Positions 1 to 64,000 of a stretch of DNA of 64,000 nt are shown here, piece after piece (positions within the stretch are counted from its first letter, which is position 1; every line of letters begins with the position of its first letter). The translations under genes and the position numbers were made by a program. The stretch spans positions 4,873 to 68,872 of the forward strand of contig JACMPA010000026.1 of NCBI GenBank assembly GCA_014377695.1, written 5' to 3'. Below the pieces are notes generated by a model. That model made no database searches. It saw only the letters and a list, made by a program, of their open reading frames with translations, and was not told where the DNA came from. The DNA is from Candidatus Saccharimonadota bacterium (lineage in GTDB: Bacteria; Patescibacteriota; Saccharimonadia; Saccharimonadales; UBA4665).

Positions 1-509
1 TTGCCGTATCTGAAATACTTCTTGTTTTGGGTATCCATGCCGCTGCTCGTGATGTTACTCGGATAACCATTGCTATCCGTGCATTGGTTCGTTCCTTTGT
101 CGAGCAAGGTCATCTTGAGATTACCCTGTCCGTCGGTGGCTAAGTTCTCACGTAGGTTCTTGAAGCACTGCCCGCCCCAGCTGGAACCGCCTAGTATGCG
201 CCACTTGGTGCTATCGGGTGCGGTATTGGCAGCAGTATCGAAGTCATCACAGAAAGCGAGATTCGTCAGGTCGGCGCATTTATTGCCGCCTTGCCCTGTG
301 GATGCAGCACTGAACTTGATCGCCTTACCGCTAGACGCCGAAGTCGCATTCGTAATGGTCGCACCTGAGCCGAGCGTGCCGGCTTCCGGCTCGATGCTTG
401 CTACCGGCGTGGCCGCCGTAGCGAGTATCAACAGAGAGCAACCCAACAGAGCGAAGACAAGGGCGAACAGGATGTTCCGGTTAATTCTAAATGGTTTTCT
501 ATTTTGCAT
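1..509 (-). CDS. Secreted glycoside hydrolase family 16-like (laminarinase/glucanase fold), 5' part only; the gene runs off the window
   Basis: Own translation of the minus strand from ATG at 507-509: MQNRKPFRINRNILFALVFALLGCSLLILA (signal peptide), IEPEAGTLGSGATITNATSASSGKAIKF, then FCDDFDTAANTAPDSTKWRILGG...NLATDGQGNLKMTL...ITSSGMDTQNKKYFRYG, a typical GH16 N-terminal strand pattern. Absent from the ORF track because there is no stop inside the window. Confidence 0.6.
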   Translation of the reverse strand, partial: MQNRKPFRINRNILFALVFALLGCSLLILATAATPVASIEPEAGTLGSGATITNATSASSGKAIKFSAASTGQGGNKCADLTNLAFCDDFDTAANTAPDSTKWRILGGSSWGGQCFKNLRENLATDGQGNLKMTLLDKGTNQCTDSNGYPSNITSSGMDTQNKKYFRYG

Positions 510-654
510 AGTACAAAAGTTGTATTGTTTGCGTGAATTTACCTTAAACATTATTATAGTCTACCGGCTATGTGATGGCAAGTCAGTTGACAGTCGCTAA
601 AAGAAACATTTCCTTATTTCATGCCATAAAGCTTATGCTTAATAGCCTTCGATC

Positions 655-1095
655 GTGAGGTCTACTTTTTGTATGATATATCTCATGACTAGCTCTAAAA
701 TAGAGATAGCCATCGGCATTGTCACAAATTATGACTTGGTCCTATTGGCGGAACGCGTTAAAACAGAATCTAAGGATACTGGCGAAGTAGTATCCTGGGT
801 TTTTCGGGGGGTAAATTCGAGTCCGTCGAATCACCAGAACAAGCGGCAGCTAGAGAAGTCCTAGAAGAAACGGTTTTGAAACCGATATTGAGCGCCGTAT
901 CTCGGAGGGTCACATCCACACATCCCTGTTTATGTTTACTATATTACCTGCAAACTGAAACGAAATGTCGATACAGTTGAGACCTCGGACACCGCAGTTC
1001 GGAATAGTTTATTGGTATCAAAGTATGAAATTTTTGATTATGTTACTTCACCGATCAATCCGAAGGATGCTCATTTCCTCGAGATTGAACAATAG
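655..1095 (+). pseudogene. NUDIX (MutT-like) hydrolase pseudogene with at least three frame changes
   Basis: Frame 1 gives IEIAIGIVTNYDLVLLAERV...VSWVFRG. After the G6 run at 806-811 the Nudix box continues in another frame (GGKFESVESPEQAAAREVLEET). Further frames give GFETDIERRISEGHIHT, then IPVYVYYITCKLKRNVDTVE...KDAHFLEIEQ*. Confidence 0.6.
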
Positions 1096-1566
1096 ATCCT
1101 TAAGCAAAAAAGTTCTAAGTACGTCAACTTAGTTAAAGCTGGTGCAGACCAGTACAAAATTGATGTTAGCCGGAATGTAGCAAAAAATTTCCGGTACTTC
1201 AGACATATAATATCCACCTTGTTGAGTTGGTATGCGCCAAAAATACCTCAGCAAACAATCAGTTTGTGAAGATGCTACATAAAAAGTTCGTGAGTTTAGT
1301 GGCACTGGTGGGAAAGAATGGTTTCATATCTCAGCCGATCAGGTCGTAGAGATTGCAATTGAAATTAACAAAGCCCCTGATGTTAATATCGCTGAGAATA
1401 TTGTTCAAGACTTGAAGAAACAAATTGCCAATATTGTAGACACCTATGAGAATAAAATTGCCGAAGAGCTTAACGAGCTGAGGACTGAGCGGAGGGCATT
1501 CCTAAAAGAGAAAAAAGATGTAATTAAACTTCTAAGAGTTGAAACCTACCAAGAGACAAAGGAGAG

Positions 1567-1758
1567 TTGCGAAGAAAGGCTGACGAGGCAGAATACGATG
1601 CGGCCAAAACTTTAGTCCGAGAACATATGTACGTTTCGACTACATTTCTTCAAAGGCATCTTCGAATTGGTTATGGGAAAGCGGCTCGCCTGGTTGAACG
1701 AATGGAAGTTGACCGCATAGTCGGTCCCCTAGATGGTATACGCCGAGAAGTATTATGA
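1567..1758 (+). pseudogene. Isolated FtsK/SpoIIIE gamma (winged-helix) domain, probably the remnant of a degraded DNA translocase
   Basis: [36 protein letters not shown] matches the FtsK-gamma consensus (S.LQR.LRIGYNRAAR..D.LE..GIVGP..G). The frame opens only about 70 codons upstream (stop at 1540-1542). No motor domain is present, and the preceding coiled-coil ORF 1412-1615 is in another frame. Confidence 0.5.
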
Positions 1759-2947
1759 GCGGTTGTTGTTTCGGACTAACAACAGCGAACGAGCCTGAAC
1801 GGATATGCTCTACACCTGGTAATAAAAACCCATGCCACATATGTACCTACAGTGGCGACTTCACTTGGGAATAGTTTTTTAGTTCTTTTGTTGGTAGGCT
1901 TTTTGCTTGAACTCTAAATCTCTTTGAAGGTTTTGGTATGCTTCGCCTCGAAGTTTACCTACGTCAAACAACATTATTACTCCAGCAACTAACGCACCGT
2001 AAAAGAAAGTTCGAGCAAATAGAGCTGTTAGTCCAAGAACGACAAAATTCGCTCGAGCGACGTGGCGGACTGGATGTTATCTACAGTCGAAGAGCGGGGT
2101 GAGCCCACTCAGAATAATGCTTTTTACAAGATCAATATGCAGTTCGGTACCGGCTTTACCACCATAACGACTAGCGGTAGCCCCTCTCAATCAAAGGTGG
2201 CGTACTGACTGCTTTCAAGCGAATAAGTGAAGCTACGGTCGTCTGGGAACGAGGAGATAAAAAATGGCGTGAGCGAGAGTTCTATGACGCGCCCGGACGT
2301 GACCGGTTCTAAGGATCAGCGTCATTTATCGCGCCCATCGATCTGAATACAAGGCGGTAATTGGCGAACAGGTTTTTGATGGCAGTACCTATTTGGCGAT
2401 TGGCGAAACCAAGGATAGCCCGCTAGCCGAAAAGTTTATCTACATGCTGGCTCGTATATATGTGCGGAGTCCTGAAACCGCCGAGTATATCATCGACATC
2501 GGCCGCTTACCAGGCTTGAAGTAGCTGGGCAATCGATATCTACATCCCGGATTAGTTGCATCGAATCTTCACAAAATCCAACTTTCTCATAGAACAATTA
2601 CACTGCGAATGAAGCGAGGTACTCATAAAACTTATAATGGCTTCCTAGCAATTAGGCCATCTAGCAATCTAAAACCTGGGTGATATGTAGGAGAGATTGT
2701 GAGATCACATGTCGAGGCTAACGCAGTAGCGAGGACGAGTAGACGGACTACACAGACTGCCGATTATACGGACATAGTACGATCCAGCAAACAAGATCAG
2801 CCTCACGCTGGTGACGCGGTACGATTAAACCGGAAATAAAGGCTGCTAGATATATTTTTGTCTTTTTAAACTTAACCAACATTACGCACCGCAAGGCATA
2901 TCTCTTATGCTATTATTACGATATTAAGTAATAAGCAAGGAACATGT

Positions 2948-3700
2948 ATGGATTCTGCAAATGTCTGGCTCTGGTTCGGTTTAATAGGTATGTTAGTAGG
3001 AAGTTTCGTCATATTTGTAATGACGCAGCTGCTTCGAAAAGAAGATCAGCATCATGGGTATGTGGCCCTCAGTATCACGTTAATAGCAGCGACTGCTTAC
3101 TACGCACTCGCTACGCATCTCGGTGACTTCTCATTCAATGGCAAGACCGTTCAGGTAGCTCGCTATGCTGACTGGGTGATCACTACACCGCTTTTGCTGC
3201 TCGGGCTGCTGGCAGTCGGTTTACCAACAGTATTGAAACTAAAAAACCTGAATTACCGGCTTGGGTTAATACTGGCCATCCTCGGGTTGGATATCTACAT
3301 GATACTAACCGGCTTCCTTGCCGTACTTGCCAATTCAAACAACTCATACGTTTGGTACGCCGTCAGCTGCGGAGCTTTCCTGGCCATAACGCTGCTGCTG
3401 TTCAGTGAAGTGAGGAACCTCTCATTACACAACGGTGGTAAAAAAGTGGCCGCTTTGTACATGCGCTTGACTTACTTCCTGACGGTCGTTTGGATATTCT
3501 ACCCGGTCGTATGGTTCCTAGGAAACGATGGCACCAGTACTATCAGCTACACGACGGAGAATGCCCTCTACGCGATTCTTGATGTGACTGCGAAAGTCGG
3601 TTTCGGTCTCCTCACGATATCTGGGATACTCAGTTTACAACGTGACATCAAGCCTGCTAGCGGCGAGTCCACTATCGACGCCGCCGCTTCGCGTCAATAG
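2948..3700 (+). CDS. Type-1 microbial rhodopsin with a D-T-G motif; predicted light-driven proton pump
   Basis: Seven hydrophobic helices. Helix C RYADWVITTPLLLLGL (BR: RYADWLFTTPLLLLDL). Helix F WIFYPVVWFLG. Helix G LDVTAKVGFG with the Schiff-base Lys (K216, codon 3593-3595) and counterion D212. Confidence 0.93.
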   Translation: MDSANVWLWFGLIGMLVGSFVIFVMTQLLRKEDQHHGYVALSITLIAATAYYALATHLGDFSFNGKTVQVARYADWVITTPLLLLGLLAVGLPTVLKLKNLNYRLGLILAILGLDIYMILTGFLAVLANSNNSYVWYAVSCGAFLAITLLLFSEVRNLSLHNGGKKVAALYMRLTYFLTVVWIFYPVVWFLGNDGTSTISYTTENALYAILDVTAKVGFGLLTISGILSLQRDIKPASGESTIDAAASRQ

Positions 3701-3740
3701 TCTGAACTACCGTTGTTGATCTGACTCAGATTAAACATAT

Positions 3741-3769
3741 AAATAAGACCCAAAAACTGGGTCTTATTT
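3741..3769 (+). terminator. Rho-independent terminator after the rhodopsin gene
   Basis: Hairpin aaataagaccc-aaaaact-gggtcttattt followed by a T-rich tail. Confidence 0.6.
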
Positions 3770-3863
3770 ATTTATACCTATAGCAGTGCGCTGCTCTTAT
3801 TTTGGGAGAAGTTGAACATCTTCTTAGATGTCGAAGGGTAGAACTACTACGCCCAACAGAAGC

Positions 3864-4466
3864 TCAGAGTGCATCAGTAAGCTTGGGCCGGTTGTGCGTT
3901 ATTAGATGCGCATCTGCGCGCCGCAGCAGTTCTGGACGAAGCTTAGCTATCTTTTGGATTTGATTGTACGCGCTGTAGCTATGTTTTGCCGGGCCAGACA
4001 TCACAGATAAATTTAAGTCGTCCTGGGCGAAATATATATCGTAGAATGGGATTAATACAGACCCTTTGAATCGGAACATTGATGCCAACGCAATAAGTGG
4101 CGTACCCCATTTATTAAGTGGCCTGTTTATATCAGTGCCGAGTTCTATGATTCGTCGCAACAATGGCTGTTCTGATTCAAAATCATGGTCATGAGCTCTC
4201 CTATAAATGATCAAAGGGTTACCTAAGCGTACATCAGCGCCGTCATCAAGTAACTTATTCGCTATCTTAATCCTGGAGGCAATATCGTTATTCGAAAGTG
4301 CATCGCTCAGTAGTTTCCGGCCGCCACTCCCGTACATGATGTTGCGATCAATACGTTTGTAGGTAGCTATGAATTCATCATAGCTACCCTCACGGGTCAC
4401 TCTCTCGATCGCTACATGATCACGAAGAACTTCATGCCAAAACTGAATGTAGGCTCTGAAGCGCAA
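3864..4466 (-). CDS. Ankyrin-repeat-like protein
   Basis: Two ANK-like units: LLSDALSNNDIASRIKIANKLLDDGADV and GTPLIALA...IIELGTDIN. TTG start in the ORF track. Confidence 0.5.
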   Translation of the reverse strand: MRFRAYIQFWHEVLRDHVAIERVTREGSYDEFIATYKRIDRNIMYGSGGRKLLSDALSNNDIASRIKIANKLLDDGADVRLGNPLIIYRRAHDHDFESEQPLLRRIIELGTDINRPLNKWGTPLIALASMFRFKGSVLIPFYDIYFAQDDLNLSVMSGPAKHSYSAYNQIQKIAKLRPELLRRADAHLITHNRPKLTDAL

Positions 4467-4639
4467 CTTAATTGGTCAAATCATAACAATTCACAGTATA
4501 CACGGATGTACCTAACGGGTGCTGCCGTCGCCGCGGGCATACGTATTCACCGATCAGCAAAACTTATAGGAAACTGAGCGGTCCCACTGACGTTTTTTCG
4601 GCTGTCATCTCAATTACTGCTATGTCTGAAACATGGTTG

Positions 4640-5185
4640 CTATGAATAGGCGGCACAACCACCAATTACATAAGTGAAAATAGTCACGAAATTATCAATT
4701 TTCGTGAAACCCAACCGCAAATAATATCCCAAGACCACTAGGATGATTGTTAACGTGGCGCTGCCGAGAAATGTAAAAAATAGAAACCGAGTATACAGTA
4801 TATGCTGGTATCCGGCCGGCACGGTTACTGCCGTGCGAATACCGGGCACGAATCGCCCAAAAAGACCGTCCGACGGACGTGAGTATCAAATAACTTGCCT
4901 GCTCGATCAATCTTGCGGGTCGTGATACCAAGCCACTTCCCGTGCTTTTCCAAGAATCGTGTAACCTTCTCACGATTTACAAGAGGTGCAACAATATAGA
5001 CTGATACCGAGCCAAGAGTGGAACCGATGGCGCCAGCCACGATAGCGGCCATTAAGTTCAGCGAGCCACGGGACGCAGTATATCCGACAAACGGCATGAC
5101 CGCCTCCACTGAAAAAAAAGAACATGAGGACGATAATACCGGCGTACTTTAATGACAGAATTGTCTCGTAGATGAAGCCGTTCAA
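4640..5185 (-). pseudogene. DedA/SNARE-associated membrane protein, disrupted by two homopolymer frameshifts
   Basis: Three ORF pieces join into a DedA pattern: ...YAGIIVLMFFF|SVEAVMPFVGYTASRGSLNLMAAIVAGAIGSTLGS...RRTVFF|GRFVPGIRTAVTVPAGY. The breaks lie at the A8 run 5112-5119 and the A5 run 4859-4863 (plus-strand coordinates). Confidence 0.7.
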
Positions 5186-5212
5186 ACTACAAGTATAGCC
5201 GAGGTCGTACTC

Positions 5213-5668
5213 TTAGCTATAATTGTTCAACTCTATATTGCTCTTTAGCTTTTTCAGCGCCCTGTCGAACATGCTATTCATGAGTGGTTTAATCAAAAAA
5301 AGACCAGCTTGACCGATAAGCCCGAACGGAACCGGGGTAATCTCCTGCCAGACGAATGTGCAGCTGTCATCCGCATGCGGGTGAACGCTGAATACCCCTT
5401 TGCCGAGGACGATCCTTCCGGTGTGCTCGACGACGATAGTATCGTACGGCTGCCATGTGGTAACTACCATAGTGTCACTGAATTTAAGCGGTCCGAATCC
5501 GGTAACAGCGAGCAGGCTGGCGCCTTGTCCTTTGACCGATTCAGACAAGTTTTTGACAGTAGTAAACGGTATCCAGCCGGACTGCCGTTCCCAGTCCGAA
5601 ACGTACTCAAAGACTGTCTGTTGAGTAGCCTGTATGTCAATTTTAAACGTGAGTGTGATTGTATTCAT
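5213..5668 (-). CDS. SRPBCC (START/polyketide-cyclase-like) family protein
   Basis: About 150 aa. The N-terminus IDIQATQQTVFEYVSDWERQSGWIPF is typical of SRPBCC ligand-binding proteins. Confidence 0.65.
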   Translation of the reverse strand: MNTITLTFKIDIQATQQTVFEYVSDWERQSGWIPFTTVKNLSESVKGQGASLLAVTGFGPLKFSDTMVVTTWQPYDTIVVEHTGRIVLGKGVFSVHPHADDSCTFVWQEITPVPFGLIGQAGLFLIKPLMNSMFDRALKKLKSNIELNNYS

Positions 5669-5697
5669 GACCTTACTGTACCAAACCGCGTTAGAAA

Positions 5698-6804
5698 TTG
5701 GACTATACTAGAATGATGAAACGGTTATCGCTCACAGAACTTGAGAAGTACATCGAGAGCATCGATACGGCCGAGTATGCCAAGACCCGAAATTATATTG
5801 ACGGCTCGACCAAGTTGTCGGAGTATATCAGCCGTGGCTTCATTAGTCTGCCGCGCGTGCAGGAATTGATTCTCAAGAACAATACCAAATCGAGCGCCTT
5901 CAAGCTACTGAGTGAACTATCGTGGCGCGAATATTGGCAGCATACTTGGCGGGTGCGAGGCGACGAGATTTTTGAATACTTTCGCCCCCTCCCCTTCGAG
6001 CCGCGCAGTGGCCTGCCGACCGCCGTACTAGAGGCTAGCACTGGAATAAAAGCCCTGGATGAAGGCATTCACCAGTTATATGAGACAGGTTTTATAGATA
6101 ATCATATGCGCATGTGGCTGGCTGGACTTGTCTGCAACGTAGCTAAATGCGACTGGAAAATCGGTGCGGCTTGGATGCATTCCTATCTGATCGATGGCGA
6201 TTTTGCGAGCAATCATCTGAGCTGGCAATGGGTCGCCGGCAGCTACACGGGCAAGCCGTATTTACCCCAGCAGGCCAACATCAATACATATACCGAAACT
6301 GAGCAGGATGACACATATCTGAACAATACTTATGCGCACATCGCGGACATGGATGTACCTGATGAGTTAAACGATTTGACCAAAACATTGCCCGCGCACA
6401 AAGCGACGATGCTGCATGACACAATAACGATCGATGAGATACACGCTGCTGAGACGGTGCTGTTGTGCAGTCCGTGGACCCTTGATCCTACCTGGCGCTC
6501 CGCCGACACAGGTCAGCGCGTGCTAGTTATTCCGAGTGATATATATCAAGAGGGTGCATACAGCCAACATGTCCTGGATAGCATACAGCACTTCGTACAG
6601 CAGATTGATGAGCTAAGGATATGCAATTTGTCAGATAAACAGATCAAACAGCTTAGCCCCAACACGATACTTCGAAAAGACTATCCTGGTATTGCCACCT
6701 GGCCTGGCCAGGTGGACGGGGCAGAATTACTGCAACCAAACCTACCTGAGAAGTTCTACCCGTCCTACTCTGCCTACTGGAAGGCAATCGAGAAAAGTCA
6801 GTAG
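5698..6804 (+). CDS. Photolyase/cryptochrome-superfamily protein with inverted topology (FAD domain N-terminal; NewPHL-like)
   Basis: The protein starts directly with FAD_binding_7 motifs: YAKTRNYIDGSTKLSEYISRGFISLPRV, ELSWREYWQ, TGFIDNHMRMWLAGLV, DGDFASNHLSWQWVAGS. About 170 further aa follow. There is no N-terminal alpha/beta domain. The TTG at 5698 or the ATG at 5713 could be the start. Confidence 0.75.
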   Translation: MDYTRMMKRLSLTELEKYIESIDTAEYAKTRNYIDGSTKLSEYISRGFISLPRVQELILKNNTKSSAFKLLSELSWREYWQHTWRVRGDEIFEYFRPLPFEPRSGLPTAVLEASTGIKALDEGIHQLYETGFIDNHMRMWLAGLVCNVAKCDWKIGAAWMHSYLIDGDFASNHLSWQWVAGSYTGKPYLPQQANINTYTETEQDDTYLNNTYAHIADMDVPDELNDLTKTLPAHKATMLHDTITIDEIHAAETVLLCSPWTLDPTWRSADTGQRVLVIPSDIYQEGAYSQHVLDSIQHFVQQIDELRICNLSDKQIKQLSPNTILRKDYPGIATWPGQVDGAELLQPNLPEKFYPSYSAYWKAIEKSQ

Positions 6805-7041
6805 TCCTGCGTTTGTGGTATTCTAGACTTCGCGTACAGTCGTGAACATGATCCAGTCCGACATGTGTTCCCACGTCGTACTATACTCAAAGACCATTGC
6901 CAGCTCGGCGTGTATGGTTAGGTTAAATGAAAGCGTCACAACACTCATATCCTGACTGCATTCATAGCTACGAGCCGATGGATGAACGCACGACACACAA
7001 ATGCAGGCTCTGAAGCCAATATCGCCTGAACAACCAGTTGT

Positions 7042-8532
7042 TTAAACAAGCCATTGTCGCGCGGTTGATTCAATTGTCTGTTGCTTGTCGCTGCTAAATT
7101 TATCGTAAATTCTAACGACCATTTGCATGCGAAAGTTTTGCTTTATAATCTCTCGGTGATCATCTATAAATTTCCAGTACAAGGCATCCCAGACACCAGA
7201 CCACGGCTCTTTCTTGTAATCACTCATTTTTATTATGTAGTTGCTACCGCTGATATATGGCTTAGTCGTTATCAAGGTGCCGGCGGCAAACTGACTCATA
7301 GCGTAGACATTTGGAACCATAACCCAATCGTAGGCGTCAATAAACATCTCCATGAACCACCTATACACATCATCTGGATCAATACGTAGTAAAACCATTG
7401 CATTGCCTAAAATCATGAGACGCTCAATATGATGAGCGTAACCCGTGTCGAGCACTCGCTTGATCGTCACATCAATTGGCTTGATGCCGACGCTGCCGGT
7501 CCACCAGCCATGTTTCAGCTTTTGATGTGCTTCTAAGTAATTTGCAGTACGCATTTCTTTTCCAAAGTGCACATATGTCGCCCGCATGTATTCGCGCCAG
7601 CCAATTACTTGGCGTATAAATCCTTCTAGACTTTCGATCGGTGCCTCGTGCGATTTACTATAGCTAATTGTCGCCTCGACGACCTGACCAGGCGTCAATA
7701 GACCGCAGTTAATGAGCGGGCTCAATATGGAATGGAATAATTCTGATTCTGATTCAGCTATTGCATCCTCGTAGGGCCCAAAGTCAGCTAACCGTTCATT
7801 CAAGAACCGCTCTAACTGCTCCATGGCTTGATCGTGAGTTACCGGGTAGACAAAGGTTTGACTGGTTCCGGGATTGCCTCCAAACGATTCATCAACCCAT
7901 TGCATGGCTTCGGCGACATGGTCCGATGTGTTCGTCGGATAGCATGGCGGCAAGACTATACTCTTGGGCAACTTTTTACGGTTAGAAGCGTCAAAACTCC
8001 AGGCGCCTCCAATCGGTTTATTATCGGCAGTCATTAGAATGTTCAAGCGTTTGCGCTGCCAGGCATAGAAGCTCTGCATACGATTTGGGTTATTACTGAA
8101 GTAATCGTCAATCAAACCGAGGCTGGTTAAAAATCCTGGGGACTCATGCCGCTGGGCCGACACGCCAAGCTCTTCGAAGAGCTTAAACAATGATTCTTGT
8201 AGCCAATCGTCAGTGAGTTCATAGTACGTAATTGCGGACGGTTTTAGGCTACTGAGTGCCTCACCGACTACATCCATACTTTTGCGGTCCGACGTCTCTA
8301 CCACTATTACTCGAAATCCACGAGATTCCAATAGGTCTTTGAAATGACGGATAGACGCACGATGTAGTAGTAATTTCTGTTTATGAAATTTGTATTGCTT
8401 AAAGAACAGGTCGTCTTCAATCAGCAGCATCGTGGTATCCGCCGGGGCGGTAGTGTGCTCAAGGAATAGCTGATTTGGAAATATCAACCTCACCGGTTGT
8501 CGTGTTGGAGTGGGATCAGATATAGCACTCAA
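7042..8532 (-). CDS. FeS-BCP/COG3046-type cryptochrome/(6-4) photolyase-like protein lacking the Fe-S cluster cysteines
   Basis: LIFPNQLF...LLIEDDLFFKQYKFHKQKLLLHRASIRHF, IGWREYMR, TGYAHHIERLMILGN, DAYDWVMVPNVYAMSQFA, KPYISGSNYIIKMSDY. There are only two Cys in 496 aa, and neither sits in the C-terminal DYCxxC...C region. Confidence 0.8.
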   Translation of the reverse strand: MSAISDPTPTRQPVRLIFPNQLFLEHTTAPADTTMLLIEDDLFFKQYKFHKQKLLLHRASIRHFKDLLESRGFRVIVVETSDRKSMDVVGEALSSLKPSAITYYELTDDWLQESLFKLFEELGVSAQRHESPGFLTSLGLIDDYFSNNPNRMQSFYAWQRKRLNILMTADNKPIGGAWSFDASNRKKLPKSIVLPPCYPTNTSDHVAEAMQWVDESFGGNPGTSQTFVYPVTHDQAMEQLERFLNERLADFGPYEDAIAESESELFHSILSPLINCGLLTPGQVVEATISYSKSHEAPIESLEGFIRQVIGWREYMRATYVHFGKEMRTANYLEAHQKLKHGWWTGSVGIKPIDVTIKRVLDTGYAHHIERLMILGNAMVLLRIDPDDVYRWFMEMFIDAYDWVMVPNVYAMSQFAAGTLITTKPYISGSNYIIKMSDYKKEPWSGVWDALYWKFIDDHREIIKQNFRMQMVVRIYDKFSSDKQQTIESTARQWLV

Positions 8533-8542
8533 TGTATTCTCC

Positions 8543-9427
8543 TTATTTCATGTACCGTTTATACGCGTCGGCGGTATAGCGACCATAGTTGACGACTGTT
8601 TCATGTACCGTTACTGCGCTACTCAATTCTAATCCCTTTTCTTGGATTATACGCTCGCGCACTGATTTACGGATGTCTGAAATAACTTTACCATTACTTT
8701 TTCTAGTTGTATCAAAATCGAGCATTGGTTTGGCTGACTCAAGAATTGCTGCGACTGTTCGGTCGTTTGTTTCAGGCAACCAAAAATGAACATACGCCGC
8801 GGTCGGATCACGCTCTTTAAAATTCTTAGTTGGATTATTCATTCTAAACGTTGGACTGAGCGGGCTGGTAATCCCAGCTTGCATCTGCCATTGCCAATGG
8901 TTAGTGGCGATATCTCCATCCACCAGGTAATTCTTAAAATGCCGCGCGCCATGATGCTAGCTCACTCCACAGTTTATGGTAAGAAAAGTAGTTGCCATGG
9001 CTCGCATTCTGAAGTTTATAAAGCCATCAGTACCTAGCTGGATCATTGCAGCATCAAGCAACGGATAGCCAGTCCGGCCATCCTTCCAGCGTTCAAAATA
9101 TTCGAGCTTTTGGCCAGCTAATGGCTCATCGCAGTACACAGCATCAAATTCTGGCAAGCGATTGTGCCACATCAAGTCTGGGTGAAACCACAGGCGCTGC
9201 GTAAAGCTATCGCGCCAACGCAATCGATTCAGGTAGGCAGCAATATCAAAAGCTTTTTTAGGACTAGCCTGCTCAAGCTTAGATCTATGTTTTGCTGCTG
9301 CCTGAAACACCGCGCGACTGGCAATTGTGCCAAACGCGAGGTGGGGCTCTAGCAGTGAGGTAGCACCGTGTTGGGCCAAATATGGCCGAGATATCTTCCA
9401 ACGATAGCCCTCAACCCGGTTTTTCAA
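8543..9427 (-). pseudogene. Photolyase FAD-domain gene remnant: no N-terminal domain and an in-frame TAG
   Basis: ORFs 8957-9427 and 8543-8923 are in the same frame, separated by a TAG at 8957-8959: ...FINFRMRAMATTFLTINCGVS*HHGARHFKNYLVDGDIATNHWQWQMQAGI. The stop sits where the family has Trp. The protein begins at the FAD domain (TSLLEPHLAFGTIASRAV). Confidence 0.7.
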
Positions 9428-9624
9428 GAACGAATATACCTGCTGGCGGGCTGCCGTCTCACCACTTGTAAATTCGCCCCGACAGCAGCTAACATCGGCG
9501 CTAGGATAGTGCCTACTACGCCAATTGACGGCGGAATCTCGATAATTGTTTCGTTATCTTTATTTTTAATATGTATACGTCTGACAGTACTCTCGGCGAT
9601 TAGTGATTTTACTTTCTTAAGCAA
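9424..9624 (-). CDS. DUF4342-like small protein
   Basis: VRRIHIKNKDNETIIEIPPSIGVVGTILAPMLAAVGA matches the pattern I recall for DUF4342. Its stop overlaps the start of the downstream remnant (ATGA). Confidence 0.5.
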   Translation of the reverse strand: MLKKVKSLIAESTVRRIHIKNKDNETIIEIPPSIGVVGTILAPMLAAVGANLQVVRRQPASRYIRS

Positions 9625-9863
9625 GTCTTCACCGTTGACTCTAAATTATTCCGTTCGCTTTGACATTTTAATTATCCTTTCTGAATTTGATTGACTGTAT
9701 ACTTGACCTAATTATGCTAAGCACCCCTCTACGCAGTGCCGTAATGATGCTAGCGAAACTTGTAAGTCTCTGTATGGCGACTACATAGGCTACTGCTACG
9801 ACGTCTTCCCGGCCTCTCGCCAGAATTGCGGTCGCATCACGTTGTCCACCACTTGCCCTATAT

Positions 9864-10401
9864 TTATCGTGATAAATCATCGACGTTATACTCAAATGTT
9901 TCAAGTGTCTTGAATAAATCGGTATACTCGCCGTGGTCCGGGCAGGCGTACACAGCCATCCGAACCTGCACCGGTTTAATACTGAAGCTAACATAACTGC
10001 CAGCCTCCAGTTAGCTTAGTGGCGGGACGCCAGTCTGACTACTAGCCAGGCTTGTGTCCAATACCCGGGCGGCGTCCGCATTCATAGCAAACCCATTATC
10101 TACTTCTCAAGGCTATGCCGCTCAGCTGAACGGTAGGCTGAGTAAGCGGCTCGAATACAGTCAGCATGAAACGATCATTGTGCATTAAGTTATCGTATTT
10201 TTTTGTTTCCGACTTTGTCAGAAATGCAACCTCAAACTGTTTGTTAATCGTATAATGGATGCCTGCCCCATGTGGATCACCATTCGCATCAATGGTGCTC
10301 AGCACCCCCATCGAAGTCGCAAATAAGAAATCATACATGCGCTTCTGCGTATCGGAAAATTGTTTTGTTTCCTGCTCTAGTCCGTCGGTCACTATGTGCA
10401 T
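9864..10401 (-). pseudogene. Pyridoxamine 5'-phosphate oxidase-like (FMN-binding split barrel) pseudogene
   Basis: The intact N-terminal 101 aa include LFATSMGVLSTIDANGDPHGAGIHY...AFLTKSETKKYDNL. After about 10105 the family pattern continues in another frame and through a stop: EVDNGFAMNADAARVLDTS...PPLS*LEAGSYVSFSIKPVQVRMAVYA. Confidence 0.5.
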
Positions 10402-10473
10402 TGTGCGTGCTACTACATCGCAGTAAACAACTAATACTACTAAGCTACCGTGCGTCTTATCACATGGATATAT

Positions 10474-11133
10474 TCAACTCAGTTCTTGTAGCAACCGTTC
10501 GGCATCTAGGATTACAAACAAATGCTGATTCTGTACTACAAGCTCATCGTAAAACAACAGTTCTAAGGCTCGGCTAGCAGTCTCACGCGTCATGTTTATA
10601 GAATCGGCGATGTCTTGGTGAGTAACCGGGGCTTCGATAACAATACCCTCGGCTGTAGCGTGCCCAAAACGGTCAGCTAAATCAAGTAACCGGGCGATAA
10701 CCCGCTCCCGTGGCAGACGATATTCAAGGCTTTGTATCCGTTGAGCATACACCGTAAAAATGCTTACTAGCTGTTGTAGAATCTGCTCAGTGAGCCATAT
10801 ATCGCTACCCATAGCCAATCGAAGATCGTCCTTTGATGAGTTAATAATAGTGACGTCATTCATTGCCTCGTAGAACACACCGAGCTTCTGGACACCATCT
10901 AACGCCCAAGGTAGCGGCATGATTTCATTGCTACCATGTATTAACAGTAAGTTGTGCTGACCGGTTCGCGCTATTGTGTAGGCTCTCACATAACCTGACT
11001 GAATCAAATATACGCCTTTTGGCTCTTCGTCACCCTGTACTAGCACTTCGCCTTTTGAAAATCTTTTAGTTTTACCTCCGCTGAAATGAGAGATTATGTT
11101 TTCGGTGTCGTCATTGTGTTGCTTTACGTACAT
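10474..11133 (-). CDS. Crp/Fnr family transcriptional regulator
   Basis: cNMP-binding-like barrel (FSKGEVLVQGDEEPKGVYLIQSGYVRAY) plus a C-terminal HTH (THQDIADSINMTRETASRAL). Confidence 0.85.
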   Translation of the reverse strand: MYVKQHNDDTENIISHFSGGKTKRFSKGEVLVQGDEEPKGVYLIQSGYVRAYTIARTGQHNLLLIHGSNEIMPLPWALDGVQKLGVFYEAMNDVTIINSSKDDLRLAMGSDIWLTEQILQQLVSIFTVYAQRIQSLEYRLPRERVIARLLDLADRFGHATAEGIVIEAPVTHQDIADSINMTRETASRALELLFYDELVVQNQHLFVILDAERLLQELS

Positions 11134-11510
11134 AGCCTCAGTATAAGCTTTAAATCAATATGACGCGTGATAACCGACAATATAGCCGACTGAGCATACA
11201 TGCATATGCGTATCCGGCCGAGCTTATACCCTTGTACCCGGCAATCGGGCGCTAAAAAGAATCAGTATACGCCGGAGGTTATTGAAGACACCGACCGATG
11301 CTTGACGATAATCAGTCATCGAATACCCACTGCACATTGATGAGCCATAGGAAGCGTGTGATCCATATCTGCTATGTAGTATGTTGAATATTTAAGAGTT
11401 TAGTATTGCACCCACTATGGTTGGTGATTCTGATGCTGAAGTTAGGAAACAGTCTGGAGTCGTGCTCAGATGCCTAATCACGGCCAACACTATTTGTTGC
11501 TTGGTAAACT

Positions 11511-11540
11511 AGAACGGTCCTGTCTAAGCAGGTCCGTTCT
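11511..11540 (-). terminator. Hairpin terminator downstream of the FMN reductase gene
   Basis: agaacggtcctg-tctaag-caggtccgttct, 12-bp arms with one mismatch. Confidence 0.45.
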
Positions 11541-11563
11541 ACGAAGCGAAATGAATCTAGTGT

Positions 11564-12094
11564 TTACACTAATTCGTCAACGGCAACTTTAATCTGCGCC
11601 ATTGTATTGACCTCGTCGAGGAATGAACCGTCTGGGTTCAGATCTTTCATAAAACCGAGTTGAGCCATTTCGTGCTTAGCATCGGCTTTGAGGTTCTCGA
11701 GAACTTCACGTAAGTTTAGAACTGCAAGTGAACCACCGCTCCAACCATAGGCAACCGCGCTTACTGGCTTTTCGAGCCACTCGGCACCTAGTGAATCAAG
11801 GGCGTTCTTTTGGATTGCAGTCAATGAGTGGTTATACTCTGGAGTAATAAACAATACGCTGTCAGCAGCTTGCACCATGTCGCTCCAAGCCTGAACGAGT
11901 GGATCGCTAATGGTGTATTCAGGACTTATTGGCGCATTTTCGTTGTCGAAATACGGTAAATTTAGTTCCTTGAGGTCGGCAACAGTCAGTGTTACATCGT
12001 CGCGGGCAGCTATATCGGCTTTAATGTGTTCGAGGACTTTATCTGCGACACGGCCTGGGCGAGCACTGCCGATAACAACTAGTAGATTGGACAT
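11564..12094 (-). CDS. NAD(P)H-dependent FMN reductase family oxidoreductase
   Basis: LLVVIGSARPGRVADKV...VLFITPEYNHSLTAIQKNALD is the flavodoxin-like FMN_red signature. Confidence 0.85.
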   Translation of the reverse strand: MSNLLVVIGSARPGRVADKVLEHIKADIAARDDVTLTVADLKELNLPYFDNENAPISPEYTISDPLVQAWSDMVQAADSVLFITPEYNHSLTAIQKNALDSLGAEWLEKPVSAVAYGWSGGSLAVLNLREVLENLKADAKHEMAQLGFMKDLNPDGSFLDEVNTMAQIKVAVDELV

Positions 12095-12124
12095 ATGTAT
12101 GAGCTCCTTTAATGTAAGTGAGAC

Positions 12125-12161
12125 TATAGTATACCGCCTATACTATAAAAGGTATAGTATA
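12125..12161. promoter_or_regulatory. Three evenly spaced TATAGTATA half-sites (alternating orientation) upstream of the FMN reductase gene
   Basis: tatagtata(12125-12133)-ccgcc-tatactata(12139-12147)-aaagg-tatagtata(12153-12161), starting 31 bp upstream of the start codon at 12094. Confidence 0.35.
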
Positions 12162-12281
12162 GGCGAACATTTAATCAGTACAACTCAAATCGCTCTGAAT
12201 TTACATTTTATACGCTTTTAATGTACCGAATAAAATGATGAAGACAGTCATACGCTCTTTGTTGGATTGTCAGTACCAGGA

Positions 12282-13820
12282 CTATTGATTGAATTTATTG
12301 GCTAGGCGCGCAAAGTCGGCGATGTCAACCTTACCACTACTGTCAATATCAGCACGAGGATTAGTTAACTGAGCCGTAGTACGGTTGAAATTAGCTGACA
12401 AGATCGAGAAGTCGGCGATGTCGACTCTACCGCTCATATTTATATCTTCGGCGCGGAAGGTACTGTTGGTAACCGTTACGCTGACACTAGTGCTTGGCTT
12501 AGTATTTCCAGCAGCGTCACGAGCGATAGCAGTCAAGTTGTAAATACCGTTAGCAGTCGTAGTTGTATTCCAACTAGTGCTAAATGGTGACGACGTGACT
12601 TCAGCATTTAGATTAACGCCGTTTAGCTGGAACTGGACACCCGTTACTCCGACTGCATCGGAAGCTGTAGCAGTAAGCGTTACAGGGCCATTAAGAATTG
12701 CATTCGCAATTGGTGCGGTTATAGAAACTGTCGGTGCCGTAGTATCGGCAGCTGGAGCTAACGTTGTCAGTGTAGCGTCAGGTGACATCGTCAAGTTACT
12801 GGCTGCGTCTTTGGATTTCACTCGGTAGTGATACAGCGTGCCGGCCGTCAAGCCGCTAACATTGACACTATGAGTAGTCACTTTAGTGGTTGCGAGGGTC
12901 GAAGTACTACCATATGCAGTCGTAGTACCATATTCAACTTGCGAGTCCGCAGCTTCATTTGTCGTCCATGTGACCGTGGCCGAGGTTTGAGTGATGCTGC
13001 TGCTAGCAACCACACTCACGGTTGGCGCCGTACTATCCGGGATAGTAAAGGTTACCTGGCTACTTGATCCGACATTACCGACGCTATCTGTGGCCTTCAC
13101 GACTAACGTATGTGACCCGACGCTCAAACCGTTCAAGCTGAGCGGTATCACATATGCACCTGTAGTAGGCGTAGCATCAGTAGCGGCGGCCGTAGTACTA
13201 CCGTCTAAGTAAGCAGCAATACTCGTAATTGAGCTTGTGTCGGTAGTAGTTCCGGTAATATTAGTGGTAGCACCACTCACAGAAGCAGCATTAGCCGGGG
13301 CAGTTACCGTAACAGTTGGGGCAATCGTATCGCTCGAAGCACAATTTTCACCGTAATAATTAACGCCACCGATTGCCACGGCCGTATTATCGGGCACACA
13401 GCTGCTGTCGCCGGTCATAATAATGCGATCAACTTCGACGTTGTCATCTTTTCCAGCCATGGTAACCGTGAACGCTCCGGCTGAGTTAGAACTAACAACG
13501 ACTGGCGTAGCGTACTTGACCCAGGTCCATGTGTTAGCAGTTAGGGTCGTGCCGCCCATGGTCGCCCCACACAGCAAGTTTGAACCAGCGTTATCTATGT
13601 TCATATAATACGCGTTATTGGCCGGTGTAGCCGTGCGAATACGACTCCAGATCGTATAAGTACCCGCAGTCAGTGATGCGGACTGGGTCACAGTACCTCT
13701 GTCGGTTGGCAAGGCGGCACAAGCAGCTGAAACAGGTTGCTGAGATGTCGTATACATGAGACAGGTTGTAACCGTTAATACGGCTATCAAGAATCCAGCC
13801 ACTCCACTTTTGATCGTCAT
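12282..13820 (-). CDS. Secreted multidomain protein: CBM-like module, Ig-like repeats, FN3, C-terminal dockerin
   Basis: Signal/anchor GFLIAVLTVTTCLMYT. CBM-like TAGTYTIWSRIRTA...VEVDRIIMTG. FN3 ATVTWTTNEAADSQVEYGTT...LYHYRVKS. Two dockerin Ca-loops: DINMSGRVDIADFSILSANF and DIDSSGKVDIADFARLANKF. Confidence 0.8.
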   Translation of the reverse strand: MTIKSGVAGFLIAVLTVTTCLMYTTSQQPVSAACAALPTDRGTVTQSASLTAGTYTIWSRIRTATPANNAYYMNIDNAGSNLLCGATMGGTTLTANTWTWVKYATPVVVSSNSAGAFTVTMAGKDDNVEVDRIIMTGDSSCVPDNTAVAIGGVNYYGENCASSDTIAPTVTVTAPANAASVSGATTNITGTTTDTSSITSIAAYLDGSTTAAATDATPTTGAYVIPLSLNGLSVGSHTLVVKATDSVGNVGSSSQVTFTIPDSTAPTVSVVASSSITQTSATVTWTTNEAADSQVEYGTTTAYGSTSTLATTKVTTHSVNVSGLTAGTLYHYRVKSKDAASNLTMSPDATLTTLAPAADTTAPTVSITAPIANAILNGPVTLTATASDAVGVTGVQFQLNGVNLNAEVTSSPFSTSWNTTTTANGIYNLTAIARDAAGNTKPSTSVSVTVTNSTFRAEDINMSGRVDIADFSILSANFNRTTAQLTNPRADIDSSGKVDIADFARLANKFNQ

Positions 13821-13823
13821 AAG

Positions 13824-15305
13824 CTAGAGTACCTTCCCTGCTTCGTCATCATGATGTGGCTGTACGACACTACCAGGTGCAGGTATATGAATTGTTCGCG
13901 GCGGGGTTATGCTAGGCGCAGCTTGATACGGACTAGGTGGCGACTGCAGGATTCCCACTGTAGGCACAGAAGCGGTATTAGCAGTTAGAGTTTGCCAACG
14001 TTCCATGAGATTCAGTCGGCTGCGCAGTACGTAAGCTGCCGCGGCTGCGACTAGCAGCAAAAGGAACACAACTGGGACAACTAGTGGCACTGATTTACTG
14101 GCGGAAACCGGAAGTTTTACGGAAACATTTTGCAAAGCAGATGTCTGGGTGCCAGTTGAAGGATTAGTAACGATGTTGTTGTCGACCGCAATAGCTTGGC
14201 TGTACTCTTTGCCATCAGCCTTGTAGCTAACATGGTGATTTCCTGGGGCTACGTCAGTGAACATGGCTACACCGTCAGAGTCAGTTTTGACAGTCTGTGG
14301 GTCAGAGTGAAGCACTATTTCAGACTTTTTGAGTGGCTTGTTATCTTTATCGAGCATTGTGACTCGCAGCCTAAAGCCTTTAGTCTTAAATGTTTTGATG
14401 TCGGACTGCATCATGTTACCACCAGCATCTTTAGCGTAAACCTGGTAAGAATATGACACACCCGGTAGCAGCCCTGCAGTGGCTATATCTATATCATGGG
14501 CCGTTGCTAACTCCGACAGACCAGTTTGAAGATTCAGTTGGTCACCAACGCCATACTTGATGTACACCTGTGTTGGTTCGTTAGTCATTAAACTCACACT
14601 GGCGCTATTGTAGTTTAGCTTATCCTTTGGAATCTCAACGTTTTGAACTTCAGGCGGCAGTGTATCAACGGCAGTAGATGTTGGTGTAGGTGTAGGTGTC
14701 GATGTCGGGGTCGGGGCGGTCGAAGGAGTAGCTGGTTTTGGTGTCGTAGTTGTTGGTGTAGGTGTTGGTGTTGGTGTTGGTGTTGGTGTTGGTGTTGGTG
14801 TTGGTGTTGGTGTTGGTGCACTAAAAGCAACAGTACCGTTGCTCACTGCTGGGTTTGTATACGTACCATCAGGTGTACTAGCATCGGCAGCCGACAAAGT
14901 TAGGCCAGTTGAACCGCTACCACTTAGAGCTTGAAATGTCACATTTGCAATAAGTGAGTCGCCCGATACTGCAGCTCCGCCTAGACTAATGCCCCGTGCC
15001 AAACTTAAACTATTGGTAGACACAGATTGTGCTAAACCAGTGCTAAATGCTGACTGTGACGAGTCTAGGCTAATGTATCTGAGTTTACTACTATCCCAGT
15101 TAAGGCTAAATTGCACAGCGCCCACCGTACTGCCCGGGTTAATTCGGATAGCGACAGTTACATTTGCTTGATTTAATACGCTGATCGCACCTGGACTTAC
15201 GTATATTTGGCCGGTACCAGCTAGAGCGGTGCTTGCAGTTAACACACCCATAGCCATAGTGACGGCGATTAGGACGGCTACTTTTATTGTTTTTGAATGA
15301 CTCAT
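13824..15305 (-). CDS. Membrane-anchored cohesin-domain protein with PT linker, FN3-like and CarboxypepD_reg-like domains
   Basis: Signal peptide AVLIAVTMAMGVLTASTALA. Cohesin-like segment GQIYVSPGAISVLNQANVTVAIRINPGSTVGAVQFSLNWDSSKLRYISL...GDSLIANVTFQAL...VSNGTVAF. (PT)n linker. RLRVTMLDKDNKPL...DSDGVAMFTDVAPGNHHV. C-terminal TM VPLVVPVVFLLLLVAAAAAYVL. Confidence 0.8.
   Translation of the reverse strand: MSHSKTIKVAVLIAVTMAMGVLTASTALAGTGQIYVSPGAISVLNQANVTVAIRINPGSTVGAVQFSLNWDSSKLRYISLDSSQSAFSTGLAQSVSTNSLSLARGISLGGAAVSGDSLIANVTFQALSGSGSTGLTLSAADASTPDGTYTNPAVSNGTVAFSAPTPTPTPTPTPTPTPTPTPTPTTTTPKPATPSTAPTPTSTPTPTPTSTAVDTLPPEVQNVEIPKDKLNYNSASVSLMTNEPTQVYIKYGVGDQLNLQTGLSELATAHDIDIATAGLLPGVSYSYQVYAKDAGGNMMQSDIKTFKTKGFRLRVTMLDKDNKPLKKSEIVLHSDPQTVKTDSDGVAMFTDVAPGNHHVSYKADGKEYSQAIAVDNNIVTNPSTGTQTSALQNVSVKLPVSASKSVPLVVPVVFLLLLVAAAAAYVLRSRLNLMERWQTLTANTASVPTVGILQSPPSPYQAAPSITPPRTIHIPAPGSVVQPHHDDEAGKVL
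14761..14814. repeat. Perfect hexanucleotide microsatellite (GGTGTT)x9 encoding the Pro-Thr linker
   Basis: Nine perfect ggtgtt units were counted directly, flanked by imperfect copies. The repeat is in frame within the cohesin gene. Confidence 0.95.
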
Positions 15306-15661
15306 CGGTGTTTTTTCCTTGAGTTGTCAATTGGTCAGTTGGCTTTGTAACCCCGGCTGACAGTTGTTGACAGGCTTATTGAAGCACTATTTATTATGTG
15401 TATGTCCTTGGTATGATGTACCTTACGCTTATGTATGTCAAGTTATTTATTGCTCAGCTAGAGTTATTTCTACGTACCGCTGCAATTGCGGATGGCTAGC
15501 CCATAAGAGCATAAGTATATCTAACGTCATCAATAGCAATCTGCTAGCCTCTTCTGGCTTGGGGAGGCGGGATACTGTTCACGCCTCCCCAGTTGGTTAA
15601 TGAGTAAACTGAAAGTTTTCGAGCGTATTATGCATCTCTATGCATCTCACATTAAGGAGAT

Positions 15662-16711
15662 CTATGCCATGGTCGCAACGTCGATGACAAAGCGATACCG
15701 GACATCCGAATGTACTACGCGTTCGTATGCATCGTCTATATCGTCAGCCGAGATGACTTCAATCGTCGCACCCAGCCTGTGCTCAGCGCAAAAGTCTAAC
15801 ATTTCTTGGGTTTGCTTAATGCCACCGATCATCGAACCGGCAAAACTACGGCGGTTCGTGAGCAAATTGAATACTCCAACAGACATCGGCTCTGGTGGCG
15901 CACCGACGTTGACCATGGTTCCATTTACCCTCAGAAGCTTGAGGAAACTGTCTAGTTCAACGTTTGCACTAACTGTGTTAATGATTAGGTCAAACGAGCC
16001 GGCAAGTTTATCGAATGTGGCGTCATCCTTCGTTGCATAGTAGTGGTCAGCCCCAAACATCTTGCCATCTTCTTCCTTATCCATCGTCTGCGATAGGACA
16101 GTCACTTCTGCGCCCATGGCATGGGCTATTTTCACTGCCATGTGGCCTAACCCACCCAAACCAACAATTGCAACATGCTTTCCTGGCCCTGCTTCCCAGT
16201 GGCGCAGCGGCGAGTAAGTTGTGATGCCTGCACAGAGTAACGGCGCAGCTTCGTCTAGTTCAATACTGTCCGGAAGCTTTAGAACAAAATTTTCGGTTAC
16301 AACTATATGGGTCGAATAGCCGCCTTGAGTTTTTTCGCCGTTACCGTACTGGTCAACACCAGCATATGTACCAACCATGCCCTTGAGACAATACTGTTCT
16401 TCACCCTTTACGCAGTTTTCGCACTCACCACAAGAATTCACCATACAGCCAACACCCACATGATCACCGATTTTGTATTTAGTAACCTCAGTTCCTACTT
16501 CGCTCACGACACCAGCGATTTCGTGACCTGGAACCAATGGGTATTCGATGTCGCCCCATTCTTCACGAGCAGTATGAATATCTGAATGACATATACCAGC
16601 AAATTTAATGTCGATGAGTACATCTTTGGCGCCTACGTCGCGGCGCTCGATTGTTGTAGTCTTGAATTTTTTATCTTTACCAAATACGGCACGAGCATTA
16701 ACTGTCTTCAT
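15662..16711 (-). CDS. Zn-dependent NAD(P) alcohol dehydrogenase (cinnamyl-ADH/YahK-like)
   Basis: [16 protein letters not shown], the structural Zn Cys cluster CGECENC, and the Rossmann motif [11 protein letters not shown]. Confidence 0.9.
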
Positions 16712-16845
16712 AGTTCCCCCATACGGATTATTTAGAATTACTAACTTAGCTTATTAAACACGCCTAGATATTTTGTTACAGTTCACTATTTCACTATGAG
16801 CACGTGGTACGTGTGCAATGTCTAACTTAATACAGCTGCCAACAA

Positions 16846-17799
16846 TCACTTTTCCTTGTCACGGGTATTCGTATAGCCGCGGTGCCATGATTCGATGATT
16901 GCCCCTATGCCATTTTGCGAATCGAGCGTGAAAGTTTCATGTTTTAAGGCAAAGCGTTTAGCGTTAAAACCAATACCTTGTGTGCGACAATAGACCTTGA
17001 CTCCTTCAGCTCCAAAGTACAAGATTTGACCACTATAGTAGACCCAAAGCAGCAATGTTATTAACGAAGCTGCTGCGCCATATGCCCCAGCCGTACCATT
17101 GCGACCAATGACTATGCCCAAAATTATCTTGCCAAGGATAAATAAAACTGCGACAGCAAGCGCAGCCGTCATGACAATTTTACGAGGGATTCTGACGTCC
17201 GGCACGATGCGGTACAGTGCGTAAATCAAACCGATGAAGACAGTTAGCGATACAACAGTATTGATTGATTCCAGGGCGATGGCCGGAATACCGAACTGAT
17301 CTTCGATCTTTTTACCTAAGCCTGCTATAAACGCCGACAAGACTAACGAAGCCAATACCAAGGCACTTCCAGCAATTATTAAACCTACATTCTTGAGTTT
17401 TACATAGATCGCTCTTTTGAATCCGGCTTTTGGGTCTGGAACAACTTCAAAGATAGTATTGAGCGAGGTTTGCAATTGACCGGTGATTGCACTTGCTCCC
17501 AGCAAACTGCCGACGATTCCAATCGCTAAAGCTAGAACCCCGCTACCACTACTTTGAGAGCTGGAGATAACACCTTGTAGTGTCTTGGCTGTATCTGCAC
17601 CAATGGTACCTGATAATTTATCGGCTAACTGACCCTGGGCCGCTTGGTCGCCGTATATTAGTCCTATAACACTGATGAGTATTAACAGCACTGGACCAAT
17701 AGAGAAGATAGCAACGTATGCAAAAGCAGCACTCAGCTGACTTACCTTGTCTTTACTAAATTCTTTAAATGTTTGCTTTATGAAGCTAACAAGCTTCAT
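16846..17799 (-). CDS. YihY/BrkB family membrane protein
   Basis: FSKDKVSQLSAAFAYVAIFSIGPVLLILISV plus a six-TM pattern typical of YihY. Confidence 0.85.
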   Translation of the reverse strand: MKLVSFIKQTFKEFSKDKVSQLSAAFAYVAIFSIGPVLLILISVIGLIYGDQAAQGQLADKLSGTIGADTAKTLQGVISSSQSSGSGVLALAIGIVGSLLGASAITGQLQTSLNTIFEVVPDPKAGFKRAIYVKLKNVGLIIAGSALVLASLVLSAFIAGLGKKIEDQFGIPAIALESINTVVSLTVFIGLIYALYRIVPDVRIPRKIVMTAALAVAVLFILGKIILGIVIGRNGTAGAYGAAASLITLLLWVYYSGQILYFGAEGVKVYCRTQGIGFNAKRFALKHETFTLDSQNGIGAIIESWHRGYTNTRDKEK

Positions 17800-17801
17800 G
17801 G

Positions 17802-18041
17802 TTATTTCTTAAAAGCGCGCTTAGCTTTTCGTAGCGCACCTGTTCCAGCCATAGCAGTCAATGCACCACCCTTTTCAGCAATTATCGAAAAAATATCGAG
17901 TTTACGCTCAATCGCATCATGTATGGTATTAATTTTTTGACGGATTACTATTACAGTTGCCAGTAGTCCAATGAGCATCAAAAAGCTTAAACTCATAAAA
18001 ACAATAGCCATGATGTAAAAAGTTGTTTCTAATCCGGTCAT
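17802..18041 (-). CDS. Small membrane protein, unknown function
   Basis: One N-terminal TM (FYIMAIVFMSLSFLMLIGLLATVIVI). Packed 2 nt upstream of the YihY gene. Confidence 0.45.
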   Translation of the reverse strand: MTGLETTFYIMAIVFMSLSFLMLIGLLATVIVIRQKINTIHDAIERKLDIFSIIAEKGGALTAMAGTGALRKAKRAFKK

Positions 18042-18209
18042 GGTACATCCTCAAGTTTTAAATAGTCGACTGTATTAATATAGCGTACCGCTTGACTTCT
18101 AGTTATAAGAATACTTACATGACATTCATAAGTACGATAGGCTCAGTTTAATGAGTTCGGAATGTAAAGTCGGGTTAACAATTCACATTTCATCTGCTAC
18201 AATTTAGGT

Positions 18210-18704
18210 ATGGCTAATAAAACAATATATCTAGCCGGCGGCTGCTTCTGGGGGCTCGAAGACCTATTTAGGGCAGAGCCCGGTATTGTAGATACTGAGG
18301 TTGGGTATACTGGTGGTTCAAACGAAAATCCGGACTATCATAACCATCCTGGCCATGCTGAGGCCTTGGCAATAACTTATGATGCATATCAAACGAGTTA
18401 TGCGGCAATTCTCAACTTTTTCTTTCGCATCCACAATCCTACAACTAAGGACCGCCAAGGAAATGACGTGGGCTCCTCCTACCGGTCCGCTATATTCTAC
18501 CAAGACAATGACGAGCTGAAGAGTGCCCAAGACATGATCGAAACAGTTAATACATCTGGACTATATCCTGACCCGGTCGTCACAACGCTTGAGACATACC
18601 AAAAGTTTTATTCAGCTGAGGACTACCACCAGGACTATTTGCAAAAAAACCCCGGTGGTTACACCTGTCACTACGTGCGCTCAGACAAAAGCCTGATTGC
18701 TTAA
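18210..18704 (+). CDS. msrA: Peptide-methionine (S)-S-oxide reductase
   Basis: GGCFWGLE active-site motif, HAEALAITYD, YHQDYL. Confidence 0.93.
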   Translation: MANKTIYLAGGCFWGLEDLFRAEPGIVDTEVGYTGGSNENPDYHNHPGHAEALAITYDAYQTSYAAILNFFFRIHNPTTKDRQGNDVGSSYRSAIFYQDNDELKSAQDMIETVNTSGLYPDPVVTTLETYQKFYSAEDYHQDYLQKNPGGYTCHYVRSDKSLIA

Positions 18705-18792
18705 ACTGGGATTGTCTATTACTGATATTGGCTTCTGTACACTTGAAATTGAATTACAGTCAAACAAAGCTATTCGAATTAACTACTAAGTG

Positions 18793-19602
18793 CTACTGTG
18801 ATGTTTTGCGGCGGAAGAGCCAGGCAGCCAATGGCATTGCGACGACCAAGATACCGACGCACCATACGATGGCCAACCAAGCTTGATCACCAACTGGTTT
18901 TCCCAAAATAAGCGCTCTAACCGTTTCAACGACGTGGGTAATGGGCTGATTAACTGCAAAGGCTTTAAGCACGCGGTTCATGCCTTCGGCGGGCACAAAC
19001 GCGGTGCTAGCGAAGGTTAACGGAAAGATGATCACAAACGTCAACCACTGCACTGCTTCAACGCTTTTGGCGAATACGCCGACGATGGCTGCAAGCCATG
19101 AGAACGACAGCGTAAACAATAATAAGATACCCGTGATGCACAACCAATCGAGCACGCTGGCGCTACTTCTAAAGCCAATGACAAGTCCAGTAACTAGCAT
19201 CACGGTTGTCGAAATGGAATTGCGAAGTAAGTCTGAGATCACATGACCGTTGAGTACCGCGAGATTATTCATTGGTAGCGAACGAAAGCGATCAACGATG
19301 CCTTTTTGCAGGTCATTGCAAACGGCGATGGCTGTAGTCGTCGAGCCGAAGGCGACAGTCTGGACTATAATGCCCGCCATTAGGAAGTCTAAATACGACA
19401 CGCCCGGCGGCAGCGCTTTAGAAACTGCGCCACCGAATACGGTGGCGAATAGAACCAAGAACATGATTGGTTGAAAGAACGCGCCGAGTAGCTGATCGGA
19501 GTTACGTAAGATGTGCGTACAGCTCCGTTTAATCATCAACAGTGAATCATTTATAGCCGCGATAAATCGCGGCTTCTTTTCGAATACTAATTCAACCGCC
19601 AT
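18793..19602 (-). CDS. ABC-2 type transporter permease (DrrB-like)
   Basis: Six-TM ABC-2 pattern. Its start overlaps the stop of the upstream ATPase gene. Confidence 0.85.
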   Translation of the reverse strand: MAVELVFEKKPRFIAAINDSLLMIKRSCTHILRNSDQLLGAFFQPIMFLVLFATVFGGAVSKALPPGVSYLDFLMAGIIVQTVAFGSTTTAIAVCNDLQKGIVDRFRSLPMNNLAVLNGHVISDLLRNSISTTVMLVTGLVIGFRSSASVLDWLCITGILLLFTLSFSWLAAIVGVFAKSVEAVQWLTFVIIFPLTFASTAFVPAEGMNRVLKAFAVNQPITHVVETVRALILGKPVGDQAWLAIVWCVGILVVAMPLAAWLFRRKTSQ

Positions 19603-20573
19603 TACTTAGTCTCCTTTATTCGCTGAGATACATCAGACTTCTGTTTGCCGGTAAGCGACAAAAACACGTCATCAAGAGTCGGTTTGTGAATTGCCATTTC
19701 ACTAATGTTAAGCTTGGCTGCCGCCAGTACTTCGAGTGTCGTCCGGATATCTTCGTTATTGTCTTGGATGACGATAGTAACCGAGAGTGCTTTATCAGAT
19801 GAGTCAGCAACTCTATTTCCCAAAACCTTGACCGCTTGATCAAGCATTTTAGCATTACTAAAGGTGAGCTCTAAACGATCTTTGCCGACTTTGCTTTTAA
19901 GTTCAGCGGCCGTACCTTCGGCGATGACTTTACCACCATCTATAACAACTATTTTATCGGCTAGTTGATCGGCTTCCTCTAGATACTGGGTAGTCAACAG
20001 AATGGTTGTCCCAGCCGCCATCAGCTTCTTGATTATTTCCCACATCGCTAAACGGGACCGCGGGTCTAAGCCGGTAGTTGGTTCATCGAGAAAAATAACG
20101 GGTGGCGTGGCAATTAAGCTCACGGCTAGATCCAGACGCCGACGCATGCCACCACTGTATGTTTTGGCCGGGCGGTCTGCCGCCTTCACGAGGTCAAATT
20201 CCCCTAATAATTCCTCCGCTCGAGCCGTGGCACTGGCTTTTGTTAGACGGTACAACCGGCCCATCATGACCAAATTCTCACGGCCAGTTAGCAGCTCGTC
20301 AACAGCAGCTGACTGACCAGTCAGACCAATCACACTACGGACATCGTCAGCTGCCGACTGTACATCATAGCCCTCAATTGTGGCCGTGCCACCGTCAAAT
20401 TTAAGGAGAGTACTAAGTATACGAACCGTCGTAGTTTTGCCGGCGCCATTAGGGCCAAGCAACGCCAACATTGTTCCACGTTCGACTCGGAGGCTAATTC
20501 CTTTCAAGACTTCGACACTGCCGTATGATTTAGTTAAATTTTTGGCTTCTATTGCCCAATCGGTGTGTGGCAT
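19602..20573 (-). CDS. ABC transporter ATP-binding protein (DrrA/daunorubicin-resistance type)
   Basis: Walker A GPNGAGKTT, signature YSGGMRRRL, Walker B VIFLDEPTTGLD. Confidence 0.9.
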   Translation of the reverse strand: MPHTDWAIEAKNLTKSYGSVEVLKGISLRVERGTMLALLGPNGAGKTTTVRILSTLLKFDGGTATIEGYDVQSAADDVRSVIGLTGQSAAVDELLTGRENLVMMGRLYRLTKASATARAEELLGEFDLVKAADRPAKTYSGGMRRRLDLAVSLIATPPVIFLDEPTTGLDPRSRLAMWEIIKKLMAAGTTILLTTQYLEEADQLADKIVVIDGGKVIAEGTAAELKSKVGKDRLELTFSNAKMLDQAVKVLGNRVADSSDKALSVTIVIQDNNEDIRTTLEVLAAAKLNISEMAIHKPTLDDVFLSLTGKQKSDVSQRIKETK

Positions 20574-20672
20574 TACAGTAATTCTCTTTATATACTTACC
20601 AGTATAGCGCGCTATAGGTATTCTGCAATTGTGGCCATTAAGTTACGAAATATGAGCGTTTGACTGTAAGTG

Positions 20673-22397
20673 TTAACTTCCAAATGTGAACGCATTGATC
20701 CTTACACCGTTCGGAAAAGTTAGCTTTAACTGCCCATTACGCACAAAGCTAACAGCACTTACTAATTCGTAGAGGCGGGGTCCATCAAGCAAAACCTGAC
20801 CATTTGCGTCAACGTCCTTACCGGCAAACAGCTTTTGACCATTTAGCTGTACGTCGACTCTTGATCCCACTGGCCCATCCATCACTAAGTAGACATGCTT
20901 GGCGTTAAAGTTGTATTTGAGCACGGATTTGTCGGCTTTCGACAATGATGACTGCTCACCAACTTGCCACATGCCTGCTAAACCCCATTGATTGCTGGCA
21001 AGGCTGTTTGCCAATGAGTATGTGACGTCCGTATCGGCTTTAAATTGATCCATATTCTGAAAGCGTTCACCGCGGCTGTAGCTAAGGTACGTTTCTGGGG
21101 TCTCGGCGGAATTTTGGGCTACAGCTGATTCTTTGGTGATACTGGCGCTAACTTTGGAACCTTTTTCTTTGAGCAATGTCTGGATAGCTGACTCTGTCTC
21201 TTCATATTTGCCCTCACCGAAGTGGGTGTAGCGCACTTGGCCGTCCTTATTTATCAGATATTTTGCAGGCCAGAATTGGTTCTTGTAGGAATTCCACGTC
21301 TTAAAGTCGTTATCGAGTGCTACGGGGTATTTGATCTTTTCGTCCTTGACGGCATTTCGGACATTAGCCGAAACCTTTTCGAAGCTGAACTCCGGAGCGT
21401 GTACCCCAATGATGACGAAGCCGTCTTTCTCATACTTGTCGTACCAAGTATTGAGGTATGGTTGGGTTCGTTGACAGTTTATGCAGCTGTAGGTCCAGAA
21501 ATCGATGAGTACAACCTTGCCCTTCAAATTCTCCATGGTTAGTGGCTGCGTATTAATCCAGTCTACAATACCAGCGAATTCCGGTGCTCTATAGGGGTTC
21601 ACATTAAATCGCTTCTCGCCGTTACTCAGTGCACTAACTGGAATGTTTGAATCTGATACATTAACATTCTTTGGTAGGAGTCGCTCTTCGATGCTACTGA
21701 CGCCAGGTATGTGTTCGGCTGCCCATACTTGGAAGCGAGCATCAAGACCAGTCGCGACCAGCAATCCAACAAGTATCAGTATGACGGCAAGGACTTTGCG
21801 AAATACCCCGTTTGGGTTTACTGCCCAGCCAATCTTTGAGGTCAAACGTTTGCCAAGGAGTGCAATGGCTATTAACGCCACGCCGAGCCCAAGAGCATAC
21901 ACAACTATGTATACCAAGCCCTGAGCCAAATTTACCGGTAGGATAGTCGCCAAAATCAGCGCATAGACTGGGCTACAACTCGAGAATACCGGGCCAAGAG
22001 CTGCACCAGTCAGAACCGCCCCAGTAGTCCCTTTTTGCTGGTACGCCTTGCCGAGGAACTTATTTGAGCTGTGTTCAAAACCGACAGCTGCGCTCATGCG
22101 CACCCAGAGCATGGGGAATAACATTGCCACACCGATGATAACCACCAGACCACCCGACAGATAGAGCAACACGTCCGGGTTAATGCCCGTCGCAATACTG
22201 GAGACTTTTAAAAGCAAGGTGAAGGCTATTACGGACACAATTAAGCTCGTAACTATTATGAACGGCTTGCGGCGGTTAGCCTTCTCATCACCCTCGGAAA
22301 GTACTGAGCTACCGATGATTACCGGTAGCAAAGGCAGTATGCACGGTGCGAGCGACGTGAGCACACCGGCTAGAAACGAAGAGATGAGTAGAAACAT
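20673..22397 (-). CDS. DipZ-like fusion: CcdA/DsbD membrane domain + thioredoxin-like domain + C-terminal beta-sandwich
   Basis: TM cysteines LAPCILPLLP and SSCSPVY. Redoxin CxxC FWTYSCINCQRTQP. Long C-terminal domain. Confidence 0.85.
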   Translation of the reverse strand: MFLLISSFLAGVLTSLAPCILPLLPVIIGSSVLSEGDEKANRRKPFIIVTSLIVSVIAFTLLLKVSSIATGINPDVLLYLSGGLVVIIGVAMLFPMLWVRMSAAVGFEHSSNKFLGKAYQQKGTTGAVLTGAALGPVFSSCSPVYALILATILPVNLAQGLVYIVVYALGLGVALIAIALLGKRLTSKIGWAVNPNGVFRKVLAVILILVGLLVATGLDARFQVWAAEHIPGVSSIEERLLPKNVNVSDSNIPVSALSNGEKRFNVNPYRAPEFAGIVDWINTQPLTMENLKGKVVLIDFWTYSCINCQRTQPYLNTWYDKYEKDGFVIIGVHAPEFSFEKVSANVRNAVKDEKIKYPVALDNDFKTWNSYKNQFWPAKYLINKDGQVRYTHFGEGKYEETESAIQTLLKEKGSKVSASITKESAVAQNSAETPETYLSYSRGERFQNMDQFKADTDVTYSLANSLASNQWGLAGMWQVGEQSSLSKADKSVLKYNFNAKHVYLVMDGPVGSRVDVQLNGQKLFAGKDVDANGQVLLDGPRLYELVSAVSFVRNGQLKLTFPNGVRINAFTFGS

Positions 22398-22402
22398 ACG
22401 GC

Positions 22403-22711
22403 TTAGCGACTCATCGCATCAACAGGTGCATCGCTTGGAGTGGCAGTTGGGGTACCGACGCTGGTGTCACTTACAACTGCAGCGTCATCGGTTTTTAGCA
22501 TCATTGCATCGTCGGTTTTATTCATGGCATCGGCATTGGATTCCTTCGACATGGCGGCATCTTCAGTCTTTTGCTTTTGCATGGCGCTCGATTCAATCAT
22601 TTTATCGTTTTTGGTGGCATTATTGTTGGCGTTGGAAGTACCAAGCGCATAGGCACCACCGCCGACTGCTAAAATTGCTAGTATGGCGACAACTATGAAT
22701 TCTTTACGCAT
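22403..22711 (-). CDS. Small secreted Met/Lys/Asp-repeat protein (MXKDX-repeat-like)
   Basis: Signal peptide, then repeats AMQKQ, AMSKE, AMNKT, MMLKT. Confidence 0.5.
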   Translation of the reverse strand: MRKEFIVVAILAILAVGGGAYALGTSNANNNATKNDKMIESSAMQKQKTEDAAMSKESNADAMNKTDDAMMLKTDDAAVVSDTSVGTPTATPSDAPVDAMSR

Positions 22712-22795
22712 GTATTCTCTCCGTGTTAGTTATAAGTGCTAGCTTAATTCTACTAATTCACAATGTCAAGTCGACTTTACATTTGAGAAGTGTGT

Positions 22796-23152
22796 TTAAT
22801 GCCTGGAAAATGATACAGCTATTTTAGATAGGATCATGCTTGCTAGCCCAACTACGAGCCATACATCAACATCATGTTGCAAAGTTTGGACGGCTACGCC
22901 AGCCGTCAAAACGGCACTACCCACCAGATACGCTGCTCGGCCAGCCTGAGCGACCTGAACGTATTCACGCTCATCGCGCGGGGTTTCTCGCCACACGAAA
23001 ATACTTAATCCAAATACCAGTACGGCTAACGTCGCGCTGGATATAACGACAACTCCCATAGGCATCCAATATGGATGGATCAACAGGGCTAACACGCCCA
23101 AAACGGCAAGGCTCATTACCAGCTCACTCTTGAAGTTTTTAGGGTGGCTCAT
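22796..23152 (-). CDS. Membrane protein co-transcribed with an XRE regulator
   Basis: Four hydrophobic segments. Its start overlaps the stop of the HTH gene. Confidence 0.5.
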   Translation of the reverse strand: MSHPKNFKSELVMSLAVLGVLALLIHPYWMPMGVVVISSATLAVLVFGLSIFVWRETPRDEREYVQVAQAGRAAYLVGSAVLTAGVAVQTLQHDVDVWLVVGLASMILSKIAVSFSRH

Positions 23153-23361
23153 AGTTCAAATATCCCCTCTACACTACAGTCTAACCGACGGCTGAGCTTG
23201 AGCGCTAACAATACCGATGGTACATAATTACCTTTTTCGATCGATATTATCGTTTGGCGCGTTACAGCCACATCGTCGGCCAATTGTTGCTGCGTCAGTT
23301 TAGCAGCCTTCCGTAGAACAGATAACTGGTTCTTAACGACTTCGGTGCGTTTATAAAACAT
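23149..23361 (-). CDS. XRE-family helix-turn-helix transcriptional regulator
   Basis: LTQQQLADDVAVTRQTIISIEKGNYVPSVLLALKLSRRL. Confidence 0.8.
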   Translation of the reverse strand: MFYKRTEVVKNQLSVLRKAAKLTQQQLADDVAVTRQTIISIEKGNYVPSVLLALKLSRRLDCSVEGIFEL

Positions 23362-23523
23362 TAGACATACTTTATTATTTTATTCATAAATGTATAGTCA
23401 ACTTTACTCTTTATGCAACCATAAATCAACTTTGTACATTATTTACGATTGCTGACGGTGAGGCGTGCAACGTCGCTTGCCATTAAGCTCTATAATTAAG
23501 TACACAATACAAGGAGGCACGGT

Positions 23524-23904
23524 ATGATCAAAATAGTAGAGACGTTCAGTGGCTTTTGGGTGGACAATCTCGAAGTTGCCAAAAAGTTTTATACTGAAGC
23601 GCTTGGCTGTGAAGTCAGCGATGTGATGGGTGGCACAAACCTAAAAATGCCTACCGGTGCTACGCTATCGGTTTACCAGAAGACCGATCACGTTCCGGCC
23701 GCATACACAATATTGAATTTGGTAGTCGAAGACATCAGTGAAGCTGTAGATCAGCTACTAGCCAGTGGTATCAGACTTGGATTATATGATGGGTTTGGAC
23801 AGTATGAGCGTGGCATAGCCTGGGGCAAACGAGTGTCCATGGGCCCGAACATTGCCCGGTTTAAAGATCCAGCAGGTAATGTACTAGCGGTCATAGAACA
23901 GTAG
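23524..23904 (+). CDS. VOC (glyoxalase/bleomycin-resistance fold) family protein
   Basis: About 125 aa. FYTEALGCEV ... FKDPAGNVLAVIEQ is a typical VOC C-terminus. GGAGG RBS 6 nt upstream. Confidence 0.7.
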   Translation: MIKIVETFSGFWVDNLEVAKKFYTEALGCEVSDVMGGTNLKMPTGATLSVYQKTDHVPAAYTILNLVVEDISEAVDQLLASGIRLGLYDGFGQYERGIAWGKRVSMGPNIARFKDPAGNVLAVIEQ

Positions 23905-23932
23905 GTACGCGCAAAACGCAGGCTGCAGCTGT

Positions 23933-25285
23933 TTGCCTCTAGACAAATTTGCATTCATGGTTATAATCATGCTTAAGGATACAAAAAAGAAAACTATGAC
24001 AAAAAAGATGCTCAAAAGCAAACCAGTTAGTAAGATATCAAAGGCTAAGCCCGCAGTAAAACCACGAGCCACCAAAATTGTCAGTAAAGCCAAGGTAACG
24101 ACCAAATCACACCCAACGACAGCGTCGAAAACGGTCGTAGCTAAAAAAGCCCGCAAATCAGTTACGTCTAAAAAAAGTGTCCAACCTAAAGGCTTCAAAC
24201 ACCACGCAAAGCGGATTTATCATCTAACTCCAAAGTTTATCCACGGTATGGTGGCTGGTGCGTTCGTTGGCGTAGTACTAGTAACGTCCCTCGGCATCAC
24301 TGGCGGTGCGGTTAACGCCAACCCAGCCCCGGCTGGTTGTATAAAAGTAACTGACGGCATTAACGTCAATAACGCCAATGCCAATGCTACCGTTAAGCTC
24401 AACGATGGCTGTGGGGTTCGTAAATTTGTACTAAAAGCCTACTACGCACCGAACGATAAAGGCGGTGCTTTTGGATCACAGCAAGTACAATTTGCTGTGA
24501 CAACACCACCAGCAGTCGTAAAAACTGCTGGACACGAACCAGTCAAAATCCACGTAAATATGTTTGATAACAGTTGTTTCTACCAAGTTGATTTGGTAGA
24601 TGTTACAAATGGTGACAACGACGGGAAGAATCCGATCGCGGCTGTCGCAACCGGCGGCAAAAAAGACTGTCGACCCGATCAATCACATGCCTACGCTTGT
24701 GGGAGTCTCGGACTAACGCCTGGTGATCACACAGCTACAATTTCTACCTTCACGACAACTCAGACGAACGCCACGTTTACAGGCGCTACCATTGACTGGG
24801 GTGATAATACAATCGTCCAGGCCACCGCTGTACAAGGGCAAACCCACAAATACTCAGCCGACAATACCTACACTGTCTCAGTAATCGCTAAATTCACCTA
24901 TACTGGCCGATTTGACGGCGTACACAATGTAACCGCACCGGCCTGTAGCCAATCAATTACGTTTGCCACGCCGCCACCCAACACTAAGTTGATTTATATC
25001 TGCCAAATCAGTTCCAAGCAGATTGTGAATATCGACGAGAAACTGTTTGGCACACCGCAGTACCCTGTCGACCAGTACACAAAAGATTTGACACAGTGTG
25101 TGGTCGTTCCACCGCCAACAGCCCCTCCAACCACGACTCCACCAACTAATGCGCCCCCTGCAACCTTAGCCAACACTGGTCCCGGCGCCGTACTCGTAGT
25201 ATTTGGCCTGGCCATGATCGGCGGCTATGTGTTCCACATGACCCACCGCCACGTCCAACACAAAAAACGCTCACACCGGGCTTAG
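23933..25285 (+). CDS. Cell-wall-anchored surface protein with a PKD-like domain and an LAxTG sorting signal
   Basis: Lys-rich N-tail, signal-anchor MVAGAFVGVVLVTSLGITGGAVNA, PKD-like IDWGDNT...HKYSADNTYTVSV, PT-rich stalk. The C-terminus is LANTG + hydrophobic stretch + HRHVQHKKRSHRA. The start is uncertain: TTG at 23933, ATGs at 23957, 23969 and 23996. Confidence 0.7.
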   Translation: MPLDKFAFMVIIMLKDTKKKTMTKKMLKSKPVSKISKAKPAVKPRATKIVSKAKVTTKSHPTTASKTVVAKKARKSVTSKKSVQPKGFKHHAKRIYHLTPKFIHGMVAGAFVGVVLVTSLGITGGAVNANPAPAGCIKVTDGINVNNANANATVKLNDGCGVRKFVLKAYYAPNDKGGAFGSQQVQFAVTTPPAVVKTAGHEPVKIHVNMFDNSCFYQVDLVDVTNGDNDGKNPIAAVATGGKKDCRPDQSHAYACGSLGLTPGDHTATISTFTTTQTNATFTGATIDWGDNTIVQATAVQGQTHKYSADNTYTVSVIAKFTYTGRFDGVHNVTAPACSQSITFATPPPNTKLIYICQISSKQIVNIDEKLFGTPQYPVDQYTKDLTQCVVVPPPTAPPTTTPPTNAPPATLANTGPGAVLVVFGLAMIGGYVFHMTHRHVQHKKRSHRA

Positions 25286-25301
25286 ATAGCTAGTAAGTTG
25301 T

Positions 25302-25562
25302 TTAGTCTTCGGACTTATCAGCAGACCGCTCAAGAGACTGAGCTTTGGCCATCGACTTAGCATAGATGGCCTTTAGCTTGGCCTTAATACTGTCAGCATA
25401 CTTGCCGGCCCATTCAAATTCATTCGATAACAAGACTAAAGCGATAAACATCACCAACAGGCCTGGCCCCGGCAATGGAACTAATATTGCGCCCACTACT
25501 AATAGCGGAAAGCCAATTAACCCAACACCTACCTTGCGTATAATTTTTTTGGGAGAACTCAT
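25302..25562 (-). CDS. PGPGW-domain small membrane protein
   Basis: LVPLPGPGLLVMFIALVLLSNEFEWA. The ATG at 25562 (MSSPKK) is preferred over the longer ORF. Confidence 0.6.
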   Translation of the reverse strand: MSSPKKIIRKVGVGLIGFPLLVVGAILVPLPGPGLLVMFIALVLLSNEFEWAGKYADSIKAKLKAIYAKSMAKAQSLERSADKSED

Positions 25563-25676
25563 AAGAACATAGTATACAGGTCCCCTAGGATCTACCTGTA
25601 ACCAATTAGCTTGTGCGGCCAGCGTGCACACTAAATCAGTGTAGAAATATCGTTGCTACGTGTACGTTGTGCTGAT

Positions 25677-26078
25677 TTAGAAACTTGGTGTCTTTAATAT
25701 GCCCGCAACTAAATTATCGATGTCATCGTTGGCCATGTTGGCTTTTATGACGTACCCGGCAATGCCCAATTCGGCTAGATTAGAAGGTGCTTCGGCTTGG
25801 TTTAGGTTCGAGATAATTAGCACTTTGATATCTTTGCCCCATGAGCTGGCGCGCATTGTTTCGAGGACTTTGCCGCCAGGGATATCTGGTATCATCAGAT
25901 CCAGGAGCACAAGGTCGGGCACTTCTTGTTGAATAAAATATAGACCGGTTATACCGTTGTAGCCGATAAAGCAGGTGTAGCCGAGTAGTTCGAGCCGAGT
26001 TTTGTAAATCTCGGCTAAGGCGCTATTGTCTTCGACAATAACAATTTTTTGGGTAGGTGGGGTAGTTGGTGTATCCAT
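25677..26078 (-). CDS. Single-domain response regulator (receiver only)
   Basis: IVIVEDN, phospho-acceptor context PDLVLLDLMIP, conserved K in YVIKA. Confidence 0.85.
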   Translation of the reverse strand: MDTPTTPPTQKIVIVEDNSALAEIYKTRLELLGYTCFIGYNGITGLYFIQQEVPDLVLLDLMIPDIPGGKVLETMRASSWGKDIKVLIISNLNQAEAPSNLAELGIAGYVIKANMANDDIDNLVAGILKTPSF

Positions 26079-26125
26079 GGGATCATTCTAGCACCTGTCA
26101 GCTGAATCAAGGTATACTTTACTCA

Positions 26126-27742
26126 ATGAACGCCTTTTATGCGGTGCTGCGACATCGATCCCGAGTACTAGCCTATTTGTTCGGCAGTTTCGTGGTGAGT
26201 TTGTGGACTGTATTACGGCACATTAGCAATGGGGTAAACTTCGACGTCGTCGGTCAAATCGGCTTAGCTCAACAATGGGCGAATGGCTTTCACAGTGGGG
26301 CGCAACTTGGCGCTACCAACTACGTACTAAAAATACCCCTTTACATGCTAGTGAACGACTTTGGGTTTATTAGCCCGATGCACCGCTTACTGCTACTTGC
26401 TCTACTCTGTAATATCGCGACTTTTGCGTTGCTGTTCTTAGTGTTCGAAAAGATTGCCAAGTTGTATGAAATTCGCAATACGCTTTGGTTGTACCTGGCT
26501 ATGATCTGGCTAGCTACGATAGCCGGTAACGTCTTCTGGACTGATTACGCTAATTCTCGTAACTTAGAAACCGTTGGCGGAATTTTATTCCTGTACCTTG
26601 TCCTCAAGTTTATCCGTTCACAGTCGGTTGGTACGGCCAGTCTAGCCGTACTAGCTGGTAGTATCGCATTCTTTGCCGATTCACTACAGTTGTATATTTG
26701 TGGCGGTGGCGCCTGCTTATTTGTCGTAGCTAGGTGGCTGATACGCCGCCAATGCCAGGCTGCAGTTGTAGCTGCTAAAATCATTGGTATTATCCTTCTG
26801 AGCTACGGTGGGGCTAGATTAATCCGTATCATCGTCGAACATACACTACACGTTAGCTTTTTGCTGGCACCACGAGTGGAAATCAAGCTTGACGCGGCGA
26901 CAGTCAGCCAAACCCTGCGAACGGTTTGTAGTAGCACTCTGGATATTTTTGGAGCGAATGTCTTTAAACGACCTTATGATCTTAACTCGGTCCGTGAGGC
27001 TTTGAGTCTCGTAGTACTGGTTGTAGTTATTGCTTTACTCATCCGAGCGGCTGCCACAATACGTTCTAGATCGGCAATGGGTCTTGGACTTAGCGCAATT
27101 TTCGTGAGCTATGTGATTTATGTGGCTAGTGGTCAAGTGCTGGTTCCAGTAACCTACCGTTACCTCATCATGGTACCGCTACTCCTAATACTACTCATTT
27201 CGAATGCGGGTGATGCCATTGGCGGTAGACGTACTGTTGCTGTCGCACGGTTACAGTTTGTTTGGCTAGCCGTCTCACTTGTGAGTAGTGTCATGCTGGC
27301 TGGTGCAGTCGCAACTCATTGGCCAACACGACACGCCAACGACGCACACATCTACGCCACGAGCTCATTTTTGACTAGCAACAACTTGCAGTACAGCCTA
27401 TCTTCACGAGAAGCCGGCATCACTACTACGTATTTTGCCGGTGGCAGAGAAACCGTACTACCCCTCCTCTGTACTGCCGATAACCGTTTAGTTCTGACAG
27501 ATTTATTCTACGACAAGGCTGCCTTCGAGAGCTTTCAGAATTACCAAGGTAACACTGCCATCATTGTGCCCGGTACGGGCATTGTGTCCGGTAGTGACGT
27601 TTGCGACACTACCGCCATTACCGCGCAGTTTGGGCCTCCAGATAGTCAGGGACCCGTCCCCGGAGTTGGTACAGCACTCGTGTACACGCCGGCCGAGCTG
27701 CGGGCACACTTAGCACCGCTGCCAGTTGAGGATGTGCGCTAA
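26126..27742 (+). CDS. Polytopic membrane protein; possible GT-C-type glycosyltransferase
   Basis: More than 10 hydrophobic helices and a soluble C-terminal region of about 120 aa. No diagnostic motif was recognised. ATG at 26126 (MNAFY) preferred. Confidence 0.5.
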   Translation: MNAFYAVLRHRSRVLAYLFGSFVVSLWTVLRHISNGVNFDVVGQIGLAQQWANGFHSGAQLGATNYVLKIPLYMLVNDFGFISPMHRLLLLALLCNIATFALLFLVFEKIAKLYEIRNTLWLYLAMIWLATIAGNVFWTDYANSRNLETVGGILFLYLVLKFIRSQSVGTASLAVLAGSIAFFADSLQLYICGGGACLFVVARWLIRRQCQAAVVAAKIIGIILLSYGGARLIRIIVEHTLHVSFLLAPRVEIKLDAATVSQTLRTVCSSTLDIFGANVFKRPYDLNSVREALSLVVLVVVIALLIRAAATIRSRSAMGLGLSAIFVSYVIYVASGQVLVPVTYRYLIMVPLLLILLISNAGDAIGGRRTVAVARLQFVWLAVSLVSSVMLAGAVATHWPTRHANDAHIYATSSFLTSNNLQYSLSSREAGITTTYFAGGRETVLPLLCTADNRLVLTDLFYDKAAFESFQNYQGNTAIIVPGTGIVSGSDVCDTTAITAQFGPPDSQGPVPGVGTALVYTPAELRAHLAPLPVEDVR

Positions 27743-27767
27743 ACCATAAACCAGGGGAAACTGGTGA

Positions 27768-28250
27768 CTACCCGTTAGCTGCTGCTTGCAGGCCAGCTAT
27801 GTCAATCCGCTTCATTTTAAGCATTGCTGCCATAACTCGACCAGCCTTGTCGGTGTCGGGATCACTTAACAGCTCACCCAGGATTGGTGGGACAATCTGC
27901 CAAGACAGGCCAAACTTATCTTTGAGCCAACCACACTGCTCGGATTCCGGCACTGCTGACAGTGCGTCGTACATATGATCGATTTCCTCCTGTGTCTCGC
28001 AGCTTACTAACAGTGATACCGATTCATTAAATTTAAATAATGGCCCACCATTCAGTGCCATGAATTGCTGCCCTTCTAATTCAAATTGGATTGTCATGAC
28101 AGTCCCAGCCGTTTGACCAGTACTGTCTTGGCCGCTGTCGCCGTATCGGCTCGCGCTGACAATTCGAGATTGAGCGAAGGTTGCTACGTACAGATTTGCT
28201 GCTTCTTCGGCTTCGCTATCAAACCATAAAAAAGGTGTTATTTTTTGCAT
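27768..28250 (-). CDS. VOC family protein, PhnB/YjdN-like
   Basis: The MQKITPFLWFDSEAEEAANLYVATF N-terminus is characteristic of this subfamily. Confidence 0.8.
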   Translation of the reverse strand: MQKITPFLWFDSEAEEAANLYVATFAQSRIVSASRYGDSGQDSTGQTAGTVMTIQFELEGQQFMALNGGPLFKFNESVSLLVSCETQEEIDHMYDALSAVPESEQCGWLKDKFGLSWQIVPPILGELLSDPDTDKAGRVMAAMLKMKRIDIAGLQAAANG

Positions 28251-28611
28251 GTGGGCTCCTACTTCATAGGTTTATTATCGTCATACCGGTAGTATAAACA
28301 AATAGCCAATGTATTCGGTATCTAATCTGTTATCTGGCCATTTAATACTAGTAATACAATACTAGTTCATACTTGTCAATATCTCCGTGCTAACTTTTAA
28401 AAGCCCCAAGTGTGTAGGGTTAGCGTCCTGCCAGCCGTGCTTACGAGGCAGCGACTGCAGTTGCTGAGCTGGTGATCAAAAAAATGAGCGTAACAGCTGG
28501 CAGAAATCGTGGATATTTAAAGACTAGTTTCATGTTGAATGTGTTTGTATGTACGAGATTACGTTTTTATATTGCACCGTTGGGTTAGAGCTGTCAATAG
28601 CAAGGCGGTGA

Positions 28612-30147
28612 TTAAGGGTCAGTCCGGTATTGGCGACTCAAATAATCGCCATAGTCACCACGTGAAGCACATAAGCTGGCCGTACCACAGACAAAGGGAT
28701 CATATCCAGAATACGCAAAGAACGCTTGTTCTTTGGCATATAAGTCATCACCCGTAACGTTTGGCTCGAGTTGGCGGATTGGATACCCGGTGTAGTAGGC
28801 TAGCTTAGCTGTTGGATTATCAGTGCGAAAAGCCATGAATGCCGTTGCCGCCAGTTGCCCGGCAGATTTGTGGTCACTATGATCAGTATACATAGCGCCG
28901 AAGTCATAGGTCAGTTGCGTGCGCACTTCTGTAGGCCGATAGGCATCGAAGATCTTCTCTAGGGCCAGAACTAGCTGGCCATAACTATACGACGATTGTC
29001 CGTCGACAGTTTTAATTGACGCATCAGCTCTTGATATCAGCCTAGAAATACTCTCGTTGCCAGTCGATCCAAAACCACCACCTGAACCGCCGTCCGGCAA
29101 ATGCAAAAACAGCAAAGATATACCCGGGTTAGACGTTGAAGTAACTATCGTCGCGAACTCCCTGGTACCAAGCTTGACGGTCTGATTAGTCCATTCATCC
29201 GGTAAGCCCGTCAATGAAGCATAGGCCGCCTCGGCCCCACGTTCTCGACCCAACCAATAATAATTTGAATTACCAGCATCACCGGCTGTTAGGTAAACCG
29301 TACGGATGCAATCACCCTGCTGAATACTGTGTAGCAAATCGGGGTTCATAAATAATAGATCATCATCCTGGTGTGCTACCACTTGAACAATATTGTTATG
29401 GCCTGGACAGGCCGATGGCGGCAAGTCACTGAGCGCTAGCTGCTGCACCGCGTCATTATAAACCGTTAGGTCTTGGGTAGGCCGTGCAAAAATTTGGAGC
29501 GGCCGTGGCGGGCGAGCAGTTCGGTGTTGTACCCCATGATCATAGAATAACAAGGCTTCTAGCGGTTGCTCGCTTGTCCCCGCGGTGATTGTCACTGCAG
29601 ATGGTCGACCATAGGCAGCGTACGTGGCTTGTAGGCTACAGCCATGGCCGGCATTGCCTGATACATTTGTTAGCAGATAGGCAAAACTACCCTGACCATG
29701 CCGCGCACCCATAGCCGTTTGAGCATTAGCGGCAGTTGGGCAACCATCAAGCGTAATCATAGTTGTCGCGCCGTTGGCTACCGGTTGCTGAAGCGTTAGT
29801 AGCCGGCGAAAATCACCGACCAGGTTCGTTGCATGATGGTCAACCAAAGCCTGGGTAACAGACGCGTTACGTTCGACTAGATTATTAGTCTCGGATACTG
29901 ACATTTCAAGAGTGTTAGTACCTATCGTTAACGCTACTACGCCTACCAAAGCGACGACAACCAGGAGCCCAGAGAACAGAATACGGTGTTTGGTACGACG
30001 TTGTGCAGACAGCATCAAATGCAAGTTAGTAATGGCCTGCTGTTTTACGTTCAAGGGTATCTGGCGATGCAAAGATACTACATGCGTACGGTTGTTTCGA
30101 TTAGGCTGTTTCACAATTGAATTAGTAGAGAGGTTCCTCGGCCCCAC
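28612..30147 (-). CDS. PIG-L/LmbE-family deacetylase with an N-terminal signal-anchor
   Basis: VVAHQDDDLLFMNPD (AHPDDE-type motif) and YTDHSDHKSAG (HxDH). One TM (ILFSGLLVVVALVGVVALTI) preceded by RRTKHR. Alternative ATG at 30015. Confidence 0.8.
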   Translation of the reverse strand: MGPRNLSTNSIVKQPNRNNRTHVVSLHRQIPLNVKQQAITNLHLMLSAQRRTKHRILFSGLLVVVALVGVVALTIGTNTLEMSVSETNNLVERNASVTQALVDHHATNLVGDFRRLLTLQQPVANGATTMITLDGCPTAANAQTAMGARHGQGSFAYLLTNVSGNAGHGCSLQATYAAYGRPSAVTITAGTSEQPLEALLFYDHGVQHRTARPPRPLQIFARPTQDLTVYNDAVQQLALSDLPPSACPGHNNIVQVVAHQDDDLLFMNPDLLHSIQQGDCIRTVYLTAGDAGNSNYYWLGRERGAEAAYASLTGLPDEWTNQTVKLGTREFATIVTSTSNPGISLLFLHLPDGGSGGGFGSTGNESISRLISRADASIKTVDGQSSYSYGQLVLALEKIFDAYRPTEVRTQLTYDFGAMYTDHSDHKSAGQLAATAFMAFRTDNPTAKLAYYTGYPIRQLEPNVTGDDLYAKEQAFFAYSGYDPFVCGTASLCASRGDYGDYLSRQYRTDP

Positions 30148-30526
30148 GAAAAATGCTCGCTTTATACAGCTGAAAATTCCAAAGTGTCGTGATTAATAAA
30201 GCAACAGTACGGGTTATAGTCGCTGCGATGTGTCCTTCAAGTAATTTAGTGAGGGCGATTGTAAAGGCAAAGTTCCACACCACTAAAGCCGTGACTGCAG
30301 CCGTCTGTCTGAGCAAGACCTTGTGGTGGGTACGTTTGTCACCGAATGTTACGAATTTTTGCAGGATAAACGAAACGACCAGTCCAACGCAAAATGCTAT
30401 CGCAACTGCTGGGACGGCCGACAATCCGGCTCCCTGCCCGACCAGAATTACACCGAGTTCAAGGACGTACACACTCCCCCCAACGAGTAGGTAGCGCACG
30501 AACCGACGCTGTAGCAGGGCTTTCAT
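30122..30526 (-). CDS. GtrA family membrane protein (lipid-linked sugar translocation)
   Basis: RFVRYLLVGGSVYVLELG...QKFVTF, four TM segments. Overlaps both neighbouring genes. Confidence 0.85.
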   Translation of the reverse strand: MKALLQRRFVRYLLVGGSVYVLELGVILVGQGAGLSAVPAVAIAFCVGLVVSFILQKFVTFGDKRTHHKVLLRQTAAVTALVVWNFAFTIALTKLLEGHIAATITRTVALLITTLWNFQLYKASIFRGAEEPLY

Positions 30527-31491
30527 AGCTGTTGCGAGGAATTTGCTTCGTCAATTATATAGAGCGGGCGACTCTGAGACTCAGCGTGTATATGCGACAG
30601 ATATAATCCAATAATTCCCTGAGACACCATTAGGATACCCACCAGGCATAGCGTGATAACTTCGATGTAGGCTCCACCTGTAGCATGCAAGCCCAACACG
30701 TCACCGAAGATGGCATTAATGATCATGCCAAGAAGCAGCAACAGGGCTAGTGGCAACACGACAACCCCGATGTATGCGACGAAGTATAGCGGCGATACGC
30801 TCAACGATATGACACTGTCGATCGATAATTTGATCAGCTGTCGCACCGAGTACGTGGCATCGCCAGCTATCCGCTCGTCGGCCTCAAAATCAATGAATTC
30901 CTGTTTGTAACCCAACCAGTCGATCAGACCACGAGTAATTCGATTACGCTCGGTAAGTCGATTGAACTCACGCTGGACTGTATGGTCTATCAGGCGAAAA
31001 TCGGTTGAGCCAGAAATTAATTGTGTCCCAGAAATACGATTAAACAACTTGTAGAAATACTTTGACCCAACACGTTTCATAAACCCTTGGTGGCGATCAA
31101 GCGTCCGGACACCGACTACTACCTTAGCACCGGCACGCCAGCGGGCTACGAACTCAGGAATGTGTTGTACCGGGTGCTGCCCATCGGCATCAATCGTCAA
31201 AACAGCTGCCCCTCGGGCAGCGTGAATACCGGCAGTAATTGCCAATTCTTTGCCAAAATTACGGCTAAAGCTGATAATGCGGACCGTTTTGTCGCGGCTA
31301 GCCAATTCGTGTAGTGTTTGCAGCGAGTTATCCCGGCTGCCGTCATTACAGTATATGATTTCACACGGCATTTTGAGTCCACTCAATACCTTGGTAACTG
31401 AGTGGTGAAAAGCCGCAATGCCGGCTTGCTCGTTGTAGACGGGCACGACAACCGATAGTTCGGGATGGATTGTGTTCATACGTTCAGCCAA
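30523..31491 (-). CDS. GT2 polyprenyl-phosphate glycosyltransferase (GtrB/DPM1/ArnC-like)
   Basis: LSVVVPVYNEQ, NDGSRD, IDADGQHP, C-terminal two-TM hairpin. Confidence 0.9.
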   Translation of the reverse strand: MAERMNTIHPELSVVVPVYNEQAGIAAFHHSVTKVLSGLKMPCEIIYCNDGSRDNSLQTLHELASRDKTVRIISFSRNFGKELAITAGIHAARGAAVLTIDADGQHPVQHIPEFVARWRAGAKVVVGVRTLDRHQGFMKRVGSKYFYKLFNRISGTQLISGSTDFRLIDHTVQREFNRLTERNRITRGLIDWLGYKQEFIDFEADERIAGDATYSVRQLIKLSIDSVISLSVSPLYFVAYIGVVVLPLALLLLLGMIINAIFGDVLGLHATGGAYIEVITLCLVGILMVSQGIIGLYLSHIHAESQSRPLYIIDEANSSQQL

Positions 31492-31540
31492 TTGTAGCAG
31501 TAATCACCCCTGTTTCAAAGCATCACAGGCGCAACGAAAT

Positions 31541-31942
31541 TTATAGGAATAAGCGTTCGAGACGAGCCAACAAGTCATTGAGTGAAACATCGGCTTTGAC
31601 GATGAAGTCGACAGCCCCTAGCCCGCGGGCTTCCTGCTCATCACTGAGCTGTGAAAGATTAGTGAACACAGCAATCGGAATACCGCTGAGCGTAGGATCT
31701 GCCCGTACCGCTTGCAGTACCTCAAACCCATTCAATTTAGGCATAATCAAATCAAGGAGAACTAAATCAGGCGCCGCGGTTTTGATGAGAGCCACTGCTT
31801 CAGCACCATCATGAGCCAACACTACAACGTAACCAGCTCGTTCTAAACCGTCTTTATAAGCGACGAGGATGAACTCCTCGTCATCGGCCAGGAGGATAGT
31901 TTTGGGCTTAGTTTGGGTAGGTTGTAGTGCATTATCTTCCAT
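31541..31942 (-). CDS. Single-domain response regulator (receiver only), divergent from pilB
   Basis: ILLADDEE, PDLVLLDLIMP, FIVKA. Confidence 0.85.
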   Translation of the reverse strand: MEDNALQPTQTKPKTILLADDEEFILVAYKDGLERAGYVVVLAHDGAEAVALIKTAAPDLVLLDLIMPKLNGFEVLQAVRADPTLSGIPIAVFTNLSQLSDEQEARGLGAVDFIVKADVSLNDLLARLERLFL

Positions 31943-32109
31943 GTGCCACTACTGTATCATAAAGCACTCGCCGTGGCAGGTCTGGGCCCGTAATGTACTC
32001 TGGTAATTGTCTAGACTGATTGCTACAATACTGCTAACGTTTGAGGCGTCAAAACAGCTCTATTTGCAATAAGTAGATAAGCTAGCAAGCATAGGGTGGA
32101 ACATAGTAC

Positions 32110-33804
32110 ATGACACTGACCGATGATGAACTCGCCAAGGTACTAGAGCACCTTAAGTATTTGCCGCCCGCCAAATTAGCTTCTGCCCAGGCTGATGCTA
32201 AGCTCGAAGAGCTCAGTCTATCTGATGCCTTAGTTCAACATGATTATCTCAGCGAGGATGAAGTTGGCAAGGTAATGGCTTTCCATTATCAATTGCCCTA
32301 CGTATCGCTAACGAGCGTGAATATTGCTGATCCGTTACTACGGCTTATTCCTGAACAAGTTGCTAGTCAATTTCAGACCGTACCATTCAAAATAACAGAT
32401 AACAGCATGCACATCGCTACCAATAATCCTACGGCCACTGACTTATTTGGCATGTTGGCCAAAAAAGCCGGAGCAGCTGATTACAAAGTATCGTTTGCTA
32501 CCGAAGCCGGTATTGCGGCTGCGCTTCATTTGTATAAGCAACAGCTCCAAGGCGTCTTCGATGCGCTACTTGCCCAATCGAAACGTAATGCCACTGAGCC
32601 GATCGCCAAACTTGTCGACAAACTGTTTGAGTATGCCTATGACGCGCGCGCCTCAGACTTACACATTGAACCACTGCGCGAAAAGACGGTGGTACGTTTT
32701 CGAATCGACGGTGTGCTACATGACGAGGTGTTCTTCCCGAAGAAGATTCACGATCAGATTGTCAGTCGGTTAAAAGTACTGGCTCGCCTAAGAACCGATG
32801 AGCATTTAAGTGCCCAAGACGGTCGATTGCACGTCACACTCGGTAGTGAGCAGTTAACTGTTCGTGTTTCGATTGTCCCGAATGTGATGGGCGAAAAAGT
32901 TGTGATGCGGTTACTAGCTAAGCATAGCCGTCAGTTTAGCCTGACAGATCTTGGTATGAGTGATTCTGATCTGAAACAAGTGCGGACGGGCTTTGCCCGG
33001 CCGTTTGGAATGATTCTATCGACCGGACCAACCGGGTCCGGTAAGACTACCAGCATGTACGCCATCCTAAAGATTCTCAACACCCGCGAGCGCAACATTG
33101 CCACGATCGAAGACCCCGTCGAATACGAACTTGATGGAATTAATCAGATTCAGGTCAATGCCAAAACTAACCTGACCTTTAGCGAGGGCTTACGGTCGTT
33201 ACTACGCCAAGATCCAGATGTGCTATTCGTCGGCGAGATTCGCGACCAAGACACGGCGAGTATCGCCGTAAACGCTGCTATGACTGGTCACTTAGTGCTC
33301 AGCACCATGCACACTAACGATGCAGTTACGACGCTGCCCCGTTTAGTGGATATGCAGATCGAACCGTTCCTAGCCGCGTCTACGGTCAATGTGATTGTGG
33401 CTCAACGTTTGGTCCGCAAAATATGTAGTCATTGTAAATCTAGCTTGGAGCTAAAACGTACCAGTAAAGGCTGGCTTGGCGACGCCGCTCAAGCAGCCGT
33501 CCTGAATGCTTTGAATCCCGTAGTCATCGATAAGCATTTTGGCAAAAAAGCCTCCGTCCGAGTTTATCGCGGCACGGGCTGTAGCGCCTGTCACGATACT
33601 GGCTATCAAGGTCGAATTGGTATTTTTGAGGTATTAGAGGTCACGCCAAAGCTAGCACAATTAATCAGCGCCCGGGCTGACACCGACAGTTTGCTCGCTC
33701 AAGCTGTTGCTGACGGTATGGAGACAATGCTGGATGATGGTTTAGAAAAAGTCCTTAGCGGCGAAACGACGCTACTCGAAATTCTAAGAGTCACTGAGGT
33801 CTAG
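32110..33804 (+). CDS. pilB: Type IV pilus assembly ATPase (GspE/PilB family)
   Basis: T2SSE N-domain, Walker A GPTGSGKTT, Asp box, Walker B VLFVGEIRD, His box, tetracysteine CSHC...CSAC. Confidence 0.93.
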   Translation: MTLTDDELAKVLEHLKYLPPAKLASAQADAKLEELSLSDALVQHDYLSEDEVGKVMAFHYQLPYVSLTSVNIADPLLRLIPEQVASQFQTVPFKITDNSMHIATNNPTATDLFGMLAKKAGAADYKVSFATEAGIAAALHLYKQQLQGVFDALLAQSKRNATEPIAKLVDKLFEYAYDARASDLHIEPLREKTVVRFRIDGVLHDEVFFPKKIHDQIVSRLKVLARLRTDEHLSAQDGRLHVTLGSEQLTVRVSIVPNVMGEKVVMRLLAKHSRQFSLTDLGMSDSDLKQVRTGFARPFGMILSTGPTGSGKTTSMYAILKILNTRERNIATIEDPVEYELDGINQIQVNAKTNLTFSEGLRSLLRQDPDVLFVGEIRDQDTASIAVNAAMTGHLVLSTMHTNDAVTTLPRLVDMQIEPFLAASTVNVIVAQRLVRKICSHCKSSLELKRTSKGWLGDAAQAAVLNALNPVVIDKHFGKKASVRVYRGTGCSACHDTGYQGRIGIFEVLEVTPKLAQLISARADTDSLLAQAVADGMETMLDDGLEKVLSGETTLLEILRVTEV

Positions 33805-33810
33805 TCAATA

Positions 33811-34878
33811 ATGTCTACAACCGACAAACACCTAAACATACACTTGAAGGGTAAAGAACGGCTTAGTTTATTTAGTGATTTATCAACCATGCTAACTGCC
33901 GGGATTCCGATCTTAGAAGCCGTCGAATCGCTCGAGGAAGACGTCCGTGGCAACATGAAGAAAGTTCTAGCGATCTTGCACCACAACCTCAATAACGGCG
34001 AGCCTTTGTCGATGGGGTTAGAACGTATGCCCCATGCTTTTGACCCGATTACCGTCAACCTGATACGGGCTGCAGAAGCGGGTGGCACGTTAGAGGAAAC
34101 GCTGCATGACATTGTGCAGACTACCAAAAAAGAGCTGGCTTTCAGCGAGCAACTCCGTAACACCATGATCTACCCTCTGTTTGTAATGGGCGTGTTCATG
34201 ACCATCGTCATCCTGATGTTGACCTTCGTAATTCCACGAGTCGCCAAAGTATTCGAAACGATGCACGTCCAAATGCCGTTCGTAACCCGGATGATGATAT
34301 CGGCATCAAAAACATTCAATGATCACTGGATACTCATTGGTATCGCTTTTATCGCGCTGATCATTTTTGCAGTTGGTTTCGTCAAGGTTAATAGCCGTCC
34401 GATTGCCCGCTTACTTTTGTCGTTACCCGGTTTGAAAATACTCGGGACTAACATTGACCTAACACGCTTTACGCGCAGCTTCGGTTTGCTCATGCATGCT
34501 GGCGTCCCAGTTATCGAAGCGCTCGAGTTATCAGAGAAAGTTGTTCGCAAGAAACAGCTTGTTGAGCTCGTGCAAGACATGAAGCGCAATGTAGAGAACG
34601 GTAAACCGTTATCGACCGGGATGCGTGGCAAAAGAGGCCTAATACCACCAATTATGTCTCGGTCAATCGAAACTGCCGAGGAATCCGGCACGCTCGAACA
34701 GACGATGCAGAATCTGACCGAATATTTCGATGACCAAGTTGCCGGCAGCGTCAAAGTCGTCAGTAGCCTGATTGAGCCAATATTACTGGTCATGGTCGGT
34801 TTAATGGTTGGAGCACTGATGATTACGATTATCGCCCCAATTTATGGCTTAATATCTCAAATTAATCCGAAGTCATAG
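33811..34878 (+). CDS. pilC: Type IV pilus platform protein (GspF/PilC family)
   Basis: Two T2SSF repeats (LSTMLTAGIPILEAV; FGLLMHAGVPVIEAL) and three TM segments. Confidence 0.9.
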   Translation: MSTTDKHLNIHLKGKERLSLFSDLSTMLTAGIPILEAVESLEEDVRGNMKKVLAILHHNLNNGEPLSMGLERMPHAFDPITVNLIRAAEAGGTLEETLHDIVQTTKKELAFSEQLRNTMIYPLFVMGVFMTIVILMLTFVIPRVAKVFETMHVQMPFVTRMMISASKTFNDHWILIGIAFIALIIFAVGFVKVNSRPIARLLLSLPGLKILGTNIDLTRFTRSFGLLMHAGVPVIEALELSEKVVRKKQLVELVQDMKRNVENGKPLSTGMRGKRGLIPPIMSRSIETAEESGTLEQTMQNLTEYFDDQVAGSVKVVSSLIEPILLVMVGLMVGALMITIIAPIYGLISQINPKS

Positions 34879-34883
34879 GGCAT

Positions 34884-35369
34884 ATGTTCCGCAGCATCAC
34901 TACTGACCAATCGGGATTTACACTCGTTGAAGCGTTGGTTGTAACTGGCATACTCGTCATCCTGTTTGCGGTTGGGGCAGTAAACCTCGGTCAGCCTCAG
35001 ACTAACGCTCGGTCAATCAGTGCCGTGGACACACTGGTTAACGACCTAAAGTCGCAGCAGATCGCTGCCATGGCTGGAGCAACGGGCAGCACGGCTGCTC
35101 AACAGGCAGCAGGTATATTTGTGCAATCCAATCAATACACCTTGTTCAATGGCGCCAGCTTTAGTGCTGGTAACAGTTATAACTACATGTTTACGCCCGC
35201 TATCGGCGTCGCATTCGGCACAACCTTCCCCGGCGGCATCATATTGTTTACCAAGGGGGCTGGTGAATTAAGCGGTTTCACGGCGGGTAATAATACCATA
35301 ACCGTAACCGCTGGCGGTGTCAGTAAAGTCATCACTATCAGCCGCTTTGGAGCGGTGACAGTCACATGA
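34884..35369 (+). CDS. Minor (pseudo)pilin with prepilin-type N-terminus
   Basis: QSG|FTLVEALVVTGILVILFAV. Confidence 0.8.
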   Translation: MFRSITTDQSGFTLVEALVVTGILVILFAVGAVNLGQPQTNARSISAVDTLVNDLKSQQIAAMAGATGSTAAQQAAGIFVQSNQYTLFNGASFSAGNSYNYMFTPAIGVAFGTTFPGGIILFTKGAGELSGFTAGNNTITVTAGGVSKVITISRFGAVTVT

Positions 35370-37240
35370 TACATCGGCAATTCGGACAACATTGGGAATC
35401 GGGAGCGACCATCGTCGAGGTCTTAGTAGCAATTGCTCTGACCGGAATATTTTTGCCGGTTTTAGCGACTGCACTGGTGACGGCAAATGCCGGTCATGCA
35501 ACCACAACCCAACAGCTCCAAGCCCAGAGCCTATTACGCGAAGCCACTGACGCTGTCCGAAGCGTCCGTGAAAAAGGTTGGGCGAATGTTGTCGCTGATG
35601 GAACATACCACCCAGTAATTTCTGGCAGCACCTGGAGCTTAACGAATGGTGCCGAAACCATCGGTGGTCTAACTAGGCAAATAGTCATTACGACGCCGCA
35701 GCGGAATGTAGCTGGCGCTATCGTACCGAGCGGTGGTGCTAACGACCCGTCAACTAAGCATGTCGTAGTGACGGTGTCGTGGACTAAGCCGGCTAGTGGC
35801 TCGCTCAGTACCGACTCATATATGACCCGCAATCTGAGCAACGTCGTCTGGACCCAAACTAGTCAAACAGACTTTACTGCCGGCACGCTGAATAACGTCA
35901 ACATTACCAACACAGCTGGGGGCGAGGTTATGCTAAATGCTGGTGGAAGTGGCATATCCTATGCTAGTCCAACGGTGGCTAGCACACTGGATATAACTGG
36001 TGTTACCGATGCCAACGATGTTTACATGGATACCAATACCAGCCGGGCATATGTTGTCAACGGCACCTCCCTGAGTATCATAAATGTCGCGAATCCGGCC
36101 GCTCCAGTTCTGCTGGGTACCTACTCGGCAGGCCTGCTATTGAATGGGGTGTATGTGGTGGGAAATTATGCCTACATTGCATCCTCATCGGATACAGCCG
36201 AACTGACAGTAGTGAACGTGACTACTCCGTCGAGCCCGACTTTGGCAGGCTCTTTGAATCTCGGCGACACCGCTGATGCCACGAGCATTTATGTCAGCGG
36301 AAGTAACGCCTACGTTGGCAAAATCCTCAGTAGCACCACCAATATCAATGAGTTCTACGTCGTCAATGTCAGTACGCCGACTAGCCCCAGCCTTGCTGGC
36401 TCCTTGAACCTGACAGGCAATATCAACTCCGTCTGTGTCAAAGGAAATTATGCCTACGTTGCCACCGCCATCACGACCGCCGAGCTGACGATAATTAACA
36501 TTACGACGCCAACTCTACCAGTCCAGGCAGGCGTCTACGATGCCGCCGGGACGGCAGCCGCTAACGATGTTTTTTGTGGCAGTACATATATCTACCTAGC
36601 TGAGGCTAGCAATACCGGCGGACCAGAGCTTTTCATCATCGATCCTTCAACACCAGTCAGTCCAACATTGACCGGCTCATATGAGGTTGGTAATACCGTA
36701 TATGGGGTAGCCGTCGCCGGCGCTGAGGCATTTTTGCTTACGGCTGTAAACAATAAGCAATTCACTGTTCTGGACACGACCATACCTTCAGCGCCGGTAG
36801 TTGAGGGCGTTGCTAAAATCACCGTAGCCAATGATATCTATGTAGCCAATAACAATGCTTATTTGGCATCGACTGATAACGTTGGTGAGCTTACTGTTAT
36901 GCAGGGGAGTGCCAGCACCGGCGGCCAGTCTGCCAGCGGAACTTATGAGTCACCGACACTCGACAGCGGCAATGGTGGCGGGGGGTTCAATTCCCTGGCC
37001 TTTACTATCAGCCAACCGACAAATACAACCGTTTCATTCCAAATCGCCACCAATAATGATAATGCCACTTGGTCGTATGTCGGGCCTGATGGTACCGCAA
37101 GAAGCCAATATACCGCCGCCGGAGCCATCCCGTTGGGCTTGGTTGGTAACCGCTATTTACGCTATAAAGCTGCGCTTTATACAACTACGAAGACCGTCTT
37201 GCCATTGATATACGACGTAACGGTGAATTATTCGCCATGA
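35366..37240 (+). CDS. Large minor pilin carrying a 7-blade LVIVD-repeat beta-propeller and a C-terminal beta-sandwich
   Basis: Prepilin-like ESG|ATIVEVLVAIALTGIFL. Seven repeats of the type NYAYIASSSDTAELTVVNVTTPSSPTLAG. ATGA overlaps at both ends. Confidence 0.75.
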   Translation: MIHRQFGQHWESGATIVEVLVAIALTGIFLPVLATALVTANAGHATTTQQLQAQSLLREATDAVRSVREKGWANVVADGTYHPVISGSTWSLTNGAETIGGLTRQIVITTPQRNVAGAIVPSGGANDPSTKHVVVTVSWTKPASGSLSTDSYMTRNLSNVVWTQTSQTDFTAGTLNNVNITNTAGGEVMLNAGGSGISYASPTVASTLDITGVTDANDVYMDTNTSRAYVVNGTSLSIINVANPAAPVLLGTYSAGLLLNGVYVVGNYAYIASSSDTAELTVVNVTTPSSPTLAGSLNLGDTADATSIYVSGSNAYVGKILSSTTNINEFYVVNVSTPTSPSLAGSLNLTGNINSVCVKGNYAYVATAITTAELTIINITTPTLPVQAGVYDAAGTAAANDVFCGSTYIYLAEASNTGGPELFIIDPSTPVSPTLTGSYEVGNTVYGVAVAGAEAFLLTAVNNKQFTVLDTTIPSAPVVEGVAKITVANDIYVANNNAYLASTDNVGELTVMQGSASTGGQSASGTYESPTLDSGNGGGGFNSLAFTISQPTNTTVSFQIATNNDNATWSYVGPDGTARSQYTAAGAIPLGLVGNRYLRYKAALYTTTKTVLPLIYDVTVNYSP

Positions 37241-37734
37241 TACAACTACGTCGTCTCGGTTCAAAGGGGGTAACATTTGTAGAGATCTTGCTCGTTATGG
37301 GTTTGCTTTCAATCTTTTTGGTTGTCATGACAACCATTTTTACCAGTGCCCTTGATGTTCAGACTCAATCGGAGACGTATAGTGCAACGCTGAGTGACGG
37401 GCGCTTCATCATGGCACGTTTAAACTATGACATCAGTCGGGCCACAGCCGTTACTACGCCAGCAGCGCTCGGCGCTGCTGGCACGTCCCTGGTGCTTACA
37501 ATCAACGCCACACCTTATACCTTCGCCGTGGTGGGTTCTAACCTACAACTAACTGACCCGACTGGTAGCGCCAACCTGACGGGTGGCACCAGCATATCGA
37601 GTGTTTCGTTCCAACGGCTTGGCAACGTCGGCGGCAAAGACACCGTCCGCTACACCTTCATTTTATCGAGCCTCGCCCGCAATGAGGGTGTCAGTAACAC
37701 GCAAACATTCACAAGCACGGCGGAGCTCCGATAA
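37237..37734 (+). CDS. Minor pilin with prepilin-type N-terminus
   Basis: SKG|VTFVEILLVMGLLSIFLVV. Confidence 0.75.
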   Translation: MIQLRRLGSKGVTFVEILLVMGLLSIFLVVMTTIFTSALDVQTQSETYSATLSDGRFIMARLNYDISRATAVTTPAALGAAGTSLVLTINATPYTFAVVGSNLQLTDPTGSANLTGGTSISSVSFQRLGNVGGKDTVRYTFILSSLARNEGVSNTQTFTSTAELR

Positions 37735-38135
37735 TGCAGCGAGGCGCTGAAAGTAGTCAAACTGGTCAAACAATCATTGCGCTGCTGATATTCATGTTGC
37801 TATCTATTTTGATAACAACAACGGCTGTCACAATCACAGTCATCAACTCTGCTGGGAACAATCAAAGCAGCCTTGGTGAGTTAGCTCGTCAGGCGGCCGA
37901 AACTGGTGCCGAGAATGCTTTGCTGCAATTAGAACGCGATCCTACCTATAGCGGTGAAACGATGTCTATAAATAGTGCTACAACTGCTACAATAACCGTA
38001 AGCGGTACCACGACACGCACCATCACTTCGACTGGAGCAGTTGCTGGCATCGGCACATTCAAGCGAACAGTAGTTGTTACCGCCACGTACAGCGGTTTTG
38101 CATTTACCGTCACAAACTGGATCGAAACACCATAA
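37734..38135 (+). CDS. PilX-like minor pilin (no Glu5)
   Basis: QTG|QTIIALLIFMLLSILITTTAV. Confidence 0.6.
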   Translation: MQRGAESSQTGQTIIALLIFMLLSILITTTAVTITVINSAGNNQSSLGELARQAAETGAENALLQLERDPTYSGETMSINSATTATITVSGTTTRTITSTGAVAGIGTFKRTVVVTATYSGFAFTVTNWIETP

Positions 38136-38139
38136 GCCC

Positions 38140-38697
38140 ATGCCTATATTTAGTAAGCCTAACGCAATTGTGTATGTCCGCCGCAGTGGATTGATTGTCG
38201 CCGGCAAAAAGCTAACGCCGGCTCGTCTGAATTTTGATCCGAAGCAGATTGAGAATTTAGAAGTATTAGACGAAGCAGCCTTCGTTGATACACTGACCGA
38301 ATTCTTTCGTAATCATAATCTTAAAAATAAACACGTCTTGATGGTATTGGACGATAGTGTGCTATTCACAAAACATGTAGCGCTGGATGCAGCCGGTAAA
38401 CCGGCTGCTATAACTGATGCCTTTATCGAATCTATGCCATTGCATCCTGGCAAGCGAGCTTGCTTGAGGGTTGTCCACGACAGCAAACTGACGTTATATG
38501 CCAGTAACGGTGACCTATACCGTAGTGTCGCAGGAGCCTTAGACTATGCAGGAGCATCAAAAGTACTAGCCATAACACCGGCCAATGCCTACCCTTCGGC
38601 CTCTGGTAAGCAACCATTGGCAGCTGCAGTACAGCAGTATGTCAATGATACAACTGTGCGCTCTTCAGCCAACTTTCAGAATACGCCTTTAGTTTAG
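38140..38697 (+). CDS. Pilus-locus protein resembling the N-terminal half of PilM (tentative)
   Basis: ATG at 38140, 5 nt after the previous stop. The pattern ...IENLEVLDEAAFVDTLTEFFRNHNLKNKHVLMVLDDSVLFTKHVAL... resembles PilM domain 1. No TM segment. Confidence 0.4.
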   Translation: MPIFSKPNAIVYVRRSGLIVAGKKLTPARLNFDPKQIENLEVLDEAAFVDTLTEFFRNHNLKNKHVLMVLDDSVLFTKHVALDAAGKPAAITDAFIESMPLHPGKRACLRVVHDSKLTLYASNGDLYRSVAGALDYAGASKVLAITPANAYPSASGKQPLAAAVQQYVNDTTVRSSANFQNTPLV

Positions 38698-38734
38698 ATA
38701 TTGTGATATTTGCAACGTATAACCATAGTTAATA

Positions 38735-38763
38735 TTGACAACTTCTCTCAACTGAATAAAGAT
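38735..38763 (+). promoter_or_regulatory. Sigma-70-like promoter ahead of pilin paralog 1
   Basis: TTGACA(38735-38740)-N17-AAAGAT(38758-38763), followed by AGCAGCA. Confidence 0.4.
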
Positions 38764-38794
38764 AGCAGCATTAACGTAACGAGGTTATGCTTAC

Positions 38795-39478
38795 ATGCAA
38801 AACTTAAAACTAAAAAGTACAGCAACAAACCAGGGTGGGTTTACGCTTATTGAACTTTTAGTAGTAATTGGCATCCTTGCCATCCTACTCGCAATCACCC
38901 TAATCGCTATCAACCCTACTAAGCACTTCCAGGATACAAGGAATGCCAAGCGCTCATCAGATGTCGCAGCAATTCTCGATTCTATCTATGAGTACGAGTC
39001 AGGCAATAACGGAGCCCAGCCAGCATCTGTGTCAGGTGTGACCGCAACCCCAACAGCTGTCGGCGGAGTTTCTCAGGCCGCTACCGGCACTACGTTTGCC
39101 AACCCTAACCTGACCTACACCGGATTTACGGCTAATACGATTACTAGCGGTACTGTAAAAGTAACCGGCTGTGCCACAGCAGCTAACAACGGCAGCTATC
39201 CTGTTACGACCGGAAACGCAACGAGTATCACAGTCACCAACGCCAGCGGCGTTGCCGGCGATACTACTTGTGTCATCACTGGATGGTCAAGCCGCATTAA
39301 CATCTGTGCCGACGTCGTACCGACCTATCTAGCAGCCTTACCAATGGATCCAAGCGCAACGGGAACTTCTTGTACCTCAAGCTTCAACACCGGCTACACC
39401 ATAGCCGCTACTGGTGGACGCTTTACTATCGCTGCACCTAGTGCCGAAGGCGGCGCAGTCATTACCGTTACCCGCTAA
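38795..39478 (+). CDS. Type IV major pilin paralog 1
   Basis: G|FTLIELLVVIGILAILLAITLIAINP. Cys-bracketed insert. C-terminus RFTIAAPSAEGGAVITVTR. Confidence 0.88.
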   Translation: MQNLKLKSTATNQGGFTLIELLVVIGILAILLAITLIAINPTKHFQDTRNAKRSSDVAAILDSIYEYESGNNGAQPASVSGVTATPTAVGGVSQAATGTTFANPNLTYTGFTANTITSGTVKVTGCATAANNGSYPVTTGNATSITVTNASGVAGDTTCVITGWSSRINICADVVPTYLAALPMDPSATGTSCTSSFNTGYTIAATGGRFTIAAPSAEGGAVITVTR

Positions 39479-39520
39479 GACTGCCGAAATACATTAACTG
39501 ACCGAATAAGGAAACCAAAA

Positions 39521-40207
39521 ATGAAACAACTCAATTTCCAACGTAATCTGAAAGACCAAAGCGGTTTTACCCTGATAGAGCTACTTGTAGTTATCGGTAT
39601 CCTTGCCATCTTACTAGCTATCACGCTGATTGCCATTAACCCAACCAAGCACTTCCAAGATACCCGAAACGCCAAGCGTTCGTCCGATGTTGCGGCTATC
39701 CTCGACTCAATCTACGAGTACGAGTCCAGCAATAACGGTGCCCAGCCACCAGCAGTTACCGGTGTTAGTGCTGCCGTTGCATTAGGTGCGATTCCATCAC
39801 AAACTGCTACCGCCACAAGCTTTTCAACACCGAACCTAACCTTAACCGTTCCATCTGGTAACATCATTACTACTGGTACCGTCACCATCACTGGCTGTAG
39901 CCAGGCTGCCGACAACGGTGCCTACCCTGTCACAGCCGGAACGCTTACGAGCATCACCGTTACCAACGCTACTGCTTCCGCTACCAGTGCCACCGGTTGC
40001 GTAATATCAGCTTGGACCGGCCGCGTCGACCTCTGTGCAAACGTTGTTCCGACCTACCTCGCTAACCTACCAATGGACCCATCCTCAGCTGATACAGCTT
40101 GTGCTCCAACCTACAATTCTGGCTACACCATTGCTCGTGCCAACGGCCGCTTTACCATCGCTGCACCTAGTGCCGAAGGTGGCGCAGTAATCAGCGTAAC
40201 CCGTTAA
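39521..40207 (+). CDS. Type IV major pilin paralog 2
   Basis: Same N- and C-terminal blocks as paralog 1, with a different central cassette (TVPSGNIITTG). Confidence 0.88.
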   Translation: MKQLNFQRNLKDQSGFTLIELLVVIGILAILLAITLIAINPTKHFQDTRNAKRSSDVAAILDSIYEYESSNNGAQPPAVTGVSAAVALGAIPSQTATATSFSTPNLTLTVPSGNIITTGTVTITGCSQAADNGAYPVTAGTLTSITVTNATASATSATGCVISAWTGRVDLCANVVPTYLANLPMDPSSADTACAPTYNSGYTIARANGRFTIAAPSAEGGAVISVTR

Positions 40208-40217
40208 GGAGATTGAA

Positions 40218-40712
40218 ATGATTACGCAAAAGCTTAAACAGTCGAATCAAAACGGCTTCACACTCATCGAACTCTTAGTTGTTATCGGCATCCTGGCAAT
40301 CTTGCTAGCGATCACCCTAATAGCTATCAATCCGAACAAGCACTTCCAGGACACCCGTAATGCGAAGCGCTCGTCCGATGTTGCAGCACTCTTAGACGGA
40401 ATCTATGAGTACCAATCAGCCAACAGCGGTACATTGCCCCTAAGCGTGCGGGCTGGCACCATCCCAGCTGCCAGCAAAGTTGCCAGCACCGACATAAACC
40501 TGTGTGATGTCGTTCCAACGTATCTAGCTGATCTGCCAATGGACCCTGACTCAACAGTAACTGGCAGCTTTAGCACTGGTGCTTCGACACCGTGTAATGT
40601 CGCTACAACGTCATACGATACCGGTTACGAGATTGCTAAAACGGCAAATGGCCGCTTCACCCTATCTGCACCTTCCGCTGAAGGAGGCAGTACAATTAAC
40701 GTAACCCGCTAA
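40218..40712 (+). CDS. Type IV pilin paralog 3 (short form lacking the central insert of about 65 aa)
   Basis: NG|FTLIELLVVIGILAILLAITLIAINP ... RFTLSAPSAEGGSTINVTR. Confidence 0.85.
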   Translation: MITQKLKQSNQNGFTLIELLVVIGILAILLAITLIAINPNKHFQDTRNAKRSSDVAALLDGIYEYQSANSGTLPLSVRAGTIPAASKVASTDINLCDVVPTYLADLPMDPDSTVTGSFSTGASTPCNVATTSYDTGYEIAKTANGRFTLSAPSAEGGSTINVTR

Positions 40713-40735
40713 AACGGTTAGAACGTACATTTCAT

Positions 40736-40993
40736 ATGCCTACAGCTACAAAGCGCACTACGAAAACATCCCCCGCTAAGAGTCAATCCACTAAAAAGGC
40801 AGTTTCCAAAAGGCTGCCCAGCAAAAAACCGATAGCCCCCCGGGCTATCGGTAACACCGCAAAAACCCAGCCAACTCGCCGTGGTCGACTAACCAGCAGC
40901 GAAGAGTACTCTACGGCTACCTGGATACTGATCAGCATTTGGCTGGTATTGATAGCCATATTTATTGGTACATTCGTCGGCAAGAGTGGTTGA
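40736..40993 (+). CDS. Small basic tail-anchored membrane protein inside the pilin array
   Basis: K/R/T-rich N-terminal 60 aa and a single C-terminal TM (WILISIWLVLIAIFIGTFV). Confidence 0.4.
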   Translation: MPTATKRTTKTSPAKSQSTKKAVSKRLPSKKPIAPRAIGNTAKTQPTRRGRLTSSEEYSTATWILISIWLVLIAIFIGTFVGKSG

Positions 40994-41039
40994 ATAAGTT
41001 CGTAGTACTGCTTAACGACAAGATAGCAAAGCGCTTATG

Positions 41040-41068
41040 TTGACATTTTTATATATTTAATCAATGAT
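41040..41068 (+). promoter_or_regulatory. Sigma-70-like promoter ahead of pilin paralog 4
   Basis: TTGACA(41040-41045)-N17-AATGAT(41063-41068), followed by AGTATCA. Same architecture as at 38735. Confidence 0.4.
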
Positions 41069-41098
41069 AGTATCAACAACACTAAACGGTAAACCAAC

Positions 41099-41785
41099 AT
41101 GAAAAAAACACACAGTTCCCAGGACGGATTCACCCTTATCGAGCTATTAGTCGTAATCGGCATCTTAGCAATCCTATTAGCCATTACGCTCATCGCCATA
41201 AACCCAACTAAGCACTTCCAGGATAGTCGTAATGCCCAACGTCAGTCTGATGTAGCAGCACTTCTTGATGGAGTATACGAGTACCAAGCTGCTAACTCCG
41301 GTACCATTCCAGCAGTCTTAACTTCATATGTGAGCCCAACGGTCGCTAAAAGCCTCGGAGCACTGCCAAACCAAACAGCAACAGGCACAACGTTCGCGAA
41401 CCCTAACCTTACCTTCACCGGTCTCACTACCAACACCATCACATCAGGTACTGTCACCATTACTGGCTGTTCGCAAGCTGCTGACAACGGCACATTCCCT
41501 GTCACTTCCGGAACAGCCACTACTTTGGTTGTCACCAATGCCAGTGGCGTAGCTGCTGCAACCGGTTGTGTAATTGCTGGTTCTCGCATTGACCTCTGTT
41601 CTGCCTTAGTCCCAAGCTATATTGCAGCGCTTCCAATGGATCCAAGCACCACAGTCAGCAGTGGTACCCAATGTACCGCTACCTACAATACTGGTTACAC
41701 TATTCAGTCTAACGTCGCCGGTAACCGCTATACTGTCGCTGCACCTGGTGCTGAAAACTCAGTTGTCATCAGCGTAACTCGTTAA
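41099..41785 (+). CDS. Type IV major pilin paralog 4
   Basis: DG|FTLIELLVVIGILAILLAITLIAINP ... NRYTVAAPGAENSVVISVTR. Confidence 0.88.
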   Translation: MKKTHSSQDGFTLIELLVVIGILAILLAITLIAINPTKHFQDSRNAQRQSDVAALLDGVYEYQAANSGTIPAVLTSYVSPTVAKSLGALPNQTATGTTFANPNLTFTGLTTNTITSGTVTITGCSQAADNGTFPVTSGTATTLVVTNASGVAAATGCVIAGSRIDLCSALVPSYIAALPMDPSTTVSSGTQCTATYNTGYTIQSNVAGNRYTVAAPGAENSVVISVTR

Positions 41786-41803
41786 CACTTACATCCAGAC
41801 GTC

Positions 41804-42529
41804 ATGACTAACCCTTTCTATATCGCCTTGACTAATAAGTTGCAGCCCTCCGTCAAAAACGAAGATGGCTTTACGCTCATAGAATTACTCGTGGTCATAG
41901 GTATCCTAGCAATCTTGTTAGCCATTACAATCGTCGCAATCAATCCGACATTACAGTTCCAAAATGCCCGCAATGCGCAACGTCAATCGGACGTTGCGGC
42001 AATCCTCGACGGCGTGTATGAGTATCAAGCATCGAATGCTGGGGCCGTACCGTCTAATTTGTCATCGTACATCAGTACCACCGTCGCCAAAAACTTGGGT
42101 GCACTGCCGAACCAAACAGCTACGAGTACAACGTTCGCGAACCCTAACCTTACCTACACTGTTCCATCAGGCAACATCATTACCTCAGGTACGGTTACGG
42201 TCACCAGCTGTACTCAAGCCGGTGACAATGGTACTTTCCCTGTAGTATCGGGCACCCTCACGACGATCGTCGTTACAAATGCTGGCGGCTCGGTTATCAG
42301 TGCAACCGGCTGCGTGATTGCTGGCTTCCGCATTGACCTCTGTTCTGCACTTGTCCCTACTTTTATTGCGGCCCTCCCAATGGACCCTAGCCCGACTGTG
42401 AGTAGCGGGGCACAGTGTGCTCTCACCTTCAATACAGGCTATACCATCCTGTCCAATGCCGCCGGTAACCGCTACACGGTTGCTGCTCCTGGAGCGGAAG
42501 CCGGTGCTACTATTAGCATTACTCGTTAA
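41804..42529 (+). CDS. Type IV major pilin paralog 5
   Basis: DG|FTLIELLVVIGILAILLAITIVAINP ... NRYTVAAPGAEAGATISITR. Confidence 0.88.
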   Translation: MTNPFYIALTNKLQPSVKNEDGFTLIELLVVIGILAILLAITIVAINPTLQFQNARNAQRQSDVAAILDGVYEYQASNAGAVPSNLSSYISTTVAKNLGALPNQTATSTTFANPNLTYTVPSGNIITSGTVTVTSCTQAGDNGTFPVVSGTLTTIVVTNAGGSVISATGCVIAGFRIDLCSALVPTFIAALPMDPSPTVSSGAQCALTFNTGYTILSNAAGNRYTVAAPGAEAGATISITR

Positions 42530-43467
42530 GCTCGTGCCTTCAAGTAGCCTCTTTTCACGACAAGTATAAATGCTCCCGAGCCAATAATCAGCGGTATCCA
42601 AAAAGTACATACTCGGTATAGCAGCGCGGTGGCTAAGGCCATGTCGTTGTTGACGCCCATTGCGACTAATCCGGTATAGGCGCCGGCTTCAGCCGCACCA
42701 ACCCCACCCGGTGTAGGGACAATCGAAGTAGCCAACACGCTTGCACTCAGCGCAATGATTGCCGTCGCAAGTGATAAGTGCACACCGACTGCTGCAGCTG
42801 ACGCAAAGAGACTCACTGCGTAACTCAGGGTAATGAGCATCGAAGCGCTGAGCGCCTTGAGCAAGTCGCGCGGATGGGTCAGTAAAGACTTGAGTGGCTG
42901 TACGAAGTTCGCTAACTTGCTGCGCAGCAGTATCGCAAGACCGGCGGCGAGTAGCCCGACAACACTTAGGATTTGGATACCGGTCGTAACCGTATTGGAT
43001 GCAATATCCAGTGACCCCAAAGCACTTGGCTCGAACAGAATAAAAAATAAGAATAAAAGTACGTGTCCTAGTAGCCCAAGTATGTTGTTGAGGAGTACGA
43101 CCGCTCCGGCCTGAACGGTGGAAACCTTATTTGCTCTCAGGTACAAAAAACTTGTTCCAGCTGCACCGGATCCGCTTGGTAACAGCTTGTTTACACAAAA
43201 GCCCGCCATCTGAACCAATAGCGTACGGCCAAAGCGCAGCGGTTTTGGACTAAGTACTTTGTATACAAGTGTTGAAGCTGGCAGGGTAGCAAACATTGCA
43301 ACGATACCAAGTACGAGCCAGCCAGTGTTGGCATGTGTGGCAGATTGCGCTGCTTGCACTATAGTAGCCCGCTGGCGAACTAGTAATACTACTAATAGAC
43401 ATATAATACCGATATATAGTAGGTAACGGATATACCCGTGCTGATTCGCTTGCACCGGCTTTGACAT
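42526..43467 (-). CDS. Flippase-like / lysylphosphatidylglycerol-synthase TM-region family membrane protein (UPF0104)
   Basis: Eight TM segments; NKLLPSGSGAAGTSFLYL and VPTPGGVGAAEAG motifs. Confidence 0.75.
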   Translation of the reverse strand: MSKPVQANQHGYIRYLLYIGIICLLVVLLVRQRATIVQAAQSATHANTGWLVLGIVAMFATLPASTLVYKVLSPKPLRFGRTLLVQMAGFCVNKLLPSGSGAAGTSFLYLRANKVSTVQAGAVVLLNNILGLLGHVLLFLFFILFEPSALGSLDIASNTVTTGIQILSVVGLLAAGLAILLRSKLANFVQPLKSLLTHPRDLLKALSASMLITLSYAVSLFASAAAVGVHLSLATAIIALSASVLATSIVPTPGGVGAAEAGAYTGLVAMGVNNDMALATALLYRVCTFWIPLIIGSGAFILVVKRGYLKARA

Positions 43468-43519
43468 GGGTTAAGCGTAAAAGTTTTTAAGTCTAAACGC
43501 AAGTGTGGGTGCTAAATCG

Positions 43520-43549
43520 TTAACCAATATATTTACATATATTGGTTAA
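43520..43549. promoter_or_regulatory. Perfect 13-bp inverted repeat; candidate MarR operator
   Basis: ttaaccaatatat-ttac-atatattggttaa, ending 30 bp upstream of the marR start codon. Confidence 0.45.
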
Positions 43550-43579
43550 GATACTATACTATTTAGGTACTTAACTATT

Positions 43580-44020
43580 ATGAATAGATCTCACATCATC
43601 GCTAGTCTGTTCGATACCATGGATATCGCTAAACGTTCCATGCAAAGCCAGATGCATAGCATTCTGGCTGGGTATAGTATTTCTCGAACTCAGTTAGAGC
43701 TATTATTCACTATCAAGCACTCTCAACCGGTTACTGCGGTTCAGTTAGCTAAGAAATTGCAGCTCACACCAGGTGCGATTTCTCAGTTAGCTGAGGAGCT
43801 CGATAAACAGTTCTTAATTGTACGTGCGGTAGACCAATCAGATCGGCGCCGACAGGTGCTCATAGTTTCACCCACTGGTATTGAACTACTGCGAACAATC
43901 GATAAGCGCCGGCGAGCAGTTATGGAGCGCGTCATGCTAGAACTATCTGATGCAGAATTAGCCACCTGGCTTACCATCAACAACACAATGATTAAAGAAT
44001 TTAAAGATCACCAAAGTTAA
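43580..44020 (+). CDS. MarR family transcriptional regulator
   Basis: Winged HTH: [41 protein letters not shown]...[10 protein letters not shown]. Confidence 0.85.
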
Positions 44021-44040
44021 CATTAGAAAGAGTATCGGCT

Positions 44041-45669
44041 ATGTTTATATGCAAATTTGTGCCTAAAAAGCTGTCTCGACAAATAGTACGTGGCGCGGAA
44101 GTTGCTTCCCAGCCTAGCATTGGGCTACCCGTAGACGCGCAACCCGACCAACGGCCTCATGCCGAAATAATGGTAATTATTTCGGCGTTAATCCTCGTAA
44201 TGCTACTGGCTGCTTTGGATCAAACCATTGTATCGACTGCCCTCCCCACCATTGCGAATGAATTAGATGGGTTTAGTAAGTATTCATGGGTTGCAACGGC
44301 GTATTTACTTGCGAGTGCCGTCAGTACCCCGATCTATGGCAAGATCAGTGATATGTTCGGCCGTAAAAAAATTCTTCAAATAGCAATTACCATCTTCCTG
44401 ATTGGATCAGTCCTCTGTGGCGTCGCCCAAAGCATGAACCAACTAATCTTCTTCCGAGGCCTGCAAGGCCTCGGTGCCGGTGGTCTGATGACCCTAGTCT
44501 TTGCCGTTATTGGTGACGTGGTACCGCCGCGGGAACGTGGTAAATACCAAGGCTATTTTGGCGGTGTCTTTGCTATCTCTAGCGTTGTCGGCCCATTACT
44601 GGGCGGGCTCTTTACGGACCATCTGAGCTGGCGCTGGGTCTTCTTCGTGAATATACCGGTTGGTGCTATTGCGGCAGCTGCTATCGCCTATCGCCTACAC
44701 CTTCCAACTAAAACGTCCCAACACAAAGTAGACTGGGCTGGAGCTAGCATCCTGGCTATCGCAATCACGTCTCTGCTGCTGGCCACCATTTGGGGCGGCG
44801 TCAACTACCGCTGGGGTTCATTTCAAATTATCGGCCTCTTTGCAGCCGCCATTATTAGTACTGGGTTATTTATCTGGCGCGAAAGCAAAGCCGCCGAACC
44901 GATCATCTCGCTTGATCTGTTCAAAAACCGTGTCTTCCGTGTCATAACCATCCTCAGTACTGTTGTCGGCTTAGTTATGTTTGGCGCAATCATTTTCATC
45001 CCACAGTATCAGCAGGTTGTACGGGGTGATTCAGCCACGAAGTCCGGACTGATGATGCTACCGCTGGTGCTCGGCATCATGACCGCTTCACTGATTTCTG
45101 GCCGATTGATCAGTAGGTTCGGTAGCTACCGCAAATTCCCTATTATTGGTAGCGTTCTAATGATCGTGGCTTTCTTCCTGTTCGGGCACATCGCTATTGA
45201 TACGAGCCGAGTGGCAATTGGAATATGGATGTTCATCCTTGGTGCTGGCATTGGTCTGATCATGCCCGTCCTGACACTAGCCGCACAAAACGCCGTTGAA
45301 CGTAAAGACCTGGGGACCGCTACATCTACGGTGGTCTTCTTCCGAAGTATCGGCAGCACACTTGGCGCCGCAATTTTTGGCGCGATTTTGACTAACCGCT
45401 TGGCGCATCACGTCAGCGAACAGGTATCTGGCGCTAATGGAACCGCGGTGGCGGAACAATTGCACAAAAACACGGCTGTCATTCAAACCTTGCCGACCGA
45501 AACACAAGGAAAGGTGTTACTAGCTTTCGCAAACTCGTTCCATGATGTCTTCCTGATAGCGATTCCCTTCGCAGTTGTTGCGTTACTTGTAACGCTGTTC
45601 TTACAAGAAGCTCCGCTTAAAACTGGCAAAGAGCGCGCCAGTGAAGCCGCCCACTACCCCACCGAATAA
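44041..45669 (+). CDS. MFS transporter, DHA2 (EmrB/QacA-like, 14-TMS) family
   Basis: [28 protein letters not shown], and about 14 hydrophobic segments. Confidence 0.88.
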
Positions 45670-45903
45670 ACCAAAGCCGTACTCTCTGCAGGTTGATTTA
45701 GGTGCAACGGCCAGTTTCAACTGCAGCTTTTTGCTACGCGGTAAAATCCTCAACGGCGAACAGTTCTGCATCCCTGGCTGACATATCGCACGGCAATCGA
45801 TCCATAACTTCAGTGAAAGTATGCATGCGGCAACTCCGCTCGGTGCCCTCGAGCAAACTTACTACAATTGGTATCGTAAGGTTATGCTCTCGGGCATGGA
45901 AGC

Positions 45904-46239
45904 TTACGTAGTCAGCTTCGGCCAAATTACTTTGGCGGAAATTGTTTTAGCCGGAAGCCATCCCAGGGTTCGGCTATCAGTACTTTCGCTCGGGTTATCT
46001 CCCAGTAAATATACTAAGTCGCCTTCATGATGTTCAATGCGCTTAATTTTTTCCAAACCATCATGGGTAACGATAACCACGTCCCCAACGGTTAAATCTC
46101 GCGTTTGGCGGGCAACGACCAATTGGCCATCAGCTAACGTTGGCAGCATGCTGTTGCCGTTGACCCGTCGTAGCACAACTGGCGCTGGCGCTAGTCTACG
46201 ATTTCTTCGTGGCCCAGAATATTTCCGCGATCTCATCAA
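45904..46239 (-). CDS. sodX: S26-family peptidase; Ni-SOD maturation protease
   Basis: GNSMLPTL (catalytic Ser), GDNPSESTDSRTLG. Lies immediately downstream of sodN and overlaps it. Confidence 0.8.
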   Translation of the reverse strand: MMRSRKYSGPRRNRRLAPAPVVLRRVNGNSMLPTLADGQLVVARQTRDLTVGDVVIVTHDGLEKIKRIEHHEGDLVYLLGDNPSESTDSRTLGWLPAKTISAKVIWPKLTT

Positions 46240-46579
46240 TCATATCCAATAACTTTTGACCTTCTTCGGGCTCAGAATGATGCTTACATTCGCCGGCTTG
46301 TTTAGTTGCCTTCCAGAATTTATCATGCAACTCTGGATATTTGTCGAGGTGCTCAGGTTTGAAATAATCGGTCCATAATACCCATAGGTGGTGCTTTACG
46401 AGCTCAGCGCGTTCATCTTTGATAAATAAAGCACGTACGCGGTCGTCACCCTCAAAGTTCGCCATTTTTTCTTGAATCGCCTTGACGCTTTGGGCTTCAA
46501 TTTTGGCTTGGGCTGGATCATAGACACCACATGGCAGATCACAATGGGCATATACTGGTTTGATAAACGGTATTTTCAT
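46196..46579 (-). CDS. sodN: Nickel-containing superoxide dismutase precursor
   Basis: Ni-hook HCDLPCGVYDPAQA after a 12-aa propeptide (MKIPFIKPVYA|H). HHLWVLWTDYFKP, IFWATKK. Confidence 0.93.
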   Translation of the reverse strand: MKIPFIKPVYAHCDLPCGVYDPAQAKIEAQSVKAIQEKMANFEGDDRVRALFIKDERAELVKHHLWVLWTDYFKPEHLDKYPELHDKFWKATKQAGECKHHSEPEEGQKLLDMIDEIAEIFWATKKS

Positions 46580-46695
46580 GATTAGAACTCCTACTAGTGT
46601 TACTCCTAGTATAGTCTACATGCGGCCAGAGATCGTAAGATTTATACGACTGCCCGACAGTTGTTAGTTCGGACTAAGGCAGTTTTCTACTCGCC

Positions 46696-47355
46696 TTAAG
46701 CTTTTTTGCCTTCTTGAGCCCGCCATTTGGCTATCTCGGCATGATGGCCGTTTTGCAGCACTTCAGGTACTTTCAAACCTTGGAACTCGGCCGGTCGTGT
46801 GTATTGGGGGTATTCAATGCTCACATCATCGGCTTGGAACGATTCAATCTCGGCACTAGATTCACCGCCAAGTACACCGGGGAGTAAACGGACGACACTG
46901 TCTACAATGGTCATGGCCGGCAATTCTCCGCCAGTGAGCACGTAGTTGCCCAAACAATATTGCTTATCAACCCACTTGGTAATCCGCTCGTCGTAGCCTT
47001 CGTACCGAGGGCAAATCAGGATTATACCGTTACCCGCGACTCCTTCGGCCGCCAGGGCCTTCGCATCAGACTGCTTATAGACTTCACCCCTTGGAGTCGG
47101 CACAATGACTAGTGCTGACGGATCTCGAGCCTTAGCGGCCTCTATGGCCGCCACAACGGGTTCTATCATCAATAACATACCGTCGCCGCCGCCGTACGGC
47201 GTATCATCAACCTGCCGACGAGGCCCTACGCCATATTCCCGTAGATTAAGGAATTCGTATTCCACAATACCCCGGTCAGCGGCTTTCCAAAGCATTGAGT
47301 TGCCGAATACACCGGTGAACATGTCCGGGAATAGCGTGATTATCTGTATTTTCAT
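46696..47355 (-). CDS. trmD: tRNA (guanine37-N1)-methyltransferase
   Basis: IITLFPDMF, VDDTPYGGGDGML, ICPRYEGYDERI, GNYVLTGGELPA. Confidence 0.93.
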   Translation of the reverse strand: MKIQIITLFPDMFTGVFGNSMLWKAADRGIVEYEFLNLREYGVGPRRQVDDTPYGGGDGMLLMIEPVVAAIEAAKARDPSALVIVPTPRGEVYKQSDAKALAAEGVAGNGIILICPRYEGYDERITKWVDKQYCLGNYVLTGGELPAMTIVDSVVRLLPGVLGGESSAEIESFQADDVSIEYPQYTRPAEFQGLKVPEVLQNGHHAEIAKWRAQEGKKA

Positions 47356-47412
47356 CTGTTAATAGCCTACCATCATTGCATAATATTGACAAGTGTGTTA
47401 TAATTAGTAATA

Positions 47413-47823
47413 ATGACAGCTTCAGAATGCAATGATCTTCAATGCCCCATAGTAGCCTGGAACGGCAGCGCAGAAGCTGAAGCCCAGATGATCGAGACTG
47501 CTACGTATCAGCACGATGGCTTGGCAGAGCTAACCATAAAGTACGTTAACGAGTTTGAAGCAATGCTGAGGTCTGAACACACGCCGGATGATCTACGTGG
47601 ACGGGTGGAACTTTTAATTGAGCGAAGCCGTGCTGAATTACATAAAGCTATGGATACCCCCGATACATTACGATCTTTATCATTTGATTTACCGAGAGTA
47701 CGTCAATCATGTTTCGAGGGCACAACGCTCAGCAACGCAGCAAATGGTTGCCGCCGGCTCTGCGGCTCACTGGCTATAAATGAAGCTCAACGGCAAGACT
47801 TTTCACTGATCGCCGACGCTTAA
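47413..47823 (+). CDS. Hypothetical protein
   Basis: ORF only. Followed by a strong terminator. Confidence 0.4.
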   Translation: MTASECNDLQCPIVAWNGSAEAEAQMIETATYQHDGLAELTIKYVNEFEAMLRSEHTPDDLRGRVELLIERSRAELHKAMDTPDTLRSLSFDLPRVRQSCFEGTTLSNAANGCRRLCGSLAINEAQRQDFSLIADA

Positions 47824-47827
47824 AACC

Positions 47828-47854
47828 AAAAAGAACCCTGAAAAGGGTTCTTTT
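47828..47854 (+). terminator. Rho-independent terminator
   Basis: aaaagaaccc-tgaaaa-gggttctttt plus a T tail. Confidence 0.65.
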
Positions 47855-48066
47855 TGTCACATAAAGCTCCCAATCTGACCTATTGGCCTGACTGGCTCGC
47901 AAGAGCTCATCGTATCTGTTTATTTTTAAAGGATTCGTCCTTGGGACTAGCCGTAACTATAGCGAAAGCGCTATGCGATATCAAGCGTAAAATTAGATTT
48001 GAATCAGGCTAGCGTTACGGCCTCACATCGACACGCTACATACATAGCTCTAAGGATGCTACTGCT

Positions 48067-48558
48067 CTAGATATCTAGATCGTCGAGCTCCGCGAGTTCG
48101 CGGCGGGTCTTGCTAACCGCATCGTTGTGCTGTGGTTCAGGTCGGGCCGTTGATCGATCATCATCGTCACTTAAGTCACTCAGGTCACGGCTAGTGCTAG
48201 ATACACTACTTGGGGCGCTGTCCTCAGTAAGTGTCGATGCATAAGAATGATCATTATGACTTGCATTAGATGCATCACTACCTGATGCGTTATGATCTGG
48301 GCGGGGCTCACCGTTATCAATGATCTTTAAGTTGTAGCGAGCTTCGTTTTTAGTACCAAGAGCGCGCAGCAGTGTGCGCAAGCTCTGCGCGGTTGCCCCG
48401 CGTTTGCCTATTACTCGGCCAAGGTCTTCCGGGTCGACGGTGAGCTCTAGTAGGACCCCTTTTTCATCTATGCGACGATCGACCTGGACGGCGTCGGGGT
48501 TACCGACTAATGACTTTACTACATATTCTACAAATTGCTGGTCGATACTATGGTCCAT
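48067..48558 (-). CDS. KH-domain RNA-binding protein (YlqC/UPF0109-like) with a long acidic/Ser-rich tail
   Basis: VEYVVKSLVGNPDAV...GRVIGKRGATAQSLRTLL. Located downstream of rpsP, as in many bacteria. Confidence 0.8.
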   Translation of the reverse strand: MDHSIDQQFVEYVVKSLVGNPDAVQVDRRIDEKGVLLELTVDPEDLGRVIGKRGATAQSLRTLLRALGTKNEARYNLKIIDNGEPRPDHNASGSDASNASHNDHSYASTLTEDSAPSSVSSTSRDLSDLSDDDDRSTARPEPQHNDAVSKTRRELAELDDLDI

Positions 48559-48666
48559 TAATACTCCCTATGTGCTCGGTTACTACAGTCAATAGAAAGA
48601 CTATAGGAAAGCCAGCCGGCTGACTGTAAAGAATTTGGCTAACACTAATCTAGAAGTGCGCTAAGA

Positions 48667-49074
48667 CTAGGCGGCTTTTGATTCTGTCGTGGCAGCGTCT
48701 TCGGCAGCTGGTGCTTCTGGACTGACTTCAGCTTCTGGGGCTGCTTCGACGACTGGTTCTGGTTCTTGGTTACGGCGAAGCTTATCCGGGTTACGGAGTT
48801 TGCCGGCTTTTTTGTCACTGACTTTGACCCAATCAGGTAACTTGATACCTTCTTTGGATAACAGCATGGCAACGCGCTCAGAGGGCTGAGCACCGTGCTC
48901 TAGATAGAAGCTGGCCTTCTCTTTATCTATTGCGATTGTTTTAGCATGAGGATCGTAGCTGCCGAGGCCGGCGACGATCTTTCCGCTAGTAGGGGTCCGG
49001 CGCGAGTCTTGAACTACGACGCGGAATTGAGCGTGACCTTTACGGCCAGTACGCTGCAGGCGAATGACTAACAT
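48667..49074 (-). CDS. rpsP: 30S ribosomal protein S16
   Basis: MLVIRLQRTGRKGHAQFRVVV...GSYDP. Confidence 0.93.
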   Translation of the reverse strand: MLVIRLQRTGRKGHAQFRVVVQDSRRTPTSGKIVAGLGSYDPHAKTIAIDKEKASFYLEHGAQPSERVAMLLSKEGIKLPDWVKVSDKKAGKLRNPDKLRRNQEPEPVVEAAPEAEVSPEAPAAEDAATTESKAA

Positions 49075-49164
49075 CCCTATCTCCTTGTGCTCTAAGAGCT
49101 TGATTTATTAAGACTAAGGCATATTACAGGTTTTCACCCCTGTTGTCAACATTGGGAACTGGTG

Positions 49165-49695
49165 CTAAGTCTGTACCGGGAAAAGCGCGGTTTGGATTTC
49201 TTCAACGAGAATACTAAACTCACTGAGTTCTTGCAGGGTACCGGCTGCACAAGCTTGTGCTCCCGCCCATAAGTTACGACTATTAGATTGGGTGATGAAT
49301 TCGGCAGTGCTGATGGTGTGAATCAGTCGCTCGGCAGGCCCTGTCAACCATAGCGACGAAAGATATGTATCTTCTGTTCTCCTTTTGAAAGGTGGCCACA
49401 TCTGAGTGATCAGTTGGATAGATCCCTCGGCACCAGTCTGCATACTTTTGTAACGTATGAGCGGCGTAGCAGCCATAAATTGCTCTGCTTCGGGACCCTT
49501 GATGACGGCATGTCGTGGCAATGTGATATCTATCGGGTCGAAGCGCGCACATAACGCCACGACTGACCGCAAGACATCTGGGCAACGCGCTAACACAGCT
49601 GGATCTTGCTCTAATGGCCTAGTTTCTTCATGAAGCGCAAACTCCAAAGCAGCACTACCGTACCTACTTCCAATAACTTTTGGCGCCTCTATCAT
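49165..49695 (-). CDS. Hypothetical protein
   Basis: 176-aa ORF between rnc and rpsP with no recognised motif. Confidence 0.45.
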   Translation of the reverse strand: MIEAPKVIGSRYGSAALEFALHEETRPLEQDPAVLARCPDVLRSVVALCARFDPIDITLPRHAVIKGPEAEQFMAATPLIRYKSMQTGAEGSIQLITQMWPPFKRRTEDTYLSSLWLTGPAERLIHTISTAEFITQSNSRNLWAGAQACAAGTLQELSEFSILVEEIQTALFPVQT

Positions 49696-49744
49696 GGCAA
49701 TGATTCTATACTAAATGTGTTTATGTGGCAATTGTATGTTAATT

Positions 49745-50437
49745 TCAGCCATACTGCTTGAGGGCGGCAGTGGCGGCTTGTTGTTGAGCGTGCTGCTTAC
49801 TAGGGCCTTTGCCTTGGCCTTTTAAAGCATCGCCGACGAAGACGCCGATGGTAAAGATTTTGTCGTGGTCTGGGCCGGTTTCCTCCATTATGCGGTACTG
49901 TGGCGTTTGGTTGTCATGGCTTTGTACGAGTTCTTGGAGGTGCGACTTTGGGTCCATCCAGGAGCCAGTTTTGAGGATTTCATCGAAAGTTACGAGCAGC
50001 GATTCGGTAATAAAGCGTTCGGCTTCATCGTAGCCTTGGTCGAGGTATATGGCACCGACGACGGCTTCGTAGCTATTCGCCAAGATTTGGGCACGAGCGC
50101 GGTCAGTACCGCGCTTTTCACCGCGGCTCAGGCGGAGCAGCGGTTCGAATTCGTAGCGCTCAGCGGCAGCACCGATGCTCTCGGTACGCACCAAGCTACT
50201 GCGCCAGTTGGTTAGGATGCCCTCAGGATCGGTGTAATTGGTGTAGAGGAACTTGGTCGTGACAAGTTCAAGTACGGCATCGCCAAGGAACTCCAGGCGC
50301 TCGTTGTGGGCACTGACGCTCTTTTTGTGCTCGTTAAGGTACGAACGGTGTGTAAACGCAGTTATAAGTAGCTGGATGTCGTTGAACGTAACGCCAAGGG
50401 TATCCTTGGCAAAGACGACGTATGGGTTGGTATCCAT
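49745..50437 (-). CDS. rnc: Ribonuclease III
   Basis: NERLEFLGDAVLELV signature and a C-terminal dsRBD (PDHDKIFTIGVFV...GPSKQHAQQQAA). Confidence 0.93.
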   Translation of the reverse strand: MDTNPYVVFAKDTLGVTFNDIQLLITAFTHRSYLNEHKKSVSAHNERLEFLGDAVLELVTTKFLYTNYTDPEGILTNWRSSLVRTESIGAAAERYEFEPLLRLSRGEKRGTDRARAQILANSYEAVVGAIYLDQGYDEAERFITESLLVTFDEILKTGSWMDPKSHLQELVQSHDNQTPQYRIMEETGPDHDKIFTIGVFVGDALKGQGKGPSKQHAQQQAATAALKQYG

Positions 50438-50544
50438 GGTGGTTATTGGGTAGAACTTACGAATTGAAAACTATTACCGCTGCTACATAGGCCGCGATTA
50501 GTTCCTGATTGCTAACTTCTAGTGTTGATTCCTTTCATAGTTAA

Positions 50545-51132
50545 TTAAAATTTACCTTCGCGGATTCGTTTCATGCCAATTAGAATTAGTTTACCAATGT
50601 CTTCGTAGGCAATCTTATCAACGGCTTCAGTGGCCGGCAGCCACTTCATATCCATTAACCAGTCTTCGCCCTGAAGTTTGTTGGTGTCGCCAAGACCCTC
50701 AACCAAGAATATGTGCATGGTCATCAATACCAGTGTATGCGCGCGGCGGTAACGAAAGTTGACTTTGCCCAAGTAGCTGCCGACCTTCATTTCTTGTAAG
50801 CCGGTTTCTTCATTGATTTCACGCTCAGCGGTGTACTTAGTTTCTTCACCCTCTTCGACGTGGCCTTTAGGTATGGTCCAACGGCCCTTAGCGTCTTGGA
50901 TAAGTAAAATCTCAACCTGTTTTTCGTCGTTGTGACGAAAAACGATGCCACCGGAAGTCGTCTCGCGGACGACCTCTTCTATTACGGGGCGCCGCTTAGT
51001 TACAAAGTTACGAAAGCCTTGGATCGGTTTGGGGGTGCTGAAACGGCGTTTATCAAGTTCGAGATCTGGCGGATCTTGGCGCGGCACATTCATGGGCGCG
51101 TTCTCACCCTCTGGCTTACTTGTCATCACCAA
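50545..51132 (-). CDS. NUDIX hydrolase (intact)
   Basis: Nudix box [24 protein letters not shown]. Confidence 0.85.
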
Positions 51133-51661
51133 TCTCCTTCTTGCTAGTTTCTGTAGCTTTTGTTTGTTTCGTTGCTTCGGCCTTTTTTCGAGCGGCCACG
51201 GTTACGGCTTTGTTTGGTTTTTCGTCGGTGGACTCGCCCGTAATGTTGCGAAGCGCTGTACCGAGTACGCCGTTGATAAACTTACTTGAATTGTCACCAC
51301 CAAAAGCTTTCGCTAATTCGACAGCCTCATTAATAACAACCTTTGGTGGCACATCACCACCATTTTCGAGTTCGTATAAACCGATGCGCAGCACGGCGCG
51401 GTCCATCCTAGCAATTTGATCAATTGGCCACTCCGGCGCAATCGGCTGTAATGTAGTGTCTAGTTCACTCGTCTTCGCGGTAACACCTTCAACGAGATTA
51501 CGTATAAAGTCGACATCATCAACCATCTCGGAATAGCGAGCAACGTTCCGCAACAGCACTTCTTCTGAATCGAGAGTAGTGTCACCAGACTCACGACGAA
51601 AATCCAGCTCATACAGTGTCTGGAGGGCGATGATACGGCCAAGGTGTCGGTTTGATGCCAT
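51116..51661 (-). CDS. nusB: Transcription antitermination factor NusB
   Basis: [41 protein letters not shown]. Confidence 0.9.
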
Positions 51662-51787
51662 GATGCTTGCTGTTCGTCTTTAGGTTTATGCTATACCCTC
51701 AGTATATCAGTCGACATACGTTTGATACCTGTACAAAATACGCGTATTTCATACCGTGGACCTTGGGCTCCCTTAGAAGATCAGTCG

Positions 51788-51967
51788 TTAAGCTGAGATT
51801 TTCTCAGTTGTAGGCTTGGCTTTTGCTACTGGCTTGCTGGACTCTTTGGTCGTCGTAAAAACTTTGACTGGTGATGAACCGTTCACTTTGCGGGCCAGCT
51901 TGAGGACCAAGTGGCTGCGGCGAGTGCCAGTACGGCGGGGACTAGTTCGTTTCTTTGGCTTACCCAT
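51788..51967 (-). CDS. rpmF: 50S ribosomal protein L32
   Basis: Own translation: MGKPKKRTSPRRTGTRRSHLVLKLARKVNGSSP... (59 aa). Below the ORF-track size cut-off. The K(K/R)RTS..R...RR.H motif is diagnostic of L32. Confidence 0.85.
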   Translation of the reverse strand: MGKPKKRTSPRRTGTRRSHLVLKLARKVNGSSPVKVFTTTKESSKPVAKAKPTTEKISA

Positions 51968-52097
51968 ACTAAAATTAACTCCTTATCTGTCAGTGCACAA
52001 TTACTTAGAGTATTGACTAACGTTAAACTTGAATGTTATTGTAGCAAAATTTACCGAAGTTGACAAGGCTAAATCGAGCATCAGTCCAATGCGTACA

Positions 52098-52126
52098 TTG
52101 ACAAATACCATGTAATACTGTATTAT
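52098..52126 (+). promoter_or_regulatory. Near-consensus sigma-70 promoter, possibly giving a leaderless mRNA
   Basis: TTGACA(52098-52103)-N17-TATTAT(52121-52126). The second in-frame ATG (52134) lies 7 nt after the -10. Confidence 0.35.
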
Positions 52127-52601
52127 GCGCTTTATGCGTACTGAAAGTGCCTCAGGACTAGATAATTATGTACAACCCCGGACGAACCGCCGATTGCTGC
52201 ATGCCCTTGCCATGGGCATGCTATTGCTGCCTACCAGCGCATGTGGTGCCGCGGGGCGCGAAGGCGACAGTAGTACTCCGGCCTGCTTTAACCCGTTACA
52301 TGGCAAATTTGAACTTACGATTGCCAAAGGAGCCGCCATCCGCGAGACTAACCATCGAGCAGCTGATCCTAGCGTATATTTATTAGACCGCCCAGCTAAA
52401 GACACCAGCTTTGAGGCTGGTAATCGCGGCAGACTAGTTACTGTATGCATCTCTGAAAATACCGGCGACGGCACCGTGTGGGCCGGCTTTGACGCTCAGG
52501 AACTCGGTGGGCTGACTCATACTAATCTCGACAATGATGATAATGGACGAGTATGGGTCAATAGCGTGAACATTACCGGCTTACCTCAAACTACAAAGTA
52601 A
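52125..52601 (+). CDS. Hypothetical secreted protein or lipoprotein
   Basis: LHALAMGMLLLPTSAC resembles a lipobox. The true start is probably the ATG at 52134. Confidence 0.45.
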   Translation: MRFMRTESASGLDNYVQPRTNRRLLHALAMGMLLLPTSACGAAGREGDSSTPACFNPLHGKFELTIAKGAAIRETNHRAADPSVYLLDRPAKDTSFEAGNRGRLVTVCISENTGDGTVWAGFDAQELGGLTHTNLDNDDNGRVWVNSVNITGLPQTTK

Positions 52602-52611
52602 ACTGCGGCCC

Positions 52612-55035
52612 TTAGCGCGCGACGATGTTAACAATTTTGCCGGGAATATAAATCGTATTTAGAATGTCATGGCCCTCAGTGTGGGCCCGTACTCGCTCGT
52701 TACTTTGTGCGGTAGCTATAACGTTTTCTTCCGTTTCATTAGCGGCAATTTCGATCTGGCCGCGCAGCTTGCCATTAACCTGGACTGCAATTTTTATAGT
52801 GTCTTGGACTAGGTATTTAGCTTCAAACTTTGGCCAAGTATCAACATGCACGCTACTGTGATGGCCGAGGTCAAACCACAATTCCTCGCTAGCGTGTGGT
52901 GCAAACGGTGCCATACAGGCGACAACTGCTTCAAGTGCCTGCTGCCAGGCGTCATTCCGACCTAACGCTTGGACTTTCAATTTATACAATTCATTAATGG
53001 CGCTCATACCGGCCGAAATTGCGGTGTTATAGCGATTGCCCTCAATGTCCTCAGTTACCTTTTTGATCATCTGATGGGTTACGCGCAATAGTTCTTTCGC
53101 TTGATCAGATGAGGCAGGGGCTGGTTCGGTTGCAACATATTCTTGTACCAAGTTCCAAATACGTGAGATAAATCGATAGGTTGCCGGCACACCTTGGGGA
53201 TCCCATTTTGCCCAAGTATCCAGCGGTGCCGCGAACATCAGGAACATCCGGAGCGCATCCGCCCCGTAGCCCTGGTTGATAATTTCTAACGGATCAATGC
53301 CATTACCCTTGCTCTTACTGAACATCGTACCGTCGGCCGCTGTAACTTTGCCATTAAACAAGAACTGTTTGAACGGCTCTGGTTCGTCGACTAAGCCGAT
53401 GTTTTTGAAGAAATGACCGATGAAGCGGGCGTACAACAAATGAGCCGTAGCGTGGTCACCGCCGTTATAGAAATCAATCGGCTCCCACTTCTGGACGATG
53501 GCTTTATCAAAGATTTCGGCTTGGTTTCGTGGATCCAGGTAACGGTACATATACCAGCTGCTACAGATGTAGGTGTCTAAGGTGTCGGTTTCGCGCTCCG
53601 CCGGACCGCCACACTCGGGACACTCCACTGCCAACCAATCTTTAGCGCGCGCCAGCGCGCTGCGGCCATCACCGGTCGGCTTGAAGTCATCGAGTTCTGG
53701 CAATATGACTGGCAGCTCCGTATCCGGGACCAAGACTGGGCCGCACTTGGCACAGTGAATAATTGGAATCGGAGCGCCCCAGTACCGCTGCCGGCTGACA
53801 CTCCAGTCCCGCATTTTGTAATTAATCTTGGAAATAGCTTGGTCTGTCGTTACTAATTGCCCAACGATAGCTTCGCGAGCTTCGTTGGCGTTCTGGCCAT
53901 CAAATCCGGCTGAGTTGATAAGAGCGTTGTTATCATCGACGACTTGGATGATCGGCAAGTTGGCCATAACGGCAAACTCTTCGTCGCGCTCATCATGAGC
54001 AGGCACGGCCATAATGGCGCCGGTGCCGTAGCCAGCTAGCACGTAGTCGGCGATCCAGATTGGAATTTTTTCGCCGTTAATCGGATTGATAGCGTATGCT
54101 CCCGTGAACACACCGGTTTTGGTTTTTTCAGTTTGGCGCTCTAATTCGGATTTCTTTTGCGTTGCAACTATATAGGCCTGGACAGCAGCCGATTGGTCTT
54201 CAGTAAAAATCGAACGAACCAATTCGTGTTCCGGAGCCATAACCATAAAGGTCACCCCGTACAAAGTATCCGGACGAGTCGTAAAGACACTGAGCGACTG
54301 CTCACTGTCAGTGATCTTGAAAGTAATTTCAGCACCGACGCTGCGCCCAATCCAGTTCTTTTGGGCCAGCTTGACGCTGTCGGTCCAATCTAGCCCGTCG
54401 ATTGATTCGAGGAGTTCGTCGGCGTAGTCGGTGATTTTAAAGAACCACTGTTTGACTTCTTTTTTCTGGACTAATGGATCGTCCGGACCATCGTGGCGCC
54501 AACATCTACCGTCGATGACTTGCTCATTTGCCAGAACTGAGTTGTCGAGTTCACACCACCACTGCATGCGGCTATCCTGATAGGCCAAACCGCTGCGGTG
54601 CATCTGCGCAAATATCCACTGGGTCCACTTGTAGTACTCCGGCAAGTGGCTGGCGATTTCCTTTTCCCAGTCATTGCTCCAACCCATGGCTTTATAGGCC
54701 TTGCGGTACTCGGGAATCAACTCCGCCATGCTCTCCTGCGGGCTTTTGCCGACTTTGATGGCCCGGTTTTCCGCCGGTAAACCAAAGGAGTCCCAGCCGA
54801 CTGGGTGATAGCTCTCGAACCCCTGTTGGCGCTTGAATCGCGCCTTTACATCGCTAATCGTGAAGTTCATGGCATGCCCAATGTGCAAATTACCGCTCGG
54901 ATAATTAAACATACTCATAGCAACGTATTTGGGCTTGCTACTCTGCAAATTAGTAGTGTAAACGCCGGTGGCATCCCATATGTCCTGCCACTTGGGTTCA
55001 ACATCTTTTGGTTTATAGCGTTTCATCATGAACAA
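52612..55035 (-). CDS. leuS: Leucine--tRNA ligase
   Basis: HIGH-type YPSGNLHIGH, editing domain, KMSKS-type FSKSKGN, bacterial LeuRS length (807 aa). Confidence 0.95.
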   Translation of the reverse strand: MFMMKRYKPKDVEPKWQDIWDATGVYTTNLQSSKPKYVAMSMFNYPSGNLHIGHAMNFTISDVKARFKRQQGFESYHPVGWDSFGLPAENRAIKVGKSPQESMAELIPEYRKAYKAMGWSNDWEKEIASHLPEYYKWTQWIFAQMHRSGLAYQDSRMQWWCELDNSVLANEQVIDGRCWRHDGPDDPLVQKKEVKQWFFKITDYADELLESIDGLDWTDSVKLAQKNWIGRSVGAEITFKITDSEQSLSVFTTRPDTLYGVTFMVMAPEHELVRSIFTEDQSAAVQAYIVATQKKSELERQTEKTKTGVFTGAYAINPINGEKIPIWIADYVLAGYGTGAIMAVPAHDERDEEFAVMANLPIIQVVDDNNALINSAGFDGQNANEAREAIVGQLVTTDQAISKINYKMRDWSVSRQRYWGAPIPIIHCAKCGPVLVPDTELPVILPELDDFKPTGDGRSALARAKDWLAVECPECGGPAERETDTLDTYICSSWYMYRYLDPRNQAEIFDKAIVQKWEPIDFYNGGDHATAHLLYARFIGHFFKNIGLVDEPEPFKQFLFNGKVTAADGTMFSKSKGNGIDPLEIINQGYGADALRMFLMFAAPLDTWAKWDPQGVPATYRFISRIWNLVQEYVATEPAPASSDQAKELLRVTHQMIKKVTEDIEGNRYNTAISAGMSAINELYKLKVQALGRNDAWQQALEAVVACMAPFAPHASEELWFDLGHHSSVHVDTWPKFEAKYLVQDTIKIAVQVNGKLRGQIEIAANETEENVIATAQSNERVRAHTEGHDILNTIYIPGKIVNIVAR

Positions 55036-55073
55036 TTATAACAGAGGTGACTTACTCTACGTAAGATATACTG

Positions 55074-55976
55074 GTGTTAATGGCAAACATACATGTAATA
55101 TCCGGTGGCACTTCTGACGAACGCGCTGTCTCATTGCGTTCCGGTGCAGCCGTGGCAGCTGGTCTGGAGGCAGCCGGCCATTCAGTACGTATTTTAGATT
55201 CGGCCACCATCGGCATTGACGAGATTGCCGCAGCCGATGCTGTGTTTTTGGCGCTGCATGGGGCCGGTGGCGAGGACGGTACCGTGCAGGCACAGCTTGA
55301 AACCCGTGACGTAAAGTTTGTTGGCACTGACTCAGTCGCCTCAGCGTTGTGCTTTGACAAATGGCGCTACCGCCAATTTGTTCAAACTGATTTACCACTG
55401 CCTGACGGTGCGCTCGTTACGTTAGATGAATTTTCCGGCCACCCGCTAAGCCAACAGCCCTTTGTATTAAAGCCGTTTGATGGCGGATCGAGCGTCGACA
55501 CGTTCATAATTCGTGATGTCCAGTCTATCCCCGTCGAAGCAGTTAGAGCTAGTTTTGATAAACATGGCAAGATGCTGCTCGAGCAGTTAATCGTTGGCAT
55601 TGAGCTCACGGTCGGTGTGCTCATTGACAAAGCGATTGGCATCGTTGAAATTATTCCACCCAGCGATGGTGAGTTTGACTATGAAAATAAATATAACGGT
55701 ATGACGCAGGAGTTATGTCCGCCGGAGCATTTGAGTGCGACCGTGCAGGCTGAAGCACGCAAGTTAGCTGAAACCGCCCATCGCATCACCGGCTGTCGAG
55801 ATTTCTCGCGAACAGATCTGATGCTAGAACAATCTAGCGGCAAACTCTTCGTGCTCGAAACAAATACCATCCCAGGCATGACCGACCAAAGTTTATTCCC
55901 CAAGGCAGCCCTGTCGGCAGGAATTACGATGTCGCAGTTGTGTGATCAGCTAGTACAGCTGGCTTTGCGTCGTTAA
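55074..55976 (+). CDS. ddl: D-alanine--D-alanine ligase
   Basis: GGTSDERAVSLRSG, ALHGAGGEDGTVQ, ATP-grasp, LETNTIPGMT. GTG at 55074 or ATG at 55080. Confidence 0.92.
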   Translation: MLMANIHVISGGTSDERAVSLRSGAAVAAGLEAAGHSVRILDSATIGIDEIAAADAVFLALHGAGGEDGTVQAQLETRDVKFVGTDSVASALCFDKWRYRQFVQTDLPLPDGALVTLDEFSGHPLSQQPFVLKPFDGGSSVDTFIIRDVQSIPVEAVRASFDKHGKMLLEQLIVGIELTVGVLIDKAIGIVEIIPPSDGEFDYENKYNGMTQELCPPEHLSATVQAEARKLAETAHRITGCRDFSRTDLMLEQSSGKLFVLETNTIPGMTDQSLFPKAALSAGITMSQLCDQLVQLALRR

Positions 55977-57228
55977 ACTGTTTTGCCTTAAGGGCTAACC
56001 AGTATGGTGACTGACGAACAAGTTGAGTCGCATCCGCTGAGTCAGCCAGTATGGTTTTAACTGCCTCTTCGGCAAAGACACGATTTTGTGAACCCTTTAT
56101 TAGTACAACCGTGCCCGGTTGCAGCAAACTGGCCAGATGCTGTCCAGCAGCATAGGGACTAGTGAACTCGCTGACGCTGCAGCCTTTTTGACGGGCGGCC
56201 TGGGCCGTGTACTTATTGGCGTCTGGGCCGAGCGTCAGTACTTCAGTCAGCTGGTTTGGGTCGCAGTACTCACCAATATCCGTGTGGGCAGCGGGGGCAA
56301 ATGAGCCTAGCTCGTTCATGTTACCTAAAACTACCACTTTGTGAGGCGCATCGATAGCATACAAGGTATCCAAAGCAGCCTTTACTGCTTCTGGGCTGGC
56401 ATTGTAGCTGTCATCTAGAATTATGCTGCCCTGCTGGCCCGCAAAGCGACGCATCCGGCCGGCGGCCGGCTGGATGGCCGCAATACCGGCGGCGATTGCC
56501 GCCGGTGACATGCCAAGGGCATCGCCGACGGCGGCGCTAGCCGCCGCTGAATACAGCACAGCAAGCGACGAATTAAAGCAGGTAGCTTGCAGGTATGCGG
56601 CACCGAATTTATTAACAGTAAAGGCTAGATCAAGGCCTTGGGGCCGTGCTGACACAATTTGATAATCACCGCCGTTATTTCCGTAGGTCGTGACTTTGTT
56701 GTCGCCAATATATTGAGCGGCACATAAATCACGGTTCACAATCGTCCGTTTGCTATAGTCGATGACTGCTAATTCCTCACTGGCAACCGCCGCAACATCA
56801 GTAAAAAATTCCATGTGCTCGTAAGCTATAGCCGTGACTACTGCTATATCGAGCTGCAAATATCTTTCAAATGCAGCGATCTGGCCTGGCCCGTCAGTAC
56901 CGAGTTCAACCACAACAACATCATACGGATACTCTTGTTTAATTTGGCAATGGTTGCGGATAAATATTTTTGTCCAGGCAGTGGCGTTGAGCAAACTGGG
57001 CAGTTCCTCACCAAAAAATATCAGTGGCACAGTAACGATGTCGTTATAATTGCCCTCCTGATAGCGAACGCGCATACCCTGCGCTAGTACCGTAGTGAGG
57101 GCTAACTTGGTACTGGTTTTGCCATAGCTACCGACCACACCGACCACTTTTACCGGATGTTTCGCAAGAAGTTGTTGTAACTGAAATTTCAGAACCCACA
57201 GGACCAAAGCTTTACCGATTTTTTTCAT
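55924..57228 (-). CDS. murF: UDP-N-acetylmuramoyl-tripeptide--D-alanyl-D-alanine ligase
   Basis: VVGSYGKTSTK P-loop, NYNDIVTVPL, DDSYNASPEA. Confidence 0.9.
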   Translation of the reverse strand: MKKIGKALVLWVLKFQLQQLLAKHPVKVVGVVGSYGKTSTKLALTTVLAQGMRVRYQEGNYNDIVTVPLIFFGEELPSLLNATAWTKIFIRNHCQIKQEYPYDVVVVELGTDGPGQIAAFERYLQLDIAVVTAIAYEHMEFFTDVAAVASEELAVIDYSKRTIVNRDLCAAQYIGDNKVTTYGNNGGDYQIVSARPQGLDLAFTVNKFGAAYLQATCFNSSLAVLYSAAASAAVGDALGMSPAAIAAGIAAIQPAAGRMRRFAGQQGSIILDDSYNASPEAVKAALDTLYAIDAPHKVVVLGNMNELGSFAPAAHTDIGEYCDPNQLTEVLTLGPDANKYTAQAARQKGCSVSEFTSPYAAGQHLASLLQPGTVVLIKGSQNRVFAEEAVKTILADSADATQLVRQSPYWLALKAKQFNDAKPAVLADHTTATS

Positions 57229-57341
57229 CTACGACAATTATACCTTAGATGCCGTGTCCTGCAGTCTGCTTGAATGACTATCGATGCTAGACCGTATGCA
57301 CATGCATTACGGGCAAAGAATCACTGAATTGCACTACAACT

Positions 57342-57369
57342 AAATAGAACCCTCGGAAGGGTTCTATTT
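57342..57369 (-). terminator. Hairpin terminator downstream of tRNA-Leu
   Basis: aaatagaaccct-cgga-agggttctattt, a perfect 12-bp stem. Confidence 0.6.
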
Positions 57370-57372
57370 AGT

Positions 57373-57458
57373 TGGTGGGCAAGGAGGGACTCGAACCCTC
57401 AAGGTCGTAAAACCAGCGGATTTTAAGTCCACCGCGTATACCATTCCGCCACTCGCCC
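57373..57458 (-). tRNA. tRNA-Leu (anticodon UAA), type II with a long variable arm and encoded CCA
   Basis: Reverse complement: GGGCGAG-TG-GCGGAATGGTATACGC-G-GTGGA-CTTAAAA-TCCGC-variable arm-GAGGGTTCGAGTCCCTC-CTTGCCC-A-CCA. Confidence 0.9.
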
Positions 57459-57524
57459 GTGATGTGATTTGAGACGTCCACTAAGGACAACATCAAGATT
57501 ATACTATTAATCAGCTACTAAGGG

Positions 57525-57915
57525 CTACTGATCCCCTAACAAACTTTTGAGTAGCACCTGCATATTGGCTGAAAGAGCCACACTTATTAGATCTTCAATA
57601 TCGAAATAATCTAGATCATCAAATGTATGGGGCTCTTTAATGCTGGGCGTACCAGCTAGTACTTTTACTTGGTACCAAGTATAGCTGTATTCATTCTCCC
57701 CTTCCTCAAATTCACCCTTACCTAATGAATTTGTAATGTGCACGTCGACGCCAAGCTCCTCCTGTAGCTCACGGGTGGCCGCCTGTTCAGCAGTTTCATC
57801 TTTCTCGATACCGCCCGGGTAGTTCCCATTGGGCATGTGTACTGGTGCTGCGGTGCAGGAGGAGGATGCGGCCATAGTCATCGATGATAACTCCGCCAGC
57901 GAGTTTAATTTTCAT
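57525..57915 (-). pseudogene. NUDIX hydrolase with a single frameshift
   Basis: Own translation from ATG at 57913-57915: MKIKLAGGVIIDDYGRILLLHRSTSTHAQWELP. The frame then slips at cccggg (57814-57819) into GGIEKDETAEQAATRELQEELG (Nudix box). Length 391 nt, not a multiple of 3. Confidence 0.65.
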
Positions 57916-57973
57916 ACAAATATGCTAGCACATCTGGCCATGCTTCTGGATGCAAACAATAACATTTGAACAT

Positions 57974-58005
57974 AAAACCCCGCTTTTTTATTAAAAAGCG
58001 GGGTT
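57974..58005 (-). terminator. Hairpin terminator downstream of tRNA-Cys
   Basis: aaaccccgcttttt-tatt-aaaaagcggggttt, a 14-bp perfect stem. Confidence 0.65.
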
Positions 58006-58016
58006 TATATACAACT

Positions 58017-58090
58017 TGGAGGCACCTACCGGGTTCGAACCGGTGTACGCGGTTTTGCAGACCGCTGCGTAACCACTCCGCCAAGGCGCC
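58017..58090 (-). tRNA. tRNA-Cys (anticodon GCA), encoded CCA
   Basis: Reverse complement: GGCGCCT...GCGGT-CTGCAAA-ACCGC...ACCGGTTCGAACCCGGT-AGGTGCC-T-CCA. Confidence 0.9.
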
Positions 58091-58124
58091 TAGTTATACA
58101 ACTAGCGTACCGAGAGATTATAGC

Positions 58125-58658
58125 CTATTTTAGCGATGGGAGCACTGTCACATTATCGAACTTATCGAATACCTCAGCAACCTCAGGCATTACAGCGTCA
58201 GGTATAAAGCCTTGTTTTACTGGATCAGCCCCGTGATCTAAGGCATCATGGACCAATTCTCGGGTAATATGGTCGGGCACTATATCAGATTCTTCGGCGC
58301 GAGTAACATTCCGCTTTAGAATGCCAAAACCGATATTCCTGAGCTCTTCTGCTTCATCGATTTTCTCCGCAGCCAATCGTACGGCTGGCTGATGATCGAG
58401 CAATGCACCTACCGATTTAAAAGCTATGGCATCGTTTAACGCTCGATTGCCAGCTCGCAGTGCCTTTATCCCGACCGATGCTTCACTAATCGGATTTTGC
58501 TTCATTAATTGAGTCGTAAACTCTTCCTGACAGGAAGTAGGCAGCACTAGGTCTGCTACCATAGCGACAGAACCACGCAGTGCGTCGACTGCCCGGCCAG
58601 AAAGCCATAGCAGTGAGTTTTGCTTATATATATTCTCTACGATTCGCGTCATTTGCAC
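58125..58658 (-). CDS. Hypothetical protein
   Basis: 177-aa ORF with no recognised motif. Confidence 0.45.
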   Translation of the reverse strand: MQMTRIVENIYKQNSLLWLSGRAVDALRGSVAMVADLVLPTSCQEEFTTQLMKQNPISEASVGIKALRAGNRALNDAIAFKSVGALLDHQPAVRLAAEKIDEAEELRNIGFGILKRNVTRAEESDIVPDHITRELVHDALDHGADPVKQGFIPDAVMPEVAEVFDKFDNVTVLPSLK

Positions 58659-58938
58659 TCCTAATTTATTGGCTGCTTAAGCCAGGCATCTTTTATATCT
58701 AAGTCAAATTACGGCGGGTATAGCTGGGCGTTTAGTCAAATAGCTACGTGGCTATAAGCTTACACCGATGGTACTGGTGTTGGCTGTAAGATATAAGCAT
58801 TTTAGCCCCTGAACTTTAAAACTGATCTAAATCGCCGTTATTCTGATACATTATACCATATATGTCAATACTTATCTTCAGTATTCTAGTGGCATACTGT
58901 CTAGCTACATCTATACATAATGGGTATGAGTCAGCCAA

Positions 58939-59599
58939 ATGCCTAGCTTTATCAGTCGAATGCTAACCTATAAGCTCACCCTGCTGGCCCTGCTGCCGGC
59001 GTTACGCTTTGTGTTTCTGGCAGTATTAGCTACTAAATCTATGCCACCGGCCCACGACGCTACCCTTCTAAATTGGATTTATGCGCATAGCACTCGGTTT
59101 TTTGGATGGATTCTTCCTGGCAGTAACTACCCTTAGTAACTTCATAATCATCGCACCTGTCGCTTTGCTAGCAGCCAGGTATGTATGGCACCGTACGCAG
59201 TGGTACCAAGCCACCGTGCTTGCAATAGGGTGCTTTGGAGCTGGAGCTATCGATTTTGTTTTAAAGCAGCTATTCGAAAGCGTTCGGCCCGACTTGCGGC
59301 AGTCTTCGATCCACGAAACAAGCTATTCATTCCCAAGTGGCAACGCTGTGCTTAGCAGTGAGTTACTGTTTAGTATTATGGCTATTCTTTGGCGCACTAA
59401 ATGACACTGGACGAGCATAGTTGGTGGTACCCTATTTGTATTGTTGGTAGGTACGTCTCGCTTGTATCTGGGCCTGCATTATCCGACAGACATTGTAGCC
59501 GGCTGGTGTGTGAGTATGGTATGTGTTTATGAGTGTCAGACATGTAGTAGCCATCAGACGAAATTCTCAACCGGGAGTAGTTACCAACATTTCTACTAA
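58939..59599 (+). pseudogene. PAP2-family phosphatase pseudogene (frameshift, in-frame TGA, active-site His replaced)
   Basis: ...LNWIYAHSTRF|LDGFFLAVTT requires removal of one T from the T6 run at 59098-59103. Motifs are KQLFESVRPD; SFPSGNAV (PSGH with H replaced by N); then RTK*HWTS (TGA at 59402-59404); then the same frame continues GTSRLYLGLHYPTDIVAGW. Confidence 0.7.
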
Positions 59600-59653
59600 A
59601 TAGTGCGGCGGTGCTTGGAAGCATACTGTTTGGAAAATGGCACTCTGAACGAG

Positions 59654-59965
59654 CTAGCGTTGGGGGTTATACCGAAGTTCAAGCTCGGCATAACTGACGT
59701 AAAAACTTATACCATAGGCGAACAAGTTTAACTCGTCGGTGCTCGGTACTTCGGGTGTGTGGAGAGCTACCAACCAGTCACCCGGCGTTCCTGGTGCTGG
59801 TTCGTGACTGATTGAATCGCTTGACTGCGTTTTCCCGCGCATAGTTTCTCTGCCATCGCCTTCCATAAAACCGAAGGGGCGATCCGTAGACATAACCACT
59901 GCATTGCCGCCAATCACAGTAAATGTTGGGAGGAAATAGGAGAGTGTGTGAGCCTGGCATTTCAA
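59654..59965 (-). CDS. Hypothetical protein (weak)
   Basis: ORF only. Confidence 0.3.
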   Translation of the reverse strand: MKCQAHTLSYFLPTFTVIGGNAVVMSTDRPFGFMEGDGRETMRGKTQSSDSISHEPAPGTPGDWLVALHTPEVPSTDELNLFAYGISFYVSYAELELRYNPQR

Positions 59966-60058
59966 ATATAGCCTTGTGTCGTATATAGTTATTATACCAT
60001 AACTATTACTTTATACAATACTGGCTGAATAATGCTGTGATAGCGACTGAACTGGGTG

Positions 60059-60364
60059 TTAGTTAAATAAGTCTTCGTCGAGACCTTGGGTGAGCGATGT
60101 CTTCGCTTCCTCTACCTGCTCGCGGAAATTAGACTCAAGCGCCTCAGCCATAATTGGTTCAAGTGCACAGAGTAAATTGTTGAGGGCGACTTTTTGGGCA
60201 AAATCAGGATTCGAAAAGTCTACATCATCCTCGGTATCGATTCGCGACGACAAAAAATCAAACAGGACCAGGCATTCGTCATGTGTTAAATCTAGTTCTG
60301 GTTCAATATTCATATATAAATAATACCAAATAAATGCGAACCTGAGCGGCCAAAGTTTATACAA
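60059..60364 (-). CDS. Hypothetical acidic protein
   Basis: ORF only; Asp/Glu-rich. Confidence 0.4.
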   Translation of the reverse strand: MYKLWPLRFAFIWYYLYMNIEPELDLTHDECLVLFDFLSSRIDTEDDVDFSNPDFAQKVALNNLLCALEPIMAEALESNFREQVEEAKTSLTQGLDEDLFN

Positions 60365-60381
60365 ACACTGCGTGATCTTAG

Positions 60382-60687
60382 CTAACTATCGATTTTTTTT
60401 GGTTTTAGCACCCGTACGAACGGTTTCTTTCCCGCCCGGTGCATGCAGCCAACCCAACAACAAGGCCGTCGCATACCACTGCGCAGCATTTTATCTTGCA
60501 TAACGATAATGTGTTTGGCCCTGGTTTCTGGTTTTGCAACCGTTATCACCCAACAAACCCATTCGTTGCGCGCGAGAGGAGTTAGGTCTTCCCACATGTT
60601 GCATAATGATTTGTTGGCGTGAATGGCTTTACGCATATCAGCCGGTAAGGTGTGCTCTACGCCGCCGGCTATTTGTCTTGTAAGCAT
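60382..60687 (-). CDS. YdeI/OmpD-associated family protein
   Basis: WEDLTPLARNEWVCWVITVAKPETRAKHI...MRRPCCWVGCMHR. Confidence 0.7.
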   Translation of the reverse strand: MLTRQIAGGVEHTLPADMRKAIHANKSLCNMWEDLTPLARNEWVCWVITVAKPETRAKHIIVMQDKMLRSGMRRPCCWVGCMHRAGKKPFVRVLKPKKIDS

Positions 60688-60879
60688 ACATATAGTTTAA
60701 CCTATTATTTTGCTGAATGAATGGGTATACGGTGTACTGTTTTACTAGTTAGCACATGCATGCACTCAAATAATTTATATAGTTTAGTAAGTACCGTAGT
60801 TGGCTGTAATCATTAGTGTACTTTCTGCATTGCAGTTGGCTGTGTTTGAAGTACTTAGGTGACACAAGGAGACCCTACT

Positions 60880-61425
60880 ATGATTAAAAAAGTATTACGA
60901 ACCGGTGCAGTTAGCGCTAGCTTGGCTGCAGCCGGCTGTTTGGGAATAAGCGGCTTAGCCTCAGCCTCAAGCATAACTACTATTGGTCCAAACTCTAACA
61001 ATTCGATCAGCAGCGGCTGGAGCATGTATCAGTCTATGCGCAACAGCACATACGGTACTTCTGCTAATCAGAACAATCAGTTGGCTAATTTAGGCATAGC
61101 CAACAACTCTGGTAATACAACCGGCGGTAATGCAGACAGTGGCAACGCATCAAATAACAACGGGTCCAACTCTAATGTCGGCATAACGAACGCTTCTAGG
61201 GCAAATGGCAACAGTGGCTACAGCGGCGGTAGCAACGGTTCCATCTCGAACACCTGTCCGAACTCGAATAATAGTGTTACCTCGTCATCGAGCTACAACT
61301 ATAGCTCAAGCAGTAACACAACGGTGCACTGCAATAGCAGCAATACTGTTGACGGCTCGGCCACCAGTGGCTCAGCAATCAACAACAACTATGCCTCACA
61401 GAATGTGAACGCATACAACAACTAA
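60880..61425 (+). CDS. Secreted Asn/Ser/Gly-rich low-complexity protein
   Basis: AAGGAGA RBS 7 nt before the ATG at 60880. Signal peptide ...GISGLASA. Repeated GPNSNNS / CPNSNNS motifs. Confidence 0.55.
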   Translation: MIKKVLRTGAVSASLAAAGCLGISGLASASSITTIGPNSNNSISSGWSMYQSMRNSTYGTSANQNNQLANLGIANNSGNTTGGNADSGNASNNNGSNSNVGITNASRANGNSGYSGGSNGSISNTCPNSNNSVTSSSSYNYSSSSNTTVHCNSSNTVDGSATSGSAINNNYASQNVNAYNN

Positions 61426-61460
61426 ACACAGGAGAGGAAGTTTAACTAGCGTTAGGTGAT

Positions 61461-63989
61461 TCATTCCTCTGTGTCAGAAGGGTTGCCGGTTGGAGTATCG
61501 GTTGCAATTGGCTGGTCGGTAAGTGGAGTAGCGGGAGTTTCTGGTTCTACTTCAGGCTTTGCTGACTGTGATTCGCCAGTGTCATCTGGAGTGGCCGTTG
61601 CAATAGCGCCAAGTCGTTGCTGTAATACCTGTTGCGGATCAGCGGGGGCAACCTGCCGCTCATCGTTATGGTTATCAATTTTGGTTTGCTTATCAAAGTG
61701 AATGAATTTGATTTGATTCTTTTGCTTTTGTAAATCAGCTTTGGTTATGCCACTTATGCTGAACATACCGGTGCCGCCGTTATTATATTGGCTGATAATG
61801 ATTGTGCCGTTAGCCATCACTTTTTCGACGTAGGCTTCATGGCCCATTGAACTGTGCTCGGGCCCATTTGTGTCCCACGTAATTGCTGCACCGACTGTTG
61901 GTGTGTCATCAACTACATAGCCAGCAGCCCGAGCATTACCAGCCCAGTACTGAGCAGTACCCGATTGCGTGCCAGGAACATCCGGTTGGTTATCCTTCCC
62001 ACCCCAAACCGGCACAACGCCGTTGACACTATCATTTGATACGCGCCAGGCAACGTATGACACACATTCTCGGCTATACATGTTCCAGTCATCTACAAGC
62101 GCGTCGAGTGGTTGGCTACGGTATTGCTCTAGATATCCACCGTATTCGGGGATATTCAGCATTTTTTCGCCGGCGGTACGCTCGAACTCGATGTGTTGGA
62201 AACCATTAGCTTCGTGAATAGTAATAGCATCTGACGAGATGTTAAGTTGCTCCGCATAGTACTTCACTAAGTCGCTACTACTAGTAGATTCAGGTGATTG
62301 CTTTGCAACGGCCTCAAGTGCCGATTGGACATCATTGAACGTTTGGACGGCGTAATCCAAGCGCAAGCCTAACACACTCGCTGCTGGTCTTTCATATTTA
62401 TTCATGAAGCTGTCGGCTGCATCTTTGACACTGCTGGCTTTCAGTAAATCCTGACCGGCGGCCTGCTCTGTGTTTTCGAGTTCCCAATGGATAAACTGTA
62501 TCTGCGTATCGATTGAATCCCAAGCAGTGCCGTCCAGGATTGAATCAGCAAACCATTTTAAGGTATTTGCTTGACCAAAATAGCCATAGCGGTCTAACGC
62601 TTGGTCTGTATCGTTGCCCCACTGCCCGATACCTCGTCCGGGACCACCTCCACCCTGCTCAACTTTCGGATTAAGTTCCGGCCCGGCGGACTCGACCCAT
62701 AGGTTGCCAATCATACCGGTTATTTGCTCGAGGCTTAAGTATTCACCGTTAACTGGATGGGTCAAAAAGTAGCTTATAAGTTTGGTGCGATTTGCCCAAG
62801 CGGGGCCTTTTTCAGCTAAATTGTGTAAAGCGGTCTGCTGAGTTTCTGAAAGTTCTCGACTACCTTCTGCACTGGTCGTTTGCTCTTTATTAGCTGCAGT
62901 ACTTTCAGTTGATGGTGGCTGTTTAGTGGTGTCGGGCGGCTGTGGTACTGCTTGCTGGGCATCGTTGGACTCCACTGCAACGTCGTTATTTTTTTGGGCC
63001 TTTTCCAGAACTGCAGCTTGGGCTGACTCAGGTATAATTTGTTCGCTGGCGCTCGCAATAAGTAGTGAAGCCAATGGATTGGCCGCGGTTGCCTCGGCAC
63101 CGAGGACGCTGTTTTTCTGAAGATACTTATGAATATAGGCATCAACAAAATCGGTTTGCAAGCTTGCCATGTCGATGCCGAGCGCGGCTTCCAAGGCCGG
63201 ATACTCGGTTACCATACGTGCTTCGGCCACAAGTGTACGATAGTGCAGAAACGTAATAGCATCGATTTTGCCATCATTATAAAATTGGACAGCTTGTTGA
63301 TCCATAGCAACAGTTTCATCAATGACACGGTTCAAGAAATCTGTATTGGTAGTACTCGATGCTTCGGGCATTGCTGGTAATGCCTGAGCAACTAAGGCAT
63401 CGGTGGCTTGTTGGATGGTGCCACTCACTAGCGACCGGCGTAATGATTCGGTAACTGCGCTCGTAGTTATTTTTTCGACAGTGCCGAGGGACTGAGCTAC
63501 GGCCTTGTTATTGATACCGACTTCGGGTAGCGTGGATTGATGCACAGGGTTGTTTGTAGTCACAGCATTTGAATCAGCAGTTGTGGTTTCAGGTAGTAAC
63601 TTTTTGAGTGCTCCGTTGCCTACGCTTGGCAGTGGAATTGCCGGCGCTACCGCTTCTGGCTGGGGCGCGGGTTCAACTATTGCAGGCTCAGCTGGTATAA
63701 CTTCAGCTGTTGCTGTTACGGGTGAAGTTTCAGCGATGGGTGTCTTGGCTGTAGATGGATTGACGCCGTCAGCAACCGTTCGTGATGGACTACTGTTCGG
63801 TATGACATATTCAACTAATCCGGATTGCTGCCCGGCTGCAATAATGATTGCGGCAGTAGCGAGGCTACTTAAACGGTTGACGTGCCAACGTTCGCGTCGA
63901 GGCTGCGCTTTTACAGCGGTAACATTAAAGGTCCCAGACGCATCATCTGATTGGCTAACTACAGTTATGACGGCTTCATCTTGTTGCAA
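61461..63989 (-). CDS. Large membrane-anchored/secreted peptidoglycan hydrolase: phage-tail-type lysozyme domain + CHAP domain
   Basis: N-terminal TM LSSLATAAIIIAAG. Lysozyme-like IGNLWVESAGPELNPKVEQGGGGPGRGIGQWGN...FMNKYERP. CHAP CVSYVAWRV...GHEAYVEKVMANGTIIISQYN. Confidence 0.8.
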   Translation of the reverse strand: MQQDEAVITVVSQSDDASGTFNVTAVKAQPRRERWHVNRLSSLATAAIIIAAGQQSGLVEYVIPNSSPSRTVADGVNPSTAKTPIAETSPVTATAEVIPAEPAIVEPAPQPEAVAPAIPLPSVGNGALKKLLPETTTADSNAVTTNNPVHQSTLPEVGINNKAVAQSLGTVEKITTSAVTESLRRSLVSGTIQQATDALVAQALPAMPEASSTTNTDFLNRVIDETVAMDQQAVQFYNDGKIDAITFLHYRTLVAEARMVTEYPALEAALGIDMASLQTDFVDAYIHKYLQKNSVLGAEATAANPLASLLIASASEQIIPESAQAAVLEKAQKNNDVAVESNDAQQAVPQPPDTTKQPPSTESTAANKEQTTSAEGSRELSETQQTALHNLAEKGPAWANRTKLISYFLTHPVNGEYLSLEQITGMIGNLWVESAGPELNPKVEQGGGGPGRGIGQWGNDTDQALDRYGYFGQANTLKWFADSILDGTAWDSIDTQIQFIHWELENTEQAAGQDLLKASSVKDAADSFMNKYERPAASVLGLRLDYAVQTFNDVQSALEAVAKQSPESTSSSDLVKYYAEQLNISSDAITIHEANGFQHIEFERTAGEKMLNIPEYGGYLEQYRSQPLDALVDDWNMYSRECVSYVAWRVSNDSVNGVVPVWGGKDNQPDVPGTQSGTAQYWAGNARAAGYVVDDTPTVGAAITWDTNGPEHSSMGHEAYVEKVMANGTIIISQYNNGGTGMFSISGITKADLQKQKNQIKFIHFDKQTKIDNHNDERQVAPADPQQVLQQRLGAIATATPDDTGESQSAKPEVEPETPATPLTDQPIATDTPTGNPSDTEE

Positions 63990-64000
63990 ATAATCTATGA

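Follow-up and report, generated by a model that had tools for sequence, protein, structure and literature searches.

Segments of pilin heads were probably exchanged between paralogs in an old type IV pilin array of environmental Saccharibacteria

Results

Five Pilin Genes Follow the Assembly Genes of a Type IV Pilus Locus

The window, that is, the whole 64,000-nucleotide stretch of DNA that was analyzed, comes from an environmental Saccharibacteria (Saccharimonadales) genome and carries five intact type IV pilin genes, P1 to P5, at positions 38795-42529 (Table 1). These plus-strand ORFs lie exactly where the initial annotation had placed a five-gene array. Upstream of P1 are pilB and pilC, followed by four or five minor pilins that include a 624-aa LVIVD beta-propeller pilin; a conserved 207-aa ORF is also found among these upstream genes. 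This is the only PilB/PilC pair at the locus within the window, and a scan of 30 ORFs in the window detected no prepilin peptidase (PilD). The array consists of two sub-arrays, each bearing a promoter, the first comprising P1, P2, P3, and a small membrane ORF, and the second P4 and P5. The small ORF displays a basic Lys/Ala/Thr-rich N terminus and a transmembrane helix at its C terminus, and Pfam and NCBIfam searches returned no match for it.

Table 1. Coordinates in the window of the pilin array and of the features associated with it
Feature	Position	Strand	Description
Assembly genes, upstream in the same operon	32110-38697	+	PilB ATPase (T2SSE/MshEN protein, 32110-33804), PilC platform (T2SSF protein, 33811-34878), minor pilins, 207-aa ORF
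Promoter and 5' leader, first sub-array	38735-38791	+	invariant TTGACA (38735-38740), -10-like AAGATA/GATGAT region
P1	38795-39478	+	227 aa, long pilin, A-type insert core
P2	39521-40207	+	228 aa, long pilin, flanks like position-2 orthologs
P2 insert core, B type (foreign)	39803-40003	+	residues ~95-161; TVPSGNIIT, CSQAADNG, SATSATGC
P3	40218-40712	+	164 aa, short pilin without beta insert
Small conserved ORF	40736-40993	+	85 aa, between the two sub-arrays
Promoter-like site, second sub-array	41040-41068	+	TTGACA, 17 nt, AATGAT
P4	41099-41785	+	228 aa, long pilin, chimera
P4 middle, P5-like	41303-41755	+	residues ~69-219
P4/P5 identical tract, 28 nt	41387-41414 (P4) = 42128-42155 (P5)	+	encodes TTFANPNLT
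P5	41804-42529	+	241 aa, long pilin, B-type insert core

In an alignment of eight loci, the leader of the first sub-array (CATTAACGTAA.GAGGTTATGCT, Shine-Dalgarno sequence included) is invariant, as are the promoter columns, despite the saturation of synonymous sites within the genes. The promoter-like site of the second sub-array keeps its TTGAC and GAT..TA elements in relatives, and no obvious Shine-Dalgarno sequence was found for P4 and P5. The strong, conserved promoter and the leader before P1, together with the position of the array downstream of the minor-pilin set, point indirectly to the five proteins as putative major, that is, filament-forming, pilins.

A Constrained Pilin Scaffold Carries a Variable Beta Insert

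All five proteins match the prepilin N-methylation motif, with PF07963 and TIGR02532 above their cut-offs in P1, P3, and P5. In the alignment, GFTLIE is invariant, with the G (-1), F (+1), and E (+5) of the prepilin cleavage/methylation motif in place, and the first 21 mature residues are the same throughout. The two blocks originally described as shared, GFTLIELLVVIGILAILLAIT and R-x-T-x-x-A-P-x-A-E...TR, correspond to invariant columns in all five pilins, but the second had been given a VTR ending and P5 ends in ITR. The proposed grouping of the flanks (P1, P2, and P3 against P4 and P5) holds both in the alignment and in quartet sites, and P3 does lack the insert, with ~63 aa missing. In the long pilins, the insert is a beta domain of ~80 residues, and at least three sequence types (A, B, and C) can be told apart in its disulfide-linked loops. 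To call it Cys-bracketed is loose: one Cys pair is indeed inside the insert (C126 and C159 in P1), but a second pair (C171 and C193) is common to all five pilins.

The structure of the insert domain, for which a prediction had been suggested in the initial annotation, was modeled as part of P1 using AlphaFold2 (pLDDT 91.2). The model exhibits helices at residues 18-39 and 41-70 and then ten strands, of which seven form the beta insert and the following three a sheet. The type-defining motifs sit in loops between predicted strands, adjoining the Cys pair of the insert. A Foldseek search of the PDB with this model gave no fold match below E=0.03. PDB sequence searches matched mainly the N-terminal helix, and only PilE1 of 8pfb, the best full-length match among solved structures, aligned beyond it (E=6.5e-06). 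An 88-residue query consisting of the insert only returned eight weak matches from 1.84 billion representatives. The non-pilin matches were of two kinds, large surface proteins rich in repeats, aligned over numerous short stretches, and short proteins with no informative Pfam domain; they were judged compositional.

The Array Is Old and Conserved among Relatives

A comparison of array content, also proposed at the outset, covered six related loci; a single-protein scan of the genome contig collection recovered only three loci. Related arrays comprise five to seven paralogs, insert-bearing and insert-less, in two sub-arrays that are parted by the small ORF in every locus. P1, P2, P3, the small ORF, and P5 are old positional orthologs, P1 having its orthologs in the first pilin of every related array, P3 in the third, and P5 in the last. 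At the position of P4, relatives carry a short pilin or nothing, and at position 2, they carry A-type cores. Among 150 homologs, core types combine in many ways with flank lineages, a statement to be taken qualitatively, the regex typing of insert motifs being rough (at least one sequence, L008_1, was misclassified); the cores of the P5 lineage vary between genomes, being of B, C, or hybrid type. Adjacent paralogs of the second sub-array are 0.84-0.87 identical over their N-terminal 55 residues within five of six genomes, vs 0.66-0.74 across genomes. In L010, helix identity within the genome (0.87) exceeds that to the best orthologs (0.69 and 0.71). Helix variants differ between sub-arrays in most genomes.

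Synonymous sites are saturated in all pairs of pilins (pS 0.53-0.97 across pairs and segments), and any exchanges between them are therefore old. With dN of 0.02-0.33 against this saturated dS, each gene is intact and under purifying selection. The codon divergence first noticed between P1 and P2 was borne out, since their helix regions are 98% identical, yet codons for the same residue are identical in only 22 of 58 cases. Identical codons in the helix region are at chance level (194 observed vs 167-185 expected). Codon avoidance in the helix, as a result of selection against repeat recombination, was rejected because synonymous codons are not more different than chance.

P1, P2, and P4 Contain Mosaic Segments

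The mosaicism of these pilins is real but differs in form from its first description. The flanks of P2 are 0.83 identical to P2 orthologs, while its core shows an identity of 0.72 to pilins of the widespread B type vs 0.57 to P2 orthologs. This core block, ~65 residues long and containing an indel, is significant by max-chi-square (p=0.0005-0.001), a significance that is inflated because the comparison groups in the group tests of P2, the P4 core, and P1 were chosen as nearest neighbors of the tested segments. When P2 was compared with a small group of P5 orthologs, the block that emerged covered only four sites; that group is mostly C type, and the test was therefore redone with wider ones. 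The P2 and P5 cores are 0.71 identical, and the B-type cores nearest to each lie outside this genome (0.78 and 0.84). In a held-out-column check, P2 was upheld in only one of two halves and P5 clearly so. The case for P5 itself as a mosaic is weakened by orthologs in its lineage with B cores (P0130 and P0134), P0130 being closest to the P5 core.

P4 is made up differently. In its N terminus (to residue ~68) and again over the final ~9 residues, it corresponds to the short pilin found at that position in relatives, as seen in the N-terminal tree and in the site pattern (aaaaaaaaaaaaaabbbbbbbbbbbbbbbbbbabbbaaa; p=0.001, triplet max-chi-square). In its middle, the flanks have their closest counterpart in P5 of this genome, and the insert core belongs to the C type and is nearest to P0079 and P0121; comparing the P4 core with the P5 flanks gave p=0.018 and 0.006 (group max-chi-square, inflated as above). 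In a library of 5.8 billion proteins, the best match of P4 is P5 (75%; next 69-70%). As for P1, its residues 94-120 form a genome-specific patch common to P4 and P5 (TTFANPNLT; p=0.001, with nearest-neighbor groups again), and positions 39080-39120 are 83% identical over 41 nt to the surroundings of the P4/P5 tract. Both identical tracts reported earlier exist. The 28-nt P4-P5 tract is beyond chance (P=0.002, and 0.019 over all ten pairs, by simulation), but the 23-nt P1-P2 tract is marginal (P=0.038, and 0.13 over all pairs).

The insert groupings that had been proposed stand only in part. P2 and P5 do have a derived type in common (TVPSGNIIT, xQAxDNG, and a ...SATGC loop longer by one residue), but the motifs that had joined P1 to P4 (TGxTxNTITSG and NASGVA) are mostly the ancestral state of most orthologs, and none of their eight codons is identical. 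Within the window, 51 quartet sites group P1 with P2 and P4 with P5, 26 group P1 with P4 and P2 with P5, and 14 group P1 with P5 and P2 with P4; the 26 are clustered (p=0.015). The PHI test was significant over all positions (p=0.007) but not over third positions (p=0.63). Because the recombination signal is wholly in nonsynonymous positions, convergent selection acting on a few loops could account for part of it. Taken with the max-chi-square blocks in P2, P4, and P1 and the one tract beyond chance, these recombination tests support the original proposal of segmental exchange on a constrained scaffold.

Discussion

We favor as probable a reading in which the array is the major-pilin end of a conserved type IV pilus locus, is old, and has had head cores and segments exchanged between its paralogs by rare events, with pilins that are probably coassembled. 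Cores and longer segments have moved between paralogous backgrounds: in P2, a B core is set in the frame of position 2; in P4, a P5-like middle lies within the frame of a short pilin; and P1, P4, and P5 have one patch in common. The route may have been gene conversion between coresident paralogs or recombination with imported alleles. On an evolutionary time scale such exchanges would be rare and, except for the 28-nt tract, overlaid by saturated synonymous change. One PilB/PilC machine would assemble all paralogs, probably into mixed filaments, and the outcome would be several alternative exposed surfaces with which to adhere to host cells or to other substrates. The exposed beta domain of the long pilins is probably a recombining module on a constrained scaffold, shared by coresident and probably coassembling paralogs.

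The initial annotation instead had a two-gene unit with an A-like and a B-like insert duplicated to give P1-P2 and P4-P5, followed by homogenization of the flanks within pairs. B-type cores in both P2 and P5 and the 26 clustered quartet sites agree with this model, but synteny largely refutes it, and we regard it as very improbable: relatives have a short pilin or nothing at the P4 position and A-type cores at position 2, the N terminus and tail of P4 match those short pilins, and the P1 (A) and P4 (C) cores, which are of different types, are each closer to cores of other genomes than to each other. The motifs that P1 and P4 share are ancestral, with no identical codon. It is also quite unlikely that there was no recombination at all and that these patterns were produced by parallel or convergent amino acid changes in a few loops that are coupled structurally, combined with rates that vary along the protein. 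The confinement of the signal to codon positions 1 and 2 fits such a history, as do the matched helix residues, which show no excess of identical codons, and the NNG/DxTC and DNG/ATGC loop states, which co-vary strongly in a rough classification (55 and 52 vs 7 and 9), as expected because one disulfide ties the loops. However, the P2 block spans ~65 residues and an indel and is 0.78 identical to outside B-type cores vs 0.57 to its own orthologs, the P4 run is clean (14 "a," 21 "b" with a single "a" interrupting, and 3 "a"), the best library match of P4 is its own neighbor, and the 28-nt tract is a signal at the level of nucleotides.

Programmed antigenic or phase variation like that of Neisseria pilE/pilS, with one expressed pilin often rewritten from its neighbors, is improbable in the extreme. 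As in that system, copies in tandem have a conserved N terminus and a variable exposed region made up, mosaic-like, of segments that also occur in neighboring copies, and the 28-nt tract and an A7 run immediately 3' of the P4 start codon would suit it. In contrast to pilE/pilS, there are no silent, promoterless, 5'-truncated donor copies here, but five full-length ORFs with leader peptides, two conserved promoters, and stable orthologs of each copy across genera. Besides the 28-nt tract, there is no nucleotide-level homogeneity, synonymous sites being saturated in all pairs, and the exchanges are ancient. A G-quadruplex motif (G3+N1-7 x4) is absent from the plus strand at 38000-43000, where the sole C-rich (minus-strand) quadruplex-type match falls within the P5 coding sequence, and no invertase or recombinase is present among the ORFs checked around the locus. 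The array is an old, conserved multi-pilin locus and not an active "cassette-like" switching system. Functional specialization of the paralogs, for example, two transcription units making two filaments or P3-type pilins acting in filament initiation or DNA uptake, is a possibility, if not the one we expect, and is compatible with the recombination history. Stable positions and lengths across genomes, two conserved promoters, and sub-array helix variants that differ in most genomes speak for it, as do the two distinct type IV pili of Nanosynbacter lyticus TM7x described in the available part of PMC12206443. On the other side are the single PilB/PilC pair at the locus in the window and the identity of the first 21 mature residues in all five paralogs, which argues for a single assembly interface.

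Exchange between coassembled paralogs would involve no new principle; multigene pilin loci, like pilin heads shaped by recombination, are familiar from other bacteria. The pilin groups of Pseudomonas aeruginosa, the fimA serogroups of Dichelobacter nodosus, and the PilA variants of Vibrio cholerae are recombination-shaped allelic groups in which, as here, discrete head types on a conserved helix are incongruent with the genome phylogeny. In those groups, the types represent alternative alleles of a single locus, whereas here several head types are neighbors within an array, and the type at a given position also differs between genomes. The heteropolymeric PilE1/PilE2 pilus of Streptococcus sanguinis (PDB 8pfb) likewise has tandem major-pilin paralogs with near-identical N-terminal helices in one pil locus. 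It differs from the present arrays, which have five to seven paralogs, insert-bearing and insert-less, in two sub-arrays; coassembly here is suggested by the identical first 21 mature residues and by helix matching within genomes, and the head fold has no PDB match. Within the same phylum, the T4P-1 and T4P-2 loci of TM7x have pilB, pilC, and minor pilins and then a major pilin, according to the available part of PMC12206443, which predicts a lollipop-shaped pilin and describes roles of the pili in twitching and host binding. In contrast to the array, PilA1 and PilA2, presumed to be the major pilins, are assigned to different loci there, and the terms "tandem," "paralog," and "heteropolymer" do not occur in the same part of that text. 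Pam pili, a filament of a related organism, were set aside as a parallel, being different and non-type-IV.

In ultrasmall Saccharibacteria, type IV pili play a central part in locating host bacteria, binding to them, and moving on them (PMC12206443, PMC9894109). Diversification of host range or antigenicity through the array may be one consequence of its organization. We consider it doubtful that the pilus is obligately mixed, with five to seven coadapted subunits whose helices coevolve without DNA homogenization and whose disulfide-stapled beta domain is an expressed "cassette" shuffled between paralogs and lineages. If it were so, the array would amount to a permanent stock of adhesive surfaces that follows those of host bacteria. 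As a conserved set of several major-type pilins whose exposed domain probably recombines, the array supplies concrete candidates for host-specificity determinants in environmental Saccharimonadales, and it offers a natural test case of multiple pilins keeping one assembly interface.

A multi-pilin array with conserved layout

ORF and domain scans show that the forward strand of the window encodes a type IV pilus operon (see the table of features), in which the five pilin genes P1 to P5 lie exactly where the initial annotation had placed them. A domain search found the prepilin N-methylation motif in all five pilins, and in their alignment GFTLIELLVVIGILAILLAIT is invariant and the C-terminal block is also conserved. 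P3 is missing ~63 residues, corresponding to the central insert of the long pilins P1, P2, P4 and P5. By synteny comparison, seven related loci have the same layout: pilB, pilC and minor pilins; two long pilins (~228 and ~224 aa) followed by a short one (~165 aa); a small ORF (64-85 aa) for a basic protein with a transmembrane helix; a second sub-array that varies, with one long pilin (226-243 aa) and 0-2 short ones; and an LPG-synthase-family gene in divergent orientation. Since this layout is shared, positional orthologs exist for P1, P2, P3, P5 and the small ORF, while P4, which is long in the window, occupies a position held by a short pilin in the relatives.

Features of the pilus locus and of its surroundings in the window
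Feature	Position	Strand	Basis or remark
Bacteriorhodopsin-like gene and two photolyase/cryptochrome-family genes	2948-3700, 5698-6804, 7042-8532		
Cohesin gene and dockerin gene	12282-15305		
PilB-type ATPase	32110-33804	+	domain scan
PilC-type platform protein	33811-34878	+	domain scan
Minor pilin set	34884-38135	+	includes 624-aa LVIVD beta-propeller pilin
624-aa LVIVD protein	35366-37240		
207-aa ORF, family unassigned	38074-38697	+	TTG start
P1 leader	38768-38791		
P1 to P5	38795-42529	+	
Small ORF	40736-40993		
Hairpin within small ORF	40828-40852		
Segment before P4	41075-41098		
A7 run	41102-41108		
Segment before P5	41786-41803		

As for the neighboring genes, the 624-aa protein combines a pilin-like N terminus with LVIVD beta-propeller repeats and is kept in all related loci; it is likely a tip adhesin fused to a pilin module. 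The 207-aa ORF, directly 5' of P1 in all related loci (180-189 aa there), lacks a predicted pilin motif and matches neither Pfam nor NCBIfam. The small ORF, which in the window, as in every related locus, separates the third pilin from the second sub-array, likewise has no match in Pfam or NCBIfam; its 85 residues comprise a Lys/Ala/Thr-rich basic N terminus and a C-terminal transmembrane helix (W..LI.IWLVLIAIF), and it contains a perfect 11-bp hairpin, ACCGATAGCCC-CCC-GGGCTATCGGT, which in a scan is terminator-like on the minus strand only. Database names of the identical proteins (MBC7581924.1 and neighbors) and of their homologs assign the contig to Saccharibacteria/Saccharimonadales. Proteins MBC7581924.1 to MBC7581928.1, however, appear under two names, "Candidatus Saccharibacteria bacterium" and "Aeromicrobium sp."; the double labeling is due to a binning error or else hints at co-recovery with an actinobacterial host. 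Elsewhere in the window, a bacteriorhodopsin-like gene (Pfam E=7.8e-47) is found near two photolyase/cryptochrome-family genes, and a gene for a cohesin-domain protein lies beside one for a dockerin, Big_7 and fibronectin type III protein, an arrangement resembling a cohesin-dockerin pair at the surface of an ultrasmall bacterium.

Age and constraint of the paralogs

All pairs and segments are saturated with synonymous differences (pS 0.53-0.97), non-synonymous divergence among the five paralogs is low (dN 0.02-0.33), and identical codons at conserved residues are at chance in the helix region (194 vs 167-185 expected) and only slightly above it in the insert and C terminus. For P1 and P2, in which the initial annotation had noted identical N-terminal peptides with differing third codon positions, the helix regions are 98% identical as protein, yet only 22 of 58 same-residue codons are identical. 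The saturated pS, chance-level codon identity and low dN thus indicate that the five genes are intact and old, with constraint acting on the protein, and nothing in their sequences suggests recent large-scale homogenization. Both of the identical tracts previously reported exist, that of P4 and P5 being 28 nt long rather than 27. When synonymous codons were resampled independently in each gene, this tract exceeded chance (P=0.002; 0.019 across all ten pairs), and the 23-nt P1-P2 tract was marginal (P=0.038; 0.13 across all pairs).

Mosaic structure of the long pilins

The proposed flank groups, P1/P2/P3 against P4/P5, are upheld by alignment and by informative sites. Among the four long genes, 51 sites join P1 with P2 and P4 with P5, 26 join P1 with P4 and P2 with P5, and 14 join P1 with P5 and P2 with P4. 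The minority pattern of 26 sites is clustered (p=0.015), and the PHI test gives p=0.007 for all positions, 0.011 for codon positions 1+2 and 0.63 for position 3. A wider comparison with 150 homologs and the related loci distinguishes at least three types of insert core among the homologs.

Motifs of the insert core types
Type	Motif 1	After first Cys	Before second Cys
A	TGLSGN	CxNxxNNG	GVAxDxTC
B	TVPSGN	CxQxGDNG	GGSxxSATGC, one residue longer
C	TGLxxN	CSxAADNG	GVAxATGC, shorter end

Segmental mosaicism is evident in P2, P4 and one patch of P1, in comparisons whose groups were picked as nearest neighbors of the tested segments, a choice that favors a mosaic result. P1, which has an A-type core, agrees with its own orthologs in every segment except residues 94-120, where a block of eight sites is like P4/P5 of the same genome and unlike the ortholog (p=0.001). 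This block, the TTFANPNLT patch, coincides with the P4/P5 28-nt tract, and a 41-nt stretch of P1 there is 83% identical to the tract region. P2 has flanks of the position-2 type (0.83 identity to orthologs) around a B-type core, which shows 0.72 identity to B-type pilins elsewhere vs 0.57 to its own orthologs (block 95-161, p=0.0005-0.001); at position 2, the nearest relative known for this genome carries a pilin with an A core, P0008. The N terminus and last residues of P4 match the relatives' short second-sub-array pilins, and its middle matches the P5 lineage, in site runs of 14, then 21 (with one interruption), then 3 (p=0.001). Its best match in a library of 5.8 billion proteins is P5 of the same genome (75%; next 69-70%), and its core is of type C, nearer to the homologs P0079 and P0121 than to P5. 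The P5 core is of type B, as in the orthologs P0130 and P0134 of the P5 lineage; in other P5 orthologs the core is of type C or a hybrid. On held-out columns, the crossover was upheld in both halves for P5 and clearly in only one of them for P2. The controls P1 and P4, tested likewise, were not significant.

Genome-specific matching of the N-terminal helix

All five paralogs of the window are identical over the first 21 mature residues, and P5 orthologs elsewhere differ at ~3 of these positions. We compared the first 55 mature residues of the two adjacent paralogs ending the second sub-array in six genomes: identity is 0.84-0.87 within five of the six genomes vs 0.66-0.74 across genomes, and in related locus L010 it is 0.87, higher than with any ortholog (0.69, 0.71). 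In most genomes the number of identical codons is close to chance. Such matching could reflect old conversion events or, alternatively, selection that keeps the assembly interface of co-resident subunits matched. Short and long neighbors share genome-specific N-terminal helix residues in L010 (501-1684) and in the second sub-arrays of L001, L006 and L008; with no excess of identical codons, the change there is concerted at the protein level.

Predicted structure of P1

An AlphaFold2 model of P1 (118 homologs; pLDDT 91.2, pTM 0.76) exhibits a long N-terminal helix (18-70), seven insert strands between residues 87 and 164, and a three-strand sheet (197-226) that, by alignment, is present in short pilins too. 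The type-defining motifs map to loops between predicted strands (~108-113, 126-133 and 149-159), adjoining the insert cysteine pair C126 and C159. Foldseek against the PDB returned nothing below E=0.03, with weak small-beta-barrel similarities only. A PDB sequence search matched mainly the helix, alignment extending further only with PilE1 (8pfb), and the insert alone as query had almost no matches outside the pilin family.

Promoter-like and translation signals

Each sub-array is preceded by a conserved promoter-like sequence. In the alignment 5' of P1, TTGACA and a 24-nt leader are invariant in eight loci; 5' of P4, four loci conserve TTGAC and -10 elements. Transcription is predicted to start at about 38760 for the first sub-array and about 41075 for the second. 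The leader, CATTAACGTAA.GAGGTTATGCT, is in the same place in L001, L002, L004 and L006-L009, where coding synonymous sites are saturated, and may be a regulatory or translation element; a similar GGTTA(T/A)GCTT precedes the first second-sub-array gene in L007 and L008. P1, P2 and P3 have Shine-Dalgarno sequences (GAGG, AAGGA and AAGGAG, respectively), an obvious one is missing before P4 and P5, and several second-sub-array genes of relatives are likewise without. The A7 run right after the P4 start codon (ATG AAA AAA A..), the sole homopolymer of at least 7 in the region, is too short to count as a phase-variation tract.

Origin and possible function of the array

The initial annotation proved largely correct as an observation, and right in principle about mosaicism, but the specific history it proposed was wrong. 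Duplication of a two-gene unit is not supported, five elements of the array being positional orthologs and P4 standing at a short-pilin position. TGxTxNTITSG and NASGVA, by which the initial annotation linked P1 with P4, mostly represent a widespread ancestral state, and the two genes do not share a single identical codon among the eight of these motifs. Nor is active cassette switching of the Neisseria type supported: truncated silent copies and nucleotide homogeneity are both absent, and the forward strand of 38000-43000 contains no G-quadruplex motif. Convergent change in structurally coupled loops could also generate a mosaic pattern and, because the mosaic signal is non-synonymous only, it stays a partial alternative. 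We favor rare gene conversion between co-resident paralogs, or recombination with imported alleles, as the process that would have produced the mosaics.

In cultivated Saccharibacteria, a published study describes two different type IV pili, ascribes to them roles in twitching and host binding, and assigns PilA1 and PilA2, the putative major pilins, to different loci (PMC12206443). No account of tandem mosaic pilin arrays in Saccharibacteria turned up in our literature searches. The recently described Pam pili of a related organism were rejected as a counterpart, being a different filament class. Closest in kind to the five-pilin array are the heteropolymeric pilus that Streptococcus sanguinis builds from two pilins and the recombination-shaped pilin allele groups of proteobacteria.

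The array is an old, conserved multi-pilin locus with two promoter-bearing units. Judging from sequence, all paralogs would be served by one assembly machine and probably co-assemble, and the beta-domain types, presumably exposed, may provide alternative adhesive surfaces.
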